This document shows positions 1 through 64,000 of a DNA stretch of 64,000 bases, piece after piece. Each line of letters begins with the position of its first letter. The stretch's first letter is position 1. Origin of the DNA: Candidatus Bathyarchaeia archaeon (GTDB lineage Archaea > Thermoproteota > Bathyarchaeia > Bathyarchaeales > Bathycorpusculaceae); contig JBEKHN010000004.1 in the NCBI GenBank assembly GCA_050012255.1, forward strand, positions 47,951 through 111,950. Reading direction: 5' to 3'. Position numbers and translations under genes: made by a program. Below the pieces are notes generated by a model. That model was not told the DNA's origin. It saw nothing but the letters and a program-made list of their open reading frames with translations, and searched no databases.

Positions 1-170
1 TCAACGATCAGTAGCTTCTTGCGCAACCTTCTCGGAACGGCCTTTTCGAGATATTCTTGTCTATATTTGTATTTTCTGAAGGGCATCGGAGCCAGACACT
101 TGTAGAGGTACTCATTGTACCCTTTCTTGCCTGTGATGTCGATGATCTTCACGTTAAAGGTCGCCTTCAT
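1..170 (-). CDS. hypothetical protein, N-terminal part only (gene runs off the left edge)
   Basis: ATG at 168-170 (minus) opens a frame that stays open to position 1: 'MKATFNVKIIDITGKKGYNEYLYKCLAPMPFRKYKYRQEYLEKAVPRRLRKKLLIV'. It is absent from the ORF track because it is truncated. No motif could be assigned. Confidence 0.3.
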   Translation of the reverse strand, partial: MKATFNVKIIDITGKKGYNEYLYKCLAPMPFRKYKYRQEYLEKAVPRRLRKKLLIV

Positions 171-270
171 TAGACATCACCTTTTTCAACCCGTTCCGAA
201 ACGCCCTACTTGATGACCTTTCCTACGATGTGTTTATGTTTGTCTCTTAAGGTTACCTAACTCATAGTTC

Positions 271-1353
271 ATGGTGGGCGAAAGCTTGTCAGATAAAAAT
301 GAGTACATCACTATGTTGCACGGTGCCGGCGGAACGGTCATGCACGATTTGATCAGAAATTACGTTGTCAAGTACTTTGGCGGGGCAAGCGGTGCTGAGG
401 TGCCCCTTGAGGCCTTGGACGACGCTGCTGTTGTAGACGACGTAGTTTTCAAGAGTGATTCTCATGCTGTGAAGCCAATATTCTTTCCCGGAGGCGACAT
501 CGGGCGTTTGTCAGTATGTGGCACGGTCAACGACATTGCGATGCTGGGCGGTGAACCGTTTGCGTTGGCTTGTGGTTTCATCTTGGAAGAAGGATTGGCC
601 ATAGCTGATTTTGAAAGAATCTTGGTCAGCATGCGGCAGGCGTGCATGGAGGCTGGAGTGAGCATCGTTACAGGTGACACAAAGGTTGTCGAGAAGGGAA
701 GCTTAGGGGGCTGTGTCATAAGCACTTCGGGGATCGGTCGAAGAACCGCGGCGCTGGACGAAAACCTGAGGGTTGTGAAACAGTTTAGGAATGGTTTCAA
801 ATCCCGCTGGATTCTTGACGAAAACCTTGCTGCTGGCGATAAGATAATCCTGTCAGGAACAATCGGCGACCATGGCTTGGCTGTGTTGTCTGCTCAAGAA
901 GGCTTAAGCTTCGGCAGCGGGATAAGGTCTGATGTTAAGCCCCTGAACCACTTGGTCCAGCGTATGCTCAAGGAGGTGGGCGGAGTGGTGGCGATGAAAG
1001 ACCCGACCAGAGGAGGCTTGGCCGACGCGCTCAACGAATTTAGCGAAAAATCGCATGTCGGCATCCTTGTTGACGAAGAGAAAGTTCCCATCAGGGAAGA
1101 TGTGAAAGCGGCCTGTGAAATGTTGGGGTTGGACCCGTTCGAGGTTGGGAACGAGGGAAAGATGATCATTGGTGCTGTGAAGGAAAAAGCCCTAGAGATC
1201 ATGCATTTGTTGAAGGAAACTGAGGAAGGAAAAGACGCTGAGATAATTGGCAGCGCCGTCGCCGACATAAAAGGCGTGGCAATGCAGACAGCAGTCGGAG
1301 GCAAGAGAATCATACCCCGCCCTGTGGGAGACCCTGTTCCCAGAATATGTTAG
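271..1353 (+). CDS. hypE: hydrogenase maturation protein HypE (carbamoyl dehydratase)
   Basis: 360-aa ORF with an AIR-synthase-like fold signature ('ITMLHGAGG', 'DDAAV', 'GDTKV'). It ends in the diagnostic HypE C-terminal 'PRIC' with the terminal Cys. Confidence 0.9.
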   Translation: MVGESLSDKNEYITMLHGAGGTVMHDLIRNYVVKYFGGASGAEVPLEALDDAAVVDDVVFKSDSHAVKPIFFPGGDIGRLSVCGTVNDIAMLGGEPFALACGFILEEGLAIADFERILVSMRQACMEAGVSIVTGDTKVVEKGSLGGCVISTSGIGRRTAALDENLRVVKQFRNGFKSRWILDENLAAGDKIILSGTIGDHGLAVLSAQEGLSFGSGIRSDVKPLNHLVQRMLKEVGGVVAMKDPTRGGLADALNEFSEKSHVGILVDEEKVPIREDVKAACEMLGLDPFEVGNEGKMIIGAVKEKALEIMHLLKETEEGKDAEIIGSAVADIKGVAMQTAVGGKRIIPRPVGDPVPRIC

Positions 1354-1414
1354 AGTGAAACGTAAGAAAAAGCCGCGTTTTAAAAAATGGGGAAAAGATA
1401 CGTCAATAGCTTGT

Positions 1415-2047
1415 TTAGCGTTGGGTTTGAGTAGGTGCGGGTGCAGTTGGCTGCGCAGGCTGAGTTCGGATCGAGAAGAATGCAACCGCGAGCAGTATCA
1501 TGGCAACCCAGAGGAGTATGAAACCGACTAAGACAATTGTCAAGACAGCCCCTATCAGGATCATTAACCCTGCCGTGCCAAACATGCCGACTCCACTCTT
1601 TTGCGCAAGATTGCTTAGTGATCTTCTCAGGAAAATAGCTGTGACAATCGCGAACACAAATAGCATGACCAAACTCAGCAAGATAGCAGCGATGTAGGTC
1701 GTGACGGCGTCCCACTTGACGCTTGTCCAGTCGAATTTTTGCCACACCATCGGGTCCGTCCAATTGGACGGGTGGATACCTATCTTATCCAAGAATCCAA
1801 CGGCTGCAGTCACAATTGCAACAATGGAGACTATTCCACCCACGATCGCTATGATAATTGCGTAGAGTGCATTGTTGAATATGCTTGAATCACTGTAGTA
1901 GTTTGATAAACCCTTCATGGCTATGAGAACAAGTATGAGGCCGACGAGGGCGAGGATGCCTGTTTAGAATCCTGCGAAGGGTATGGTGCCGATGACAAGC
2001 AGTATTGCTCCAACTCCGCCTAGGCTCTTGTCCGTTTCCAGAGTCAT
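1415..2047 (-). pseudogene. DUF996-like multi-pass membrane protein interrupted by one in-frame TAA
   Basis: The 167-aa ORF (1415-1918) is preceded in the same frame by ATG at 2047 and 27 codons ('MTLETDKSLGGVGAILLVIGTIPFAGF'). A TAA follows at 1964-1966, then 'TGILALVGLILVLIA' runs straight into 'MKGLSNYY...'. Hydrophobic helices continue across the stop. Confidence 0.5.
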
Positions 2048-2119
2048 TCGACATTACCTCACAGAGCGATTTTCTGCCTCTTCAGATAAAAGCCTTTCTT
2101 GAAGAGATTAACGTAACTA

Positions 2120-3199
2120 TCAGTCCTCTGCTCTCGCCCATATCCTGCACGTTCCCTCGACGCTGACCATGCAGGCGCCCACTGGTTTTTGAGGAGTGCA
2201 AGTCTTCATGAACAGTGGACATTCAGTCGGTTTTATCTTTCCGATCACGACTAGGTGGCATCTGCAGCCGTGCTGCATGTCGACGCCCTTCCCTACGCGC
2301 ACGCCATACTTCTGATGCGCGTCATACTTCGAATATTCGTTTTTGAGTGTGTACTTAGAAAGGGGAATTGTACCGAGCCCCCGCCATGCGCCGTCCACTG
2401 TGGAAAAAACTTCGCGCATCACTTCCTGCGCTCTTACGTTCCCTTCCCTGTTCACAGCCCGCAGGTACTCGTTTTCCAGCTTCGGCTTGCCTTCGTCCAA
2501 CTGTTTTAGCACCATGTACACTCCAAACATGAGGTCTAAGGGTTCAAACCCAGCCACTACAACAGGCATAGCATAGTCTTCTGGGAAAATCTCGTAAGGT
2601 TTCAGCCCGATTATCGTGCTGACGTGGCCTGGGGCGATGAAACCGTTCAGGCTCAAGTCTTTCATTTCGACCAGTAGTTTCATGGCCGGCGGGATTGTGC
2701 GGTGAGAAATCAAGAAGCTGATGTTTTTCAGGGGTTTTCCAGCTATTTCGACCGCTGTGGATGGGGACGTGGTCTCAAAACCTACGGCAAAAAACACAAA
2801 CTCCTTGTCATGCTCGTTTCTAGCCATCTGCACTGCGTCGCCGACGCCGTAAACGACTCGGACGTCTGCACCTCTCGCTTTGGCATCCAGAAGCGACATT
2901 TTTGAGCCTGGAACGCGGAGAAGGTCACCGAAGCATGTGATAACGATTCCTTTCAAGGCCAGCTGGACTGCTTCATCGATCTCTGAAGCCGGAACGATGC
3001 AAACCGGACAGCCTGGACCAGCTATGACTTCCACGTTTTTGGGTAGGAGACTCCGCAGTCCGTAGTGCGTAATTGTCCACTCATGCGTACCGCAGACGTG
3101 GCAGATTTTGACTACGCCTTTTTTTGGCGCGATTTCACCTATCTTTTCTGAAACTTGTTTCGCGAGTTCTGGATCCCTGAATCTTGACTTTTCAGCCAT
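2120..3199 (-). CDS. hypD: hydrogenase maturation protein HypD
   Basis: 'MAEKSRFRDPELAKQV...KICHVCGTHEW', 'GPGCPVCIVP' and C-terminal 'GCRCHLV...PVGACMVSVEGTC' are typical HypD motifs. I place the start at the ATG at 3199; the 47 upstream codons of the 406-aa track ORF overlap hypC and look spurious. Confidence 0.9.
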   Translation of the reverse strand: MAEKSRFRDPELAKQVSEKIGEIAPKKGVVKICHVCGTHEWTITHYGLRSLLPKNVEVIAGPGCPVCIVPASEIDEAVQLALKGIVITCFGDLLRVPGSKMSLLDAKARGADVRVVYGVGDAVQMARNEHDKEFVFFAVGFETTSPSTAVEIAGKPLKNISFLISHRTIPPAMKLLVEMKDLSLNGFIAPGHVSTIIGLKPYEIFPEDYAMPVVVAGFEPLDLMFGVYMVLKQLDEGKPKLENEYLRAVNREGNVRAQEVMREVFSTVDGAWRGLGTIPLSKYTLKNEYSKYDAHQKYGVRVGKGVDMQHGCRCHLVVIGKIKPTECPLFMKTCTPQKPVGACMVSVEGTCRIWARAED

Positions 3200-3218
3200 T
3201 GTCTTTCCAACTTGCTGC

Positions 3219-3455
3219 TCATTGTCGCCCAGTCGCGGCTTCGGCTCCAAGAATCTCATTCCACAGGCGCAGTGTCTCCAAAGCCTCTTTCTCATCCAAA
3301 ACCTGAATTGCATAGCCAGCATGCACCAAAACGTAGTCACCTACCTTAGCTTCTACCAGGGTGACGTTTACTTCCCTCAGAACTCCTTCACCAAAGTCAA
3401 CTTCGGCTTTGTCTTCTTTGCGGTTTACAACCCTAGCTGGTATGGCCAAACACAT
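3219..3455 (-). CDS. hypC: hydrogenase assembly chaperone HypC/HupF
   Basis: The canonical N-terminus 'MCLAIPARVV' (essential Cys2) starts at 3455. The product is 78 aa and lies directly upstream of hypD. Confidence 0.85.
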   Translation of the reverse strand: MCLAIPARVVNRKEDKAEVDFGEGVLREVNVTLVEAKVGDYVLVHAGYAIQVLDEKEALETLRLWNEILGAEAATGRQ

Positions 3456-3511
3456 ATCTTGATTCTCAGACTTTTGTTCCAATGGATGTTGGAAGACGCA
3501 GATTGATAAAG

Positions 3512-3700
3512 TTAGTGACATTGGAGAAGGATTTTCAACTTTGAAAGTCTACTCTTTGTGAGGTGAAAATCGTTCCCACAAAGAGAGTCAACGTTACCGA
3601 CGTGATTGCCAATGCGGAAACCTTCCAAGGTGTACGCGAGCCTCTGGTCTAGTTGTTCGCGATATTCGGATCTGCCTATGCGCCATCGGTTATGGTTCAT
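3512..3700 (-). CDS. hypothetical small protein between hypF and hypC
   Basis: 62-aa ORF whose ATG overlaps the hypF stop (ATGA, 3697-3700), suggesting translational coupling. No recognisable motif and no Cys pairs, so it is not HypA. Confidence 0.25.
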   Translation of the reverse strand: MNHNRWRIGRSEYREQLDQRLAYTLEGFRIGNHVGNVDSLCGNDFHLTKSRLSKLKILLQCH

Positions 3701-5976
3701 GGTTGAAAAAAGCCAGATACGGCAGCTTGACCGAAAGACAGGCCCCCGTCGCCAGGAGGAACGATTTCATGCACAAGAAAAAGCAAGTGTGCATCTTCGA
3801 CTTGTTTTCGCATCGCCTTCGTCAGTATCTCGTTGCATGCGACTCCCCCTGAAAAACCGATAGCTCTCACGTCATTCTCGTCTGCCTGTTTTATAGCAAG
3901 CGCGGCCAAGCCTTTCGCTATGTAGGCGTGCGCGGAGTAAGCCAGATCTCGTCTGGAATGTTTTCTTGTGTTTTCGAATATCTCCTCAAGAATTTGCGTC
4001 GTGTTCAACGTGTCACCTTCAATTATCGGGTTCAGGTTTAACACGTCTTTCCCTTTCATTGCAACGGACTCAAGTTTCATGGATGGTTCCCCTTCATAAG
4101 TGCGCTCGTGGCATATGCCGAGAACGGCTGAGACAGCATCTAGCACTCGGCCACAGCTCGTGGTTTCGATTATGCTCTTTCGATTCTTGAGTTGTTGAAG
4201 GATTATTTCTATTTCCTTTTCCCCGTGCGGGAAGTGCTGCTTGCGCTGCAGGAGCCAATCTTCAATATGCACTTTGCCATAGAGTATTCCTGCAGCAACT
4301 CTCAGCGGGTAATAAGTGGCTAAGTCTCCTCCGATTAGTGGTTGTTTTTCAAGGTGGGCTAGACGTTTGAAACTTGGGGCTTCCTTGGTGCACAACAGGA
4401 TCTCGCCTCCCCATGCTTCGCCGTCGGGACCATATCCGTATCCGTCACAGCATACACCCACCATTTCTTCTACGTTGCGTTCAACCATCAAAGCGGCGAC
4501 GTGGGAGTAGTGATGCTGAACCTGAAGCAGCATCCAACCCTTTTCCGCAGCTAATCCGTGAGCAAGCGTAGTCGTCGTGAACTTTGGGTGCAAGTCACAA
4601 GCAACAGTATCGACTTTACTGTTTGTGAGGCAGATCAAATGTTCAGCCGCTGTCTCTAGGAAGTTTCTGGTTTCCACGTTTTCCACATCGCCTATGTGTT
4701 GTGAAATGAAAGCTTTGTTCCCGTTGAGCACGCATGCATTGTTGTTCAGTTCCCCGCCCAACGCCAGCACGCAGCGCTTTGCTTTTTCTTTTAGCATTAA
4801 GGGAGCTGGGGCGAAGCCTCTTGAGCGTCTCATGAAAACAGTGCTTTGACCGTGGGTACGCAGAACTGAATCGTCGCATCTGTGGGCTATCTGTCGGTCG
4901 TGAAATAGGAGATAGTCGACTGTGCTACGTAGACCTTTCAAGGCTTCATCATTGTCTTTGATAATAGGTTGGTCAGGTGGGTTCGCACTTGTCATCACGA
5001 ACGCAGCATCTTTCACATTATCGAAAAGCATGTAGTGAAGGCCCGTGTAGGGCAGCATCACGCCGACGTTGTGCAGTCCAAGAGCAACCAAGTCAGAAAG
5101 ACCGAAATCATTTTTCTTGTTGAGAAGCACTATCGGACGGGAGTACGATGTTAGCAGTTCCTCTTCCTTTATGCTTACTTCGGCAAAGGTTTTAATTGCG
5201 TCTAAGCTTCGAGCCATTATGGCGAAGGGTTTCTGACTTCTATGCTTCACCACTCTAAGCCTAGCCAAGGGTTTGTCTTCGGTTGTCGACGCTGCAACGT
5301 GGAAGCCACCATAACCCTTGATTGCCAAGACGTTGCCCTCAGACAGCAGTTTGCCCGCTTCGCGAACTGGGTCCTTGTGTTCAACGAGTTTACCGTTCCG
5401 TGTTGTCAGGTAAGCTCTCGGTCCGCATTCAGGACACGCTGTGGTTTGGGCGTGGAACCTCTTGTTCAGTGGGTCCTTGTATTCTTTTAGGCAAAAGCCG
5501 CACATAGGAAACTCACGCATCGTTGTGTTCTGTCGGTCATACGGCAGTTTTTCGATTATCGTAAACCTTGGACCGCAGTTGGTGCACGTGATAAAGAAGT
5601 AATCGAATCTTGAGTCTTCGGGGTTTCGAAGCTCTCGCAAGCAGTCGTCACAGATCGCTACGTCAGGCGGTATAACTGAACCCGCAAGCTTAGTTTCGCT
5701 AGAGCTTTTCTTGACTGTAAATCTCAGGTATTTGTCGTTGCCCCTGATTTTCTCAGTTATGATTTCGTGGATTTGGGCGAGAGGTGGCTTCTTCACGTTC
5801 AGATTTGTTAAGAAGTTGTTGATGTCCTGTTCTTTGCCTTCTAGGAGTATTTCTACGCCAGCATCACCTCGGTTCCTAACGTAGCCGGTGAGGCCGTGAT
5901 GAACTGCTGTTCGGTAGATGAAGGGGCGGAAACCCACGCCTTGAACGATACCTGTGACTTTAACCCTCAGCCGCAC
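3697..5976 (-). CDS. hypF: carbamoyltransferase HypF
   Basis: 759 aa with a GTG start. It has an N-terminal acylphosphatase domain ('VTGIVQGVGFRPFIYR') and two CxxC...CxxC zinc-finger pairs ('CDDC...CTNCGPR', 'CGFC...CPECGPR'). A YrdC-like segment and a C-terminal Kae1/HypF-type domain follow. Confidence 0.92.
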   Translation of the reverse strand: MRLRVKVTGIVQGVGFRPFIYRTAVHHGLTGYVRNRGDAGVEILLEGKEQDINNFLTNLNVKKPPLAQIHEIITEKIRGNDKYLRFTVKKSSSETKLAGSVIPPDVAICDDCLRELRNPEDSRFDYFFITCTNCGPRFTIIEKLPYDRQNTTMREFPMCGFCLKEYKDPLNKRFHAQTTACPECGPRAYLTTRNGKLVEHKDPVREAGKLLSEGNVLAIKGYGGFHVAASTTEDKPLARLRVVKHRSQKPFAIMARSLDAIKTFAEVSIKEEELLTSYSRPIVLLNKKNDFGLSDLVALGLHNVGVMLPYTGLHYMLFDNVKDAAFVMTSANPPDQPIIKDNDEALKGLRSTVDYLLFHDRQIAHRCDDSVLRTHGQSTVFMRRSRGFAPAPLMLKEKAKRCVLALGGELNNNACVLNGNKAFISQHIGDVENVETRNFLETAAEHLICLTNSKVDTVACDLHPKFTTTTLAHGLAAEKGWMLLQVQHHYSHVAALMVERNVEEMVGVCCDGYGYGPDGEAWGGEILLCTKEAPSFKRLAHLEKQPLIGGDLATYYPLRVAAGILYGKVHIEDWLLQRKQHFPHGEKEIEIILQQLKNRKSIIETTSCGRVLDAVSAVLGICHERTYEGEPSMKLESVAMKGKDVLNLNPIIEGDTLNTTQILEEIFENTRKHSRRDLAYSAHAYIAKGLAALAIKQADENDVRAIGFSGGVACNEILTKAMRKQVEDAHLLFLVHEIVPPGDGGLSFGQAAVSGFFQP

Positions 5977-6179
5977 TATGGCACATCTCTTCAGTCTATT
6001 GCGAGACTACCGTTCATATACATTTTGACAAGACAACTTCAATAACAAGTTGTGATTACTCCGGGTGAGTTTCCCTTTTTAGGATTATGTTCGTTCATTG
6101 AAAAGCGAAGGCTTAAGAATGAAAAACAGTCAGTGCTTCGTCTTTAAGCAAATAAAAGCAATGGAAATATCCAAGGAGC

Positions 6180-7433
6180 TTGCGTGATTTGAACGGCGGT
6201 TTTGACTACAGGTCTCGGGTTTTTCTGATTTTGTGGACTGTGAACTTTCTGTTCACTTTTTCTACCAATTTGATTCCCACACCAAGGGCCTATTTGACGA
6301 AATTTTTCGTGGGAGGTGTTGAAGGTGCAACCATGGAAGCGTTGGGCATAATGCTTTCGCTTGGATTTGCGGCGACCACTGTGGGATATTTTGTCGGAGG
6401 CTTTGCAGCAGATTCCTTGGGCAAGAGACGGGTTGTAGCAGCGTCCTTCGGGATTCTTGCTACTGGATGCGGAATGTTTGTTATTGCTCCGAACCTGTAC
6501 TTTCTATTCGCGGCGAATTTTGTCGAATTTTTTGCAGCTGGGTTCTCCAGTCCCGCCATTTCGGCCTTGGTTGCTGACTGCAGTGAACAGTCATCCAGAG
6601 GGATGGCGTATGGCGTGTTCAACCTTTCATGGGTGTCGGCTGGAATTGCTGGGCCATTGCTGGCGGGATTCACAGCCCAGTTTGTGACGTTGCAGACGCC
6701 CTTCGTTATTGCGGTGCTCGTCAGCATCACCGGTTTGTTCATAGCCTGGTTTTTGAAGGGAGAGAATGTAGAGAAACTGAGAACTGAAGAAAACAGCGGG
6801 GAGGTTAGAAAAACCAATTCGAAAATGAGCTTGCCTCTCAAACGAGTGATCGTCATCTTCAGCATAACAAATCTTCTGAATGGGTTGCTTAATGGCTTCA
6901 TTAATCCAGTGTTGAATGGCATGCTCCTGTTTAAGCTTGAGGCTGCTCCTGCCGAGTACGGTCTAGTCTTGTCGTTGTCATCCAGCCTTGTCACCGGGCT
7001 TGTCCAACTTCCAGGCGGGAAGCTTGCCGACAAGTTTGGAAGAAAGCCTCTCGTCTTATTTGGTTTTTTGGGTGCGCCTCTGGCCGTGCTCTTGGGTTTC
7101 AGCAGATCGCTTTTAGATTTCTCCTTGATAATGGGGGGAATAAGCGCCGTGGGAAACATTAGCTCGCCTGCGATTTCAGCGTGGCTCATGGATCTGGTTC
7201 CAGAGCATAGACGAGCAAGTGCCTCAGGCATGACTCAGACGCTCAACGGAGTCGGTTTGACTATCGGACCCAGTGCGGGAAGTTACGTTTGGAATTCCAC
7301 CAAGCCTGACGCGATAGTGTCGTGCGGGGTCGCAGCGTTGCTTTTCGTTGCGTCTTTGCCTTTTTATTTGATGCTGGAGGAGCCCAAGAAAAGCTCCTCG
7401 CAGACTGATGGTATATCTCAGACTCCTTCCTAG
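6180..7433 (+). CDS. MFS-type transporter
   Basis: About 12 predicted hydrophobic helices and an MFS-like loop motif 'GGFAADSLGKRR' between TM2 and TM3. The repeat halves are separated by a charged loop ('KGENVEKLRTEENSGEVRK'). The start is uncertain (TTG at 6180). Confidence 0.75.
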   Translation: MRDLNGGFDYRSRVFLILWTVNFLFTFSTNLIPTPRAYLTKFFVGGVEGATMEALGIMLSLGFAATTVGYFVGGFAADSLGKRRVVAASFGILATGCGMFVIAPNLYFLFAANFVEFFAAGFSSPAISALVADCSEQSSRGMAYGVFNLSWVSAGIAGPLLAGFTAQFVTLQTPFVIAVLVSITGLFIAWFLKGENVEKLRTEENSGEVRKTNSKMSLPLKRVIVIFSITNLLNGLLNGFINPVLNGMLLFKLEAAPAEYGLVLSLSSSLVTGLVQLPGGKLADKFGRKPLVLFGFLGAPLAVLLGFSRSLLDFSLIMGGISAVGNISSPAISAWLMDLVPEHRRASASGMTQTLNGVGLTIGPSAGSYVWNSTKPDAIVSCGVAALLFVASLPFYLMLEEPKKSSSQTDGISQTPS

Positions 7434-7474
7434 TTCGCTGGCTCTCACTAGGTGTGTAATCGCTTACTTCATGC

Positions 7475-7482
7475 TTTATAAA
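7475..7482 (+). promoter_or_regulatory. TATA-like box upstream of the radical SAM gene
   Basis: 'TTTATAAA' lies about 50 nt upstream of ATG 7532, and a 'GAAGGAGAG' Shine-Dalgarno-like element lies at about 7515-7523. Confidence 0.3.
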
Positions 7483-7531
7483 CGGCTTGCATGCTTACGT
7501 ACTAGTCGAAATCTGAAGGAGAGACCGCATT

Positions 7532-9058
7532 ATGAACACTCAGAGATCTGAGAAGTTTGAGACTATTTCAACAAGCTTGTGCCCAGAGTGCCTTCAGAGG
7601 ATTCCTATGAGGATTTACGAGGAAAGCGGCGTCATCTACCTCGAGAAGACGTGTCCTGAGCATGGAAAGTTTGAGGATGTTTACTGGGGGGACGCTGAAC
7701 TGTTCAAGTATTTTTACGACAATTGGTACAACGCCCGGTACTGGGGTGGCGGCTTGGAAAACCCACACACCAAGACAGCCAAAGGATGCCCGTTTGACTG
7801 CGGAGTCTGTCCACAGCACAAGACGCCAACGATTTTGGGCATAATAGACGTAACAAACAGGTGTAACATGGCATGCCCGGTCTGTTTTGCCTATGTTGGG
7901 GTGACAAACTATGTCTATGAGCCTTCGTACGACCAGATTGTGGACATGATCAAACTGCTCAGAGCCAACAGCCCTTGGGCGTGTAACGCTCTGCAGTTCA
8001 GCGGCGGGGAGCCAACTTTGAGGAATGATCTGCCCGACTTGATTCGGGAGGCTCAGAAGGCCGGAGTAGATCACGTTGAGGTCAACACAAACGGTATCCG
8101 CATCGCAGAAGACGTTGACTATTTCAAGAAGTTACTCGACGCCGGGTTGAGTACACTGTACCTTCAGTTTGACGGGTTAAGGGAGGACATCTACAAGAAA
8201 ACTCGGGCTAGAGGTGACATGGTTCCGATAAAGCTGAAGGTCTTGGAGAACGCGCGGAAAATCGGATTAGACTCTATTGTTCTGGTCGTTACCTATGCGA
8301 AAGGTGTGAACGACAAGGACATCGGCGAGATCATCGATTTCGCCGTCAAGAACCACGATGTTGTCAGGTGCGTTAACATTCAGCCTGTTTCGATGGCAGG
8401 AAAGGCTAGAAAAGAAGAAATGCGAAAGATGAGGATAACGATTCCTGACACCATTAACGAGATTGAGAAGCAGACGAAAGGTGCAGTAGGTCGTTTTGAT
8501 TGGAGACCGGTGAACTGGCCTGTCCCAATCTCCAAGGGAATGGGCCAAGTGAGAAACAGGCTTTATCCAGAGTTTACGATGCATCCTATGTGCGGAGCGG
8601 CTACATTCTTGGTCGTCGACAAGGACGGCTCTTACAAGCCTATCATGCATTACGTGGATGTCGACAAGTTTGCTGAAGTGTTCTGGGATGCTTACTATTC
8701 TGGAGCCAAGGGCAAGAAGACGATGGCCAAGATGAAAATGCTTAAGCTGCTGCCCATGGCCAGATCTGACTTTGTCAGAGGCTTGATCAGGAATGTTGTG
8801 ACGAAAGGAAGTTACAAGGCACTGGGAGAATTGATGCGGCGCATCGTCATGATCGGAATAATGCATTTTCAAGACGTGTGGAACATTGACCTGGACCGCG
8901 TTCAGAAATGCGGGATCCACTACGCAACTCCCGACGGGAAAATACGATGCTTCTGCACGTACAACAGCATTCACAGACCTGAAGTGGAGAGACAATTTGC
9001 AGTGCCCATCGCTGAATGGACAAAGAAAACAGGAAAGAAAATCAATGAGCCAGTTTAG
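7532..9058 (+). CDS. radical SAM protein, COG1964/MJ0619 family (candidate tetraether lipid synthase Tes/GDGT-MAS type)
   Basis: 508 aa. It has an N-terminal Zn-ribbon ('CPECLQ...CPEHG') and extra Cys pairs ('CPFDCGVCPQH'). The radical SAM motif is 'NRCNMACPVCFA' (CxxxCxxC), followed by 'SGGEPTL'. Confidence 0.8.
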   Translation: MNTQRSEKFETISTSLCPECLQRIPMRIYEESGVIYLEKTCPEHGKFEDVYWGDAELFKYFYDNWYNARYWGGGLENPHTKTAKGCPFDCGVCPQHKTPTILGIIDVTNRCNMACPVCFAYVGVTNYVYEPSYDQIVDMIKLLRANSPWACNALQFSGGEPTLRNDLPDLIREAQKAGVDHVEVNTNGIRIAEDVDYFKKLLDAGLSTLYLQFDGLREDIYKKTRARGDMVPIKLKVLENARKIGLDSIVLVVTYAKGVNDKDIGEIIDFAVKNHDVVRCVNIQPVSMAGKARKEEMRKMRITIPDTINEIEKQTKGAVGRFDWRPVNWPVPISKGMGQVRNRLYPEFTMHPMCGAATFLVVDKDGSYKPIMHYVDVDKFAEVFWDAYYSGAKGKKTMAKMKMLKLLPMARSDFVRGLIRNVVTKGSYKALGELMRRIVMIGIMHFQDVWNIDLDRVQKCGIHYATPDGKIRCFCTYNSIHRPEVERQFAVPIAEWTKKTGKKINEPV

Positions 9059-9081
9059 CAGAGCTGAGCTAGCGCAGGCTT

Positions 9082-10812
9082 TCAGGTTTTCTCGAGTTTC
9101 TTCTTTTCTTCTTCTTGAAGCACTCTTCTGAGCACTTTGCCAACGAGGGTCATGGGCAGCTCGGTTCTGAATTCAACCTCCCTGACAGCCTTGTATGGTG
9201 CTACCTTGCTGTTGACGAACTCCTTGATTTCCTCTGCTGTTGCTGTTTTTCCTTCTTTAAGCACGACGAAGGCTTTCGGGATTTCTCCTGCCACAGGGTC
9301 GAGCTTACCTATAACTGCGCAGAGCTTCACGGCCGGATGTTCATAGATGACGTCTTCAACCTCTCTCGGGTAAACGCTGTAGCCCTTATACTTGATCAGG
9401 TCTTTCTTGCGGTCCGTGATGTAGAAGTAGCCGTCTTCGTCCATCTTACCTATGTCGCCCGTGTAGAGCCATCCGTTTCGAAGGACAGCGGCAGTTTCTT
9501 CAGCCATTTTCCAGTAACCCTTCATCACCTGCGGACCCTTAACCACCACTTCCCCTGTCTCGCCCGTCGTAAGCTCCTTTTCTCCAGTTTCCATGTCCAT
9601 GACCTTCGCGTCTGTATCAGGCCACGGCAAGCCTATAGAACCTACCTTAACAGTTTTCAATGACTTGTCAAGGGGGTTGCAGTGGGTGACGGGTGACGAT
9701 TCTGTAAGTCCATAACCTTCCACTAGAACGCCTCCCGTCGCTTCCATCCAATTCTTCTGAACCTCAGGCGGAAGAGGAGCTGAACCCGAAATACAGAAAC
9801 GAACTGACCTCAAGTCATACCTCTTACAGTCTGGATGGGCAAGCAGCATCGAGTACATCGTCGGTGCCCCGCAGAAGACAGTGACCTTGTGCCTCTGGAT
9901 TGCCTGAAACGTGCTTACTGCGTCAAAGCGCGGTACCATGACCATCTCTCCAGCCAAATAGATCGGAGCGTTCATGCCCGTTGTCATTCCGTAGATGTGA
10001 AAAAGAGGCAACACGGTCAGGAACGTTTCCCCGCCTCTTGCTCCCCTGAGCCACTCAGCGCAGCAGACAGCGTTCGAGACAAGGTTCATGTGAGTCAACA
10101 TTGCTCCCTTTGCGATGCCAGTGGTTCCGCCAGTGTACTGAAGAGCTACGATGTCTTCATTCGGATTGATGTCGACTTTCGGCGGGTTTGCTTCACACTT
10201 GCTCAACAATTCTTGGAAGAAGTAAACATTAGGTCCACGTGTAACCTTGTGTGAAGGAATCTTCTTCAGCAGCGAACCCAGAAAAGCCGTGACTGCAGGC
10301 ATGTACTCTTTTAAACCCGTTGCAATCACCCTTTTGACCTTGGTGCTTGCCAAAACCTTTTCCAAGATTGGGTAAAGCGCGTCCAAGACAACAACTGTTT
10401 CTGCTTCAGAATCGTTCAGCTGATGCGCCACTTCTCGCTCTCGGTATAACGGGCTTATGGCGGTCTCGATAGCCCCTATTTTTGTGATGCCGTAATAAGA
10501 GATGACGAATTGAGGTATGTTTGGCAGGAAAATGGCGACCTTGTCGCCCTTCTTAACGCTCAAACCGTCCAGCGCAGTTGCAAACCTGTCTGAAAGATTA
10601 TTGAGCTCTCGGTAGGTCATCACTTTGTTGAAGTAAACTATGGCAGTGTGCTCAGGGAATTTCTCAGCTGTTTCTTCAAGCAGGCCGTGAAGCGGAACTT
10701 CGGGAAAGTCTATGTGCCTCCGAACTCCTTCGGGCCAAAACTTGAACCACGGCTTCTCAGACGGTTCCTCAGTGAATGATCGTTCTTTGATCTTCCTCTT
10801 CTTTGCCGACAT
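9082..10812 (-). CDS. AMP-dependent acyl-CoA synthetase (long/medium-chain fatty acid-CoA ligase)
   Basis: 576 aa with the AMP-binding motif 'LQYTGGTTGIAKGAMLTH' plus 'GYGLTE', 'YTGDIG' and 'DRKKDLIKYKGYSVYP'. Confidence 0.85.
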   Translation of the reverse strand: MSAKKRKIKERSFTEEPSEKPWFKFWPEGVRRHIDFPEVPLHGLLEETAEKFPEHTAIVYFNKVMTYRELNNLSDRFATALDGLSVKKGDKVAIFLPNIPQFVISYYGITKIGAIETAISPLYREREVAHQLNDSEAETVVVLDALYPILEKVLASTKVKRVIATGLKEYMPAVTAFLGSLLKKIPSHKVTRGPNVYFFQELLSKCEANPPKVDINPNEDIVALQYTGGTTGIAKGAMLTHMNLVSNAVCCAEWLRGARGGETFLTVLPLFHIYGMTTGMNAPIYLAGEMVMVPRFDAVSTFQAIQRHKVTVFCGAPTMYSMLLAHPDCKRYDLRSVRFCISGSAPLPPEVQKNWMEATGGVLVEGYGLTESSPVTHCNPLDKSLKTVKVGSIGLPWPDTDAKVMDMETGEKELTTGETGEVVVKGPQVMKGYWKMAEETAAVLRNGWLYTGDIGKMDEDGYFYITDRKKDLIKYKGYSVYPREVEDVIYEHPAVKLCAVIGKLDPVAGEIPKAFVVLKEGKTATAEEIKEFVNSKVAPYKAVREVEFRTELPMTLVGKVLRRVLQEEEKKKLEKT

Positions 10813-10947
10813 AGTCAGCCCTATTCTTGAATATTCGCTGCGTCAGGAAGTAATAACGCTTTCCACGAATAGTTTAACGTCGCGACACGTTTTCTCTACC
10901 AATTTCATTTCCTGAAAAACCGCACGTATAAGGCTTGAGCCATTCTG

Positions 10948-11406
10948 TTATCTACGGGCAGAAATGGCTTTAGCAATCAAGCCTGCGAAAAGTATGGGAA
11001 GACCAATCCCTATTAAATCGAAACTGAGCCAAGCATACGGCCTGTATGTATTGACTTCCTGATAAGGTATCAGCTTTCCACCTGGACCCCTTTGATATAC
11101 GGTGACAACGCTTGCCACTGCTTGAAACTCAATAACCGCGAAGGAGAGAGCCAAAAAAGCAACGCAGACGCAAATCAATATTGTCCCTAGGCCGTTCAGC
11201 GAGAGTAGCTTTAAGGAGAAAAGTCCGACGCGAGCAAAAAAGCCAAAGATGAACAAAACAATTCCGAAGAAAAAAGCGACCACAGACACGAGTGAACCGA
11301 AATTCTCGACATAAAACAGTCCTACAACCAAGAGCACTATGCCTGAAAAAATCATGAGGTTTCCAGAGTACTCCTGCAAGTATTCTTTTAACACGTCTAT
11401 TGCCAT
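10948..11406 (-). CDS. hypothetical membrane protein (about 4 TM)
   Basis: 152-aa ORF with four long hydrophobic segments. No catalytic motif. Confidence 0.5.
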   Translation of the reverse strand: MAIDVLKEYLQEYSGNLMIFSGIVLLVVGLFYVENFGSLVSVVAFFFGIVLFIFGFFARVGLFSLKLLSLNGLGTILICVCVAFLALSFAVIEFQAVASVVTVYQRGPGGKLIPYQEVNTYRPYAWLSFDLIGIGLPILFAGLIAKAISARR

Positions 11407-11770
11407 TCATTTCGCCTTGAGTGCCATGCCAGCAAGCCTAATCAGATCTCAACCTTAACAGAAAAGTCACACTCTTTACATTTAAGCGCAACGGTCGTTA
11501 CCTCGGGCCAAGGGATTTGGCATGTTCCTCAAGCGCGCGCTGTCTCTATCTCCAAGGTTCTTCGGCAGGGTTGCCCTACACGCACCTCTGTTAATAGTGA
11601 AGAATGTCTCTCGTCTCCTTTTGCTTTGTGCGTCTTATGTTAGAAACGTCGGCCAAAGCCAAACTTTGAGATCGCTCAAACCGTGTGCAAGGATAAGCAT
11701 GGAAAAGGAAAAAAGGGGAAGATGCGCGAAATATCTAGGCTCAGCGAACAATCCTGCGGAGGGAAAGTCT

Positions 11771-12607
11771 ATGCAAACCGAGCAAGTGTCAATACTGTGT
11801 GAAAACGCGAGGCTGTACGCTCAATTGCACATTCCTGACATTGTTCCAGCCCCGGCTGTACTTGTTTGCCACTTCATGGATGCCCGAGGCTATCACGGGC
11901 TAGGGATCTACACTCGTCTGGCTGAGGTTGCCTGTCAAGCCGGGTTTGTGTCTTTGACTTTCGATTTTCGCGGAGTCGGGAAAAGCACTGGGCAGTTTGA
12001 TTACGGTTTGGGAGAGCAGCAGGACGTGAAATGCGCTTTGAGTTATCTGACCTCGAAAAAAGAAGTTTTACCTAACAGCATCTTTGTCGTTGGACACAGC
12101 CTAGGCGCGGCAGTGTCGCTCTACGCTGTTCAGAACGATGCGCGAATCAAGGGCCTCGTGTTGTGGTCTCCGCCTAAGAACCACGATTACAACGTTAAGA
12201 AGTTCATAAGACGCACAAGGGGCAGAATGGGCCTTTACGCGTTTCTTCTCTTCTCCCAGCTTGACCGAGTTTTCAACGTTTCACGAGTGTTCAAAATGGA
12301 AGTCTTCGGAATAGATCTACGTTTGAGAGATGTCCGTGGAAAACTCATGAAACTAGACGAGTGTAAGGTGATTCAGAAGCTGAAGAATTTGCCCGTGCTG
12401 ATAGTCATTGGCGATGCGGATGACATTCACGGTCTAGATGAAGCTCAGGAGGTTTATTCATGTGCGCATGATTCTAAGACCCTCTTGGTGATAAAAGGGG
12501 CGAATCACGGTTATGAAGGTAAAGAGGATGAATTGGTAGCCAAGACAATGGAATGGATAAGAAACGTGGAAGCTGGAAGTCTCAAGTGCAACGGTTATCT
12601 CGGTTGA
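11771..12607 (+). CDS. alpha/beta hydrolase (esterase/lipase-like)
   Basis: Nucleophile elbow 'VVGHSLGA', a late 'GDADD' and 'ANHGY' (Asp/His candidates). Start chosen at ATG 11771 ('MQTEQ'), preceded by 'GGAGGG'. The 83 upstream codons of the track ORF look non-coding. Confidence 0.7.
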   Translation: MQTEQVSILCENARLYAQLHIPDIVPAPAVLVCHFMDARGYHGLGIYTRLAEVACQAGFVSLTFDFRGVGKSTGQFDYGLGEQQDVKCALSYLTSKKEVLPNSIFVVGHSLGAAVSLYAVQNDARIKGLVLWSPPKNHDYNVKKFIRRTRGRMGLYAFLLFSQLDRVFNVSRVFKMEVFGIDLRLRDVRGKLMKLDECKVIQKLKNLPVLIVIGDADDIHGLDEAQEVYSCAHDSKTLLVIKGANHGYEGKEDELVAKTMEWIRNVEAGSLKCNGYLG

Positions 12608-13041
12608 AGAGGCACAAACTCGTAGGTTAGGTTTCCTTCAGTTGTGACTTTGGCCACTAGCTTTGCTCTCATGCCAACTTTTACTTCTGAAAGCTTGAAT
12701 CCCGTTAGCCATGCAAGCACCTTCACACCTTCCTTCAACCTTCCGATAGCGACGGTGTACGGCTTGTTTTGCTGGAAAGTGGTCGGCCTTACGACTACAT
12801 GTGTGAATGTTTCAATTTCTGCCTCGCTGCTAAGCTCAACCCACTCAAGACCCGTGGATAAGCATTCAGCGCAGTCAACGTTTGGCGGGAAATAGATTTT
12901 TCCGCAGCCTTTGCATCTGGTCGCGTAGACTTTTCCCTCTCTTAGGCCTTCGTAAAACTTCAGATTCTTACTTATCGGTATCTCCTGAACAATCTTTATT
13001 TCCCTTGATTTTATCGATGGCATCGAGGGCATTCTATTCAC
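12595..13041 (-). CDS. DUF35 OB-fold/Zn-ribbon protein (thiolase partner)
   Basis: Zn-ribbon 'CKGCGKIYFPPNVDCAEC' followed by an OB-fold region. The GTG start overlaps the thiolase stop (GTGA at 13038-13041). Confidence 0.8.
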   Translation of the reverse strand: MNRMPSMPSIKSREIKIVQEIPISKNLKFYEGLREGKVYATRCKGCGKIYFPPNVDCAECLSTGLEWVELSSEAEIETFTHVVVRPTTFQQNKPYTVAIGRLKEGVKVLAWLTGFKLSEVKVGMRAKLVAKVTTEGNLTYEFVPLQPR

Positions 13042-14216
13042 CTCCGCAGGATAGTCACGTAGCAGTAGTGTCCAGTTCCGCCTACGTTGTGTGCGAGACC
13101 GATGTTGTTTTTCAGCGGCACCTGCCTGCCTTTTTCAGCCTCTCCCCTCAACTGTTTTGTAAGCTCGTACATCATTGAACAACCTGTTGTGCCGATGGGA
13201 TGACCTTTAGATTTCAGCCCGCCGTCCATGTTCACAGGGATTTTTCCGCCGATTTCGGTCTGTCCCTCTCGCAGAAGCTTTACTCCTTCACCTTTTGCAC
13301 AGAATCCAACGTCCTCATATGCCATGATTTCTGCAATGGTGAAACAGTCGTGCACTTCCGCGAAGTCAACCTCGCTTGGTGTTATACCTGCGGCTTTGTA
13401 AGCTCTTTGTGAAGCTAGTGCACTTGCTTCTAAACCGACAAAGTTTGATCGTTTGCTGAGGTTTGCGGTTCCTGAAGAATAGCCGATTCCGGCGATCCAT
13501 ATTGGCGTGTCAACTTTCAGTTCTTTGACTTTTTCTTCAGATGCGAGAACAAGCGCTGCCGCCCCATCTGTCAAGGGGCAACAGTCGAAGAGCTTTAGGG
13601 GTGAAGCGATAACCATTGAGTTGAGAACGTCGTCAACTGTAATTTTGTTTCGAAGGTGGGCAATTGGGTTCATAGAACCGTATTTGTGGTTTTTCACGGC
13701 TACAAGCGCCAGGTCTTCTTCGGTTGTTCCGTACTTGGCCATGTGAGCGTTTGCGTACAATGCATAGTAGGCTGGGAAGGTTACTCCGAAGTTATGAAAC
13801 TCCCAGAGATAATAGCCTGCTCGACCTATCCATTCCATGGCTGTTGCGGAGTCGATTTCCCTCATCTTCTCGACGCCCATTGCCATGGCTATGTCTGCGT
13901 GACCACTGGCAATGGCTGAATATGCCGTGAAGAAAGCTGCGCTACCGCTTGCACATGCTGCTTCACATCGCACGAGCCCTGTCTTTGTCATCCCACAGTA
14001 TTCTGAAACAACCACTGCTGGAAGCAGCTCTTCATACCAAGCTCCTGCCCCAACAGACCCAAGAGCGACAAACTGAATGTCACTCGCAGCTAAGCCTGCG
14101 TCTTCAAGAGACGGTCTTACAGCTTCAAAAGCAAGCTCAGAAATGGTCACATCGTTTCTTGCTCCAAACTTTGAGTTGCCAATTCCTATCACTGCCACAT
14201 TTTTCACGCCAAACAC
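13038..14216 (-). CDS. thiolase (SCP-x/archaeal acetyl-CoA C-acyltransferase type)
   Basis: 392 aa. Active-site Cys context 'VRCEAACASGSAAF', C-terminal 'HDCFTIAE' and 'GHPIGTTGCSM...NVGGTG'. Confidence 0.85.
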   Translation of the reverse strand: MFGVKNVAVIGIGNSKFGARNDVTISELAFEAVRPSLEDAGLAASDIQFVALGSVGAGAWYEELLPAVVVSEYCGMTKTGLVRCEAACASGSAAFFTAYSAIASGHADIAMAMGVEKMREIDSATAMEWIGRAGYYLWEFHNFGVTFPAYYALYANAHMAKYGTTEEDLALVAVKNHKYGSMNPIAHLRNKITVDDVLNSMVIASPLKLFDCCPLTDGAAALVLASEEKVKELKVDTPIWIAGIGYSSGTANLSKRSNFVGLEASALASQRAYKAAGITPSEVDFAEVHDCFTIAEIMAYEDVGFCAKGEGVKLLREGQTEIGGKIPVNMDGGLKSKGHPIGTTGCSMMYELTKQLRGEAEKGRQVPLKNNIGLAHNVGGTGHYCYVTILRR

Positions 14217-14271
14217 ACCCTTCTAGTTAACTTAAGATGCACAAAAAAGTGAAAGAAAGAGGATGTTAAAG

Positions 14272-15066
14272 CTATTTGCCTTTAAACTCGGCCTTTCGCT
14301 TGGAGAAGAAAGCTTCTACGCCTTCTTTGAGGTCTTCTGTTGAGCATGACAGCGCAAAGAGTGCTGCTTCCAGCCGCAACCCAACTTCCAAAGGCACCTG
14401 TGTTCCAAAGTTCATTGCGTGCTTCACATATTTCATGGCTATCGGGGGTCTTTCAGCAAGCTCCTTAGCGATTGTCCTGACCTCGTCTTTAAGCTTCTCG
14501 TAGTGGACAACCTTGTGCACTAGACCTATTCTCAGTGCTTCATCGGCTTTGATCCTGTTTCCAAGCATCACCATTTCCTTAGCCCTCGCTAGACCCACTA
14601 TCCTGACGAGTCTCTGCGTTCCACCCCATCCTGGGATCAAGCCCAGCCTGATCTCTGTATTTCCAAGCTCGACATGTTCGGCCGCTATCCTGAGGTCGCA
14701 CGCCATTGCAAGTTCGAGGCCACCGCCAAGAGCGTAACCGTTTATAGCAGCGATGACTGGTTTGGACATTTCTTCAACCTTTCCAAAAGTCTCCTGCCCT
14801 TTCCTCGCAGCTTCTTCGGCGTAGACAGGAGTTCCTTTCATCATAGTTAAGTCTGCGCCCGCACTGAAGGCGCGGTCGCCTTCGCCCGTTATCACAACGC
14901 ATTTGATGCTTGGGTCGCTTTCTGCAGTGTTGAGCATGTCCAGAAGCTCTTCGATCATGACAGCGTTGAAAGCGTTGAGGCGTTGAGGTCTATTCAGTAT
15001 GATCCACAGTGTGCCTTCTTCCCTTTCTATTTTGAGGGTCTCGTATGCTTTGCTCACACTTTTCAC
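14272..15066 (-). CDS. enoyl-CoA hydratase (crotonase family)
   Basis: 264 aa with 'RAFSAGADL', 'AAINGYALGGGLELAMACD' and 'LGLIPGWGGTQRL'. Confidence 0.9.
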   Translation of the reverse strand: MKSVSKAYETLKIEREEGTLWIILNRPQRLNAFNAVMIEELLDMLNTAESDPSIKCVVITGEGDRAFSAGADLTMMKGTPVYAEEAARKGQETFGKVEEMSKPVIAAINGYALGGGLELAMACDLRIAAEHVELGNTEIRLGLIPGWGGTQRLVRIVGLARAKEMVMLGNRIKADEALRIGLVHKVVHYEKLKDEVRTIAKELAERPPIAMKYVKHAMNFGTQVPLEVGLRLEAALFALSCSTEDLKEGVEAFFSKRKAEFKGK

Positions 15067-15116
15067 CTATTTCCTTGTTTGTTTCATCTGCATATATGAT
15101 TTTTTCACTTAGCCCT

Positions 15117-16271
15117 CTAATACTTGCTCAGAAGATACTTTAGCACCTGCAGCTTTTGAATCTCGCTTGTTCCCTCGTAAATTTCAGTTATCTTTGCGTC
15201 TCTATGGTATTTTTCAACGCGGTATTCACCGAAGTATCCGTAGCCTCCTAAGGTTTGGATTGCCGAGTTCGTAGCTTCCATTGCAACGTGGCTTGCGTAG
15301 TATTTCGCCATAGCTGTTGCCATAGCATCCAGTTTTCCTTCGTCAACCAAAGCTGCAGCCTTGTAGGTGAGTAACCTTGCAGCTTCGATCTTTGTTGCCA
15401 TCTCTGCTAACGTGACTCCTATTGCTTCGTGCTGCATTATCGGCATGCCGAAGGCTTCTCGCTGTTTAGCATACTTGAAGGCAATTTCCCATGCTCCCTG
15501 CGCCATGCCAACGGCTTGTGCAGCAACGCCTACTCTGGTCTTGTCGAAGAACTCCATAGAATAGTAGAATCCCTTGTTCAGTTCTCCTATTATGTTCCAG
15601 TCTGTCACTTTGACGTTGCTGAAGTTTAGCTCCCCAGTTATGGATGCTCTGATTCCCATCTTGTTGTGCAGTTTCGTGGCTTCAAGGCCGGGTGTTCCCT
15701 TGTCAACCACAAACAGTGTTTCGCCACGGTGTGTAGGTCTGATCTTAGTGTCTGTTTGGGTCAGAACGACTATGAAATCCGCAACCGTGGCGTTTGTGAT
15801 GAAGGTTTTCGGTCCGTTTATCCACCATTCGTTTCCATACTTGGTGGCTGTGGTTTCCATGTGGTTTATGTCGCTTCCGCTGACGTTTGGTTCAGTGAAC
15901 GCTGCAGCAGACATGAAGTCGCCTCTGCATATCGGGGGCAAATACGTCTCTTTCTGCTCTTTGCTTCCGTGAGTCATGATGAATTCGCTGCCAAAGTTTC
16001 CGCTTGAGATAGCAACGCCAAACGATGAGTCTCCGCGGCACATTTCCTCTATTGCTATGCAGGTTTCAAGTAGGCCGAAGCCTTGTCCACCGTATTCTTC
16101 TGGGAACATCATGCTCGTAAAACCCAGTTTGGCCGCTTGCTTGTACAGTTCCGTTGGGAACTCTTCTTTCTTATCGAGCTCCAAAGCTAATTCCGGTTTG
16201 AACTCTTTCTGGCAGAACTCTCGTACCGCGTTTTTGATGTGCAATTGTTCTTCTGTCAAATCAAACTTCAC
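15117..16271 (-). CDS. acyl-CoA dehydrogenase (paralogue 1)
   Basis: 384 aa with 'AAAFTEPNVGSD'-type motif ('AAAFTEPNVSGSD') and C-terminal 'QTLGGYGYFGEYRVEKYHRDAKITEIYEGTSEIQ'. The GTG start overlaps the upstream gene stop (GTGA). Confidence 0.9.
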   Translation of the reverse strand: MKFDLTEEQLHIKNAVREFCQKEFKPELALELDKKEEFPTELYKQAAKLGFTSMMFPEEYGGQGFGLLETCIAIEEMCRGDSSFGVAISSGNFGSEFIMTHGSKEQKETYLPPICRGDFMSAAAFTEPNVSGSDINHMETTATKYGNEWWINGPKTFITNATVADFIVVLTQTDTKIRPTHRGETLFVVDKGTPGLEATKLHNKMGIRASITGELNFSNVKVTDWNIIGELNKGFYYSMEFFDKTRVGVAAQAVGMAQGAWEIAFKYAKQREAFGMPIMQHEAIGVTLAEMATKIEAARLLTYKAAALVDEGKLDAMATAMAKYYASHVAMEATNSAIQTLGGYGYFGEYRVEKYHRDAKITEIYEGTSEIQKLQVLKYLLSKY

Positions 16272-17434
16272 TTGTAGAACCCCCTTCCAACTTTCTTCCC
16301 AGCCCAGCCTTTGCCCACGTACTCTTCAAGAAGTGGACACGGCCTGTACATTTCCATGTTGTACTTGCCCTGAAGCTCTTTAAGCTTGTTGACAACTGTG
16401 TCTAGACCAATACGGTCTGCGTATTCACATGGACCTGAAGGCCAGAACGTGCCCAGCTTCATTCCAGCGTCTATGTCTTCTGGGTTGGCAGCATCATCGT
16501 GAATGATCCATGCGGCCTCGTTTGCAGCAACTGCCCATGACCTTTCCACGTCATATTCGTCCAACAGGTTGAAGGGTATTCTCGGTCGGCCCTTCGTCCA
16601 GTCGTAGAATCCTACGCCCGTTTTCTGGCCGAACTTCTTTTCCTTTATGAGGGGGTCGACGACTTCTGAGCATGGCTTGAAGCGTTCGCCGTAGGCCTCG
16701 TACAGGATGTTGCCGACTTCATAGGCTATGTCTAGACCGACAAAGTCTGCCAGTTCAAACCATCCCATTGGAAAGCCGCCTGTATACTTGACCGAAGAGT
16801 CTATTCCTTCCTTGGTTGCTTCTCCCTGCTTGTAGGCCCAGAACGCCTCGTTAAACACGGCTCCAAGCACACGGTTCACTATAAAGCCTCGCACGTCCTT
16901 TCTCACCACTATCGGAGTTTTTCCGAGTTTCTTTGCGAGTTCGGAAAGCGTTGTAATCGTTTCCTGGCTTGTGTTTTCTCCTTTGATGACTTCGATCAGC
17001 GTCATCATCATTGGTGGATTAAAGAAGTGCATTCCTGCAACTTTGTCCGGGCGCTTGGTTGCCTTGCCCATTTCTGTTATGCTCAGTGTTGACGTGTTGG
17101 AGGCGAGTATTGCATGGGCAGGTGCTGTTGAGTCTAGTGTGGCAAAGACTTTCTTCTTCAGGTCCATTTGTTCTGGCACTGCTTCGATGGCCATGTCTAT
17201 GTCCTTGGCGGCTTGTTCATAACTGGTCGTCGTTCTTATTCTTGCCAGCGCAGCGTCAGCGTCTTCTCGTCTTATTCTTTTCTTTTCAACGAATTTGTCC
17301 AAGCTCCACTTGATTTTTTCCTTGCCTTTCTGGAGAAGGTCATCGCTTACGTCGACCATTGTTACTTCATATCCCGTCATTGCAAGCGCTTCGGCGATGC
17401 CGTGGCCCATTGCTCCGGAGCCTATAATTGCCAT
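16268..17434 (-). CDS. 3-hydroxyacyl-CoA dehydrogenase
   Basis: Rossmann N-terminus 'MAIIGSGAMGHGIAE', 'SNTSTLSITE' and 'HFFNPPMMM'. The C-terminal 3HCDH domain is duplicated. Alternative TTG starts extend up to 17473. Confidence 0.85.
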   Translation of the reverse strand: MAIIGSGAMGHGIAEALAMTGYEVTMVDVSDDLLQKGKEKIKWSLDKFVEKKRIRREDADAALARIRTTTSYEQAAKDIDMAIEAVPEQMDLKKKVFATLDSTAPAHAILASNTSTLSITEMGKATKRPDKVAGMHFFNPPMMMTLIEVIKGENTSQETITTLSELAKKLGKTPIVVRKDVRGFIVNRVLGAVFNEAFWAYKQGEATKEGIDSSVKYTGGFPMGWFELADFVGLDIAYEVGNILYEAYGERFKPCSEVVDPLIKEKKFGQKTGVGFYDWTKGRPRIPFNLLDEYDVERSWAVAANEAAWIIHDDAANPEDIDAGMKLGTFWPSGPCEYADRIGLDTVVNKLKELQGKYNMEMYRPCPLLEEYVGKGWAGKKVGRGFYK

Positions 17435-17562
17435 TTTTTTCAGTTTCTCACCTGCCAAAATGATCCCTCCCAACGTTTAATGAATTGCTTGAAGAACGCT
17501 AATAAAACTTTTGAACGTATGATCCATGTTAGAAAAACGAATAAGAAGGACGGTAGACTTTA

Positions 17563-18717
17563 CTATTGTTGCTTCATCAAATAGTTCGTTATCGTGTACT
17601 TCTGCATTTCACTTGTTCCTTCGTAGATCTCGGTTATCTTGGCACATCTGTGGTAGCGTTCGACGTGATAGTCGGCTAAGTAGCCGTAGCCCCCGAAGAT
17701 CTGGATCGCGTCGTCTGTGACTTCCATAGCGGCCCTGCTTGCATACGCTTTGGCCATTGAGGTTGCCACAGCGTTCGGTTTCTCTTTGTCGTAGAGCCAG
17801 GCTGCCTTGTACATCATCAGCCGGGCTGACTCTATCTTTATCGCCATCTCAGCAAGTCTGAAGCCTATTCCTTGGAAGTTGATTATTGGTTGACCGAACT
17901 GTTTTCTCGTTTTCGCGTAATTTAGGGCCCGTTCGAATGCGCCTTGTGCCATGCCGACTGCTTGGGCGGCTACGGCGATTCTGGTTCCGTCGAAAAGTTC
18001 AAGAGTGTAGTAGAAGCCCTTGCACAGTTCTCCTACGACGTTAGCTTCTGGAACCTTTAAGTCAGCCATGGAAAGCGAACCAGTGACGCATGGTTTGATG
18101 CCCATCTTGCCGTGCAGCTTCGTTGCCTCCAGGCCACACATCCCTTTTTCCGCCAGGAACAGGCTTTGTCCTCTGTGGGAGGGTTGCACGTTGGGATCTG
18201 ACTGGCACAGTATTATGAAAGTGTCGGCTGTTGTGGCGTTCGTTATGAACTCCTTCGCACCGTTTATTGTCCACTCGCTGCCTGTCTTCACAGCGGTTGA
18301 ATCCATGCGGGTAATGTCACTGCCATGTTCGGGTTCTGTGAAGGCCGCTGCAGCTATGTGCTCACCTGTTGCCAAGGGCGGGATGTATTTCTTCTTTTGC
18401 TCTTCATTCCCGTGTTTCAGCAGCACGTCCGGGATCATTAGGTTTCCAAGCGAGACAGCAACTCCGAGGCCGGGATCTGCACGGCACATCTCCTCAACAA
18501 CAAGGCAATCTTCGAAAACTCCGTACCCCTGTCCACAATATTCTTGGGGTATTCGCATGCTAGTGAAACCGAGCTGCGCAGCCTTCTTATAGAGGGCCAT
18601 TGGGAACTCTTCTTTCTGGTCCAACTCCAATGCAAGTTCCGGAGTGAGCTCCTTCGCACAGAATTCTCGGACAGCCTTCACAATTTCCTTTTGCTCATCG
18701 TTCAATTTGAAGTCCAT
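17563..18717 (-). CDS. acyl-CoA dehydrogenase (paralogue 2)
   Basis: 384 aa, colinear with paralogue 1 ('AAAFTEPEHGSD', 'QIFGGYGYLADYHVERYHRCAKITEIYEGTSEMQ'). Confidence 0.9.
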   Translation of the reverse strand: MDFKLNDEQKEIVKAVREFCAKELTPELALELDQKEEFPMALYKKAAQLGFTSMRIPQEYCGQGYGVFEDCLVVEEMCRADPGLGVAVSLGNLMIPDVLLKHGNEEQKKKYIPPLATGEHIAAAAFTEPEHGSDITRMDSTAVKTGSEWTINGAKEFITNATTADTFIILCQSDPNVQPSHRGQSLFLAEKGMCGLEATKLHGKMGIKPCVTGSLSMADLKVPEANVVGELCKGFYYTLELFDGTRIAVAAQAVGMAQGAFERALNYAKTRKQFGQPIINFQGIGFRLAEMAIKIESARLMMYKAAWLYDKEKPNAVATSMAKAYASRAAMEVTDDAIQIFGGYGYLADYHVERYHRCAKITEIYEGTSEMQKYTITNYLMKQQ

Positions 18718-18734
18718 AATCCTCTTTCTCCCGT

Positions 18735-19730
18735 TTAGGAGCTTGTTTTCTTTGTTTGAAGCTCATATACTTTGCTTTTCAATGCAGGTACCACTTTGAA
18801 GAGGTCGTCGACAATGCCGTAGTCCGAGAAGCTGAAGATGGGTGCTTTGGGGTCCTTGTTTATGGCTATGATGAGGTCTGAGCTTTTCATCCCCAGGACA
18901 TGTTGGAAGGCGCCGCTTATGCCCACGGCGATGTAGAGCTTGGGCTTCACAGTTTTTCCAGATGTGCCGACTTGGCGGTCGGTAGGCAGCCAGCCCTTGT
19001 CTACGATTGGGCGAGAGCACGAGAGTACTGCACCTAGGGTTTTTGCAAGCTCTTCCATTATTGGCATGTTAGCCGCGTCCTTTATTCCCCGACCGATGCC
19101 GACCAGTTTGTCTGCAGCTGTGATGTCAACTCCGCCTGGAGGCGGCAAAACGTATTGCAGGAACCGTTTTTCTTGTATCTCTTCCGTGAGCGGAGAGGCA
19201 ATTTCCGTTATTCGTCCGTTTGCAGGAGGCATCGGTTTCTGGGGGGCGAAGGTTGCCTGACGGATGGTCGCGATGTAAGTTTCGGCCTTGCGGATGTTGG
19301 CTTGGACGTTCACCTTGCCGCCGTACATCTGTCTGGTAATTGTGAACGCTCCGCTTTCAAAAGCTATGTCTATGCAGTCTGTGGCCAGTGGCTGGTTCAA
19401 GCCAGTTGCGAGTCTTGGAGCTAGGTCCACGCCATATGAGGTGTGTCCCATTAGCAACAGCAAGGGCCTATGCGCGGTGATCAGGGTTGTGAGGATTTTC
19501 CTGTAAGCTTCAGAGTTGAAGTTCTCAAGCTTGGGATCTTCAATGAACAACACGTTCTTTGCGTATTCTGCCAGACTCTTGGCGTGTTCTTTTACGGTTT
19601 TTCCCAGCAGAACAGCGTTGAGCTCTGCACCAGTGTTTTCTGAGAGCTCTCTGGCTTTTGTGAGCATTTCGAAGGTTATGTCTCTCATCTGTCCCTGTCT
19701 GTGTTCGGCCAAAACGAAAATCTCTGTCAT
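18735..19730 (-). CDS. etfA: electron transfer flavoprotein alpha subunit
   Basis: 331 aa with the C-terminal FAD-binding signature 'PKLYIAVGISGAFQHVLGMKSSDLIIAINKDPKAPIF'. Confidence 0.88.
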   Translation of the reverse strand: MTEIFVLAEHRQGQMRDITFEMLTKARELSENTGAELNAVLLGKTVKEHAKSLAEYAKNVLFIEDPKLENFNSEAYRKILTTLITAHRPLLLLMGHTSYGVDLAPRLATGLNQPLATDCIDIAFESGAFTITRQMYGGKVNVQANIRKAETYIATIRQATFAPQKPMPPANGRITEIASPLTEEIQEKRFLQYVLPPPGGVDITAADKLVGIGRGIKDAANMPIMEELAKTLGAVLSCSRPIVDKGWLPTDRQVGTSGKTVKPKLYIAVGISGAFQHVLGMKSSDLIIAINKDPKAPIFSFSDYGIVDDLFKVVPALKSKVYELQTKKTSS

Positions 19731-19731
19731 G

Positions 19732-20520
19732 TTAAATTAACCCCCTCGACTTGAGGATCTCAGCAATCTTGGCTGCAACCTCGTCTGGGCTTCCCTTCAG
19801 AAACTCGGCCTGTTTCGCTGCTGGTGGAACATACATCTTTTCTATAGTTGTCCATGAACCCGCTGGGCCAACGTCGTTTTCAGTTAAGCCCGTGTCGGCA
19901 AGCGCCATCACCTTGATCTCTTTCTGCATAGCTTTTCGAATTCCCATTATCGAGACATACCTTGGCTCGTTTATCCCCGTCTGCACGGAAAAAAGCGCGG
20001 GTAGTTTAACTTCAACCTGCTCTTCCAAGCCTCCTTCAAGTTCACGGTTGACTTTAGCCACACCTGGGCCCAGCTCGATTTTCTTTACCATCGTCGCGTG
20101 GGGGATATTGAGCAGCTCTGCGAGTATTGGCCCAACTACTGCGCTTCCGTCATCACCCGCCTGCATTCCAGTCAGGATCAAGTCGTAATGCAGGCTCTTT
20201 ATTGCACTGTGCAGTATCTTTGCGACCGCATAGCCATCGGAGCCGTTGAACTTTTGGTCGGTCATCCTGATCGCCTTGTCCGCTCCCCGAGCCATGCATT
20301 TTCGAAGCGTACTGTCTGAGTCGTCGCCGCCTAATGTTATCGCCGTGACTGTTCCCCCTTGCTTCTCTTTTATCCGTACAGCTTCTTCCAGTGCGTAGTC
20401 GTCCCACTCGTTGATGTCGAAGACCAAGCCCGTCCTGTCTATGCTCTTTCCCGTAGCGTCGATCTTCAGTTCCGCCTCCGCCGTCTCTGGAACATGTTTG
20501 GCGCATACAATTATGTCCAA
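19732..20520 (-). CDS. etfB: electron transfer flavoprotein beta subunit
   Basis: 262 aa: 'MDIIVCAKHVPE...', 'DLILTGMQAGDD'. Its stop is 2 nt from the etfA start. Confidence 0.88.
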   Translation of the reverse strand: MDIIVCAKHVPETAEAELKIDATGKSIDRTGLVFDINEWDDYALEEAVRIKEKQGGTVTAITLGGDDSDSTLRKCMARGADKAIRMTDQKFNGSDGYAVAKILHSAIKSLHYDLILTGMQAGDDGSAVVGPILAELLNIPHATMVKKIELGPGVAKVNRELEGGLEEQVEVKLPALFSVQTGINEPRYVSIMGIRKAMQKEIKVMALADTGLTENDVGPAGSWTTIEKMYVPPAAKQAEFLKGSPDEVAAKIAEILKSRGLI

Positions 20521-20714
20521 GTCAACTTGACTCTCCTACATGGTGAGTCTGTTTCACACTCGTTTTCATATAACTTTTGCCTGACAGAATGCTCTTTCGA
20601 TATCTAGCAATCATGGATCGTGCTAGCTCCGCCTTTGACATTTGCTGGCTTCAATGGCTTCAGCAGGTGTTAGCGCGCGCGGTTTTTAAGCAAGCTATGT
20701 AGTAGTCTTGGTCT

Positions 20715-22364
20715 GTGAAGCAGACAGGGATTGTAGTATTCATTTTGTCTATGGTTATGGTTCTGGTAGTTGGTATTGATCCGTCCGTTTTTGTGTTTCA
20801 CAGCCCGCGCGTTATTGCAGACCAGAATGTGGACTGGTGGCCCATGCGCCAGCATGATTTGGCCCACACTGGATATTCAACTTCAACAGCACCCCTTACA
20901 AACCGAACCCGATGGACCTACAGTGTCGGCTTTGGGGGAGCAGTCAGTTCCTCAGCCGCCGTCGAGGATGGCAAAGTGTACGTCGGATCATATGACGACC
21001 GAGTTTATGCTTTGAATGCTACGACGGGCTCACAAGTGTGGAACTACACGACAGGTAGCTGGGTGGTCTCTTCGCCTGCCGTTGCCGACGGTATGGTTTT
21101 CGTCGGATCGTGGGATAACAATCTTTACGCTTTGAACGCTTCTACAGGGGCCCTGGTGTGGAATTACACGACAGGCAGCCACGTGTATTCTTCTCCTGCT
21201 GTTGCTGGTGGTAGGGTTTACGTGGGGTCAGATGATCACAATGTTTACTGTTTGGATGCTTCGACTGGGGCTTTGGTGTGGAACTACACCACAGGTAACT
21301 GGGTATCTTCTTCTCCTGCAGTTGTCAACGACACAGTCTACCTGGGCTCAGTAGACCACAACGTCTATGCTTTGGACACTGCGAACGGCGCATTAAGATG
21401 GAACTACACAACCTCCTCTAGCGTGTATTCTTCTCCCACCGTCGTTGGCGGCCTAGTCTACGTAGGCTCAGATGACCAAAATGTCTACGCCTTGAACGCA
21501 ACGAACGGCGCACGCATCTGGAACTACACAACCGGCAACGCAGTGGTTTCTTCTCCTGCTGTGGCTGGCGGGATGGTCTACGTGGGATCGTATGACGGCA
21601 AGGTTTACGCCCTGAACGTTACAACGGGAGCACATATATGGAATTACGCAACCAACGGTTTTGTCCTCTCTTCTCCTGCTGTGGCTGGCGACATGGTCTA
21701 CGAGGGCTCAGATGACGGCAACGCTTATGCCTTGAACGCTACAACAGGCGCGTTTGTATGGAAATACACAACTGGTCACTGGGTGTTTTCTTCTCCTGCT
21801 GTTGCCGAAGGCTCGGTCTACGTGGGCTCAGGTGACGGCAAGGTTTATGCTTTTGGTCCAGTGCACGATGTGGCAGTGACGGATGTTGCATGCTCCAAAA
21901 CTGTCGTCGGTCAAGGCTACGGCCTAGACATAACCGTTTATGCAGCAGACTTGGGCAGCTACCCTGAAGCCTTCAACGTTACGGTTTATGCCAACACAAG
22001 TGCTGTTGCGTCACAAATCGTCACCTTGTCAAGCGGTAACTCCGCTGATGTCACCTTAACTTGGAAGGCCGCGGGATTGGTTTATGGCAACTACACGATA
22101 AGCGCCTGTGCTCTGCCAGTTTTAAGCGAAGCAAACGTCACCAATAATAATTTCACGTATGGCCCTGTTAGCGTGACCATCCCAGGCGATGTTGACGGCA
22201 ACGGCATAGTCGACAAAAATGACGCGACACTCTTAGCGAACGCCTTCAACTCAAACCCTGCTTGTTCAAACTGGAACCCAAACGCCGACGTCAACAACGA
22301 TTCGGTCGTTGACATCTACGATGCTATTCTGACCGCAAACCACTTCAACCAACACTACCCATAA
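20715..22364 (+). CDS. secreted PQQ-like 8-bladed beta-propeller, CARDB-like domain and C-terminal dockerin
   Basis: N-terminal hydrophobic signal/anchor ('IVVFILSMVMVLVVG'). Eight approximately 40-aa repeats follow ('VYALNATTG..VWNYTTG..V.SSPAVA.G.VYVGS.D'). An Ig-like segment ('HDVAVTDV...NVTNNNF') precedes a dockerin with two Ca-loops, 'DVDGNGIVDKND' and 'DVNNDSVVDIYD'. Confidence 0.8.
   Translation: MKQTGIVVFILSMVMVLVVGIDPSVFVFHSPRVIADQNVDWWPMRQHDLAHTGYSTSTAPLTNRTRWTYSVGFGGAVSSSAAVEDGKVYVGSYDDRVYALNATTGSQVWNYTTGSWVVSSPAVADGMVFVGSWDNNLYALNASTGALVWNYTTGSHVYSSPAVAGGRVYVGSDDHNVYCLDASTGALVWNYTTGNWVSSSPAVVNDTVYLGSVDHNVYALDTANGALRWNYTTSSSVYSSPTVVGGLVYVGSDDQNVYALNATNGARIWNYTTGNAVVSSPAVAGGMVYVGSYDGKVYALNVTTGAHIWNYATNGFVLSSPAVAGDMVYEGSDDGNAYALNATTGAFVWKYTTGHWVFSSPAVAEGSVYVGSGDGKVYAFGPVHDVAVTDVACSKTVVGQGYGLDITVYAADLGSYPEAFNVTVYANTSAVASQIVTLSSGNSADVTLTWKAAGLVYGNYTISACALPVLSEANVTNNNFTYGPVSVTIPGDVDGNGIVDKNDATLLANAFNSNPACSNWNPNADVNNDSVVDIYDAILTANHFNQHYP
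20905..21870 (+). repeat. eight tandem approximately 120-bp coding repeats (propeller blades)
   Basis: Strings such as 'gtgtggaactacac.acaggt' and 'tcttctcctgctgt.gctgg' recur with a 120-nt period at the DNA level. Confidence 0.7.
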
Positions 22365-22826
22365 CTCATATGATTGCTCTTCTCTTCAAACCTCTTTCTC
22401 CTCTGAAAGCAAGAGGGCAGTTGCTTCTTGGGAGATTCAAACACGCTTCTACCGTAGGAGAAGGACGATTATCACCATGAATGTCATTCCGGTGTTGGCT
22501 TCGACAGACAATGTCCCGTTGGATTAGTATCTCGTGACACTGACAGACGTATATTCAGGGGCGAATGTATCTGCTTCCGAGAACCTTGGCATTTAGAGAA
22601 TTATGGCAACTTCCACAGTTGGCTCTTTTTGGGAGGAGTTCAAATCTGAAGACTTGGTGTTCATCGATCAATTCATAGACAGAACAACCAAGCGGGAACA
22701 GTCGTTTTGCACACAAGGACAGGTCTGCTACGCATCGCTCGCTGAACCAGTGTGCCCAAGAACTCAACGGAGCCCAAGCGACACGCGCGTCACGGAGACT
22801 AGGACCAGATCCTTGCGATTCCTGGG

Positions 22827-23282
22827 CTAGGCTTCGCTTTCTTTCTCCACCGTGTTGTCTACAACTTTGATCCATTTGGTCGCCAGAATCTGGGCAAAAT
22901 CCTTGCTCTTAGGGTCGAGATCTGTTCCGACAAGGTGCCAATGATCGTTTATCGTTGCAAACGTCGTGTCCATTATCACAAACTTGGGAGTATAGCTGAA
23001 GACTTTCTTCCCTATGTCAGAAAGCAGGTCCAGAGCACGTTCAAAAGCCTTGTAGGGTATGGTGTGTTCATGCTGCTTGTACACTATCATTATTCTTTCC
23101 TTGTGTCCCTTCAAATTCTTGGTTCTCAAAACTAAGAATGACTTGTCCTCGTAGTAGATTTTCTCCTTTTTCAGATCAAGTCTGCACAGAGGGCATTGCA
23201 CAGTCTTCAACTCGCACACCTCAGTGAACACTATTCTGGTGCTCACAGTATAAAAGAACTTTTCAACTCTTCCGCTTTGCAA
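22827..23282 (-). CDS. HIT-like protein (degenerate histidine triad)
   Basis: 'CPLC...IYYEDKSFLVLRTKNLKGHKERIMIVYKQHEH' resembles the HIT N-terminal pattern. 'NDHWHLVG' is a partial HxHxH motif. The start is uncertain. Confidence 0.45.
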   Translation of the reverse strand: MQSGRVEKFFYTVSTRIVFTEVCELKTVQCPLCRLDLKKEKIYYEDKSFLVLRTKNLKGHKERIMIVYKQHEHTIPYKAFERALDLLSDIGKKVFSYTPKFVIMDTTFATINDHWHLVGTDLDPKSKDFAQILATKWIKVVDNTVEKESEA

Positions 23283-23295
23283 TCAGCTAACGTAG

Positions 23296-23583
23296 TTACC
23301 TGTCGAAGAGGCAGTGCAGCAACTCAAGCAGAACGAAAAGTACTCCAACGTAGTAGAACAGAAATCCGAAGAAAGTGTAGTGTTCCCAGATGACGAAACC
23401 GGCTAGTCCTGCGGCAAAACATCCAATACTCAAGAATGTCAGAAACAAGATGTCGATGTTTTCCATGACTCTGTGTTTTGGCACTTTTTCTATGAACAAC
23501 AGAAACCTCAAAGTGTCATTTTCCAACACGCGCTTCTTTGCACTTTTGAAGAAAGAAAGGGGCTTGCGACCTTCCATACGCAC
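23296..23583 (-). CDS. hypothetical small membrane protein
   Basis: 95-aa ORF with two hydrophobic helices in the C-terminal half. No other support. Confidence 0.3.
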   Translation of the reverse strand: MRMEGRKPLSFFKSAKKRVLENDTLRFLLFIEKVPKHRVMENIDILFLTFLSIGCFAAGLAGFVIWEHYTFFGFLFYYVGVLFVLLELLHCLFDR

Positions 23584-23973
23584 ACGCTCGCTAAGCCCAA
23601 GCTGGCACTTCGCCCCAAATAGTCTTCAAAAAGAAACAGACTGCAAAAAACACTAAGGGCAAGGTTCTCACGGCTAACAGTTTCCACCTCATGCTAGGTC
23701 CCTCCTATTCTTGACGGTGAAAGGCGCCCGCCTTTTTTCGCCGCAAACCACAGATATGCACAGGAAATTGACTTAACGATAAGTGCGTAGACGATGTGAC
23801 AGACAGTTAATGTACATTCAGACAGAAAAAGAGTCAACAAACCATGTCGTCATGTTGGGCCCTCATCAACCTGAACCTTCAATTCAGATTCAGTATTCAT
23901 AAGCATAAAGTATGTCCTTCATCAGAACTTGTCACCGTTTCAAAAACGGCAAAGTGAAAACTTGGCATTATCG

Positions 23974-24918
23974 ATGATGAAACCCCGCGACCTGATCCGA
24001 GTGCATGACGAAAAGGCAGACCCTTGGAGGATCGTGTGTAGAGAGAAGGGCTCTAACAAGCAGTTGGAAATCATAGAGAACGCCTTGGCAAGATACGGGC
24101 TGTCGCAGAACGAAATAAGAGCGTACGTTTACCTCGCAAGAACTGGCGAAAGGAAAGCTGCAGAAATTGCTGAAGCTATATCACTTCACCGAACCGAAAC
24201 CTACAGAACGCTTCGGGACTTGGAAAAAAGAGGCATCGCGCTCTCAACTTTTGAACGACCGTTGCGGTTCACAGCGGTGCCTCTGGATAAAGCAATCGAA
24301 CGACTGATGGAAACTGAAAAAACGAAGCTCAAGCTTCTTGAGAAAGAAAAGGCCGACTTAATCCAGCTTTGGTCGTCGATGCCAAAGCCAAGAAACGAGA
24401 ATAGCAAAAAGGAAGTGTTCCAAATACTCGAAGGCGAATCGCAAATAATTCTGAAAGCCAACGATCTTCTTGGGAAAACTCGGACGGAACTGCAGATTTT
24501 TGCTCCTGAAGAGCACCTAGCTCAACTGTACCGCAGCGATTTCATGGATAATCTCGAGCAGCACTCTTACGATGTGAGCATCGATCTGCTGACTGAAGAC
24601 TCGTTGAAGAGCAGATTCTTCTGCGAGCGAATCGGTTGGTCAAACCATACATGCTGCGTTGGCGATGTAAGGAAACTGCCTTGTTTCATGATCTCAGACA
24701 GAGAAGAACTTCTCATCGTTTACAACAAAAAATCCGAAGACAAGAGCAGAGCGAGGAAGAAGAAAAGCAGAACTGCGGCTCTCTGGACCAATTGCACCGC
24801 TCTTGTTGTAAGTATGCTGACGCTGTTCTACAGAATGGCCGAAGCTAGAGAAACTGCGCAGGTCTGCACCGCGCAAGCAGCAGAAATCGGCTTGCAAATG
24901 GAAGACCGGGATAGTTAG
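23974..24918 (+). CDS. TrmB-family transcriptional regulator
   Basis: wHTH 'LSQNEIRAYVYLARTGERKAAEIAEAISLHRTETYRTLRDLEKRGI' followed by a coiled coil ('KLKLLEKEKADLIQLW') and a C-terminal domain. ATG 23974 is preferred over TTG 23929. Confidence 0.75.
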   Translation: MMKPRDLIRVHDEKADPWRIVCREKGSNKQLEIIENALARYGLSQNEIRAYVYLARTGERKAAEIAEAISLHRTETYRTLRDLEKRGIALSTFERPLRFTAVPLDKAIERLMETEKTKLKLLEKEKADLIQLWSSMPKPRNENSKKEVFQILEGESQIILKANDLLGKTRTELQIFAPEEHLAQLYRSDFMDNLEQHSYDVSIDLLTEDSLKSRFFCERIGWSNHTCCVGDVRKLPCFMISDREELLIVYNKKSEDKSRARKKKSRTAALWTNCTALVVSMLTLFYRMAEARETAQVCTAQAAEIGLQMEDRDS

Positions 24919-27281
24919 GCGGACAACTTCTCTTTTATGGCGTTGCGCTTCTCCTCTGTCAGCGGACCGAACTTCTTAATCCTGTCAGTGAACATGCTGA
25001 ACAGTTCGGCAGCTTTCTTGTAGACTGGCAACGGCACGTAGCTGTAGCGTACTCGCATGTTTTCGACTCCGTATTTTGCCAGTTCTTTTCCGAGGTCTAT
25101 TATTCTTTTCTTTGTGAACTTCTCGTCGATCTCTTGCGTTCCTTCAACGATCAGAATACCGTCAGCACCGTACGCGAAGGCATAAAGCAGGTGTTTCAAG
25201 CCTAGTATGGCAGTTGTTGGAACTGGAATGATCCTGACGTTTTCCGGATAGTTTGTGCGGTCCAGTCCAAGGAAGTCCATGCCGGTGTAGCCAACATTCT
25301 TGTCGACAAAAGCGACCACTCTGACTTCGCCGGGCTGCTTTTCTTCCAGCACTCCTCTGAGACTGGCAATTATCTGCTTTGCAGTCGCGTTCTTGAAGTC
25401 TATGGCTTCTTGTGGGCAAACAGGTATGCATGCACCGCAGCCTGTGCACTGGAACGCGTCGACCTTGGCCTTGCCGTTCTGCATGCTGATCGCGTTCACT
25501 GGACAAATGGGCATGCAGCCGCCGCAGCCATTGCACAGGTCAGAGATCACAAAGGCTTTCTCAGGAGAAGTCGTGACATAATCACTCTTCAAGAACAGAG
25601 CCGCTTTGGCAGACGCGCCTAAACCGTCTGAGACCGTGTCACGAACGTCTTTCGGGCTTAAGGCGCAGCCGCAAGCAAAAATTCCGGTTACAAGCGAATC
25701 CACTGGGTCAAGCTTGGGATGCTTCTCCGTGATGAAACCGTCCTCACCGAGTGGGACCTTCATTTTTTCGGCCAGTTCCTTCAGTCCTGCTGGCGGAACC
25801 ATCGGCGTTGCCAGCGCGATCATGTCAAACTGCTCTTCGGTCGTCTCGCCGGTTATCGTGTCTTCCGCCACTGCAACGAGCTTGCCGTTGCTGCTATCCT
25901 TGTAGACTTCTGCCACCTTGCCTCGTATGAAACTGACCCCTGCCTCTTCGTCACGCCAGTAGAGGTCTTCGTAACCCTTGCCCGTGGCTCTGATGTCTGT
26001 GTAGTAAATGGTAACATCGATTCCGAGCATTTTCTTCAGCACGAAAGCCTGTTTTAGCGCGTACATGCAGCAGATGCGACTGCAGTATGGGATGTAATTC
26101 TTGTCTCTGGAGCCCGCGCAGAGCACTATGCCGATTTTCTTGACGTCGCTGCCGTCTGCCCTCTTGATGTAGCCGCCCGTGGGGCCTGTGGCTGACACGA
26201 GTCTTTCCAGATCCATCATGGTGATGACGTCTTTGTAGTTGCCGTAACCGTAAGTCTCAAGCTTCTTGGCATCATAGAGCTGGTAGCCAGTTGCCATGAT
26301 GATGCCTCCCACGTGCAAGTCGACCGTGAAACCTTTGTCTGTCAGGCTTACCGCCTTGGCTGGGCAAAGCTGCTCACACTTTCCACACTTTGTGCATGTT
26401 TCAAAGTCAATCGTATAGGCTGAGGGCACAGCCTGTGGGAACTCGATGTAAGCTGCTTTCCTCTGCGAGAGGCCTTCGTTGAACTCGTCTGGACAGGAAA
26501 CAGGGCAAACCTTGGCGCAGACACCGCAGCTTCTGCATTTCTGCACGTCCACGCCTCGAGGTTTCATGAAAACCTTCACGTCATAGTTTCCTGGGCGGCC
26601 GCTGACTTCCTGCACTTCGGAGTATGTGTACAGGGCAACGTTGGGGTTTCTGCCCACTTCGGCCATCCTCGGCGTCAAGATGCACTGCGCGCAGTCCAAT
26701 GTTGGGAAGACCTTCGTCAGTTTTGCCATGTTGCCGCCGATGCTTGGCTTTCGTTCGACTAGATGAACCTTGTAGCCCAGATAGCCGAGCTCAAGAGCGG
26801 CTGTGATGCCTGCTATGCCGCCGCCAACGATGAGAATCTCCCTAGAACCCTTCTCGCTGATAGTCTGCATCGCTTCAAGCTGCTGGCTTCGCTCGTAGCC
26901 GCCTCTAATTAGGCTTATGGCTTTTCTCGTGGCCTCGGCTGAACGGTGAGGGCCGTGAACCCAGGAGTCTTGTTCCCTGATGTTCACAAACTCGAGCATG
27001 AAGGGGTTCAACCCAGCCCTCTCCAAGACAGCTTGAAAAGTTGCAAGGTGCATCCTCGGCGTGCAACTGGCAACCACAACTCTGTCCAAGTTCTCCTTCT
27101 TCACAGAGTCAAGTATCAGTTCCTGAGCTGGCTTGGAGCAAAGATACTTGTGATACTTGGCCACTGCAACGTCAGGCCAACTCTTGACAGTGTCAACGAC
27201 AGATTTTACGTCCACAACGTCGCCTATGTTGCCGCCGCATTCACACACGAAAATGCCGATTCTAGGCGATTTCTTCTCCAT
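24915..27281 (-). CDS. hdrA: heterodisulfide reductase subunit A-like flavoprotein fused to a C-terminal MvhD-like domain
   Basis: Start at ATG 27281 ('MEKKSPRIGIFVCECGGNIG'). FAD motif 'LIVGGGIAGITAA' and HdrA hallmark 'VLCAGSRD...YCSRICCMYALK'. There are four ferredoxin CxxCxxCxxxCP motifs. The C-terminal 'VVAFVDKNVGYTGMDF...ADGILIVEG' is MvhD/FlpD-like. Confidence 0.85.
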   Translation of the reverse strand: MEKKSPRIGIFVCECGGNIGDVVDVKSVVDTVKSWPDVAVAKYHKYLCSKPAQELILDSVKKENLDRVVVASCTPRMHLATFQAVLERAGLNPFMLEFVNIREQDSWVHGPHRSAEATRKAISLIRGGYERSQQLEAMQTISEKGSREILIVGGGIAGITAALELGYLGYKVHLVERKPSIGGNMAKLTKVFPTLDCAQCILTPRMAEVGRNPNVALYTYSEVQEVSGRPGNYDVKVFMKPRGVDVQKCRSCGVCAKVCPVSCPDEFNEGLSQRKAAYIEFPQAVPSAYTIDFETCTKCGKCEQLCPAKAVSLTDKGFTVDLHVGGIIMATGYQLYDAKKLETYGYGNYKDVITMMDLERLVSATGPTGGYIKRADGSDVKKIGIVLCAGSRDKNYIPYCSRICCMYALKQAFVLKKMLGIDVTIYYTDIRATGKGYEDLYWRDEEAGVSFIRGKVAEVYKDSSNGKLVAVAEDTITGETTEEQFDMIALATPMVPPAGLKELAEKMKVPLGEDGFITEKHPKLDPVDSLVTGIFACGCALSPKDVRDTVSDGLGASAKAALFLKSDYVTTSPEKAFVISDLCNGCGGCMPICPVNAISMQNGKAKVDAFQCTGCGACIPVCPQEAIDFKNATAKQIIASLRGVLEEKQPGEVRVVAFVDKNVGYTGMDFLGLDRTNYPENVRIIPVPTTAILGLKHLLYAFAYGADGILIVEGTQEIDEKFTKKRIIDLGKELAKYGVENMRVRYSYVPLPVYKKAAELFSMFTDRIKKFGPLTEEKRNAIKEKLSA

Positions 27282-27371
27282 CGGCGGAAATCTACCTCGT
27301 TTATGAATGATTTTAGATGATTCACGGGAAAACGCTTTAATAACCTTATGCTCCCTTTTCAACAAAAAGCG

Positions 27372-28490
27372 ATGGACGACATGAACGCTCAAGAGCTCAC
27401 TCAGAAACATAAACTTCTTGAATGCATCCAGTGTGGAACGTGCACAGGAAGCTGTCCTGTTGCGAAGAAGGCCAACTTGAACGTCAGAAAGTACATGCGC
27501 GAAGTCGCCACGCTGGGCAAGTTGACCCAGCACCCACAGAATGAATTGTGGAGCTGCACAACATGCAGCGCGTGCGGTGTTCGCTGCCCCAAGGAACTCA
27601 ACCCATATGAGTTCTTGATCGACATCCGCGGGATGGCAGTTGAGGAAGGGCAAATTGCTCCTACGATTCGAGACGCCTTGGAGAGCATATTCAAGAACGG
27701 CAACCCATGGGGAAGAATGCGCAACAAACGCTCTGAATGGATGCAAGGACTAAACATCAAACCCATCTCACAGGGTGCAGAAGTCCTTTTCTTTGTCGGC
27801 TGCACATCAGCCTACGATCCACGCGTCCAAAACGTGCCAAAAAGCCTCGCAAGATGCTTTGAAAAGGCTGGACTGAACTTTGGAATCCTCGGCGACGAGG
27901 AGAACTGCTGCGGAAGCGAGGTTTACGGCATGGGTGAGAAGGGCCTCTTCGAATTCCTAGTTGAAGAGAACATGAAAGCGTTCAACAAGTACAACGTGAA
28001 ACAAGCTGTAACAAGCTGCCCACACGGGTATCACGCTTTTAAGAACAGATACAAGCAAACAAGCTTCGAACCTCTTCACCACACTCAACTTCTCGCCAAG
28101 CTGATTGACGAAAAGAAGTTGACTTTCTCTAAAGAGGTCAACAAGAAGGTCATATACCATGACCCGTGCTTCTTGGGCAAGCAAAACGGCATTTATGACG
28201 AGCCGAGAAAAGTCATCGAGAGCGTTCCAGGCGTCAAACTGCTGGAGTTTGACCGTTCCAGAGCCAGAAGCGTCTGCTGCGAGGGCGGAGGTGGGAGAAT
28301 GTGGGTTGATATCCCAGGCCAACGGTTAGCGGAAACACGGGTGAAAGACGCCGTCGAAGCTGGAGCAGACGTCCTAGCCGTAGCCTGTCCTTACTGCCTA
28401 CTGACCTTTGAAGACGCCGTAAAGACTACAGGCGTCGAAGGCAAAATTCAGATCATGGACATAGCAGAACTTCTCACACTTGCCCTGTAG
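27372..28490 (+). CDS. HdrD-like Fe-S protein (2x[4Fe-4S] plus two CCG domains)
   Basis: 'CIQCGTCTGSCPV' and 'CTTCSACGVRCP', then CCG motifs 'ENCCGSE' and 'SVCCEGGGG...ACPYC'. The track ORF starts at 27348, only about 10 nt after a TATA-like 'TTTAATAA', so ATG 27372 or 27381 is more plausible. Confidence 0.8.
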   Translation: MDDMNAQELTQKHKLLECIQCGTCTGSCPVAKKANLNVRKYMREVATLGKLTQHPQNELWSCTTCSACGVRCPKELNPYEFLIDIRGMAVEEGQIAPTIRDALESIFKNGNPWGRMRNKRSEWMQGLNIKPISQGAEVLFFVGCTSAYDPRVQNVPKSLARCFEKAGLNFGILGDEENCCGSEVYGMGEKGLFEFLVEENMKAFNKYNVKQAVTSCPHGYHAFKNRYKQTSFEPLHHTQLLAKLIDEKKLTFSKEVNKKVIYHDPCFLGKQNGIYDEPRKVIESVPGVKLLEFDRSRARSVCCEGGGGRMWVDIPGQRLAETRVKDAVEAGADVLAVACPYCLLTFEDAVKTTGVEGKIQIMDIAELLTLAL

Positions 28491-28603
28491 CGAGGCGTTT
28501 CCATCGCTAACGCACAAAAACTCGCTTCCCATGACGATTACTGTGCTCAATCAATTATATCGAGACTGAAACCGGTGCGACCCGTCTGCTCCAAGCGAGC
28601 AAA

Positions 28604-28846
28604 TCAGGGTTCACGCGTAATCATCGTCGCCGTCGACCTGACATTCTGGAGTTTTCTGATGCGCGTTACGCTCTGGTTCAGCTCGTCCATAGTTCTTGCG
28701 TTGACTTTTGCAACTATATCATAGTCACCCAGAACAACGAAGGCTTCATCAAAACCCTGAACGCTCTTCAGAGCTTTTAACACGTCATTTTCACAGCCCA
28801 AGTTCACGTTTATCAACACAAAAGCATTAAGCTTCATCCCGACCAT
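28604..28846 (-). CDS. stand-alone Lrp/AsnC ligand-binding (RAM) domain protein
   Basis: 80 aa: 'KLNAFVLINVNLGCENDVLKALKSVQGFDEAFVVLGDYDIVAKVNARTMDELNQSV'. This is a beta-alpha-beta-beta-alpha-beta pattern with no HTH. Confidence 0.7.
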   Translation of the reverse strand: MVGMKLNAFVLINVNLGCENDVLKALKSVQGFDEAFVVLGDYDIVAKVNARTMDELNQSVTRIRKLQNVRSTATMITREP

Positions 28847-29275
28847 CTACCGCCTTGTGTACCTCTGCGAGCCACTATTTAGCATTTTGTCTTTCTCAAT
28901 TTGCATGATTCTACCACTCTGACTGTTAGAAACATTGCCCCCAACTGGCAAAAGGACCTCAGTAGCGCCCGTAAGGACCGCATCAACGGTGCTACGTGCA
29001 GAAAAAACCGAGGGGGGTAGGCGTGTTAGACGAGGCAAAACACGAAACAGGGAACGTTAAGGGTATGTTCAAGATATCTCGCTCCTCAGATGAACATTGC
29101 AACGGTGGCGCGCGCTGAGAATAGGAATCAAGCTGCTGCTCAGAGAGCAGACGAAAGGGCAACCAGGTGACCGTGAATAGACGTTAATCATCAAGCGAAA
29201 CGGGCACACGCTGAGGATGCGAATGCTTCATAAACATGCAACAAGCAGATCAGCCTGTCTTAGAGGGGCTTCGGC

Positions 29276-30208
29276 ATGGAAAGCTATGATTTGATTATAA
29301 TCGGTGCAGGTGCTGCTGGTTTGTCAGGTGGGATCTACGGGGCGAGAAGCGGACTTAAAACTCTCATTCTGGAGGAGAAAATCGCGGGCGGCACGACTGC
29401 AGACGCTCCGTGGGTGGAGAACTACCCTGGGTTTCAAAGCATAAGCGGAACCGAACTTGCACAGAAAATGGCAGCTCATGCCAAGACTTCAGGCGTGAAG
29501 ATCAACGAGTTTGAAAGAGTTGTGAAACTGAGCCTTAGAGGTGACAAGAAGACCGTTGAAACCGAAAAAGCGAGCTATGAAGCCAAGGCAGTAATAGTCG
29601 CTTCTGGAAGCTACTATCGCCAGCTCGGCATTCCGGGTGAAAAAGAGTTTCGAGGAAGAGGCGTCAGCTACTGTGGACTGTGTGACGGACCGTTCTTCAA
29701 GGGAAAAACAGTCTTAGTCGTAGGAGGCGGCAACTCGGCCCTGATAACGGCTCTTTATCTCGCTCATCTCGGCTGCGAAGTCAAGGTTGCACATCGCAGG
29801 GATGTCTTCCGCGCTGAGGACGCCCTGGTTCAGGGACTGAAAAACGTGAAGAACATTGAAGTCTTCATGAACACTGAGGTCAAGGAGATCATCGGCGAAA
29901 AAATGGTCAAGAAAGTCAGCCTGCTTAACAAGCAGAGCGGCGAAACCGAGGAGTTGCCCGTTGACGGTGTCTTCGTCCAGGTCGGGGAAGCCCCCAACAG
30001 TCAACAGGCCGGAGAGGCAGGCGTGGCGGTTGACAAGGACAGCTACGTAATAATCGATGGGTTGCAGCACACGAACATTGAAGGAGTTTACGCGGCAGGT
30101 GACGTTACAAACCATCCTGTTAAACAAGTTGGAACAGCGGTGGGACAGGGCATAACCGCCGCGCTTGAAGCTTATTCTTTCATCCGCAGACCATACTACA
30201 AAAGGTAA
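29276..30208 (+). CDS. thioredoxin reductase-like FAD-dependent pyridine nucleotide-disulfide oxidoreductase
   Basis: 310 aa with 'YDLIIIGAGAAGLSGG', redox-active 'CGLCDG', second Rossmann 'VVGGGNSAL' and 'AAGDV'. Confidence 0.85.
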   Translation: MESYDLIIIGAGAAGLSGGIYGARSGLKTLILEEKIAGGTTADAPWVENYPGFQSISGTELAQKMAAHAKTSGVKINEFERVVKLSLRGDKKTVETEKASYEAKAVIVASGSYYRQLGIPGEKEFRGRGVSYCGLCDGPFFKGKTVLVVGGGNSALITALYLAHLGCEVKVAHRRDVFRAEDALVQGLKNVKNIEVFMNTEVKEIIGEKMVKKVSLLNKQSGETEELPVDGVFVQVGEAPNSQQAGEAGVAVDKDSYVIIDGLQHTNIEGVYAAGDVTNHPVKQVGTAVGQGITAALEAYSFIRRPYYKR

Positions 30209-30320
30209 AGAATGCTCCAAAACTAATATATCGCCCCGAACTCCTTTCCAAACTTTCTAGGGTCTTTCATTCCCAGCTACACTGCAAAGAACCGCTGGCA
30301 AGCGCTGGAGAAACAGTGAA

Positions 30321-31541
30321 ATGAGTGAAAAATGCGTGTCTGCCGTAACGATCAACCAAGACTACTGTAGCAAGTGTTCCATTTGCCATTCCGTCTGTCC
30401 TTACGAAGCCATAAAGCGGGACTTGGAAACAGGCAAGGTGGAGATAGACCTACAAAAGTGTCAGGTCTGTGGCATATGTTACAGCGCCTGTCCTGTTATG
30501 GCGATACAGATAGTCTACTATGACTATGACAGCCTCGTCAAATACGTGAAGGCCATGAGGGAAAAATGCAGGAGCGACACGCTTGTCCTGATGTGCAGGG
30601 GAAACTCGCCGTCAACGTGCGAGGTTGAAGAAATCCTCCAAGAGCAATGCTTGAAAACGAAAAAGTACGTCCCGTTGCGCCTGCCTTGTGCTGGACGAAT
30701 CCCCGCCGAGTTTGTGTTTAAAGTCTTGAAGAGTGGCATAAAGAAAGTTGTGTCCATTCAGTGCGAGGACAGTTTCTGCCGTTTCAAAGAGGGCACCAAA
30801 ATAAGCACCAGAAAGCTGCTCCTCGGCAGGGGGGTTCTTGAACAGCTCGGCTTGCCCAGAGACGCCTTCAAAGTGATAAAGCACTCTAGGAAAGCGGTTT
30901 ACGACACGACAAAATGCGTGGGCTGCGACAAGTGCGTGTTCATCTGCCCCTACAAAGCAATAGAGGCAGAACCGTTCGCAACACCGAGAATACTTAGCGA
31001 AAAGTGCATGGGCTGTGGAGCATGCGCTCTAGTCTGTCCGCACGAGGCTATTGAAATCAAGGGTTTCGAGTTTGAAAACGTTCTGAAACGCTACACAGAA
31101 TCTGCTAAGAAGCTGAAAGAAGCAGGCATATCGCCGTTGGTTCTAGTCTTCGCGTGCCAATGGTCAGAGTTCCAAGCCTTGGATGGTCTTGAAGACCATT
31201 TATTCAAGAGAAAAGCGGTAACGATGGAGATTCCCTGCTTCAAAGCACTCGACCCAATTCACGTTATCAACGCGTTGCAAAACGGTTTTGACGGAGTGAT
31301 CGCCGCCGTGTGCCCACCAGAAGACTGCAAGCTTCAGGAAGGAAAGGACACCGCCGAAAGAAACGTCACTGTACTAAATAACGCTTTAAAGAAAATGGGC
31401 CTGCTCGAACGCTTCGAACTTTTCACAACTTCTCCGCGATGCGTCGGCGAATTCAACGAGAAACTGAACGAGTTCTACGAGAAGATAGCTTTGATGCCGC
31501 CTCTGAAGTTAGAAGCAGTAGAGGCAAAAGCCCATGTATGA
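30321..31541 (+). CDS. polyferredoxin with two MvhD/FlpD-like domains
   Basis: 406 aa built as two modules of [2 x CxxCxxCxxxCP + MvhD-like domain]. The ferredoxin motifs are 'CSKCSICHSVCP', 'CQVCGICYSACP', 'CVGCDKCVFICP' and 'CMGCGACALVCP'. The MvhD-like segments are 'LVLMCRGN...LPCAGRIP...IQCEDSFCRF' and 'LVFACQWS...IPCFKALD...AVCPPEDCKL'. Confidence 0.75.
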   Translation: MSEKCVSAVTINQDYCSKCSICHSVCPYEAIKRDLETGKVEIDLQKCQVCGICYSACPVMAIQIVYYDYDSLVKYVKAMREKCRSDTLVLMCRGNSPSTCEVEEILQEQCLKTKKYVPLRLPCAGRIPAEFVFKVLKSGIKKVVSIQCEDSFCRFKEGTKISTRKLLLGRGVLEQLGLPRDAFKVIKHSRKAVYDTTKCVGCDKCVFICPYKAIEAEPFATPRILSEKCMGCGACALVCPHEAIEIKGFEFENVLKRYTESAKKLKEAGISPLVLVFACQWSEFQALDGLEDHLFKRKAVTMEIPCFKALDPIHVINALQNGFDGVIAAVCPPEDCKLQEGKDTAERNVTVLNNALKKMGLLERFELFTTSPRCVGEFNEKLNEFYEKIALMPPLKLEAVEAKAHV

Positions 31542-32373
31542 AATCATATCAGAGAAAGAGCTTGCCCCGAAAATCAAGCTCTTTGAGGTTCACGCTCCAG
31601 AAATTGCTGAAAAGACGCGCCCTGGACAATTCATAATGCTCATGATACACGAAAAGGGCGAACGCATACCACTAAACATAGCTGGCTACGACACGAAGAA
31701 GGGAACAGTGAGCATCGCTTTCAACGAAGTCGGTAAAACGACAAAACAGCTGGGATGCCTGAAAATAGGCGACTGCATACAGAGCATAACGGGACCGCTC
31801 GGAAACCCTTCAGAAATAAGAAAGTTCGGTAACGTCCTGTGCGTTGCGGGAGGCGTGATGGTCGCACCGATGCTGTTGCTGGTTCAAGCGCTTCGCGAAA
31901 AGGGTAACAGGGTGACCACGGTGGTCGGTGCGAGAATCAAGGACCTACTCTTCTATGAGGAAGAGATGAAGAGCCTCAGCGTCAAGTCTTACGTGGCGAC
32001 CGATGATGGTTCAAAGGGCTTCAAGGGCTTCGATTTTCTCAAGCGTGTTCTTGAAAAGGAGAAGTTTGACCGTTGCGTGGCTTGGGGACCCGTTGTGATG
32101 ATGAAAAACGTGTCGGAAATAACAAAACCTCACAGCCTGCCTACGATTGTCACCTTGTCGCCGATAATGATCGACGGGATGGGCATGTGCGGCGTGTGCC
32201 GCGTCACAGTGAACGGAAAAATGAAATTCGGGTGCTTTGACGGGCCAGAATTCGACGGTCACATGGTAGATTTTGACCAGCTGATAAACAGGCAGAGGAT
32301 GTTCCTGCCAGAAGAGAGGCTGAGCTCACTCGTGTGGGAAATGCAAGGAAGCTGCGCACGTGGCCGAAAGTAA
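31534..32373 (+). CDS. NfnA/SudB-like ferredoxin-NADP reductase-type small subunit (PyrK-like)
   Basis: 279 aa with 'RPGQFIMLMIHEKGERIPLNI', 'VAGGVMVAP' and the C-terminal [2Fe-2S]-type 'DGMGMCGVCRV...FGCFDGPEF'. It overlaps the upstream gene by 8 nt. Confidence 0.8.
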   Translation: MYEIISEKELAPKIKLFEVHAPEIAEKTRPGQFIMLMIHEKGERIPLNIAGYDTKKGTVSIAFNEVGKTTKQLGCLKIGDCIQSITGPLGNPSEIRKFGNVLCVAGGVMVAPMLLLVQALREKGNRVTTVVGARIKDLLFYEEEMKSLSVKSYVATDDGSKGFKGFDFLKRVLEKEKFDRCVAWGPVVMMKNVSEITKPHSLPTIVTLSPIMIDGMGMCGVCRVTVNGKMKFGCFDGPEFDGHMVDFDQLINRQRMFLPEERLSSLVWEMQGSCARGRK

Positions 32374-33769
32374 ACCGAAGCCAAGAGTCAAGAAAGAAGC
32401 CGAGCCGATGCCCAAGCAGAAGCCAGCAGTCCGTAGGAAAAACTTCAACGAGGTTGCATTGGGCTACACCGAGGAGCAGGCCAAAGCAGAAGCAAACCGG
32501 TGTTTGCAATGCGCAAAACCGCAGTGCGTGGCAGGCTGCCCGGTGGAAATAGACATCCCAGACTTCATCAGGCTACTCAGAGAAGGAAAATGCGAAGAGG
32601 CTGCAAAGAAGCTCAAGGAAAAAAACAGTCTGCCAGCGATCTGCGGGCGCGTGTGCCCACAAGAAGACCAGTGTCAGAAATTATGTGTCCTCGGGAAAGT
32701 TGGCGAACCCGTAAGTATCGGCAGGCTAGAACGTTGGTTGGCCGATTGGGAGAGAGAAACAGGCAACGTCAAGGTTCCAGAGAAAACAGGGTCCACAGGC
32801 AAGAAGGTCGCCGTAGTCGGTGCTGGCCCGGCTGGACTTACCGCTGCAGCTGACTTGGCAAAGCTTGGGCACGAGGTCGTTGTTTTTGAGGCGCTCCACT
32901 TGCCAGGAGGCGTGCTTGTCTACGGCATTCCCGAGTTCCGATTGCCGAAGAGAATAGTTCAGGCAGAAGCTGATTACGTTCAGAAATTAGGTGTCGAGCT
33001 TCGCCTAGGGTACTTGGTCGGCAGGGTCTACACGATTCCAGAGCTGCTCAAGAAGAAGGGTTTTGAAGCGGTCTTCATAGGTACGGGCGCCGGTTTGCCT
33101 GCTTTTCTAGGCGTGCCCGGAGAAGACCTGGGCGGAATCTACTCTGCCAACGAGTTTTTGATCCGAGTGAACCTGATGAAAGCTTACGCGTTTCCAGAGT
33201 ATGACACGCCTATAAGGATCGGAAAACACGTCGTTGTCATCGGCGGAGGCAACGTGGCCATGGACTCTGCCCGGTCTGCACTGCGTCTAGGCGCTGAAGA
33301 AGTCTGCATTGTCTATCGACGCTCAAGGGAAGAGATGCCTGCTCGGCACGAGGAGATCGAGAACGCTGAGGAAGAGGGCATAGTGTGCAAGTTCTTAGCC
33401 AACCCAACTAGGTTCTACGGCGACGAGAAAGGCTGGGTCAAATCCATGGAGTGCATCTGCATGGAACTCGGCCCCCCAGACGAGTCTGGCAGAAGAAGAC
33501 CCGTTCCAATAAAGGGTTCAGAGTTCATCATCGAAACTGACACGGTGATAGTTGCCGTTGGAAGAAATCCCAACCCCATCGTGCAGAGCACGACCGAAGG
33601 GTTGGCGGTCACCAAATGGGGAACGATAGTCACAGATGAGAATGGCAAGACCAGCCTTGAAGGCGTCTACGCTGGCGGCGACATAGTCACGGGCGAGGCA
33701 ACCGTGATAAGCGCCATGGGCGCTGGTAAGAAGGCGGCAAAAGCCATAGACGAATATCTTAAAAAATGA
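32360..33769 (+). CDS. NfnB/SudA/GltD-like NAD(P)H oxidoreductase large subunit
   Basis: 469 aa with 'RCLQCAKPQCVAGCPVEIDIPDFI' and 'ICGRVCPQEDQCQKLC'. Two dinucleotide folds are present, 'VAVVGAGPAGLTAA' and 'VVVIGGGNVAMD', plus 'YAGGDIVTG'. It overlaps nfnA-like by 14 nt. Confidence 0.85.
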   Translation: MAESKPKPRVKKEAEPMPKQKPAVRRKNFNEVALGYTEEQAKAEANRCLQCAKPQCVAGCPVEIDIPDFIRLLREGKCEEAAKKLKEKNSLPAICGRVCPQEDQCQKLCVLGKVGEPVSIGRLERWLADWERETGNVKVPEKTGSTGKKVAVVGAGPAGLTAAADLAKLGHEVVVFEALHLPGGVLVYGIPEFRLPKRIVQAEADYVQKLGVELRLGYLVGRVYTIPELLKKKGFEAVFIGTGAGLPAFLGVPGEDLGGIYSANEFLIRVNLMKAYAFPEYDTPIRIGKHVVVIGGGNVAMDSARSALRLGAEEVCIVYRRSREEMPARHEEIENAEEEGIVCKFLANPTRFYGDEKGWVKSMECICMELGPPDESGRRRPVPIKGSEFIIETDTVIVAVGRNPNPIVQSTTEGLAVTKWGTIVTDENGKTSLEGVYAGGDIVTGEATVISAMGAGKKAAKAIDEYLKK

Positions 33770-33870
33770 ACAGACTGTTCCCTAGCTAGCCCCCGCAGTT
33801 TTAGCCCCTCCGGTCGTTGGTGTTGCAATCCTTTGGCACTAAAAGGTCATCTGACAAGCTTCAAATGGAC

Positions 33871-34065
33871 TTATATTTCACGGATTTCGCATTGAAGCTT
33901 CTTGATTATTTCCTCAGCTTTCAACGGCTCAACTTTCAACGTGTAAAGCCTGCTCGGCGTGCGCAGCTTCAGCTTCACAACATCCTTCAGTCTCTTCACG
34001 GCACAATAGTGTGCACGCTCGCTTATGGCGACGAATCGTTCGGCATCAACGATTTCAGCAGGCAC
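33871..34065 (-). CDS. rpl38e: ribosomal protein eL38 (L38e)
   Basis: The 64-aa product 'MPAEIVDAERFVAISERAHYCAVKRLKDVVKLKLRTPSRLYTLKVEPLKAEEIIKKLQ' aligns by eye to eukaryotic RPL38 ('MPRKIEEIKDFL...KFKVRCSRYLYTLVI.DKEKAEKLKQSL'). Confidence 0.65.
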   Translation of the reverse strand: MPAEIVDAERFVAISERAHYCAVKRLKDVVKLKLRTPSRLYTLKVEPLKAEEIIKKLQCEIREI

Positions 34066-34111
34066 AGCTTTTCACACCCGTTTAACGCAGTGTTGGTTCA
34101 TACACGAGTTC

Positions 34112-35017
34112 TTATCTGTTTTGGTGACCGCGTGCATTTAGAGGTTCGTCTATTTCCTTGAGCAAAGCTTCAACAGTTTTCTTTTCCTCTCCATTTAGGG
34201 GTAACGCTGGTCTGCGAGGGTAGCCGCCTGGCATTCCTCTCAGTCTCATCGCTTCTTTGATAGCTGAGAGTTGGTTAAACCTTCTAACAAGTATCTCGTT
34301 TGCAAAGGTTATGCGGTTTTGCAGTCTGCTTGCTTCTTCGTATTGGCCCTTCTTGAAAGCTTTGTACAATCGACTGCACAGCGTTGGGAACACGTTTGCA
34401 ACTGCTATCACTGCGCCTCTGCCTCCGGCTAGAAGTGTTGGAAGCGCGATGTCGGCTGTGCCGGCTAGGACGGAAAGCCTGTTACCCACCAATCTCATGA
34501 TCTCGCTTATCGTGCCAAGGCTTCCGCTGCTGTCCTTCACTCCGATTACGCTTTGGTTTTCAGACGCGAGTTTATGAATGGAAGCTGGTTCGAGAGAAAA
34601 GCCTGTGAACTTTGGAACGTTGTAGACAACTATCGGAAGGTCGACAGCCTCAGAGACTGTCCTGTAGTGTTCATGAATTTCTCTGTTTGTGAGTCTGAAA
34701 TAGAAGGGTGTCACTATCAGCGCGGCATCCACGCCCAGGTCAGCCGCATCCTTGGTAAACGCAATGGTTTCTTGCGTGCTCATGCTACCCGTGCCCGCGA
34801 CTACCGGAACCTTTCCATTGGCCTCATCCAGAACGGTTTCAATGACCTTTGCTCTCTCTTGGCGCGTAAGGTAAGGGGCTTCGCCGTTGCTTCCACACGG
34901 AACTAATCCTGAAACGCCACCTTGCAGCCAAAACCTCACACACGTCCTTAATGCCTTGACGTCGAATTGACCTCCACGCGTGAAAGGTGTCACGTGAGGC
35001 ACAAATATCCCGTCCAA
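34112..35017 (-). CDS. DapA-family class I aldolase (4-hydroxy-tetrahydrodipicolinate synthase or KDG-aldolase-like)
   Basis: 301 aa with 'GIFVPHVTPF', 'GVSGLVPCGSNGEAPYLT', 'YNVPKFTG' and 'IGVKDSSG' (Schiff-base Lys context). TTG start. Confidence 0.8.
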   Translation of the reverse strand: MDGIFVPHVTPFTRGGQFDVKALRTCVRFWLQGGVSGLVPCGSNGEAPYLTRQERAKVIETVLDEANGKVPVVAGTGSMSTQETIAFTKDAADLGVDAALIVTPFYFRLTNREIHEHYRTVSEAVDLPIVVYNVPKFTGFSLEPASIHKLASENQSVIGVKDSSGSLGTISEIMRLVGNRLSVLAGTADIALPTLLAGGRGAVIAVANVFPTLCSRLYKAFKKGQYEEASRLQNRITFANEILVRRFNQLSAIKEAMRLRGMPGGYPRRPALPLNGEEKKTVEALLKEIDEPLNARGHQNR

Positions 35018-35305
35018 AACCAGTTTAGCTATAGTCTTGCCTCCAAGGTGCTCACATGCAAACGTCGCTATATAAGCCTGCGACCTTCAGATTTTCTTTT
35101 CAGCAGAGGAGAAAGCTCTCCTGCAAAGCAAATCGAACTTGAACCAGCAAGCGTGTGCAAGGAGGTGGCGGCCCATTCGCCTATGCTCAGACCGCACGCG
35201 ATGCTTCATGTCCACGTTACAGTTGCGCGGCTTGCCTTCTTGCCGTATGAAATGAAAAGCTTGCGAATGCATCATGCCAATTCAAAGTGAGCACTGATCG
35301 ATGAT

Positions 35306-35974
35306 TTAGTCTTCCTGCTGGATCTCACCCTTGGAAAGACTTAGAATGATTATTCCTAGGAGGGTCACTAGACCTGAGAGACCCGTGAGGTACAATAGAA
35401 ACTCTGGCAAAAGGCCTCCGAGCAATGACCACACAAGAAGCAAGAGACCAATTGCGAAGCCGGTTCCCGCCAAGACCGTTATCAGAATCACGAACAACGT
35501 TCCCGTGAAGCCAAGCTGGATCGGAGTTCTTCCAATCGCACGAGAAACTATCCAATAGCTGCCCACAGCCTTTGCAACGTATCCGTCGATGAAACAGTAG
35601 ATTATGAAAAGAACTATCGTCGTAGGCAAGCTTGCCGCGTACAATCTTATGATGAATGATGGGATAGACACTACGAGGAATGCAATGGCTAGCGCAAACC
35701 CGTGAACCAGCAAGCTTTCCCAATCATCATTCACTTGAATGCTCCATATGCTGTCCATCAAAAACTTGTTGACTGCACCCAAAACAAGGAATAAGATGAG
35801 AAAGCCGATTATCAAGCCTATGAGAGCAGCGAAGACGACTAGGCCCAGAAGAATGACACCTAATACGATACCAATAATCAGTCCAAATATGCTGAACAGA
35901 AGCCCATGCACAAAATATCTTGGCAGTAGATATCTCAAAAGGGACCCTTTCGAGTTTTCTTCAACCATTTTCAA
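35306..35974 (-). CDS. hypothetical multi-pass membrane protein
   Basis: 222 aa with 6 or more hydrophobic helices. No motif recognised. Confidence 0.5.
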   Translation of the reverse strand: MKMVEENSKGSLLRYLLPRYFVHGLLFSIFGLIIGIVLGVILLGLVVFAALIGLIIGFLILFLVLGAVNKFLMDSIWSIQVNDDWESLLVHGFALAIAFLVVSIPSFIIRLYAASLPTTIVLFIIYCFIDGYVAKAVGSYWIVSRAIGRTPIQLGFTGTLFVILITVLAGTGFAIGLLLLVWSLLGGLLPEFLLYLTGLSGLVTLLGIIILSLSKGEIQQED

Positions 35975-36219
35975 GCACCTAGCACGCGCCTATTACTTCT
36001 TGATGGCACAAACCAAAAAACACTAAAGCAATATAAAGCAAGAGTCAACCCTCAAACTATTCTTGATCACCTATTGCCGCCCTCAACCGTGCGATTGAAG
36101 CACAGTTCATTCAACCTGAAAGCTAATATTTGAACTTAACGCGAATTCTGTCATTAGAACAGGCTGTTCGCATGCATACAAATGCGCGCTAGAAGCTTCT
36201 TCCGATAGAAAAGGTTCTT

Positions 36220-36297
36220 TGGTGGGCCGGACCGGACTCGAACCGGCGACCTTCTGCACGTCAAGCAGATGTCCTAACCGAGCTAGACTACCGGCCC
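36220..36297 (-). tRNA. tRNA-Val (anticodon GAC), CCA encoded
   Basis: The reverse complement folds as a cloverleaf: GGGCCGG/CCGGCCC acceptor, GTCT/GGAC D stem, TCTGC-TTGACGT-GCAGA anticodon arm and GCCGG-TTCGAGT-CCGGT T arm. Discriminator A, then CCA. Confidence 0.9.
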
Positions 36298-36349
36298 CGG
36301 ATTTTTCTCTCAGAAGACAACGCTTAGTAATAGATATAGAGCTTTCGGA

Positions 36350-36967
36350 TTACTTTTGCACGCTGGTCTCCTTGTTTTTCGCCATGGCAGACATATACTT
36401 GGAGATGTAGGAGAACGTGAAGGGGCGATACTGAACCTTATCTGTCAAGTCTATCAGGAAGCTTTGAAGACTGTAGACGTCGGCGTGTGGAAACTGTTTT
36501 ATCCCTTCAAGCATTTCCAAAAATGATGAATAGTCTTCGTGAATTGAGACTACGGCAACGTCGTACCCCAAGCCCATTCCTCTCAGCGCGAGGACGCTCT
36601 TCATTCCCCTTTTTTCGGCTATTTCTTTGCCCAGCTCCATCAGCTTTTCAAGCTCTTCAGCGGACACGTCCTTCGGACGCTTGATGAAGGTCATGGCCAT
36701 TATCTTGAAGCCGAGTTTCTCGAAATTGGGTATTATAGTGTACTCTCTGACGTAGCCTTCTTTCTCCAACCTTCTGAGCGTTCTGGTGACTGTGGGCTGC
36801 GAGGTGCCGATTGCCTTTGCAAGTTCTCTGTCACTTCTTCTACTGTTCTTCAGCAGCTCGGCAAAAAGCTTCAGTTCAACATCCTTCAGAACAATCCCTC
36901 CCTGCTTGGTTCGCTCAATCAAGAATTTCTTCACCATGCTTTTAACTTCTTTGCATAACCGCTTCAA
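36350..36967 (-). CDS. Lrp/AsnC-type HTH transcriptional regulator
   Basis: 'DVELKLFAELLKNSRRSDRELAKAIGTSQPTVTRTLRRLEKEGYVREYTIIPNFEKLGF' is a wHTH followed by a RAM-like region. The start may be ATG 36937. Confidence 0.7.
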   Translation of the reverse strand: MKRLCKEVKSMVKKFLIERTKQGGIVLKDVELKLFAELLKNSRRSDRELAKAIGTSQPTVTRTLRRLEKEGYVREYTIIPNFEKLGFKIMAMTFIKRPKDVSAEELEKLMELGKEIAEKRGMKSVLALRGMGLGYDVAVVSIHEDYSSFLEMLEGIKQFPHADVYSLQSFLIDLTDKVQYRPFTFSYISKYMSAMAKNKETSVQK

Positions 36968-36988
36968 CCGCCTATTCCAAACGACTGC

Positions 36989-37759
36989 TCAGACAGCCGC
37001 CGACTCCATCTTATGGCCAAAAATTCGGCTCTTCGCCATCGTGACCAAGAATATGAAGGCAGTAATCGTCACGGCATAGAGAAGAATACCCAACAACCAG
37101 CTTGTCGGCCCAGCTGCCCTGCTGGTCTGAAGGAAGAGGCCGATGAACAGAGCGAAGTACCACAAGGCTGAAGACCACGCGATCGGCAGGACCACCGCCA
37201 ACGCAAAGAGAAACACTGAAAGAACCAAGTAGTAGAAGCTGAGGCGCGGCAGAAGCTTCTTTGTCAGCTGGAGGAGTCTCACGTCACCAACACCAAGGCT
37301 GCTTCGGCCCTGTATTGCCCTGATAAGAATCTTAGACTCAGCGTAAACCTCAGGCAACTCTTCCACAACGATCAGGCCCAGTGCCATGATCAACACGAGA
37401 AGCGTCAGCAAAAGACCTGAATCGATGATCACCAAGAAGAGCGCAGCCGCGCCGAAGCCTAAGACCAGCGGCACGAAGGGCAGCAGACTCAGGAACCTGT
37501 GAAAAACCGTTATCTTTTCGTAGGGGTCGAACACAACAAAGCTCTTGTTGAACACGCTGGCCTCAGAATTCTTTGAAAGACTCTTCAGCTTGCTGAACCT
37601 CAGACGCAGAAAGACGGCCAGAGCCAAGGCTGTCGAACCCATGACAACCAGCGTTGTTGAAGCATAGACAAGGTAGCTGTCCAAGCCAGAAGGCCCCACC
37701 AATAGCGACGTTGAAGTTTTATTAATGCTTGATGCGCCAAAAACACCCGCGCGCGCCAC
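36989..37759 (-). CDS. hypothetical membrane protein upstream of the Lrp-type regulator
   Basis: 256 aa with 6 or more hydrophobic helices. Its stop is 22 nt before the regulator ORF, so co-transcription is likely. Confidence 0.5.
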   Translation of the reverse strand: MARAGVFGASSINKTSTSLLVGPSGLDSYLVYASTTLVVMGSTALALAVFLRLRFSKLKSLSKNSEASVFNKSFVVFDPYEKITVFHRFLSLLPFVPLVLGFGAAALFLVIIDSGLLLTLLVLIMALGLIVVEELPEVYAESKILIRAIQGRSSLGVGDVRLLQLTKKLLPRLSFYYLVLSVFLFALAVVLPIAWSSALWYFALFIGLFLQTSRAAGPTSWLLGILLYAVTITAFIFLVTMAKSRIFGHKMESAAV

Positions 37760-37820
37760 GTAGAAGTATCAGATATGGTGAAAAGACTTTAAGAAACAAC
37801 AAACGTAACTAGCTAGAAGT

Positions 37821-37908
37821 GCCGGGATGGCAGAGTGGTTAATGCGCTGGCCTTGAGAGCCAGTGGCCCTTTGGGGCCTCGCGGGTTCAAGTCCCTCTCC
37901 CGGCGCCA
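37821..37908 (+). tRNA. tRNA-Ser (anticodon UGA), class II with long variable arm, CCA encoded
   Basis: GCCGGGA/TCCCGGC acceptor, CTGGC-CTTGAGA-GCCAG anticodon arm, variable arm GGCCC-TTT(G)-GGGCC and T arm GCGGG-TTCAAGT-CCCTC (one C-U mismatch). Discriminator G, then CCA. Confidence 0.85.
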
Positions 37909-37934
37909 ACAAACCCGAGCTAGCTGTTTACCAC

Positions 37935-38680
37935 TTAAGCAACTTTTTCGATGATTGCTACGTAACCTGAGTTTTCAGAGTCTATGAATTGGCTTATTTT
38001 CCATCCTGTTCCGCTGATGAGCTGTTCCATTTCTTCCTTAGAAACGATTAACCATTCAATCCATGTTGTGACTGTTTTTTCGAACCTCACTCTTATCCTT
38101 GTCTGTCCGCTTAGTCTTCCCCTGCTTTTGTTTAGCCTGTGATATTCCAAGTGCAGCGAGTTGTCTGTCTTGTAGGGGTCTCTGGTTTCGGCTATGATAA
38201 TAGCGTTCTCTGAGGTTATCCTTCGAAGCCTCTTGAGCAACCTTCTCGCTTTCTTAGGGTTGCCCATAAGGCCGAAGTTGCCGCCGAGCATGAGTATCGT
38301 ACCAAAAGTGTTGGGTTTGAAGCTCAGGTTTTCAAGAGACATCACTCTGGCTTTCTTCAGCCCCTCAGTTTGCAGACCTTGACGGCGAGGGGAGAACTGT
38401 CGACTCCAACCACGCTGAAACCCTTTTGCTGCAGGTACAAGGCGTGTCTGCCAGCTCCACAGCCTATGTCTAAGACTCTGCCCTTGACGAAGCCCATCGC
38501 TTTCTGCTCGATGAGAGGCCAGTCCGCGTATTCTGAAAAGTAGACTTTGGGGCTTTGGTGGGCGGAGAAGTAGCCGTCGTCCCTCTCAATTATCTCGTAA
38601 ATGTTTTGGCCCTTGTAGCAGGCCCAGAGTTCCTGGCCGAAAGCATCACGCTCACGCTCCACGGTTCTGAGTTTACGCAT
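37935..38680 (-). pseudogene. class I SAM-dependent methyltransferase split by a 1-nt frameshift
   Basis: The N-terminal ORF (38357-38680) carries motif I 'VLDIGCGAGRHALYL' and ends '...KVCKLRG*'. The C-terminal ORF (37935-38345) continues in the -1 frame. One extra G in the G4 run (plus-strand CCCC 38361-38364) gives the continuous reading '...KLRGLKKARVMSLENLSF...'. Confidence 0.7.
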
Positions 38681-38805
38681 AAGCCAAGGATATGGAACTT
38701 TCTCACTTTATAATTTTCGAGTCGGGTTCGACCCGCTAGATCTCACAAAGCGTTTAGTCTATGAAGATGAAGCCTAGAAGCCTCACAAAACTTGGAGAGA
38801 CGATT

Positions 38806-39086
38806 ATGCATTTGGAGGAGATGAAGAAGGAAATAGGGAAGCTCGTCTTAGAGAAGGGTTCTACAATAGACCGGAGGACATTCCGAAGAAGCTGCTTTTC
38901 GCTTTCATCGAGCTTGGTCAGGCGAGTAGCGCGTGGAAGGAAGGTGAGAGTGAGGAGAAGGTGGCTGAAGAATTGATCGACGTGATATTTTGTGTTCTTG
39001 ACGCTGATCGGTTGGCTTGGTCTTCAGTCAACGTGGACGAGACGTTCCTGAAGAAAATGGAAAAGAACAGGAGTAGACCGTATTAG
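38806..39086 (+). pseudogene. MazG-like nucleoside triphosphate pyrophosphohydrolase split by a 1-nt frameshift
   Basis: Frame A reads 'MHLEEMKKEIGKLVLEKG'. The -1 frame from 38859 reads 'FYNRPEDIPKKLLFAFIELGQASSAWKEGESEEKVAEELIDVIFCVLDADRLAWSSVNVDETFLKKMEKNRSRPY*', an E-x-x-E...E-E-x-x-D MazG-type helix pattern. The junction is at the GGG run 38856-38858. Confidence 0.65.
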
Positions 39087-39148
39087 TACGACCAAGGACA
39101 CCGTCGCCTATAATGCATTACTGTAGCAAATGCACTTGGTAGCGCGGT

Positions 39149-39538
39149 CTATGGTCGATATTCTCTCGAAAACAGTGGGCTCGAGATTATTAGATCTGCT
39201 GTCGCTCGGTTGCAGGCAGTCGGGATGTTGTACAGTACGGCTATTCTGAGAAGGGCCTTGACGTCAACGTCGTGCGGGAGAGATTCCAACGGGTCCCAGA
39301 AGAAGATCAGGTAATCCAATTTCCTGTTAGCTATCAAAGCGCCGAGCTCCATGTCTCCTCCCTGAGAGCCGTCCTTGAGCAAAACGACGTTTAGGCCTGT
39401 TTTCTCCATGATTTTTTTCCCTGTTCCCCCTGTTGCGCAAAGGTTATGAAGTGCCAGTGTCCCCTTGTTGAATTCAACCCACTCCACCAGATCAACCTTC
39501 TTATTGTCATGAGCGACCAAGGCTATTGTTCTTTTCAA
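39149..39538 (-). CDS. mgsA: methylglyoxal synthase
   Basis: 129 aa: 'IALVAHDNKK', 'ATGGTG', 'GSQGGDMELGALI', 'DYLIFFWDPL...PHDVDVKALLRIAVLYNIP'. Confidence 0.85.
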   Translation of the reverse strand: MKRTIALVAHDNKKVDLVEWVEFNKGTLALHNLCATGGTGKKIMEKTGLNVVLLKDGSQGGDMELGALIANRKLDYLIFFWDPLESLPHDVDVKALLRIAVLYNIPTACNRATADLIISSPLFSREYRP

Positions 39539-39769
39539 GCTACATCACACCGGTTCAAACCAAATCGAATACTTCTAACAGCCTTAAACCCTTTGCTGCA
39601 ACAGTAGCCTTTTCTTAACCAGAGAAGGCAGGTCAGATATCATTATTGTTCCCAGAAAGAACGTGTTTTCACTCGTGCAATCAAGATTTTGCATGTTTAA
39701 ACGTGTGGAGCTAGTGCTTCTTTTCAACCCGCTCAAGCTTGTAGCGCCAACGCGTGCCAGAAGAAATGG

Positions 39770-42700
39770 TTACTTGTAGGTTTTTCCGAAATTTCCAGCT
39801 AATATAATGATGTCGAAGATGTCGACGATGCCGTCTTGGTTGAGATCCGCATCGGAATTCCATAATGGATGCCCAGGATAACACCCGAATGCTGATGCTT
39901 CTTGTATTGCATCATACATATCAACGGTTCCATCGTGATTTAGGTCTCCAAGAACAGGGACGTAGGGCTGGATGAATGGGTATCTATCAGTGTTGTTTGC
40001 GTCTACGATGTATCGAGTGTCCCCTATTCCGTCACTTCCCGCCTCATTTTGATAAGGACCACTGGAGAAGTCAACACTAGCATAGTCGCTCCAGTAGTTT
40101 CCTCCAGAAGGATAGCCATCATCCCAAATGTTGACTGAGTTAAGACTGAGTGCTTGTTGCGTGTTCTTGAAGTTGTTATGGTATATCGTGTTGTTGTTGC
40201 TCTGGTCTTTTAGCCCGTACAGACCCCAATAACCTATGCTTATGCCGTAATAGTTGTTTGAGAGGGTGTTCTGAAGAATGGTGTTGTCGTTGGAAAACCA
40301 CTCCAGGTATATTCCTGCTCCGATCAAAAAGGTATTGTTTGCAACCTTGTTTCTTCTTATTGTGTTGCGCGTGGCTCCACTGAGAGCTATTCCAGCTAAG
40401 CTACGAGTACCGCCTGAGACTTTGTTGCTGATAATTATGTTGTCGGTAGCATAATATGAGATAACGCCCACGATGTTTTCAAGTATCGTATTGCTGTCAA
40501 TGCTGTTGTTCGGGGATGCAGTTATGTCTATACCGACACTGGCGGTTGTTACCGTGTTTCCAGCAATCGTATTACGTTCAGAATAGTATAGGCCGATGCC
40601 GTCCCACCCACTGTTTGCTACGTTGCTTCCACTCACGATGTTGCTGTTGGAGCCCCATAGGTAGATGCCGTTGTAATTGTCTGAAGCAATCACGTTCGTT
40701 ATTGTGGACTCAGTCGTGTACGCGAACAACACCCCTTGCCCATTGTTTGAAAGGTTCAGATCGTTCACTGAGATGCCTGTGGAATTGACAACTGCCACAT
40801 ACCCCACATTTGCTGGAACCTGCTTATCACGCTGATTAATGAGATAGTAAACTTGCTTTCCATTCACAGCGTTTGAAGTATCCACATCATTAACATAATC
40901 TGAAAGGGAAGCACCGTAAACTCCAAAGTTGTATGAATTGCCCGTCATGTCGTTGTTTCTGAGAGTGTTGCTGCCAGAATTATGTAGATAGACTCCTTGA
41001 TTGTTGTTTACTATGGCATTATTGCTAATGGTGTTGCGGGCGGAAGAGTCTAAGTACAGTCCCGTTCCCATCGTACCGTTTGACACGGCGTTGCCGCTAA
41101 TCGTGTTGTTCTCAGCGGACAACCATAAACCAATGCCAATTTCATTCTTTGTAACCGCATTGTCGCCAACAGAGTTATCGTTGGAGCTGATGAGCTCAAT
41201 GCCACGGTTACCTTCTGAAGTCACTGTGTTCCTGACCAAAGTGTTGTTGTTGGAACTGTACAGGTAGATGCCGTACGTGTTATTCAAGGCGTTCACATTT
41301 TCTATGAGGCATCCAGAAGCATACGCGAGGAGCACGCCTTGAACATTGTTTGTCACGTTTAAGCCTCTCACGGAAATGTTCGTTGAGTTCACAATGCTCA
41401 CGTACCCTGCGTCGGCTGGGATCTCCCTGTCTTTTTGATTCAACCAGTAATAGACCGGTCTGCCTTCAACCGTGTTAGAAGCATCCACGTCTTGAATGAA
41501 ATGTGACAGGTCACTGCCTGTGACGCCGAAGTTGTATCTGTTCGCCGTCATGCTGTTATTTTTCAGGACGCTGTAGCTTGATTCTTCAATGAGCAGACCA
41601 GCCGTGTTGTTTGACACCTCGTTGCCATTGATTGTGTTGCGACTTGATTTCTGCACGTAGAGGCCAAGGCCATTGTTCAGCAATTTGTTGAAGTCAATTG
41701 TGTGCCCCTCTGAATAGTACAGGTCAATGCCCTCTTCATTACGCATTAACATGTTGTCTCTAACGTTGTTACTCTCAGACTCGTCGATATAGATGCCGAT
41801 GTAGTTGTTTGATGCGGCGTTACTATCAACCGAATTGTTGTGTGAAAATGCAAGGCGCAAACCATAGTAGTTGTCTGAAGCATTCACGTTCTCTACGTAA
41901 GAATTAACGGTGGCGACGAAGAGCACGCCCTCCTGGTTGCTTCGAAGTTGCAAGTCTCTCACGATGATATTTGAGGAATTTACTATTGCCACATAGCCAG
42001 CGTCTGCTGGAGCAGTACGGCTGTCTTGGTTCACCAAATAGTACACAGATTTGCCATTAACCGTGTTCGAAGCATCTACGTCATGAATGAAATCCGTGAC
42101 AGAATAACCCTCAACCCCAAAATTGTACTTGTTGCCTGTCATGTTATTGTTTCTGAGCGTGGCGTTTACAGCACCGTACAAGAGTATCCCATGATAGTTG
42201 TTCATAGTCGTCGTATCAGTGATTGTCACTCCTTCTGAAGCGACAAAGATACCAGCGTAGTCCAAAGAATAGAGACTATTCTGAAGCGTGAAACCACTGA
42301 TCTTGACGTAGTTTGCTGTCACAAGTATGACATCTTTCATTCTTTGGCCGTCAATGATAGTACGGCTTCGGTCTTCTCCAACGAGAGTTAAACCTTCTTT
42401 GTTTATCCATACGTTTTCGTAGTATGTTCCTGAAGCCACAGAGATTGTGTCTCCTTCGAATGCTGCACTTATTGCATCCTGTATCTTTGGATAATCATGA
42501 GGGACTCTGATAACTTGCGGAGCCCTGACGGTTACTTGATTGGATAGAAAATTGTTATTGACAATAGCTTCTCCACTTACGGGCAGTATGTAGCATGTAA
42601 CATTGTACGCTCCCTGGATGGTTGGCGTCCACGAGTAACTCAAAGAAGCAGACGCTCCACTCACCAAAAAGTCAATGGCTTGAGATTGGACAACGCCACC

Positions 42701-44272
42701 GTTTACCAACAACTCGACGGTTATGCCACTTTCATTACTCTTTCCCATGTCAAGTATAGTTGTGTTGACAACGGCTTCATTTCCAAGTTTCAGATACGGA
42801 GGCGTCTTCAAGCTTAAGACAAGGACGTCATGATCTGACGGGCCTTGCTCCACCGCTTTTCTTGCGTTGACTCTTCCAAATCCGTAGTAAACGTCAAAAC
42901 CTGGGGCGCCCAAGTCGTCCGCAGTGTACTGCAGCTGAGCCCACACTTGATCTCGAGTCATATTGGGGAACATGCTCCAAATCAAGGCTGCAACACCTGA
43001 AACATGGGGCGTTGCCATTGAAGTTCCACTCATGTATGCATAAGTGCCGCCCAAGACTGTTGAGTAGATGTTGACGCCAGGAGCCGCGACTTTCAACCAG
43101 TCTCCGTAATTAGTGAATGAAGCAGGGTTGTCAAGCTCATCAGTTGCCGCCACTGCAACAACCTCGTCAAAAGCGGCAGGATAATGCTTAACGTTGGTTG
43201 CATCGTTCCCAGCTGCTGCAACAACGACCACTCCGTGCTCATACGCATATCTCACGGCCTCATGCAGAACCGTGCTTTCCGCAGAGCTGCCCCAACTGCA
43301 GCTAATGATGTTTGCCCCCTGATTCACAGCGTGAACAATAGCTTTGGCAAGCTCGCTTGAACTTCCAATTCCACTCGCATCCAAGCCCTTTTCACCCATG
43401 ATACGAACCTGAGCAAGTCCTGCTATACCTAGGCTGTTATTGATGGTAGCCGCGATAACTCCTGCACAATGGGTCCCATGTCCATTATCATCCATGGGGT
43501 TTGGATCATTATTTACCCAATTGTAGCCCAATGCAACATAGTTAGCGGCGAGGTCAGGATGTTGCCAGTCAATGCCAGTGTCAACCACTGCCACAAGAAT
43601 TGAGTGACTGCCCACGGTTGTGTTCCAGGCCCAATCAGCCTCTATTGTGCGGAGCCCCCATTGTTTAGACCATTCAGGATCATTTGGAACGGCGTCAATC
43701 TGATACCTCATGTTGGGCTCAATGTAACTTGCTAAGCCACCCTTCTCAGCTTCTGACACGAAAGAATCAAGAGTTGATAGAGGTACGTCAGCTACTATGG
43801 CCTGGGTATTTTCCCCCATCAAAACCGAGTCCACAGGTCCCCCACCACTTTCTATCAGACGATCAACAAGTTCGTGGTAGTTGCCTTGTCCTGTGTTGTT
43901 AATTCCTATCACTAGCTCAACGGAGTTTCCGTTTACATAAGCAAAATCTCTCCATTGCGTTGACTGCTTAAAAAGCCACGTCGAAGTAGAGACAAAGTGA
44001 GGCTGAGGAGTTATGCTTTCTTGAGGACCCCAGCTTATGCTTGACACATATTTGTCCATCACTCCTGCCTGAGATCCTCCCAAAGTCCAAGCAATGTCTC
44101 TCAGATCCACCGGTTGTTCGTTTTGTCCAGTCAAGTAACCTTGCCACGCTTGCATAACGTCAAAGCTTCCGGTAGGGTTGTTCTCTTGCTTGGGTATTGT
44201 GACCGGAACTGCCTTAGTGGACAGAGTGTGCGGTACAAAAGTTAGCACGCTTAACACAAGCAGCGTGAGCAT
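39770..44272 (-). CDS. secreted S8 subtilisin-like protease with CARDB-like domain, long right-handed beta-helix (PbH1/NosD-like) region and C-terminal dockerin
   Basis: Catalytic triad contexts 'VAVVDTGID', 'HGTHCAG' and 'GTSMATPHVSG'. A signal-like 'MLTLLVLSVLTFVPHTLS' starts at ATG 44272 (alternative TTG 44299). Dozens of approximately 22-aa 'N.I.GN....GI.L' beta-helix turns follow. The dockerin has 'DLNHDGTVDMYD' and 'DLNQDGIVDIFD'. The first 211 codons of the 1711-aa track ORF are judged spurious. Confidence 0.85.
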   Translation of the reverse strand: MLTLLVLSVLTFVPHTLSTKAVPVTIPKQENNPTGSFDVMQAWQGYLTGQNEQPVDLRDIAWTLGGSQAGVMDKYVSSISWGPQESITPQPHFVSTSTWLFKQSTQWRDFAYVNGNSVELVIGINNTGQGNYHELVDRLIESGGGPVDSVLMGENTQAIVADVPLSTLDSFVSEAEKGGLASYIEPNMRYQIDAVPNDPEWSKQWGLRTIEADWAWNTTVGSHSILVAVVDTGIDWQHPDLAANYVALGYNWVNNDPNPMDDNGHGTHCAGVIAATINNSLGIAGLAQVRIMGEKGLDASGIGSSSELAKAIVHAVNQGANIISCSWGSSAESTVLHEAVRYAYEHGVVVVAAAGNDATNVKHYPAAFDEVVAVAATDELDNPASFTNYGDWLKVAAPGVNIYSTVLGGTYAYMSGTSMATPHVSGVAALIWSMFPNMTRDQVWAQLQYTADDLGAPGFDVYYGFGRVNARKAVEQGPSDHDVLVLSLKTPPYLKLGNEAVVNTTILDMGKSNESGITVELLVNGGVVQSQAIDFLVSGASASLSYSWTPTIQGAYNVTCYILPVSGEAIVNNNFLSNQVTVRAPQVIRVPHDYPKIQDAISAAFEGDTISVASGTYYENVWINKEGLTLVGEDRSRTIIDGQRMKDVILVTANYVKISGFTLQNSLYSLDYAGIFVASEGVTITDTTTMNNYHGILLYGAVNATLRNNNMTGNKYNFGVEGYSVTDFIHDVDASNTVNGKSVYYLVNQDSRTAPADAGYVAIVNSSNIIVRDLQLRSNQEGVLFVATVNSYVENVNASDNYYGLRLAFSHNNSVDSNAASNNYIGIYIDESESNNVRDNMLMRNEEGIDLYYSEGHTIDFNKLLNNGLGLYVQKSSRNTINGNEVSNNTAGLLIEESSYSVLKNNSMTANRYNFGVTGSDLSHFIQDVDASNTVEGRPVYYWLNQKDREIPADAGYVSIVNSTNISVRGLNVTNNVQGVLLAYASGCLIENVNALNNTYGIYLYSSNNNTLVRNTVTSEGNRGIELISSNDNSVGDNAVTKNEIGIGLWLSAENNTISGNAVSNGTMGTGLYLDSSARNTISNNAIVNNNQGVYLHNSGSNTLRNNDMTGNSYNFGVYGASLSDYVNDVDTSNAVNGKQVYYLINQRDKQVPANVGYVAVVNSTGISVNDLNLSNNGQGVLFAYTTESTITNVIASDNYNGIYLWGSNSNIVSGSNVANSGWDGIGLYYSERNTIAGNTVTTASVGIDITASPNNSIDSNTILENIVGVISYYATDNIIISNKVSGGTRSLAGIALSGATRNTIRRNKVANNTFLIGAGIYLEWFSNDNTILQNTLSNNYYGISIGYWGLYGLKDQSNNNTIYHNNFKNTQQALSLNSVNIWDDGYPSGGNYWSDYASVDFSSGPYQNEAGSDGIGDTRYIVDANNTDRYPFIQPYVPVLGDLNHDGTVDMYDAIQEASAFGCYPGHPLWNSDADLNQDGIVDIFDIIILAGNFGKTYK
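40400..42200 (-). repeat. three approximately 600-bp (approximately 200-aa) tandem super-repeats inside the protease beta-helix region
   Basis: Three unit starts spaced about 600 nt apart: 'NNMTGNKYNFGVEGYSVTDFIHDVDASNTVNGKSVYYLVNQDSRTAPADAGYVAIVNSSNI', 'NNSMTANRYNFGVTGSDLSHFIQDVDASNTVEGRPVYYWLNQKDREIPADAGYVSIVNSTNI' and 'NNDMTGNSYNFGVYGASLSDYVNDVDTSNAVNGKQVYYLINQRDKQVPANVGYVAVVNSTGI'. Confidence 0.6.
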
Positions 44273-44739
44273 TAATCCAGAATCTAATCTGTTTGACAAT
44301 TCTCCTTCTCTTGATCTTACATGGTTAAACCAACAGATAAAAGTTCGCGCGCTCCATTCAAAGAACCAGGTAGAACAGTCAAATGTGCGAACAGCAGGTC
44401 GCAAAAATCTCTTTAGGACATGGAATGTCGATGGAAATGGTCTGTGTCGTTTGCAACTAGGTGAAGAACAAACCGTTCCACATCGCTGACATAGCGTAAA
44501 ATGATGATACGCTTTTGGCGGAGAGGTCACACAAAAATCCACGCGCCATTGAAAGCCACAATAGGACAAAACATAAGATTCTAGTAGCGGCGTGAAGCAT
44601 TTTGCTACAAAACCCTCCTCTTCCGGAATCTTCTCCGGCCAAGAATGCAAGAAGCATCTGAATGACAAAGCAAATCTCGGAGAAGTTCTAATCATTCTAA
44701 GATCAGCAGAAAACAGGGAACTAGAAGCAGGTCTAAGGC

Positions 44740-46923
44740 ATGCCAAAGTTTCGACAGACTGCAGAATTGCTGAGGTTGATGGACAAGAAAGAGCGTATCC
44801 GCAACGTCTGCGTAGTGGCCCACATAGACCATGGAAAAACAACAATGACCGATTCGCTGCTGATCGAAGCGGGACTTCTGCCGCCACACGTAGCAGGTTC
44901 AGCAAGAGTTCTGGACTATTTGGAGGAAGAGCAAAAACGCGGGATCACGATTAAAACGGCAAACATATCGTTTCTGCATGAAGCAGACGGGTCCCCTTAC
45001 CTGATAAACCTGGTCGACACTCCTGGGCATGTGGACTTCACAGGTAAGGTGACCAGGGCTTTGCGCGCGGTTGACGGTGCAATCGTCGTCGTGGACGCTG
45101 TGGAAGAGGTGATGGCTCAGACAGAAACTGTCACGCGTCAAGCTCTTGAGGAGAGGGTGAGACCTGTTCTTTTCATAAACAAGGTTGACCGTCTGATAAA
45201 GGAGCTGAAGCTTTCCCCCAATGAGATTCAGAAAAAGTTTGTCCATATTATCACCGATTTCAACAACATCATCGAGATTTATGGCGAACCAAGGTTTACA
45301 GAGAAATGGAAAGTTGACCCTTCAAAACAGAGTGTTGCCTTCGGTTCAGCGCTTCACAGGTGGGGATTCACCCTAGAAATAGCTGAGAAGAAGGGCATAA
45401 GATTCAGTGATCGCGACATCACGGACGCTTATGAGCATGAAACATGGCAGGAACTCTCGCAAGTTGTTCCACTCCACACCGCCATACTTGACATGGTCGT
45501 GAAGAACCTGCCAAGCCCTGTTGAAAGCCAACGATACCGCGTACCAAAGATCTGGAAAGGCAGTTTGACATCAGAAATCGGTCAGGCAATGGCGAACTGC
45601 GACGACCAAGGGCCAACTGTGATAGGCATAACTGCAGCTCAGATAGTTCAGAACGAGGGTTTGGTTGCCACTGGACGGATCTTCTCAGGATCTGTGAAAA
45701 AAGGCGACAACGTCTACTTGCTCGGCGCAGGCAAAGACCATTGCGTGCAACAGGTTTCCCTCTACATGAGTGCTTTCAGGGAAGCTGTAGGCCAAATTTC
45801 TGCAGGCAACATTGCTGCCTTAACAGGGCTTGAATCGGCAAGGGCCGGGGAAACGGTCGTCGATGTTCAACACAAGAGCATGAGCATTCCGTTTGAGAAT
45901 GCCCAGTATGTTTCAGAGCCTGTCATGACCATAGCGATAGAACCGAAGAACCCAAAAGACCTAGAAAGCCTTCTTGAGGCACTGAAAAGACTTTCGATTG
46001 AAGACCCAAACCTCGTAACAACGGTGGATACTGAAACGGGTCAACACTTGCTTAGCGGCATGGGTGAGCTTCACTTGGAGGTTGCGATGAACTTCTTGAA
46101 GAAGTACATTGGTGATGTCGAGCTTGATGCAACTAGCCCGATTGCAGCGTATAGAGAAACTGTTTTCAAGAGTGGAGCCCTGGTGATGACGAAGAGCCCC
46201 AACAAGCGTAACGAGTTCTGGGTACAGACAGAGCCGCTTGAAAGCAAAGCGATAACAGTCCTAGAAAAAAGCCTTTCATACCGTGAAGACAGGTTTGGAA
46301 AGAGTGCAGGGGGAGAGATTTGGGCCGTGGACGAGCGAATCAACATTCTAGTAGATTCAACTAAGCAAGCCGAGCATCTTCAAGAGGTGAAGAACGATGT
46401 CGTCTCAGGTTTCTATTGGACATGCAGAACCGGGCCCCTTAGCGAACAGCCCTTGAGAGGCGTGAAAGTCAAGCTTATGGACGTGAAGCTGGACAGAAAT
46501 CCCGAAAATCGAGAACCAAGTCAAGTGACGCGGGCAATAAGCCGCGCAATTCTGGGGTCGTTGTTGACAGCTAACCCCACACTTTTGGAGCCGATTTACA
46601 AGGTCGAAGTGTCCGTTCCATTGCAATGGCTTGGCACGTGCTCCAAGATAATAACCCGCAGACACGGAAAAATAGAGGCCACTCAACAGAAAGGACAGTC
46701 AGCAATCATCACCGGCTACGTGCCAGTCGCACAGACTTTCGGCCTCTCTGCAGAAATGCGTACTGCAACATCCGGCCACGTTTTTTGGCAGCTGACTTTT
46801 GACCATTGGGAGAAAATGCCTGAAAAGCTTGAGGCTGAAGTAGTCACACAGCTCCGTGTGAGAAGAGGTTTGCCGCCGGAAGTGCCTCAACCGAGGGCTT
46901 TTGTAGACGAAATCCTTAGCTGA
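44740..46923 (+). CDS. elongation factor 2 (aEF-2) family GTPase, divergent paralogue lacking the diphthamide histidine
   Basis: 727 aa. G motifs 'AHIDHGKTT', 'DTPGHVDF' and 'NKVDR' are present, and the protein is colinear with aEF-2 through domains II-V. The domain IV tip reads 'DVKLDRNPENREPSQ' where canonical aEF-2 has 'H.D..HRGP.Q'. Confidence 0.85.
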   Translation: MPKFRQTAELLRLMDKKERIRNVCVVAHIDHGKTTMTDSLLIEAGLLPPHVAGSARVLDYLEEEQKRGITIKTANISFLHEADGSPYLINLVDTPGHVDFTGKVTRALRAVDGAIVVVDAVEEVMAQTETVTRQALEERVRPVLFINKVDRLIKELKLSPNEIQKKFVHIITDFNNIIEIYGEPRFTEKWKVDPSKQSVAFGSALHRWGFTLEIAEKKGIRFSDRDITDAYEHETWQELSQVVPLHTAILDMVVKNLPSPVESQRYRVPKIWKGSLTSEIGQAMANCDDQGPTVIGITAAQIVQNEGLVATGRIFSGSVKKGDNVYLLGAGKDHCVQQVSLYMSAFREAVGQISAGNIAALTGLESARAGETVVDVQHKSMSIPFENAQYVSEPVMTIAIEPKNPKDLESLLEALKRLSIEDPNLVTTVDTETGQHLLSGMGELHLEVAMNFLKKYIGDVELDATSPIAAYRETVFKSGALVMTKSPNKRNEFWVQTEPLESKAITVLEKSLSYREDRFGKSAGGEIWAVDERINILVDSTKQAEHLQEVKNDVVSGFYWTCRTGPLSEQPLRGVKVKLMDVKLDRNPENREPSQVTRAISRAILGSLLTANPTLLEPIYKVEVSVPLQWLGTCSKIITRRHGKIEATQQKGQSAIITGYVPVAQTFGLSAEMRTATSGHVFWQLTFDHWEKMPEKLEAEVVTQLRVRRGLPPEVPQPRAFVDEILS

Positions 46924-46985
46924 CCTCGCACTGGCCAGCTTTTCCTGCTGTCTTGATCAATAAGGGTTTAAAACTACTTTGAAGA

Positions 46986-47888
46986 ATGGTAAACGTGGGA
47001 TCGATTATGGTTCAATTGGATCTTTCGCTTCCTTTTGACTTGGACTTCACCTTGTGTTGTGGTCAGACGTTTAGGTGGAAAAAACAGGGCGATTGGTGGT
47101 ACGGTACAGTCGGAGAAAATGTTTTCAAAGTTCGACAGAGCGGAGACAAGCTGGAGGTTGAAAATGCAGGTGAAGCATTTGTCAGGAGATATTTCGGGTT
47201 GAACGATGATCTACGGGAGATTTTTTCTCAAATCAACAAAGACAAGCACATAGGGACAGCGATTGAAGAGTTCAAGGGTCTTCGCATTCTTCGGCAAGAC
47301 CCATGGGAATGTCTCATCTCGTACATCTGTGCAACCTACAAGAATATTGAGGCGATAAAACGGATGTTGCTGCGTCTTTCCAGAAAATTCGGGAAAGAAG
47401 TCGTTCTTGATGGTTACAGTTTCTTCACGTTTCCGACCCCGATGAAACTGGCCAAGGCAACTTCAGAGAATCTAAGAGAATGTGAACTGGGCTACAGAGC
47501 GAAGTACGTTTCACAAACCTCCAAAGAAATTTTCAAAAACGACTATGAGCTGGAACACTTAAAAAAAGCAACCCATGACCAAGCAAAAGAGGAATTGCTC
47601 AGATTTCCCGGAGTGGGCCCCAAGGTGGCAGACTGTGTCCTGCTTTTTTCTCTCGAGAAACTCGATGCTTTTCCAGTCGATGTATGGATCAGAAGAGCAG
47701 TTTTGCGGCATTATGCTAGTAGTTTTCCGAGCGAGTTTGTGGACACTATCTCTCGTGAGAAATCCCTCAGCGGGTCAGGATACAGGCGGCTGAATTTGTT
47801 TGGAAGACAGTACTTTGGCAAGTACGCGGGTTACGCACAAGAATACCTGTATCATAATGAACGCACTCAAGCCCGTAGTCATCCATGA
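46986..47888 (+). CDS. ogg: 8-oxoguanine DNA glycosylase/AP lyase (Ogg, HhH-GPD)
   Basis: OGG_N-like 'DLDFTLCCGQTFRW' and HhH-GPD 'FPGVGPKVADCVLLFSL...AFPVDVWIRR' with the catalytic Lys and Asp contexts. Confidence 0.8.
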   Translation: MVNVGSIMVQLDLSLPFDLDFTLCCGQTFRWKKQGDWWYGTVGENVFKVRQSGDKLEVENAGEAFVRRYFGLNDDLREIFSQINKDKHIGTAIEEFKGLRILRQDPWECLISYICATYKNIEAIKRMLLRLSRKFGKEVVLDGYSFFTFPTPMKLAKATSENLRECELGYRAKYVSQTSKEIFKNDYELEHLKKATHDQAKEELLRFPGVGPKVADCVLLFSLEKLDAFPVDVWIRRAVLRHYASSFPSEFVDTISREKSLSGSGYRRLNLFGRQYFGKYAGYAQEYLYHNERTQARSHP

Positions 47889-47999
47889 TTACAAGCTGGT
47901 TCTGTATGTGATGCCAGCGATTTCATAACGGTGGCCCAAATGCGGAAAACGTTTAAATTGACTCTGAAACAGCATAATAAAGGGATCAAACCAAGGTCT

Positions 48000-48094
48000 G
48001 GGCCCGTAGCTCAGCTAGGTTAGAGCGCCAGGCTCATAAATGTTCAGTGTGTTGAGAGACCTGTTGGTCGGGTGTTCAAATCGCCCCGGGCCCA
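48000..48094 (+). tRNA. tRNA(CAU) (elongator Met or Ile2) with a 20-nt intron at 37/38 (48039-48058)
   Basis: GGGCCCG/CGGGCCC acceptor, GCTC/GAGC D stem and CCAGG-CTCATA[intron]A-CCTGT anticodon arm. T arm GGGTG-TTCAAAT-CGCCC, discriminator A, CCA not encoded. Intron 'AATGTTCAGTGTGTTGAGAG': CTCA pairs with TGAG, flanked by 3-nt bulges TAA and AGA (BHB-like). Confidence 0.8.
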
Positions 48095-48126
48095 CCTTTC
48101 CTGAGTGCGCATGCTCTTGAAGACCC

Positions 48127-48160
48127 GAGACGCTTACAGGTTGCGTCTCCGTTCTTTTTT
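48127..48160 (+). terminator. hairpin plus T6 run downstream of tRNA(CAU)
   Basis: GAGACGC-ttacaggtt-GCGTCTC (7-bp stem) followed by 'CGTTCTTTTTT'. Confidence 0.35.
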
Positions 48161-48238
48161 CGGCTACCAACAATTCCACGGACTTTCTTGGTGACCACCT
48201 TTGGTGTTTCTTCCTCGTCCAGGAGAGAAACGACTGTG

Positions 48239-48718
48239 TTAAGGCTTTAGCCTTGTAACCAGGTTTGCGACCGTCTCCCCAAGATCCTTGCATGATTCAA
48301 TGTCCTTGCCCCTCGGTGAACCCACTGCCGCGGCACCATAGTGTTTGTCATCACACCTTCCTTGGACGATCATGCCGTGGACTAACATTGCCTCAACTAT
48401 TGATAGTAAGGTGGTTTCTGCACCCGTCGCGGTTCCGCCCGAGCTTGTGAAGACTGCTCCCACTTTTCCGTCGAGTTTTCCGTGTATTTTGACCGATTTG
48501 TCAAACATGGTCTTGAGCTTGCCTGACATTTGACCGTAATAGACTGGCGAGCCGATCATGATCCCATCGGCATTGCTCAGGTCTTGAAGACTTGTTTGAC
48601 TGACCTTCTTTAAGGTCACTTCAACGCCTTTGACTCTTTTGACCCCTTCAGCGACGGCAAGCGCCATTTTCTCGGTGTTACCTGTTCGTGAATCGTATAC
48701 GACTAGGATTCTTGCCAT
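48239..48718 (-). CDS. flavodoxin-like fold FMN protein (WrbA/NAD(P)H:quinone oxidoreductase-like)
   Basis: 159 aa with 'ILVVYDSRTGNTEKMA' (FMN phosphate loop) and 'GIMIGSPVYYGQMSG'. Confidence 0.8.
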   Translation of the reverse strand: MARILVVYDSRTGNTEKMALAVAEGVKRVKGVEVTLKKVSQTSLQDLSNADGIMIGSPVYYGQMSGKLKTMFDKSVKIHGKLDGKVGAVFTSSGGTATGAETTLLSIVEAMLVHGMIVQGRCDDKHYGAAAVGSPRGKDIESCKDLGETVANLVTRLKP

Positions 48719-48975
48719 TTCAATCCACGGTCAGCAATTGGCTTTAAGGTTCTCGTATTTTTGGTTCTGCCTTTTTATCGTTTTCCTCTGGCTCTTGAGG
48801 GTGCTTCCTTCATTTTCATTCGCACTATTCTCTCATACTGCAAGTTTGTCACGAACAGATTGTTCCTAACACGTCGTAATTTGAACAATGGTGAATTAGT
48901 GGTTTTGGCTCGCCAGCAGCTTGCGGGTTGTGTATCAAAACTGTTCTTACGTGTTTGCGCTACTGGAGAAATTCC

Positions 48976-49095
48976 TCACTTGGCTTTAACAACTTCTTTG
49001 CTGCAGATGGAGCACAAATCGCGGTCGAGTAATTGAATGAGTTCGGAGGGCTTTAATTCGCATCCACATCTATCGCAAAAGATCTTTCTAACCAT
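48976..49095 (-). CDS. putative 39-aa zinc-ribbon protein
   Basis: 'MVRKIFCDRCGCELKPSELIQLLDRDLCSICSKEVVKAK' has two CxxC pairs 20 residues apart. It is below the ORF-track length cut-off. Confidence 0.35.
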   Translation of the reverse strand: MVRKIFCDRCGCELKPSELIQLLDRDLCSICSKEVVKAK

Positions 49096-49265
49096 GCTTG
49101 CCATCAACCCAAACTGTCTGAGCGAGACACTGAATTATTTTGGGAGCGACGTTAAAAAGGCATATTCCCAAACTGCAACATTTGAGTCAACATGGTCTCA
49201 TTGTTTCTGGGTGGACTAGAAGATTGTTCCATAAGCTATAAGTGATCAAAATGGTACTAGAGACT

Positions 49266-49404
49266 GTAAATGAGGGAAATGGTCTGTCACTTCGATGGGA
49301 GAAAGGAGAGAAGGGAGCAGAAATTAACTCTTCCATTTCCCTCATTCACTTTCCCTAATCAATGCATATGTTACTTTTAAATTTTTTCCTGTTTTTTGAA
49401 TTTT
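49266..49404 (+). ncRNA. candidate small structured RNA: long hairpin followed by oligo-T tracts
   Basis: Perfect 14-nt inverted repeat AATGAGGGAAATGG (49269-49282) / CCATTTCCCTCATT (49333-49346), extendable to 17 with one mismatch. The 50-nt purine-rich loop reads 'GGGAGAAAGGAGAGAAGGGAGCAG'. A TATA-like 'AAGCTATAAGTG' lies at 49233-49244. T4-T6 runs lie at 49375-49404. No credible ORF. Confidence 0.3.
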
Positions 49405-49522
49405 ATTCTCACAAAAATGACAAAAAAGTGCTTTTAGCTCATGGCTTGCCCGATTTCTTGTTTGAATCTCTTCTCTTCCAAGAAAAATGCGTGTAGGCCA
49501 TGCTGAAAACAGCCACATAATC

Positions 49523-50080
49523 CTAACTGAATTCTCTTATTATCTGCTCAACTGTCATTATCTTCGCGTTGTAGATGTCTTTCAAGTATTTGAGTCCTTG
49601 TTCATGGTCTTCTAGGGTGAAGGCTTCGACCCCATCTTCTGCGACTGTGATCTTGTATCCTCTGAAGAAAGCGTCCGCAGCTGTGTGTCTGACACATATG
49701 TTCGTATGCAAGCCTGTGATGATAACGGTCTTGACGCCTTCTCCGTGGTACAAGCCTCTCAGCAGCATGTCTAAGCCTGTCTCGTGGAAGCCGCTGTACG
49801 TTCTCTTTTCGACGACATAATCCTTCTTGGTGGGTCTCAGCGCGGGAATCACTTCTGCTCCCGCAGTGCCCTTTATGGCGTGTTTTCCCCACTTTGCAAC
49901 GACCTCCTGGTCTAGAGGAAGATGCGCATCGTTGCTATAGATGATTGGCACTCCGTGTTTGCGGGCGGCCACGATAAGTTTTTTCAAGTTTGGAATTATG
50001 TGCAACGCTCTCTCGCACTTTAAGTCTCCAGTGACGAAGTCGTTGAGCATGTCAAGAACTATTACGGCTTTTCTGTCCAA
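49523..50080 (-). CDS. isochorismatase-family cysteine hydrolase (nicotinamidase-like)
   Basis: 185 aa with 'AVIVLDMLNDF', 'KWGKHAIKGT' and 'IITGLHTNICVRHTAADA' (catalytic Cys context). Confidence 0.85.
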   Translation of the reverse strand: MDRKAVIVLDMLNDFVTGDLKCERALHIIPNLKKLIVAARKHGVPIIYSNDAHLPLDQEVVAKWGKHAIKGTAGAEVIPALRPTKKDYVVEKRTYSGFHETGLDMLLRGLYHGEGVKTVIITGLHTNICVRHTAADAFFRGYKITVAEDGVEAFTLEDHEQGLKYLKDIYNAKIMTVEQIIREFS

Positions 50081-50140
50081 TAGAATCGTGCTCCTGAAAC
50101 TATCTGAATGAAAAGGGACGAAAAATAGTTTATGGTAGAC

Positions 50141-51214
50141 TCATCTTGCAGTTTCCAGACTGTAGAAGCCATCAGTGAACTTCTCCGACACGCGTTGTTT
50201 CACAAGTACGCTGTCTTCGATTCGGACGCCTCCGAAACCCGGAATGTATATGCCTGGTTCGTCCGTTACTACGTTTCCAACAGCTAGCCTATCCTTGCTA
50301 ATCGGAGACAACCCTGGCCCTTCGTGAACTTCTAGCCCTACTCCATGACCCAAACCATGATTGAAATACTCGCCGTAACCTGCATCCTCTATTATCTTGC
50401 GGGCTGCTTGATCCACGTCTTTCCCTCGTGCTTTGGCCCTTATTGCCTGATAAGCCTCTTCTTCGGCTGTCTTGACGACCTCGTAGAGTTTCTCTTGCTT
50501 GTCTGATGGTTTTCCGGCGACGAAAGTTCTTGTCATGTCAGAACGGTAATACTCGTAAATTGCGCCGATGTCAACGACTATCAGGTCGTCCTTGCGGATT
50601 TTTCTCTCAGCGCAGCCACCGTGAGGGTATGCAGAGCGGATGCCCGAGGCCACGATCGTGTCAAACGCTGTTCCGTAGCCTCCTTTCTTCCGCATTGCGT
50701 ACTCGATTTCGGCTGCGACCTCGATCTCAGTCACGTCAGGCCTTATTGTTTCGTAAGCGGCTTTCATGCCTGCTACTGTTATTTCCCCAGCCTTTCGCAT
50801 GCGGTTGAGTTCTTCGTTGTCCTTTACCTTACGCAGTCCGTTGACGAGGTCTCCTTGCACTTTCAGTTTTGCGTGTCCACGAATGGCTTTTGCGAGGAGA
50901 CGGTGGAGTTCGTAGCTGAGCGTGTCTGACGCGAGTTTCTTAACCTTCAACGCTTTGAGACCTGGGCCGATTTTCTCACCGAGTTTTTCGCCTCTTTTGA
51001 GGAGTTCAACCTTGAACCCTTTTGCTTCTGCTTTTGTCTGCTCGTAGTTGACGCCGTAGACGTAGATCGTGTTTTCCCCTTTCTTTGGAATCAGAAGGCA
51101 CGCTGCGCCGGGGATTCCTGTTAAATACAGCAGGTTAGACTCGTTTGCCACAAGAAATGCATCAAAATCTTTCTTTTCAAAGGCCAGTTCTTTAAGAGCA
51201 TCGATCCTCTTCAA
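50141..51214 (-). CDS. M24B Xaa-Pro aminopeptidase/dipeptidase
   Basis: 357 aa. Metal ligand contexts '[18 protein letters not shown]', '[13 protein letters not shown]', 'TDEPGIY' and 'RIEDSV'. Confidence 0.88.
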
Positions 51215-51277
51215 TGGTGTTCACCGCTATGAAAGAATCTTTTACTACGGGTTCTTGGCTAAAATGCTTTGCTCTTC

Positions 51278-51568
51278 TCAGCCGCCGCTAACCACGGGCA
51301 TCAAGATAACGTGATCCCCGTTTTTGAGTTTAGTTTCAACACCCTTTAGCTGGTTGAGCAGGTACCCGTTCACAGTGGCCATGAAGTTTGATTTCACGTC
51401 TGTACCGCCAGATTCGTAGACAGCTTTCTTGAAGGGCTCACCATATTTTCTCGACAGCAACGCAAGCAGGTCGGCGATTGACGAGTCGTTTCTCATCTCA
51501 ATTTCCTCTTGCCTCTTGTCGCCCGTCATGTTTTTGATGTGTCCGAGGTATTCAACCTTGACTTTCAA
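51278..51568 (-). CDS. MoaD/ThiS-family ubiquitin-like small protein (SAMP-like) ending in Gly-Gly
   Basis: The TTG start at 51568 gives '(M)KVKVEYLGHIKNMTG...NGDHVILMPVVSGG*'. This is a beta-grasp pattern with a C-terminal GG immediately before the stop. Confidence 0.7.
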   Translation of the reverse strand: MKVKVEYLGHIKNMTGDKRQEEIEMRNDSSIADLLALLSRKYGEPFKKAVYESGGTDVKSNFMATVNGYLLNQLKGVETKLKNGDHVILMPVVSGG

Positions 51569-51892
51569 CGCTGGGCACCGATCTCTTCTATGTAATCCTA
51601 GAGTCAATGTCGTTATATATTCGTTTCAGTCTACGCCTCGCACAGAAGCAGTATGCAAAAGACACATTCAAAACACAAGTGACGGCCCATCCATCTTCTC
51701 AAAGCCCAAGTTGAACGCCTGATGTGAGAGCCTTAACCCTGGGTGGGTAGATGAAATGGGAGGGAAACCACCGAAAACAGTTATGCAGGGCACATCTCAA
51801 GATACTTACCGTTAGCTGAGGATCTTCCTTCATCCATCAAGAACGTTCATTTAAACAATTCTTTTATGTTCGCCGAATAGTCTAGTTTCTAG

Positions 51893-53584
51893 GTGCCTTC
51901 GATGATGTTTAACAAAAAGAAACTGGATGACATTCAGAAACAAATGGAAAACTGGGAGAAGGAAACGGTCGTGAAGAGTTTCGACAGGCTTCCAGAAAGA
52001 GGCGAGTTGTTAACAGGCTCAGGCATCCCTGTGAACAGACTCTACACTCCAATTGACGTGGCAGAATTCGATTACATGAACCAACAGGGTTTTCCAGGGC
52101 AGTATCCGCTTACGCGTGGTGTCTACCCAACGATGTATCGTGCCCGCTTTTGGACCATGCGGCAGTATGCGGGTTTTGGTACGGCTGAACAGACAAACAA
52201 GCGTTTCAGGTACTTGCTCGAACACGGACAAACTGGGTTGAGCGTTGCTTTCGACTTTCCAACGCAGGTTGGATACGACTGTGACCATCCCATGGCGCTC
52301 GGCGAGGTCGGGAAGGTCGGAGTCAGCACGAGCACGCTCAGAGACATGGAGATCCTCTTTGACGGAATCCCGCTTGACAAGGTAACAACGTCAATGACGA
52401 TCAACGCCCCTGCAAATGTACTGCTTGCAATGTATGCCGCCGTGGGGGATAAACAGGGTGTTAAACAATCGCTGCTTGGCGGCACAGTTCAGAACGATGT
52501 TCTGAAGGAATACGTGGCCCGAGGCATGTACATATTTCCACCGAAACCATCGATGCGCATGATTACAGACATCTTCGTTTACTGCAGCCAGAACATGCCA
52601 CAGTGGAACACCATAAGCGTGAGCGGCTATCACATACGCGAGGCCGGCTCTACTGCTGTTCAGGAAGTTGCTTTCACATTGGCAAACGCCATTGCCTATG
52701 TACAAGCAGCCATCGACCGAGGCTTGGACGTGGACAAGTTTGCAGGAAGGCTGTCCTTCTTCTTCGCTGCCCACAACAACTTCTTCGAAGAAGTTGCAAA
52801 GTTCAGGGCAGCACGCCGGCTATGGGCGAACATCATGCGAGAACGATTCAAAGCCAAGAATCTAAACTCGTGGATGCTTCGTTTCCACACCCAGACATCT
52901 GGAGTTTCACTCACGGCTCAGCAACCGTACAACAACGTTGTACGCGTGGCTTTGCAGGCTTTGTCAGCAGTTCTGGGAGGAACCCAGTCTCTGCACACCA
53001 ACTCATTCGATGAAGCTTATGCTTTGCCCAGCGAGCATGCTGTGACGGTTGCCTTGAGGACCCAGCAGATAATCGCCTATGAAAGCGGAGTCGTAGATAC
53101 TGTTGACCCCTTGGCTGGGTCATACTACATTGAGCACATGACGAATGAAATTGAAGAGAGAGCACGAAAGTACATTGACAGAATTGACAATATGGGCGGC
53201 GCGGTCGCTGCGATTGAGAAGGGTTTCATGCAGCGTGAGATCACCGAGAGCGCTTATCGCTTCCAGAAGGAAGTCGAGGCCAAGAAGAGAATTGTTGTCG
53301 GCGTGAACGACTTCATCGGTGAAGAAGAGGTTCCGATCAAGACCTTACAGGTAGACCCGATAGTAGAAAAGACTCTTGTCGAACGGTTAAAGAAGATAAA
53401 AAACAAGAGAAACCAGCCCAAGGTTAACGAGGCACTAGACAGGTTGCGCATTGCAGCTGAACGCGAAAACGAGAGTCTGATGCCCTTCATGCTTAAGGCC
53501 GTCAAGGAATATGCAACTTTGGGCGAAATATGCGGCACTCTGCGCGAAGTTTTCGGTGAGTATAAACCGCCTTCCATCTTTTAG
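51893..53584 (+). CDS. methylmalonyl-CoA mutase, large (catalytic TIM-barrel) subunit without the B12-binding domain
   Basis: 563 aa with '[48 protein letters not shown]', 'NDVLKEY' and 'SGYHIREAG'. It ends before any 'DxHxxG' cobalamin-binding domain. Confidence 0.9.
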
Positions 53585-54135
53585 CCGATCATCAGAAGCG
53601 GCTCTCCCTCGCTCACTGAGGAGCCATCAGAAACGTAAATTTCTTTCACGGCGCCGGCCTTGGGCGCGATTATTTCGTTTTCCATTTTCATGGCTTCGAT
53701 GACACAGAGCACTTGGCCCGCCTTGACATCGTCGCCCTTCTTGACCTTGACCGAAACTATCTTACCAGTCATCGGCGCCGTTATGCCACCTTCAACAGCC
53801 TGTCTGTTTGCAGCTGCTCTCTTTGTTGGCGTTGCCACAGTCGGCTCAAATGCGGTTAGAGATGCTTTTCTCGCAGGTACTTTAACCTCGGCTTTGAACG
53901 TTGCTTCCTCAACCCTCACCGAGAATTCTTTCCCTCGATTTATCTTAGGCAATTCGACGTCGTAGTTTTTGTTGTCTACTTTCAGAGTGAACGGTTTTTC
54001 AAGGTCCAGTGCGCTGGTCACGAATTCCACGCTGCGAGCCTTGCCGTCTACTCTGATGCTGAAAGAGCTTTGGCCAGTTCTTGTCACCTCGACCTTTTTG
54101 GGCTTGTCGTCGATGAAAACTTCGTACTCTGGCAT
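53581..54135 (-). CDS. biotin carboxyl carrier protein (1.3S-like) with N-terminal extension
   Basis: 184 aa with the C-terminal biotinyl domain '[17 protein letters not shown]' (the AMKM biotin-Lys motif). The start is 3 nt after the 5S gene stop. Confidence 0.8.
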
Positions 54136-54137
54136 CG

Positions 54138-55682
54138 TTATGCACCGTGCTCTGCTTGGTTTTGGCGAGCAGCTAACACCCAGTATGAGTGCGTGTTTTT
54201 GGCTCTCTGCACCGTGAGTGCTTTCGTTCCTGACGAGCTTTGCAGATGGTTTACAGCCGCCACTGAAAGAGCAGCCACTTCCTCAAGCTCCGCTAGCCTT
54301 TCTGGTTGTATTCCAGGCTTGGCTTCTTCGCGTCTTGCTTTTCTTTTCTTGAAGAATTCTAGAGCGGGTTGTGGGAACAACGCGTAGGTAATCTTGTCTT
54401 CTTCAGATTCAATGAAAGGCATCACATCTTCCGGGATCTTGCCAAGGGCTGGCTCAAGCAGGTCGGCAGGACGGCATGTGATGGTTTTTTCATCACCGAT
54501 AATTCTCTTCTTTACCTTCTCGTCGATAGGCGCTGGAGGCTTGCCGTACAGGCCTTTCACGTAATCTTTTATCTCTTTAGGGACGATGCTGTATCTCTTG
54601 CCCGAAATAACGTTCAAGACGGCTTGTATCCCAACGAGTTGACTGGTCGGCGTGACGAGAGGCGGATAGCCCAGCTCCTTTCTCACTTTCGGCACTTCTG
54701 CGAGCACTTCATTCAACCTGTCCGATGCTTTCTGTTCTCTCAGCTGTTCGAGCAGGTTTGAGAACATTCCGCCCGGAATTTGGTGCACAATTATTGAGGC
54801 GTCAACTCTTTCAGCCTTTGGGTCTATCAGTTTCAACGGGTCGTAGTACTTCTCGCGCAGTTCACGGAAGTACTGTGCAATACCGTTAAGCAACTCGCTG
54901 TCTAGGCCCGTGTCGTAAGGGGTCCCTTTCAGGGCAGCGACGACTGATTCCACAGGCGGTTGTGATGTGCCCCACGCCAACGGGGAGAACGCCGTGTCCA
55001 AGATATCCACGCCTGCTTCGCAAGCGTGAAAGTAGGTCATCATGACCATGCCGCTCGTGCTGTGACTGTGCAGGTGTATTGGTAGGCCCACTTCTTTTTT
55101 CAGGGCAGAAATGAGGACGTAGGCCTGTTGGGGAGCGAGCATTCCGGCCATGTCCTTGATGCATATCGAATCGCAGTCTAATTCGGCAAGTTTCTTGGCA
55201 ACCTCCACGAAGTATTCAACGGTGTGGAACGGGCTGATGGTGTAGCTGATGGTGCCTTGAGCGTGTCCACCCACCTTTTTGACCGTCTTGATGGCGACTT
55301 CCATGTTTCTTATGTCGTTTAACGCATCGAACACACGGAAAATGTCTATGCCGTTCTCAGCTGCTTTCTCTACGAATTTTATGACAACATCATCGGGATA
55401 GTTCCGGTAGCCGACGATGTTTTGTCCCCGAAGAAGCATTTGAAGCGGTGTCCTCTTGACACGGCGTTTCAGCTGACGGATCCGCTCCCATGGGTCCTCA
55501 GAAAGATACCGGATGCTGACGTCGAAAGTGGCTCCGCCCCATGCTTCAAGCGAAAAAAAACCAACCTGATCCATTTTCTCAGCTATAGGCAGCATCGTGT
55601 CCGTTCGCATTCTCGTTGCTATCAGGCTTTGATGCGCATCCCGGAAGGTCGTATCAGTGATTTTTACTGGTTTCGGAACCAA
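54138..55682 (-). CDS. 5S-type carboxyltransferase (oxaloacetate decarboxylase alpha / pyruvate carboxylase B / transcarboxylase 5S)
   Basis: 514 aa with 'ITDTTFRDAHQSL', 'LEAWGGATFD', 'MLLRGQN.VGY', 'FRVFDALND', 'ICIKDMAG' and 'LHSHSTSG'. There is no fused biotinyl domain. Confidence 0.88.
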   Translation of the reverse strand: MVPKPVKITDTTFRDAHQSLIATRMRTDTMLPIAEKMDQVGFFSLEAWGGATFDVSIRYLSEDPWERIRQLKRRVKRTPLQMLLRGQNIVGYRNYPDDVVIKFVEKAAENGIDIFRVFDALNDIRNMEVAIKTVKKVGGHAQGTISYTISPFHTVEYFVEVAKKLAELDCDSICIKDMAGMLAPQQAYVLISALKKEVGLPIHLHSHSTSGMVMMTYFHACEAGVDILDTAFSPLAWGTSQPPVESVVAALKGTPYDTGLDSELLNGIAQYFRELREKYYDPLKLIDPKAERVDASIIVHQIPGGMFSNLLEQLREQKASDRLNEVLAEVPKVRKELGYPPLVTPTSQLVGIQAVLNVISGKRYSIVPKEIKDYVKGLYGKPPAPIDEKVKKRIIGDEKTITCRPADLLEPALGKIPEDVMPFIESEEDKITYALFPQPALEFFKKRKARREEAKPGIQPERLAELEEVAALSVAAVNHLQSSSGTKALTVQRAKNTHSYWVLAARQNQAEHGA

Positions 55683-55746
55683 CGCTGGCTACCTCTGCAG
55701 TCTGCTAGGACTCGGAATGTGAAAAATGAGTTGAAGGTGTATTAAT

Positions 55747-57315
55747 CTATAATGGTAAGTTTGAATGCTTTCGTGATGGTCTGGCTTCGCGTTTGGTGGC
55801 CAAACTTTCGAGGGCACTGATGAGTTTGGGTCGGGTTTCCGCTGGTTCGATCACTTCGTCTATGTAGCCTTTCTGTGCTGCTATGTATGGGCTTGCGAAT
55901 TTTTGGCGGTATTCGCTAACGAGTTCCCCGTGCTTCTGCTTCGGGTCCTTTGCTTCGGCTATTTCTTTTCTGAAGATGATGTTTATGGCGCCTTGTGGTC
56001 CCATGACGGCTATTTCTGCTGTTGGCCAAGCGTAGTTTATGTCTGCGCCGCTGTGTTTTGAACCCATAACGTCGTAGGCTCCGCCGTAGTCTTTTCTTAG
56101 GATGACTGTGACTTTTGGCACGGTTGCTTCGCAGTAGGCGTAGAGCAGTTTTGAGCCGTGTTTGATAATTCCGCCGTGCTCTTGTTCTATTCCCGGCAGG
56201 AATCCTGGGACATCTACAAAGGTTACTATTGGGATGTTGAAGGCGTCGCAGAAGCGTACGAATCTTCCCGCTTTCATTGAACTGTTTATGTCCAGTGCAC
56301 CTGAGTAGTGGGCAGGCTGGTTAGCGACGATTCCCACTGTTCTGCCGTTTAGACGCGCGAAGCCTACCGCTATGTTCGGCGCCCAGAGGGATTGAATTTC
56401 GAAGAACTCACCGCTGTCCACCACACGGCGGATGACTTCTTTGACGTCGTATGGCTTATCCGAGTCGTCAGGTAAAATTCTGGCCAAGGCTTCATCAGTG
56501 CGGTTCGGGTCGTCGCCTGTTTCAAGAATAGGCGGGTCTTCCAAGTAGTTGCTGGGCAAGTAGCTCAAGAGTTTCTTGACGATCTGTATGCAATGTTGCT
56601 CGTCTCTTGCGATGAAGTGTGTCACTCCGCTGGTCTGACCGTGAACCATTGCTCCGCCCAATTCTTCGAATGTCACTTCCTGTCCCAGAACGGTTTTGAC
56701 GACGTCTGGGCCCGTGATGAACATGTGACTTGTCTTATCAACCATTATTATGAAGTCCGTAAGCGCTGGTGAATACACGGCTCCTCCTGCACATGGCCCC
56801 ATTATAGCGGAAATCTGCGGTATCACACCCGAGCTTGTGACGTTTCGGAAGAAGATGTCCCCGTATCCGGCGAGGCTTGCTACGCCCTCCTGTATGCGAG
56901 CGCCGCCGCTGTCGTTCAAGCCTATGAAGGGTGCACCTGTTTTCATGGCTAAATCCATCAGCTTGCAGACCTTCTTTGCGAACATCTCGCCCAATGAGCC
57001 TCCGAAGACTGTGAAGTCCTGAGAGAAAACGTAGACCAATCGACCATCAATCGTGCCATAGCCCGTTACAACACCGTCTCCAAGGAACTTCTTTTCTCCC
57101 AAGCCGAATTCTGTGCATTGGTGAACAACAAACCTGTCGATTTCGTTGAAGCTTCCCGGATCTAAAAGTAGGTCAATGCGTTCTCTGGCCGCCAATTTGC
57201 CCTTAGCATGCTGTTCTTCGACCCGTTTTTGTCCACCGCCAAGCTCGGCCTGCTTCTCGAGTTCTTTCAGGTGTTTGATCTTCTCCTCGACTGTGGGCTC
57301 CTTTGTCGGGCTCAT
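55747..57315 (-). CDS. 12S-type carboxyltransferase (propionyl-CoA carboxylase beta / methylmalonyl-CoA decarboxylase alpha)
   Basis: 522 aa with '[23 protein letters not shown]', '[10 protein letters not shown]', '[11 protein letters not shown]', '[12 protein letters not shown]' and '[12 protein letters not shown]'. Confidence 0.9.
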
Positions 57316-57398
57316 TCAATCCCCCGTATTCTTGACTATACTGTTATGCATGTATTTAGAACAAACGGGAGTTTCATCAAACATTCACATATAGAGAA

Positions 57399-57803
57399 TC
57401 AGGGTTTCTCAACAAGTTCAAGAAGAACGCCGCGAGTGCTTTTCGGATGGACGAAAGCGATCTTTGCTCCTTCTGCGCCAGACCTCGGCTTCTCATCAAT
57501 CAGTGTTAACCCTTTCTTCTTGAAATCTTCAAGCACAGCCTCGATGTTCTTGACCCTTAAAGCGAGATGTTGTATGCCCTCGCCTCGTGTTTCAAGGAAC
57601 TTTGCAACTGGGCTGTCGCTGCCAAGAGGCTCTAACAGTTCAATGCGACTTTCCTTTCCAGCTGAAAAGAAGGCAACTCTTACCTTCCGCTCTTCCAACT
57701 TGTGGACTCCTTCAAGCCGAAAACCTAGAATGTCACGGTAAACGCAGATTGCTTCATTCAGGTCTTTCACGGCAATCCCTATGTGATCGATAGCTTCGAT
57801 CAA
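57399..57803 (-). CDS. mce: methylmalonyl-CoA epimerase (VOC family)
   Basis: 134 aa with '[11 protein letters not shown]', '[15 protein letters not shown]', 'GIQHLALRV' and '[18 protein letters not shown]'. Confidence 0.85.
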
Positions 57804-57902
57804 CGTTCATTCCTCTTCAATGACACTGTAGGGCAAGTCAGCCACGTTATAAAAAAGTTTCCAGTATTCCCTTCAAGCGTTCTCACAGAACTGCTTCGCA
57901 GA

Positions 57903-60900
57903 TCATCTTTCCCCTTTGATCCAGCCCTTGATCCCCAATTCTTTGACTGTTATGCTAACCGGTTCCGGCTGGTGCGATTTGTATGTGCCATTTTCATCCA
58001 GATACAGTATAGTAGGTTTCAAAAAGAATTCTCCCTGAGCCTTTGGCTTAATAGTGAGTCTCACCTCTTCTGTCTTCAACGGGTCAAGCCTTTTTCCCTT
58101 CATGTTGAGGTAACTGTCTTCTACGCGGTAGATTTCAGGTTTTTCAGCCAGCTCAAAACCTGCGGGAATGACCTCCGTGATTTTAATGAGCTGGGCAGAG
58201 CTTTTTCCCGCGTTGACAAGCTCTATCTCAAAATCCAGGTTTTCACCGACTTTCAGCTGCTTCTGGCGTGTAACAAGGTTTGCCTGCACATTGGCGTTTT
58301 CGAATTTCTCCAAGCCCACCGCGTTTTCTTGGTTTGGTGTGGGCGTTGTGAAAGCAGAGGTTGTTGAAACAATCGACGGCGCGTGCAACACCTCGCTGAG
58401 AGACAGGGCTAGTTCTCGTTCCTCTTTCACCCTCTCCAGCAGCCTTAGAACCTGTTCGCTTTTCTCCGGATGCTCCGCCTTCATAAACGAGCCTGCTGAA
58501 GTCTGCAGCACCTTTTCGGCCATCATGTAAAGCCTTGCTTTTTTCTCAGGATCACTTTCCACCTTAGCATTGTCCATACGCATGTAGGCATCAAGGAGCA
58601 GTTCAGTTGCCTTGGCATACTCTGATGCGTTCTGGAAGCCAGCCCTTACGTAATGTTTCGCGGCGCTTTCCAGTTGCTGTATGGCGATCTTGTACAATTC
58701 TGCATTCCCTGTGTCAGCAAATTTCGTTCCGGCTTCAAGCGCTCTGCAGAAGCGACTATGTCCCAACGCTAACATTTTCGCTTTCTCGTTCGGACTGAAC
58801 TCTTTGGCTTCCTCGAAGAGCTGGGACGCTTCTAAGTACAGGTCGGGCGATCCTTCAGCTTCTGCTCCCGTCATTTTTGCCCAAGCCTGAGAAAGAATCG
58901 TGATGAGTCTGAATTCCTTCTTGTCTTGTTCTGACTCTGCCGCCTGGGCTATTTTCTGAAGAGTCTCGACCGCTGAACAGTATTTTTCTGAGCTTGAGTA
59001 GTGGTCGCCTTTCTTATCAAGGATTTTTGCCTCTTCGATGGCGATTCTCGCCAAACAGTATTCGCGCCTTGAGTCCGTTGCATTGACCATTTGGGTGGCC
59101 ATCTGTTTCTCGTCTGGGTCTTCAATCTTGGCAAGCCCATCCTGGATTGATTTCTTAGTTTCCTCAAAAAGTCTGGCTGCTTGTTCAAAGGCTTGGAGGG
59201 CTTCTTCGCTTCGTTCTTTTCTGCTTAACTCTTCTGCATGCTCAATTTGGGCCCAAGCAAAGTAGTTTGGAGCTAGGTAACTCCACTGTTTCAACGATTT
59301 GTGCATGTTGGCGGCTTTCTCAAAGTGCTCCTCTGCCAAACCACACTCTTGTCTTTCGTGATGATGCCTTGCCTTCTCGATTTCACTCCAAGCCCGCATG
59401 TAACACGCATGATCCTGATAAAAGCCCTTGAGCTGAGGAATGCTTTCTGCGGCGCTCATGTAGTTGTCTGAGGCTGAGCCGAAGTATTGAGCCGCATTTG
59501 AATGCTCGCCCAGCGCATCATAAGCTTGGGCGATCTTCCAGTGGCACTCAGCCATGCGACTTCTTAGATTGAGCTTTTGAAATGATTCAGTCGCTTCTCT
59601 AAAGGCTTCTATGGCTTTTTTCAAATACTCTTGGTTTCGAGTAAGGCCATATAGGCGGTTCAACACATTTCCGTATTCAGATTGCGAATGCCCGAGAACA
59701 GCAAATAGCGATGTTAAACTTGAAAGTTTACTTTCAACGAATGCCAATTCTTTAGTAAGAAGTTTTAAGGAATTCTCTCTGCATAACGCGACTTCCTGGA
59801 ACAGGTTCTTCTTGGTTTCAGGGTCATCTGCTAGCTCGGCAAGATCGGATTTTATCGTAGCTAAGGTGTCCTGATTTATACCACGGTTCCAGTAGAGAAG
59901 GGGTGTAAGCTGCTCAGTCCTTGCAACAGATTCTTTCCTGTGTTGCAGAGCCTGTTCGAGAAGCTTTTTTTTCTCGTCGCGGTTGGTTTCTGTTTTGGCC
60001 AAGGCACGCATAATCCCGCCGAATATGCCATGCGCATACATCATGACCTCTGGATACCCGGAATTCTCAGCCTTCTTCAGCATTTCCGGTGCGGCTTTCA
60101 CGGCTTTTTCTAACAGATCACGCTTTTTCCTCACGTCTGTTTCCATGCCAGCCAGCCAAATGTTGGAATCAGCAGGAGACGCTTCGATCCAAGCAAGGTC
60201 TGCGCGTGGACTTATGAACGAGATTTGAGAGAACTGTTCTCTGGCGTCTTGAATGTACTGCATGACTGCTTTGGCGAGCTGAGCTATCTCGTCCTTGTCT
60301 TCAATGGCGTTTGTCTTCCAGACAGTGTGATAAGTCAGCCAGTCAAGTGCGCATCCGATGAAGAATCTGTCTTTGGTTTTCTTTGCAAACTCTAATCCTT
60401 TCTTGCAATTCGACAGAGCTTCATCCGAACCCTCCAAGCCGAATATGGGTTGTCCTCCAAACACTGGGCATAGCGATTCAAGGACGGCTATCTCTTCGGG
60501 AAGCTCTTTGGCCTTGACCCAGTAGTCCACACCTTTTTGATAGGACTGTTCTCGCTCACGTCCGTCTTGGCAGTAGTAGCCGAACACTCCTAGACAGACA
60601 ACCGTTTTTGCACAGGCTCTTGCGAGTTCGGAAGCCTCCTCGGAAGCGGAAAGGAACTTTATAGCCTTCTCTCCACACTCCACCGTTTCCTTCATGATCC
60701 TTACGCGTGCTTGAAAATCCGACTCAAGTGTGAATTCAAAAATGGGGCCAATTGACAGCTGATTGTACGTCTTTCCATAATCCCAAGAGGCTTCAGCAGC
60801 TTCAAAAGCTTCTAGAGCAGCTTTTGTCAGCCTCCAACAATCATTAAGTAGTTTTTTCTTCTCAGACGCTTCGGTTGCAAGCCAGTAGCCCATGAAGGCT

Positions 60901-61217
60901 ATCATGGCTTCACATCGAAGCATCCTTGGCGCTTTTTCCACGTCACCTAAACTGCCATAGGATTTCTTGGCCTTGTCGTGGTTCGCGATCGCCTCGCGAA
61001 TTCTTTCCTTACACTCATTGACGCTTTCAGCCTGCATGGCAGCTTTGTAGAAAGCGCAACCCATTCGCTCGTAAGTGTCGCCGATGCTGAAGGCGTCTTG
61101 CTCAGAAAACAAGCCCAACGCCTTCCTGTAAGATTCAACTGCTCCCAGCCAATCGTACTCTCTTTCCTTCTCCTTTGCCAGTCTAAGGATTGCGTCAAGA
61201 CCAGAGGATTCAGACAT
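57903..61217 (-). CDS. 1104-aa all-helical TPR-like repeat protein with C-terminal Ig-like (CARDB/DUF11-type) domain
   Basis: About 950 aa of helical hairpin repeats rich in A/E/K/L with recurrent 'A...Y..A' spacing. A Ser/Thr linker ('SIVSTTSAFTTPTP') precedes a beta-rich domain ('LKVGENLDFEIELVNAGKSSAQLIKITEVIPAGFEL...'). No signal peptide and no enzymatic motif. Confidence 0.7.
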   Translation of the reverse strand: MSESSGLDAILRLAKEKEREYDWLGAVESYRKALGLFSEQDAFSIGDTYERMGCAFYKAAMQAESVNECKERIREAIANHDKAKKSYGSLGDVEKAPRMLRCEAMIAFMGYWLATEASEKKKLLNDCWRLTKAALEAFEAAEASWDYGKTYNQLSIGPIFEFTLESDFQARVRIMKETVECGEKAIKFLSASEEASELARACAKTVVCLGVFGYYCQDGREREQSYQKGVDYWVKAKELPEEIAVLESLCPVFGGQPIFGLEGSDEALSNCKKGLEFAKKTKDRFFIGCALDWLTYHTVWKTNAIEDKDEIAQLAKAVMQYIQDAREQFSQISFISPRADLAWIEASPADSNIWLAGMETDVRKKRDLLEKAVKAAPEMLKKAENSGYPEVMMYAHGIFGGIMRALAKTETNRDEKKKLLEQALQHRKESVARTEQLTPLLYWNRGINQDTLATIKSDLAELADDPETKKNLFQEVALCRENSLKLLTKELAFVESKLSSLTSLFAVLGHSQSEYGNVLNRLYGLTRNQEYLKKAIEAFREATESFQKLNLRSRMAECHWKIAQAYDALGEHSNAAQYFGSASDNYMSAAESIPQLKGFYQDHACYMRAWSEIEKARHHHERQECGLAEEHFEKAANMHKSLKQWSYLAPNYFAWAQIEHAEELSRKERSEEALQAFEQAARLFEETKKSIQDGLAKIEDPDEKQMATQMVNATDSRREYCLARIAIEEAKILDKKGDHYSSSEKYCSAVETLQKIAQAAESEQDKKEFRLITILSQAWAKMTGAEAEGSPDLYLEASQLFEEAKEFSPNEKAKMLALGHSRFCRALEAGTKFADTGNAELYKIAIQQLESAAKHYVRAGFQNASEYAKATELLLDAYMRMDNAKVESDPEKKARLYMMAEKVLQTSAGSFMKAEHPEKSEQVLRLLERVKEERELALSLSEVLHAPSIVSTTSAFTTPTPNQENAVGLEKFENANVQANLVTRQKQLKVGENLDFEIELVNAGKSSAQLIKITEVIPAGFELAEKPEIYRVEDSYLNMKGKRLDPLKTEEVRLTIKPKAQGEFFLKPTILYLDENGTYKSHQPEPVSITVKELGIKGWIKGER

Positions 61218-61386
61218 GTGGGATATACCATTACTGACTATCAGTCAGGTATTTGAAAAGGCTTTTCATGACACTCAAGCTCAGGGACACACCACTGATC
61301 CAACGATAGATGAAAGCCGCGCTATAGGCGGTTGTCCCTAGGGTGCTTCGTTCAACGCGCTTACAAATGGCGAGTTCCTTAGAACA

Positions 61387-61393
61387 TTTATAT
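61387..61393 (+). promoter_or_regulatory. TATA-like box upstream of the ribonucleotide reductase gene
   Basis: 'TTTATAT' lies 38 nt upstream of ATG 61425, with 'AGGAGAG' in between. Confidence 0.3.
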
Positions 61394-61424
61394 TCGCAAA
61401 AAGGAGAGATCGGAGTGATGCGTC

Positions 61425-63515
61425 ATGACGATCAAGAAGATAGTCAAAAGAGACGGCAGAGTAGTTGATTTTGATTCTAACAGGATTAGAGACGCTGTTT
61501 ACAAGGCTTTTATTGCTGTTGAGTTGGAGGATGGTAAGAAAGCTGAGAGCATATCCCGGGAGGTAGTTAGGCTTCTGGACGAGAAATTCGATGGAAGAAC
61601 TCCTTCCGTTGAGGATGCGCAAGACCTCGTGGTAGAGGTTCTGAAGAAAGAAGGTTTTGAAAGAGTTGCGCAGGAATATCAAGTTTACAGGCAGAAGAAG
61701 CTCGAAATAAGGAACCTGAGAGAAAAGCTGGGCATTGAAGAGCCCAAACTGACGGTCAACGCCCTTGAAGTCTTGAGGCAGAGGTACCTTCTGAGAGACG
61801 AAACTGAAAGACTCACAGAGACCCCTGCTCAGCTGTTCAAGAGAGTCGCAGGAGCAGTGGCGAAGCCTGACGAAAAACACGGTGGAAACGCCGTTCAAAG
61901 TGAAAAGACATTTTTTGAAATGATGGCAAAGCTCGAGTTTGTTCCGAACACTCCGACGCTATTCAACGCTGGAACAGAGCTTGGTCAACTGTCTGCGTGC
62001 TTCGTCCTGCCCGTTGAAGACTCGCTGGAAGGTATTTTCAACGCTGCAAAAGACATGGCGATCATCGAGAAGAGCGGCGGCGGAGTCGGCTTCGATTTCT
62101 CGAGGCTCAGACCTAAGGGAGACCTGGTCATGTCAACCAAAGGCGTAGCAAGCGGCCCTGTCAGTTTCATGAGGGTTTTTGACACTGGTACAGAAGTAAT
62201 AAAGGCTGGTGGAAAGCGAAGAGGGGCAATGATGGCGATCTTGAGGGTTGACCATCCGGACATCCTTGAATTCATAACGTCAAAGCAGCAGCCTGGCTTT
62301 CTGTCCAACTTCAACATCTCAGTCGCCGCTACGGACGTTTTCATGAAGGCCGTGGAGGAAAATGAGGAATACTGGCTAGTCAACCCTAGAAGCAAAGAAA
62401 AAACTAGGAAACTCAACGCCCGAGACGTTTGGACTCAGATGGCAAGGTCCGCGTGGGCCAGCGGAGACCCCGGCGTCGTCTTCATAGACGAGATCAACAG
62501 GCACAACCCCACGCCCAAGGTTGGAATGATGGAGTCAACCAACCCCTGCGGGGAGCAGCCGCTGCTTCCTTATGAGTCCTGCAACTTGGGCTCAATCAAC
62601 CTTTCAAGAATGGTTGAAGATGGAAAAATAAACTTTGAGAAACTGAGAGAAACCGTGAGGAACGGGGTTCACTTTCTCGACAACGTCGTGGACGCAAACA
62701 CGTATCCTTTGAAGGAGACTGAGAAGATAACAAGGGCCAACAGGAAGATAGGCCTAGGACTGATGGGTTTTGCAGACATGCTGATAAAACTCGGAGTTCC
62801 CTACGATTCTGAGCAGGCCCTGAGCGTCGGGGAAAAGATAATGAAGTTCATCGAAGAGGAGGGACACAAGAAGTCCGTGGAGCTGGGTAAGGAAAGAGGG
62901 TCATTTCCAAACTTTGAGGAAAGCATCTGGAAGGACAGGTACTCGGCCATGAGGAACTCGACGGTGACAACCGTGGCGCCGACAGGAACCATAAGCATAA
63001 TCGCCGGCTGCAGCTCAGGCATCGAGCCGATTTTCGCGATCTCCTTCATACGGAACGTGCTGAGCGGGACGAGACTCTTCGAAACCAACCCGCTGTTCGA
63101 GATGATGTCAAAAGAAAGAGGCTTCTACAGTGCCAAGCTTCTGGAAGAAATAGCCAAAACGGGCTCTGTTCAGAAGATTAACGGAGTCCCGGAAGACATT
63201 AAGAAGCTTTTTGTAACGGCCCTAGACATCAAACCCGAATGGCACGTGAGAATGCAGGCCGCATTCCAAAAGCACACGGACAACGCCGTGTCAAAGACCG
63301 TTAACCTGCCGACGGAAGCAACGGTTGAAGACGTCAGGCAAACATACGACTTAGCCTGGAAGCTGAAGTGCAAAGGAGTAACCGTGTTCAGGTACGGAAG
63401 CAAACCCGAGCAGGTGCTGTACATCGGAGAAATAAAAACTGAGAAGGGAAAATTCGTCACTCTAGAACCAGAGTACGCCGGCGGCTGCCCCACCAAGAAC
63501 TGCCCATTCCCATAG
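61425..63515 (+). CDS. nrdJ: class II (adenosylcobalamin-dependent) ribonucleotide reductase with N-terminal ATP-cone
   Basis: 696 aa. ATP-cone 'IVKRDGRVVDFDSNRIRDAVYKA', 'PNTPTLFNAG', active site 'STNPCGEQPLLPYESCNLGSINL' and a C-terminal Cys pair 'GGCPTKNCPF'. No intein. Confidence 0.9.
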   Translation: MTIKKIVKRDGRVVDFDSNRIRDAVYKAFIAVELEDGKKAESISREVVRLLDEKFDGRTPSVEDAQDLVVEVLKKEGFERVAQEYQVYRQKKLEIRNLREKLGIEEPKLTVNALEVLRQRYLLRDETERLTETPAQLFKRVAGAVAKPDEKHGGNAVQSEKTFFEMMAKLEFVPNTPTLFNAGTELGQLSACFVLPVEDSLEGIFNAAKDMAIIEKSGGGVGFDFSRLRPKGDLVMSTKGVASGPVSFMRVFDTGTEVIKAGGKRRGAMMAILRVDHPDILEFITSKQQPGFLSNFNISVAATDVFMKAVEENEEYWLVNPRSKEKTRKLNARDVWTQMARSAWASGDPGVVFIDEINRHNPTPKVGMMESTNPCGEQPLLPYESCNLGSINLSRMVEDGKINFEKLRETVRNGVHFLDNVVDANTYPLKETEKITRANRKIGLGLMGFADMLIKLGVPYDSEQALSVGEKIMKFIEEEGHKKSVELGKERGSFPNFEESIWKDRYSAMRNSTVTTVAPTGTISIIAGCSSGIEPIFAISFIRNVLSGTRLFETNPLFEMMSKERGFYSAKLLEEIAKTGSVQKINGVPEDIKKLFVTALDIKPEWHVRMQAAFQKHTDNAVSKTVNLPTEATVEDVRQTYDLAWKLKCKGVTVFRYGSKPEQVLYIGEIKTEKGKFVTLEPEYAGGCPTKNCPFP

Positions 63516-63666
63516 CAAAGCGCTCACTCTGAATTCCAAGTTGGAAACATTGACCAAACAGCTAAGACAACGCAGCCCGCCGAAGAAGCGGAGCGACATG
63601 GAATGATACGCCTGACCAGTGCCAAAACATTGCAGTTCAAGCTATGACTAGTTAGAGTTCAAATTA

Positions 63667-63684
63667 TTTGTACACGTGTACAAA
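63667..63684. promoter_or_regulatory. perfect 18-bp palindrome, candidate operator upstream of the wHTH gene
   Basis: 'TTTGTACACGTGTACAAA' lies 63 nt upstream of GTG 63747 and abuts an A/T-rich 'AAATTATTT' TATA-like element. Confidence 0.4.
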
Positions 63685-63746
63685 AGCGTAGAATTAAGTT
63701 TCTCGCTGACCATCTATTCTCTCAGTTCTGAGAGGGAAGGGAGACC

Positions 63747-64000
63747 GTGGAGACTCGGCTCAGGAAACGCGAAAGGGACAGAATAGCCATAGTTGCGGAG
63801 ATTCTGGAAATGGCCCGTGGTGGAGTCTTGAAGAGCAATATTATGTGGAGAGCCGGACTGAGTTATGAAATGCTGAATGGATACCTCGGGCTCATGATGA
63901 ACGCCAAGTTGCTGGACAAAGTGCTGAAGAAGAACAAAGTGGTGTTCAAGCCAACGGACAGGGGCATAAAGTTCTTGTACCACTGCCGTGAAATCATGGA
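63747..64000 (+). CDS. small winged-helix DNA-binding protein (archaeal HTH_45-like), 3' end outside the window
   Basis: GTG start preceded by 'GGGAAGGGAG'. Product: 'ETRLRKRERDRIAIVAEILEMARGGVLKSNIMWRAGLSYEMLNGYLGLMMNAKLLDKVLKKNKVVFKPTDRGIKFLYHCREIM'. The frame is open to the window end, so it is missing from the ORF track. The listed minus ORF 63714-63983 is its antisense shadow. Confidence 0.6.
   Translation, partial: METRLRKRERDRIAIVAEILEMARGGVLKSNIMWRAGLSYEMLNGYLGLMMNAKLLDKVLKKNKVVFKPTDRGIKFLYHCREIM

Follow-up and report, generated by a model that had tools for sequence, protein, structure and literature searches.

The NfnI enzyme couples the oxidation of reduced ferredoxin and NADH to the formation of NADPH (Fd_red + NADH + 2 NADP+ <-> Fd_ox + NAD+ + 2 NADPH). 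To our knowledge, no third subunit of a characterised NfnAB has been described, and literature searches likewise found none. In MetFV-HdrABC-MvhD of Moorella thermoacetica and FlxABCD-HdrABC of Desulfovibrio, non-hydrogenase, NAD(P)H-linked modules are placed on HdrA via MvhD-type proteins. MvhD itself is an established connector, which docks Mvh, Fdh and Elp donor modules onto HdrA (PMC12350162). HdrA with an inserted NfnB/GltD domain is known in ANME-1 and Bathyarchaeota, and the bathyarchaeotal version is clustered with mvhADG (PMC9012536, PMC12054007).

How does a locus that holds both Hdr and Nfn genes compare with these systems? The window analysed here, a stretch of 64,000 nucleotides, comes from a genome of the Bathyarchaeia, sediment archaea that are uncultured. 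The original prediction picked out seven genes in it and proposed a single NAD(P)H-linked, hydrogenase-independent Hdr assembly. The seven genes, their domains, the gene overlaps of 8 and 14 nt and the divergent spacer of 66–90 bp are real and lie at the coordinates first assigned to them (Pfam, sequence), and HMM matches to HdrA, FlpD/MvhD, CCG and NfnA/NfnB were obtained with Pfam and NCBIfam. We favour a different reading of them, to which we give a probability of about 0.45, and so slightly less than an even chance: the locus, conserved in Bathyarchaeia, would be a hub where soluble electron-bifurcating modules meet, and not one hydrogenase-free Hdr machine. It would combine an Nfn of three subunits, one of them an adaptor of the MvhD type, with a paralogous Hdr module that probably serves ETF electrons, and its probable role is to keep ferredoxin, NAD(P)H, H2 and fatty-acid breakdown in electron balance.

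The Nfn Unit and Its Putative Adaptor

The first gene of a four-gene unit, trxB (29276–30208, plus strand), encodes a low-molecular-weight NADPH thioredoxin reductase (TrxR). The CGLCDG redox centre and the HRRD-type NADPH motif (HRRDVFRAE) are both present; the match to M. mazei TrxR has an E-value of 2.5e-74 (4zn0_A), and the score against TIGR01292 is borderline (342.3 bits, cutoff 343.45). TrxR may just be co-regulated, a point that tells against the reading preferred here. The second gene (30321–31541, plus strand) encodes a 406-aa protein, [Fd-MvhD]x2, with two FlpD and four Fer4 Pfam matches. It is a doubled module, each half consisting of a 2x[4Fe-4S] ferredoxin and an MvhD [2Fe-2S] domain. 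All 24 cysteines (4 x 4 in the ferredoxin parts and 2 x 4 in the MvhD parts) are invariant among 17 homologues, down to 31% identity, including the MvhD ligands of both modules (C92/C123/C148/C153 and C279/C306/C331/C336). An AF2 model of the protein has a pLDDT of 82.5, and its best Foldseek matches are MvhD chains with TM scores of 0.77–0.81.

This gene overlaps by 8 nt with nfnA (31534–32373, plus strand), the gene for a PyrK-like FAD/[2Fe-2S] small subunit, which in turn overlaps by 14 nt with nfnB (32360–33769, plus strand), encoding the GltD-like FAD/2x[4Fe-4S]/NADPH large subunit. NfnA matches the small subunit of Pyrococcus furiosus NfnI (5jca_S, E = 9.6e-89) and NCBIfam PRK06222 (364 bits, cutoff 220), has a PF10418 match and carries a C-terminal DGMGMCGVCRV...C [2Fe-2S] motif. 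NfnB matches Thermotoga maritima NfnB over 457 residues (4ylf_B, E = 2.3e-180) and TIGR01316 (636 bits, cutoff 472), and its GIPEFRLPK motif retains the equivalent of Arg187, which in this type of NfnB forms a hydrogen bond to N5 of the bifurcating FAD (PMC6405883). This locus has in common with NfnAB/NfnI (4YLF, 5JCA) two full-length subunits with their FeS motifs, the equivalent of Arg187 and an overlap between the two genes, and by sequence the pair is orthologous to the characterised enzyme and of the canonical NfnI type. The feature peculiar to this locus is that trxB and the coupled [Fd-MvhD]x2 gene always precede the pair.

A survey of 80 species-level Bathyarchaeia genomes found trxB-[Fd-MvhD]x2-nfnA-nfnB to be an invariant core: [Fd-MvhD]x2 was present in 80/80 loci, NfnB in 66/66, and TrxR and NfnA in 75 of 76 each. 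The translational coupling of the adaptor gene to nfnA by start/stop overlap is kept in all species. The extra coupled subunit suggests a predicted heterotrimer rather than an NfnAB heterodimer, with [Fd-MvhD]x2 as its putative third (adaptor) subunit. In distant relatives, [Fd-MvhD]x2, nfnAB and a [NiFe] hydrogenase form a single tight operon (L091, L113, L116 and the P0128 contig), with overlaps of 8, 4 and 4 nt in L091. Distant homologues of the adaptor also adjoin metF/metV, which is a likeness to the MetFV- and Flx-linked Hdr complexes; in contrast to those, the present locus has no MetFV or Flx genes, and a complete Nfn, itself bifurcating, makes up its NAD(P)H module. Judged from these two kinds of neighbourhood, the behaviour is that of a modular adaptor.

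HdrA1 and Its Degenerate MvhD Domain

On the minus strand, hdrA1 (24915–27281) encodes a type-Ia HdrA of 788 aa, counted from MEKKSPRIG, in which an N-terminal FeS domain, a TrxR-fold FAD domain and inserted and C-terminal ferredoxin domains are followed by an MvhD-like domain (Pfam). The protein shares about 50% identity with methanogen HdrA, matching 8rvu_a over residues 4–647 (E = 1.5e-188) and aligning end-to-end with 5odc_A as well. Equivalents of K409 and E356, the HdrA residues used for comparison (PMC12054007), are kept as K410 within CCMYALK and as a Glu within MDLERL. The fusion architecture, type Ia, is that of HdrA2B2C2 of Methanosarcina acetivorans (PMC12054007), and HdrA2 is the best NCBIfam model, aligned end to end, at 838 bits and thus below its cutoff of 1100. 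Here, however, the organism is not a methanogen, the predicted partner is HdrD-like and not HdrB2C2, and the MvhD domain has no Cys ligands.

HdrA does have its own C-terminal MvhD-like domain, as originally proposed (residues 655–772; 24966–25319, minus strand; FlpD E = 6e-20), but the domain is degenerate. The four ligand positions are occupied by D, T, a gap and Q, so that none of the four [2Fe-2S] cysteines of the type-Ia HdrA2 fusion is found in HdrA1. Among 42 orthologues the domain has no cysteine in 40 and one in the other two, while the MvhD domain of the Mvh-linked paralogue HdrA2 retains 5–7. Since the HdrA1-fused domain lacks the [2Fe-2S] cysteines, electron transfer is left to two of the three MvhD modules, and the idea that three of them bridge Nfn to HdrA is not supported. 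The dead domain of HdrA1 may also fill the docking site of a functional MvhD, which weighs against the preferred reading.

The locus shares with MvhADG-HdrABC, Fdh-Hdr-Fmd (7BKB) and Elp-Hdr (8RVU) the HdrA architecture, K409/E356 and the MvhD fold, which is a connector in those complexes (PMC12350162). In contrast to them, it encodes no arm of the hydrogenase, FDH or Elp kind, a fused HdrD/EtfD-like protein takes the place of HdrBC, and the two functional MvhD modules reside on a separate polyferredoxin beside Nfn while the one fused to HdrA is cluster-less. The locus resembles HdrA with an inserted NfnB domain in bringing together HdrA and an NfnB-type NAD(P)H module, although NfnB is here a separate canonical subunit with NfnA, and any link would run via a separate adaptor.

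A region of divergent promoters (27282–27371) separates hdrA1 from the hdrD-like gene. The spacer is 66 bp long if the ATG at 27348 is the start codon and 90 bp long if it is the ATG at 27372. It contains a BRE/TATA-like block, GGGAAAACGCTTTAATAACCTTA (27326–27348), which is unique within the window and conserved in 41 species. Because of this conserved element the start at 27372 is preferred and is probably the true start of the hdrD-like gene. No operator common to the promoters was found.

A Putative EtfD-Like Partner

The product of the hdrD-like gene (27348–28490, plus strand; Pfam CCG, E = 9e-30) had been described as an HdrD-like protein with two ferredoxin motifs and two CCG domains. 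Both 4-Cys ferredoxin (2x[4Fe-4S]) motifs and both CCG domains are indeed present, but the first CCG motif is incomplete. CCG1 reads C152, C187-C188 and C224-P-H226-G, while CCG2 is complete (C274, C310-C311, C347, C350). This Cys/His pattern is constant across 50 orthologues, and the CCG1 bridging cysteine is absent in all 50; a genuine HdrB from a relative (L049) has CTGC and CPFC. An HdrD/HdrBC catalytic unit needs two complete CCG motifs (C...CC...CxxC), each of which holds a non-cubane [4Fe-4S] cluster with a bridging cysteine, and CCG1, ending in C224-P-H-G, does not fit this description. Scores against the NCBIfam HdrB and HdrC models are far under their cutoffs.

Which known protein does it resemble, then? 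The closest solved relative is EtfD of Mycobacterium smegmatis (9ojn_A, E = 2.8e-56), ahead of HdrC (2.6e-17) and HdrB (1.3e-6). H226 is invariant and aligns with EtfD H583, and the D2 cysteines are all present; the ligand map of EtfD includes a non-catalytic D2 cluster with a His (PMC13083937). Compared with EtfD/EMO (M. smegmatis 9OJN, Syntrophus EMO), the shared features are the 2x[4Fe-4S] part with two CCG domains, the D2 ligands including the His, and a genomic association with etfAB-acd. By contrast, EtfD has five TM helices and reduces menaquinone, whereas the protein of this locus has no membrane/heme-b domain: no TM segment was found in its 380 aa (maximum 19-residue hydropathy 1.47). 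The D1 sites differ as well (CC...C-P-H-G here, C-T...CxxC in EtfD), and the predicted partner is HdrA instead of quinone. To judge from these motifs, the CCG protein, a soluble FeS protein, resembles an EtfD module that accepts electrons from ETF more closely than it does a disulfide reductase. TfrB is a CCG enzyme that uses thiols. With 184 bits for TfrB and 194 bits for EtfD, the HdrD-like protein scores about equally against the two, which is a point against the preferred reading.

Gene Neighbourhoods

Synteny around the core is both conserved and shuffled. The predicted conservation of the arrangement is borne out for the Nfn trio, which is found in the loci of 80 species, and in part for the Hdr genes, which adjoin it in about two thirds. 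The divergent hdrA(mvhD)/hdrD pair lies directly upstream of the Nfn unit in 41–43 of 63 loci, and in L064 and L066 hdrA-hdrD-trxB-fdmvhD2-nfnA-nfnB forms one co-directional array. In roughly one third of the loci, trxB-fdmvhD2-nfnAB occurs with no adjacent Hdr pair, which tells against the preferred reading; the pair is not an obligatory neighbour of the unit. Among 81 sequences (the window and 80 loci), the neighbours of the core were the Hdr pair in 49, ACS in 22, Mvh in 16, ETF in 14, hyp in 10, acyl-CoA synthetase in 7 and flavodoxin in 6. As HdrA-NfnB/GltD fusions exist, a physical Nfn–Hdr link is plausible by analogy.

Is the locus independent of hydrogenases, as was proposed? A Pfam scan covering all window ORFs of 150 aa or more detected no structural genes of [NiFe] or [FeFe] hydrogenases and no FDH, mcr or HdrBC genes, and tblastn with Bathyarchaeial MvhA and MvhG gave no match in the window. 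These absences agree with the original prediction and extend to the source contig for 10 kb past each window end, where there is likewise no hydrogenase structural gene, FDH, mcr or HdrBC. The window does, however, contain the [NiFe]-hydrogenase maturation genes hypCDEF (286–5976; Pfam and source-contig gene calls): hypE (286–1353, plus strand), hypD (2120–3250), hypC (3219–3455) and hypF (3697–5976), the last three on the minus strand. The same maturation genes occur no more than 10 kb from the Nfn operon in about 10 further loci. An mvhGA-hdrA2-hdrCB cluster of the conventional type is found in relatives 0.4–5 kb from nfnB, and mvhGA-hdrA2(-hdrCB) lies within 10 kb in 16 of 80. The HdrA1/HdrD pair is distinct from the MvhGA-HdrA2-HdrC-HdrB set in the same loci. 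Given hypCDEF, the Mvh genes near nfnB in relatives and the Nfn-hydrogenase operons of distant ones, "hydrogenase-independent" is unsupported. More than 8000 matches show MvhA to be very widespread among Bathyarchaeia.

The island does adjoin ETF and beta-oxidation genes, as first noted. Their operon (13038–20520, minus strand; Pfam) consists of etfB (19732–20520), etfA (18735–19730), acd (17563–18717), a 3-hydroxyacyl-CoA dehydrogenase gene (16268–17473), a second acd (15117–16271), an enoyl-CoA hydratase gene (14272–15066) and a thiolase gene (13038–14216). In 13 loci etfBA-acd is spliced onto one or the other module: it follows hdrA1 by 107–159 bp in L060, L070 and L077, and nfnB by about 100–150 bp in L028–L030 and L046, the two placements occurring in different genera. 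No quinone-linked ETF acceptor was seen near etfAB (Pfam, window). EtfB is nearest to the non-bifurcating W3A1 ETF (6e-59), EtfA scores equally against bifurcating ETFs, and the ACAD and ETF are similar to the Acr/Bcd systems of clostridia. Because of the EtfA scores and this similarity, the ACAD-ETF could bifurcate alone and need no HdrD, another observation against the preferred reading.

Possible Routes of Electron Flow

How are these modules connected? A single supercomplex, NAD(P)H-linked and hydrogenase-independent, in which electrons pass from NfnAB through three MvhD modules to HdrA, to be bifurcated there to ferredoxin and to a disulfide that the CCG protein reduces, appears improbable. 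The conserved proximity of Nfn and Hdr genes, the co-directional arrays, the connection of MvhD to HdrA (PMC12350162), the HdrA-NfnB fusions (PMC9012536, PMC12054007), the K409/E356 equivalents of HdrA1 and an invariant disulfide reductase (TrxR) in the cluster would fit such a complex, but the MvhD fused to HdrA has no cluster ligands, CCG1 is without the bridging Cys that disulfide cleavage of the Hdr type requires, and its invariant His mimics the non-catalytic EtfD cluster (PMC13083937). Nor do the hyp genes in the window, the Mvh genes that adjoin the island in relatives, the operons of the adaptor family with [NiFe] hydrogenase elsewhere, or the third of loci where no Hdr pair lies beside Nfn sit well with it. 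Still more doubtful is a conventional H2-driven Hdr, with MvhAG from elsewhere in the genome docking on HdrA1, HdrD in place of HdrBC acting on a CoM-S-S-CoB-like heterodisulfide, and Nfn unrelated. It would account for hypCDEF, the abundance of MvhA and the identity of HdrA1 to methanogen HdrA; however, the Mvh genes that were seen directly adjoin an hdrA2 (with intact MvhD) and hdrCB of their own and not hdrA1/hdrD, the MvhD of HdrA1 cannot relay electrons from MvhG, CCG1 is incomplete, and the window has no mcr.

NfnAB with a dedicated polyferredoxin, TrxR, HdrA1/HdrD, ACAD-ETF and Mvh-HdrA2BC might instead be separate soluble enzymes that exchange electrons only through free pools of ferredoxin, NAD(P)H and H2, their clustering reflecting co-regulated fermentative redox metabolism. 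This is unlikely too, if the least so of the alternatives. Across the 81 sequences the genes that flank the invariant core vary in kind and order, NfnAB is fully canonical, TrxR is a normal NADPH enzyme and the promoters share no operator. Against this stand the adaptor-nfnA coupling in all species, the tight adaptor-NfnAB-hydrogenase operons, the repeated insertion of etfBA right behind hdrA1 or nfnB, and the fact that the MvhD domains known so far serve as docking connectors, none as a free carrier (PMC12350162).

In our preferred reading, a hub of two bifurcating modules, trxB-[Fd-MvhD]x2-nfnA-nfnB would form Module 1, with the coupled double Fd-MvhD protein as third Nfn subunit. This subunit would act as a six-cluster wire, its MvhD modules docking the low-potential branch of Nfn onto a partner redox module. 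That partner would be the Mvh-type [NiFe] hydrogenase in distant relatives and, in this lineage, HdrA1 and/or an Mvh hydrogenase from another part of the genome; TrxR would be co-expressed as a consumer of NADPH. Module 2 would be the divergent hdrA1/hdrD-like pair, a paralogue of MvhGA-HdrA2-HdrCB whose FAD site keeps the bifurcation residues, whose HdrD-like subunit is EtfD-like and whose own MvhD domain is cluster-less. Its high-potential electrons would most likely come from ETF reduced by acyl-CoA dehydrogenases, a putative role for the HdrD-like protein suggested by the etfBA-acd context. The HdrA1 flavin would merge them with electrons from reduced ferredoxin, and the resulting mid-potential electrons could exit to NAD(P)+ through Module 1, or to H2. 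What the sequences show directly is the genes present, their motifs and their synteny, whereas all contacts between the proteins, ETF as a substrate and the direction in which electrons flow are predictions. Passing a mid-potential HdrA output into the low-potential ferredoxin branch of Nfn is thermodynamically awkward, and this too counts against the preferred reading.

Two further genes of the island are clade-specific. A TrmB-family regulator (23929–24918, plus strand; Pfam), convergent with hdrA1, and a stand-alone RAM (AsnC ligand-binding) domain protein of 80 aa (28604–28846, minus strand; Pfam) are limited to the closest relatives (L001–L005), and the RAM protein is outside the conserved system.

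A conserved Nfn unit in Bathyarchaeia

Every gene of the Hdr/MvhD/Nfn redox island described in the original prediction was confirmed by ORF listing and by Pfam, NCBIfam and PDB searches, and the overlaps of 8 nt and 14 nt within its [Fd-MvhD]x2-nfnA-nfnB trio were verified on the sequence. TrxR, with its CGLCDG and HRRD motifs, is a canonical NADPH-dependent thioredoxin reductase of the low-Mr type; it scores 342.3 bits against TIGR01292 (cutoff 343.45) and matches M. mazei TrxR (4zn0_A) at 2.5e-74. NfnB aligns with its T. maritima counterpart at 2.3e-180 and retains the equivalent of Arg187, while NfnA matches the NfnI small subunit of P. furiosus at 9.6e-89. None of the six proteins has a TM segment.

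How widely is this arrangement conserved? A locus search with a 6-sequence alignment of [Fd-MvhD]x2, the double ferredoxin-MvhD protein, returned 377 relatives at one genome per species, and the best 80 (64-93% identity) were compared. The homologues are annotated as Bathyarchaeia, and all 80 loci carry Bathyarchaeia or Bathyarchaeota titles except L079 (DATGZD010000019.1). The latter has the full trxB-fdmvhD2-nfnAB unit under the title Candidatus Sulfotelmatobacter sp., an acidobacterium; mis-binning of a Bathyarchaeia contig is the probable explanation. Among the genomes, the 2.35-Mb chromosome OY970176.1 is nearest, with 93% identity and identical synteny.

The neighbourhood conservation expected of the Nfn genes is borne out: across the best 80 of 377 relatives, trxB-[Fd-MvhD]x2-nfnA-nfnB forms an invariant single-strand unit, with TrxR present in 75/76, NfnA in 75/76 and NfnB in 66/66 of the loci with sufficient flank. 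The expected adjacency of hdrA1/hdrD holds only in part. The divergent pair lies immediately upstream of the Nfn unit in 41/63 loci, and in L064 and L066 an unfused hdrA and hdrD are co-directional with it in a six-gene array; in about one third of loci no Hdr pair adjoins the Nfn unit. In anoxic sediments few archaea are more abundant than the Bathyarchaeia, whose energy metabolism is known from gene lists. Since none of the species-level genomes sampled (the best 80 of 377) lacks the island, it probably plays a central part in the redox balance of these archaea.

Clustering of all flanking ORFs in 81 sequences (the window and the 80 loci) identified the recurrent neighbours. These are ADP-forming acetyl-CoA synthetase (22 loci), mvhG and mvhA (16 and 14), etfB and etfA (14 and 13), hypD and hypF (10 and 9), AMP-forming acyl-CoA synthetase (7) and a flavodoxin directly 5' of trxB (6). 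The flavodoxin loci are L062, L071-L073, L078 and L079 (for example, L071 8363-8815); the gene is on the opposite strand to trxB, there is no adjacent Hdr pair, and the flavodoxin may be an alternative low-potential partner of the Nfn unit. The RAM-only protein (80 aa) and the TrmB regulator were rejected as members of the system, being restricted to the closest clade.

The double ferredoxin-MvhD protein as a putative Nfn adaptor

[Fd-MvhD]x2 (30321-31541, + strand; 406 aa) consists of two repeats, each a 2x4Fe-4S ferredoxin followed by MvhD and each resembling the C-terminal Fd+MvhD portion of HdrA2 in NCBIfam comparisons. In 17 homologues, with identity as low as 31%, 24 cysteines are invariant: 16 in the ferredoxin motifs and the MvhD sets C92/C123/C148/C153 and C279/C306/C331/C336. 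Four [4Fe-4S] and two [2Fe-2S] clusters are predicted on this basis. An AF2 monomer model (pLDDT 82.5, pTM 0.79) aligns with solved MvhD chains at TM 0.77-0.81; what the model confirms is the MvhD fold alone. A structure search did not find the whole architecture in any solved protein. The family is modest, with 49 clusters at E<1e-30 among 1.8 billion representatives.

More distant homologues are found in tight operons with NfnAB and the small and large subunits of [NiFe] hydrogenase, on the P0128 contig and in L091 (overlaps of 8, 4 and 4 nt), L113 and L116, and others adjoin metF/metV. It is structurally established that MvhD joins Mvh, Fdh or Elp arms to HdrA (PMC12350162). From these operon contexts and the connector role of MvhD, we infer that [Fd-MvhD]x2 serves Nfn as an adaptor, a third subunit linking the FeS branch of Nfn to a further module. 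If it is a true subunit, Nfn would be shown to be wired to hydrogenase, Hdr and MetFV modules, and a free-standing transhydrogenase would become a component of larger bifurcating assemblies. At L095 (4721-9303), in a divergent relative, [Fd-MvhD]x2 is followed by an NfnA-like gene (315 aa) and the [NiFe] small and large subunits, with NfnB absent, which may represent a separate architecture of NAD(P)-linked hydrogenase.

HdrA1 and the HdrD-like protein

HdrA1 (24915-27281, - strand; 788 aa from MEKKSPRIG) matches solved methanogen HdrA over its full length (8rvu_a, E 1.5e-188; 5odc_A, 1.4e-178) and has a C-terminal FlpD/MvhD match at residues 655-772. Its top NCBIfam model is HdrA2, the HdrA-MvhD fusion type, with 838 bits (cutoff 1100). 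The residues that mark bifurcating HdrA flavin sites are K409 and E356 (PMC12054007), and their equivalents in the alignment are K410 and the Glu of MDLERL.

The MvhD-like domain of HdrA1 (24966-25319) is free of cysteine in 40 of 42 orthologues, and the remaining two have one each; the four [2Fe-2S] ligand positions are D, T, a deletion and Q. In contrast, the Mvh-linked paralogue HdrA2 keeps 5-7 cysteines in the matching region. HdrA1 with this ligand-less domain is nevertheless kept across 42 species at 81-96% whole-protein identity. The loss of the ligands suggests a domain that is conserved yet unable to relay electrons. Thus, of the three MvhD modules proposed to bridge Nfn to HdrA, two would be functional.

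Is the adjacent HdrD-like protein (27348-28490, + strand, divergent from hdrA1) a heterodisulfide reductase subunit? It has two 4-Cys ferredoxin motifs and two CCG domains, and is closer to M. smegmatis EtfD (9ojn_A, 2.8e-56) than to HdrC (2.6e-17) or HdrB (1.3e-6). By the EtfD ligand map CCG2 is complete (PMC13083937). In EtfD, a His completes the coordination of the D2 cluster and renders it non-catalytic (PMC13083937); the equivalent, H226, is invariant. CCG1 terminates C-P-H-G in 50/50 orthologues, so the bridging cysteine of Hdr-type catalysis is missing, whereas the genuine HdrB of L049 has both CxxC motifs. Unlike EtfD, the HdrD-like protein has no membrane/heme domain. Its NCBIfam score against TfrB (184 bits) is similar to its EtfD score, which leaves room for a thiol substrate. 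Judged by these residues, the hdrA1/hdrD-like pair is not a conventional Hdr. A cysteine-free MvhD and an incomplete CCG imply that the label "Hdr" in MAG studies is not evidence for heterodisulfide reduction.

A BRE/TATA-like block, GGGAAAACGCTTTAATAACCTTA (27326-27348), is near-invariant across 41 species in the spacer that separates hdrA from hdrD, and an ATG at 27372 lies about 25 nt downstream of it. This position suggests a leaderless hdrD transcript starting 8 codons inside the longest ORF. An operator common to hdrA/hdrD and other promoters was rejected: the conserved 23-mer occurs only once in the window.

Links to hydrogenase and to ETF

The original prediction held that the assembly is independent of hydrogenase. 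The reported absence of hydrogenase, formate dehydrogenase and mcr genes from the window stood up to Pfam searches of ORFs of at least 150 aa and to tblastn, which also found no HdrBC structural gene. Nor does a conventional cluster lie just outside: on the 106-kb source contig, the 10 kb beyond each end contain hyp genes, a ribosomal operon and housekeeping genes only. Independence itself is not supported, on two counts. The window carries a complete [NiFe]-hydrogenase maturation set (286-5976; hypE on the + strand, hypD, hypC and hypF on the - strand, a DUF996 gene between), so the organism would be expected to make a [NiFe] hydrogenase. Moreover, Mvh genes adjoin the Nfn operon in relatives: mvhG-mvhA-hdrA2(mvhD) is found within 10 kb in 16/80, and L049 has the complete conventional cluster, mvhG-mvhA-hdrA2-hdrC-hdrB, beginning 0.4 kb past nfnB. 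About ten other Bathyarchaeia loci also have the hyp genes no more than 10 kb from the Nfn operon; in L030 and L046 they follow etfBA. A bathyarchaeial MvhA query did not bring out an Mvh of the window's own genome among the 120 matches listed, all with at least 81% identity to the query clade. Apart from Nfn, which occupies the place of a Flx-type NAD(P)H module, Pfam searches of the window ORFs showed nothing resembling an NAD(P)H dehydrogenase close to the island.

In the hot-spring lineages L060, L070 and L077, one strand carries hdrA1 and, after 107-159 bp, etfB-etfA-acd-hbd-acd. The other carries hdrD-(small ORF)-trxB-fdmvhD2-nfnA-nfnB-acs-mvhG-mvhA-hdrA2. In L028-L030 and L046, etfBA(-acd) is instead located about 100-150 bp downstream of nfnB. 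No other contextual evidence argues as strongly for cooperation of ETF, Hdr and Nfn as the finding that, from genus to genus, the ETF genes are joined to one module or the other. PDB and NCBIfam scores conflict on whether the ETF is of the bifurcating type.

Between the Hdr pair and the etf operon of the window (20715-22364) lies the gene of a PQQ-like beta-propeller protein that looks secreted and has a dockerin domain at its C-terminus; the compact hot-spring loci lack it at the matching position. At 51893-57315 are genes for methylmalonyl-CoA mutase, a biotin carrier, a PYC_OADA/HMGL-like carboxylase subunit and a carboxyltransferase, a cluster that fits propionyl-/methylmalonyl-CoA metabolism and would complement the beta-oxidation genes.

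Proposed mechanism and alternatives

Built on the observed gene content, motifs and synteny, and proposing the contacts, ETF as substrate and the direction of flow, a two-module model is favoured as the most likely, at a probability of about 0.45. In the first module, NfnAB and its adaptor would interconvert Fd, NADH and NADPH, docked via MvhD modules to HdrA1 and/or MvhAG, and TrxR would consume the NADPH. In the second, acyl-CoA dehydrogenases would reduce ETF, and the EtfD-like protein would hand high-potential electrons to the HdrA1 flavin, where confurcation with electrons from ferredoxin would yield an output of mid potential. If so, there would be a testable route for high-potential acyl-CoA electrons in fermentative or syntrophic archaea that have no quinone pool. 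Counting against this model, the adjacent Hdr pair is missing in about one third of loci, the cluster-less MvhD of HdrA1 may block the docking site, the HdrA output and the ferredoxin branch of Nfn do not obviously match in potential, and the ACAD-ETF might bifurcate alone. Independent, co-regulated modules are a rival explanation that we regard as doubtful, given the ETF genes joined to either module.

A bolder reading is unlikely: a soluble, quinone-independent ETF-oxidising complex in which the EtfD-like protein feeds the HdrA flavin with ETF electrons derived from acyl-CoA, confurcation occurs with reduced Fd, and MvhD-type adaptors lead to a three-subunit Nfn (NAD(P)H) or to Mvh (H2). If true, it would be an undescribed class of flavin-based confurcating machinery and would account for beta-oxidation in strictly anaerobic archaea without respiratory quinones. 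The hyp and Mvh genes and the ligand-less MvhD make the hydrogenase-free NAD(P)H:disulfide supercomplex of the original prediction quite improbable. A conventional Mvh-driven Hdr using HdrD is very unlikely in view of the C-P-H-G terminus of CCG1.

By homology, every part of the favoured two-module model comes from a known family (Nfn, HdrA, CCG/EtfD, MvhD and TrxR). HdrA-NfnB/GltD fusions in ANME-1 and Bathyarchaeota are a concept-level precedent (PMC9012536, PMC12054007), as are MetFV-HdrABC-MvhD and FlxABCD-HdrABC. All of the support for the model comes from comparative genomics. The literature searches turned up no account of an MvhD-type subunit whose gene accompanies NfnAB, of the universally conserved adaptor-Nfn operon or its hydrogenase-fused relatives, of a conserved HdrA paralogue bearing a cluster-less MvhD, or of a soluble EtfD-like partner linked to etfBA-acd.

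Other features of the window

Two very large ORFs are found at 39770-44905 and 57903-61217; their products are an S8 peptidase of 1711 aa containing NosD/beta-helix repeats and a protein of 1104 aa without any Pfam match. A third tRNA (48000-48094; Rfam, 53 bits) was missed by ARAGORN and, as it spans 95 nt, probably has an intron inside. A radical-SAM protein (7532-9058) has the HMPTM N-terminal zinc ribbon of a methanopterin-biosynthesis-type methyltransferase domain, which hints that the organism makes a methanopterin-type C1 carrier.
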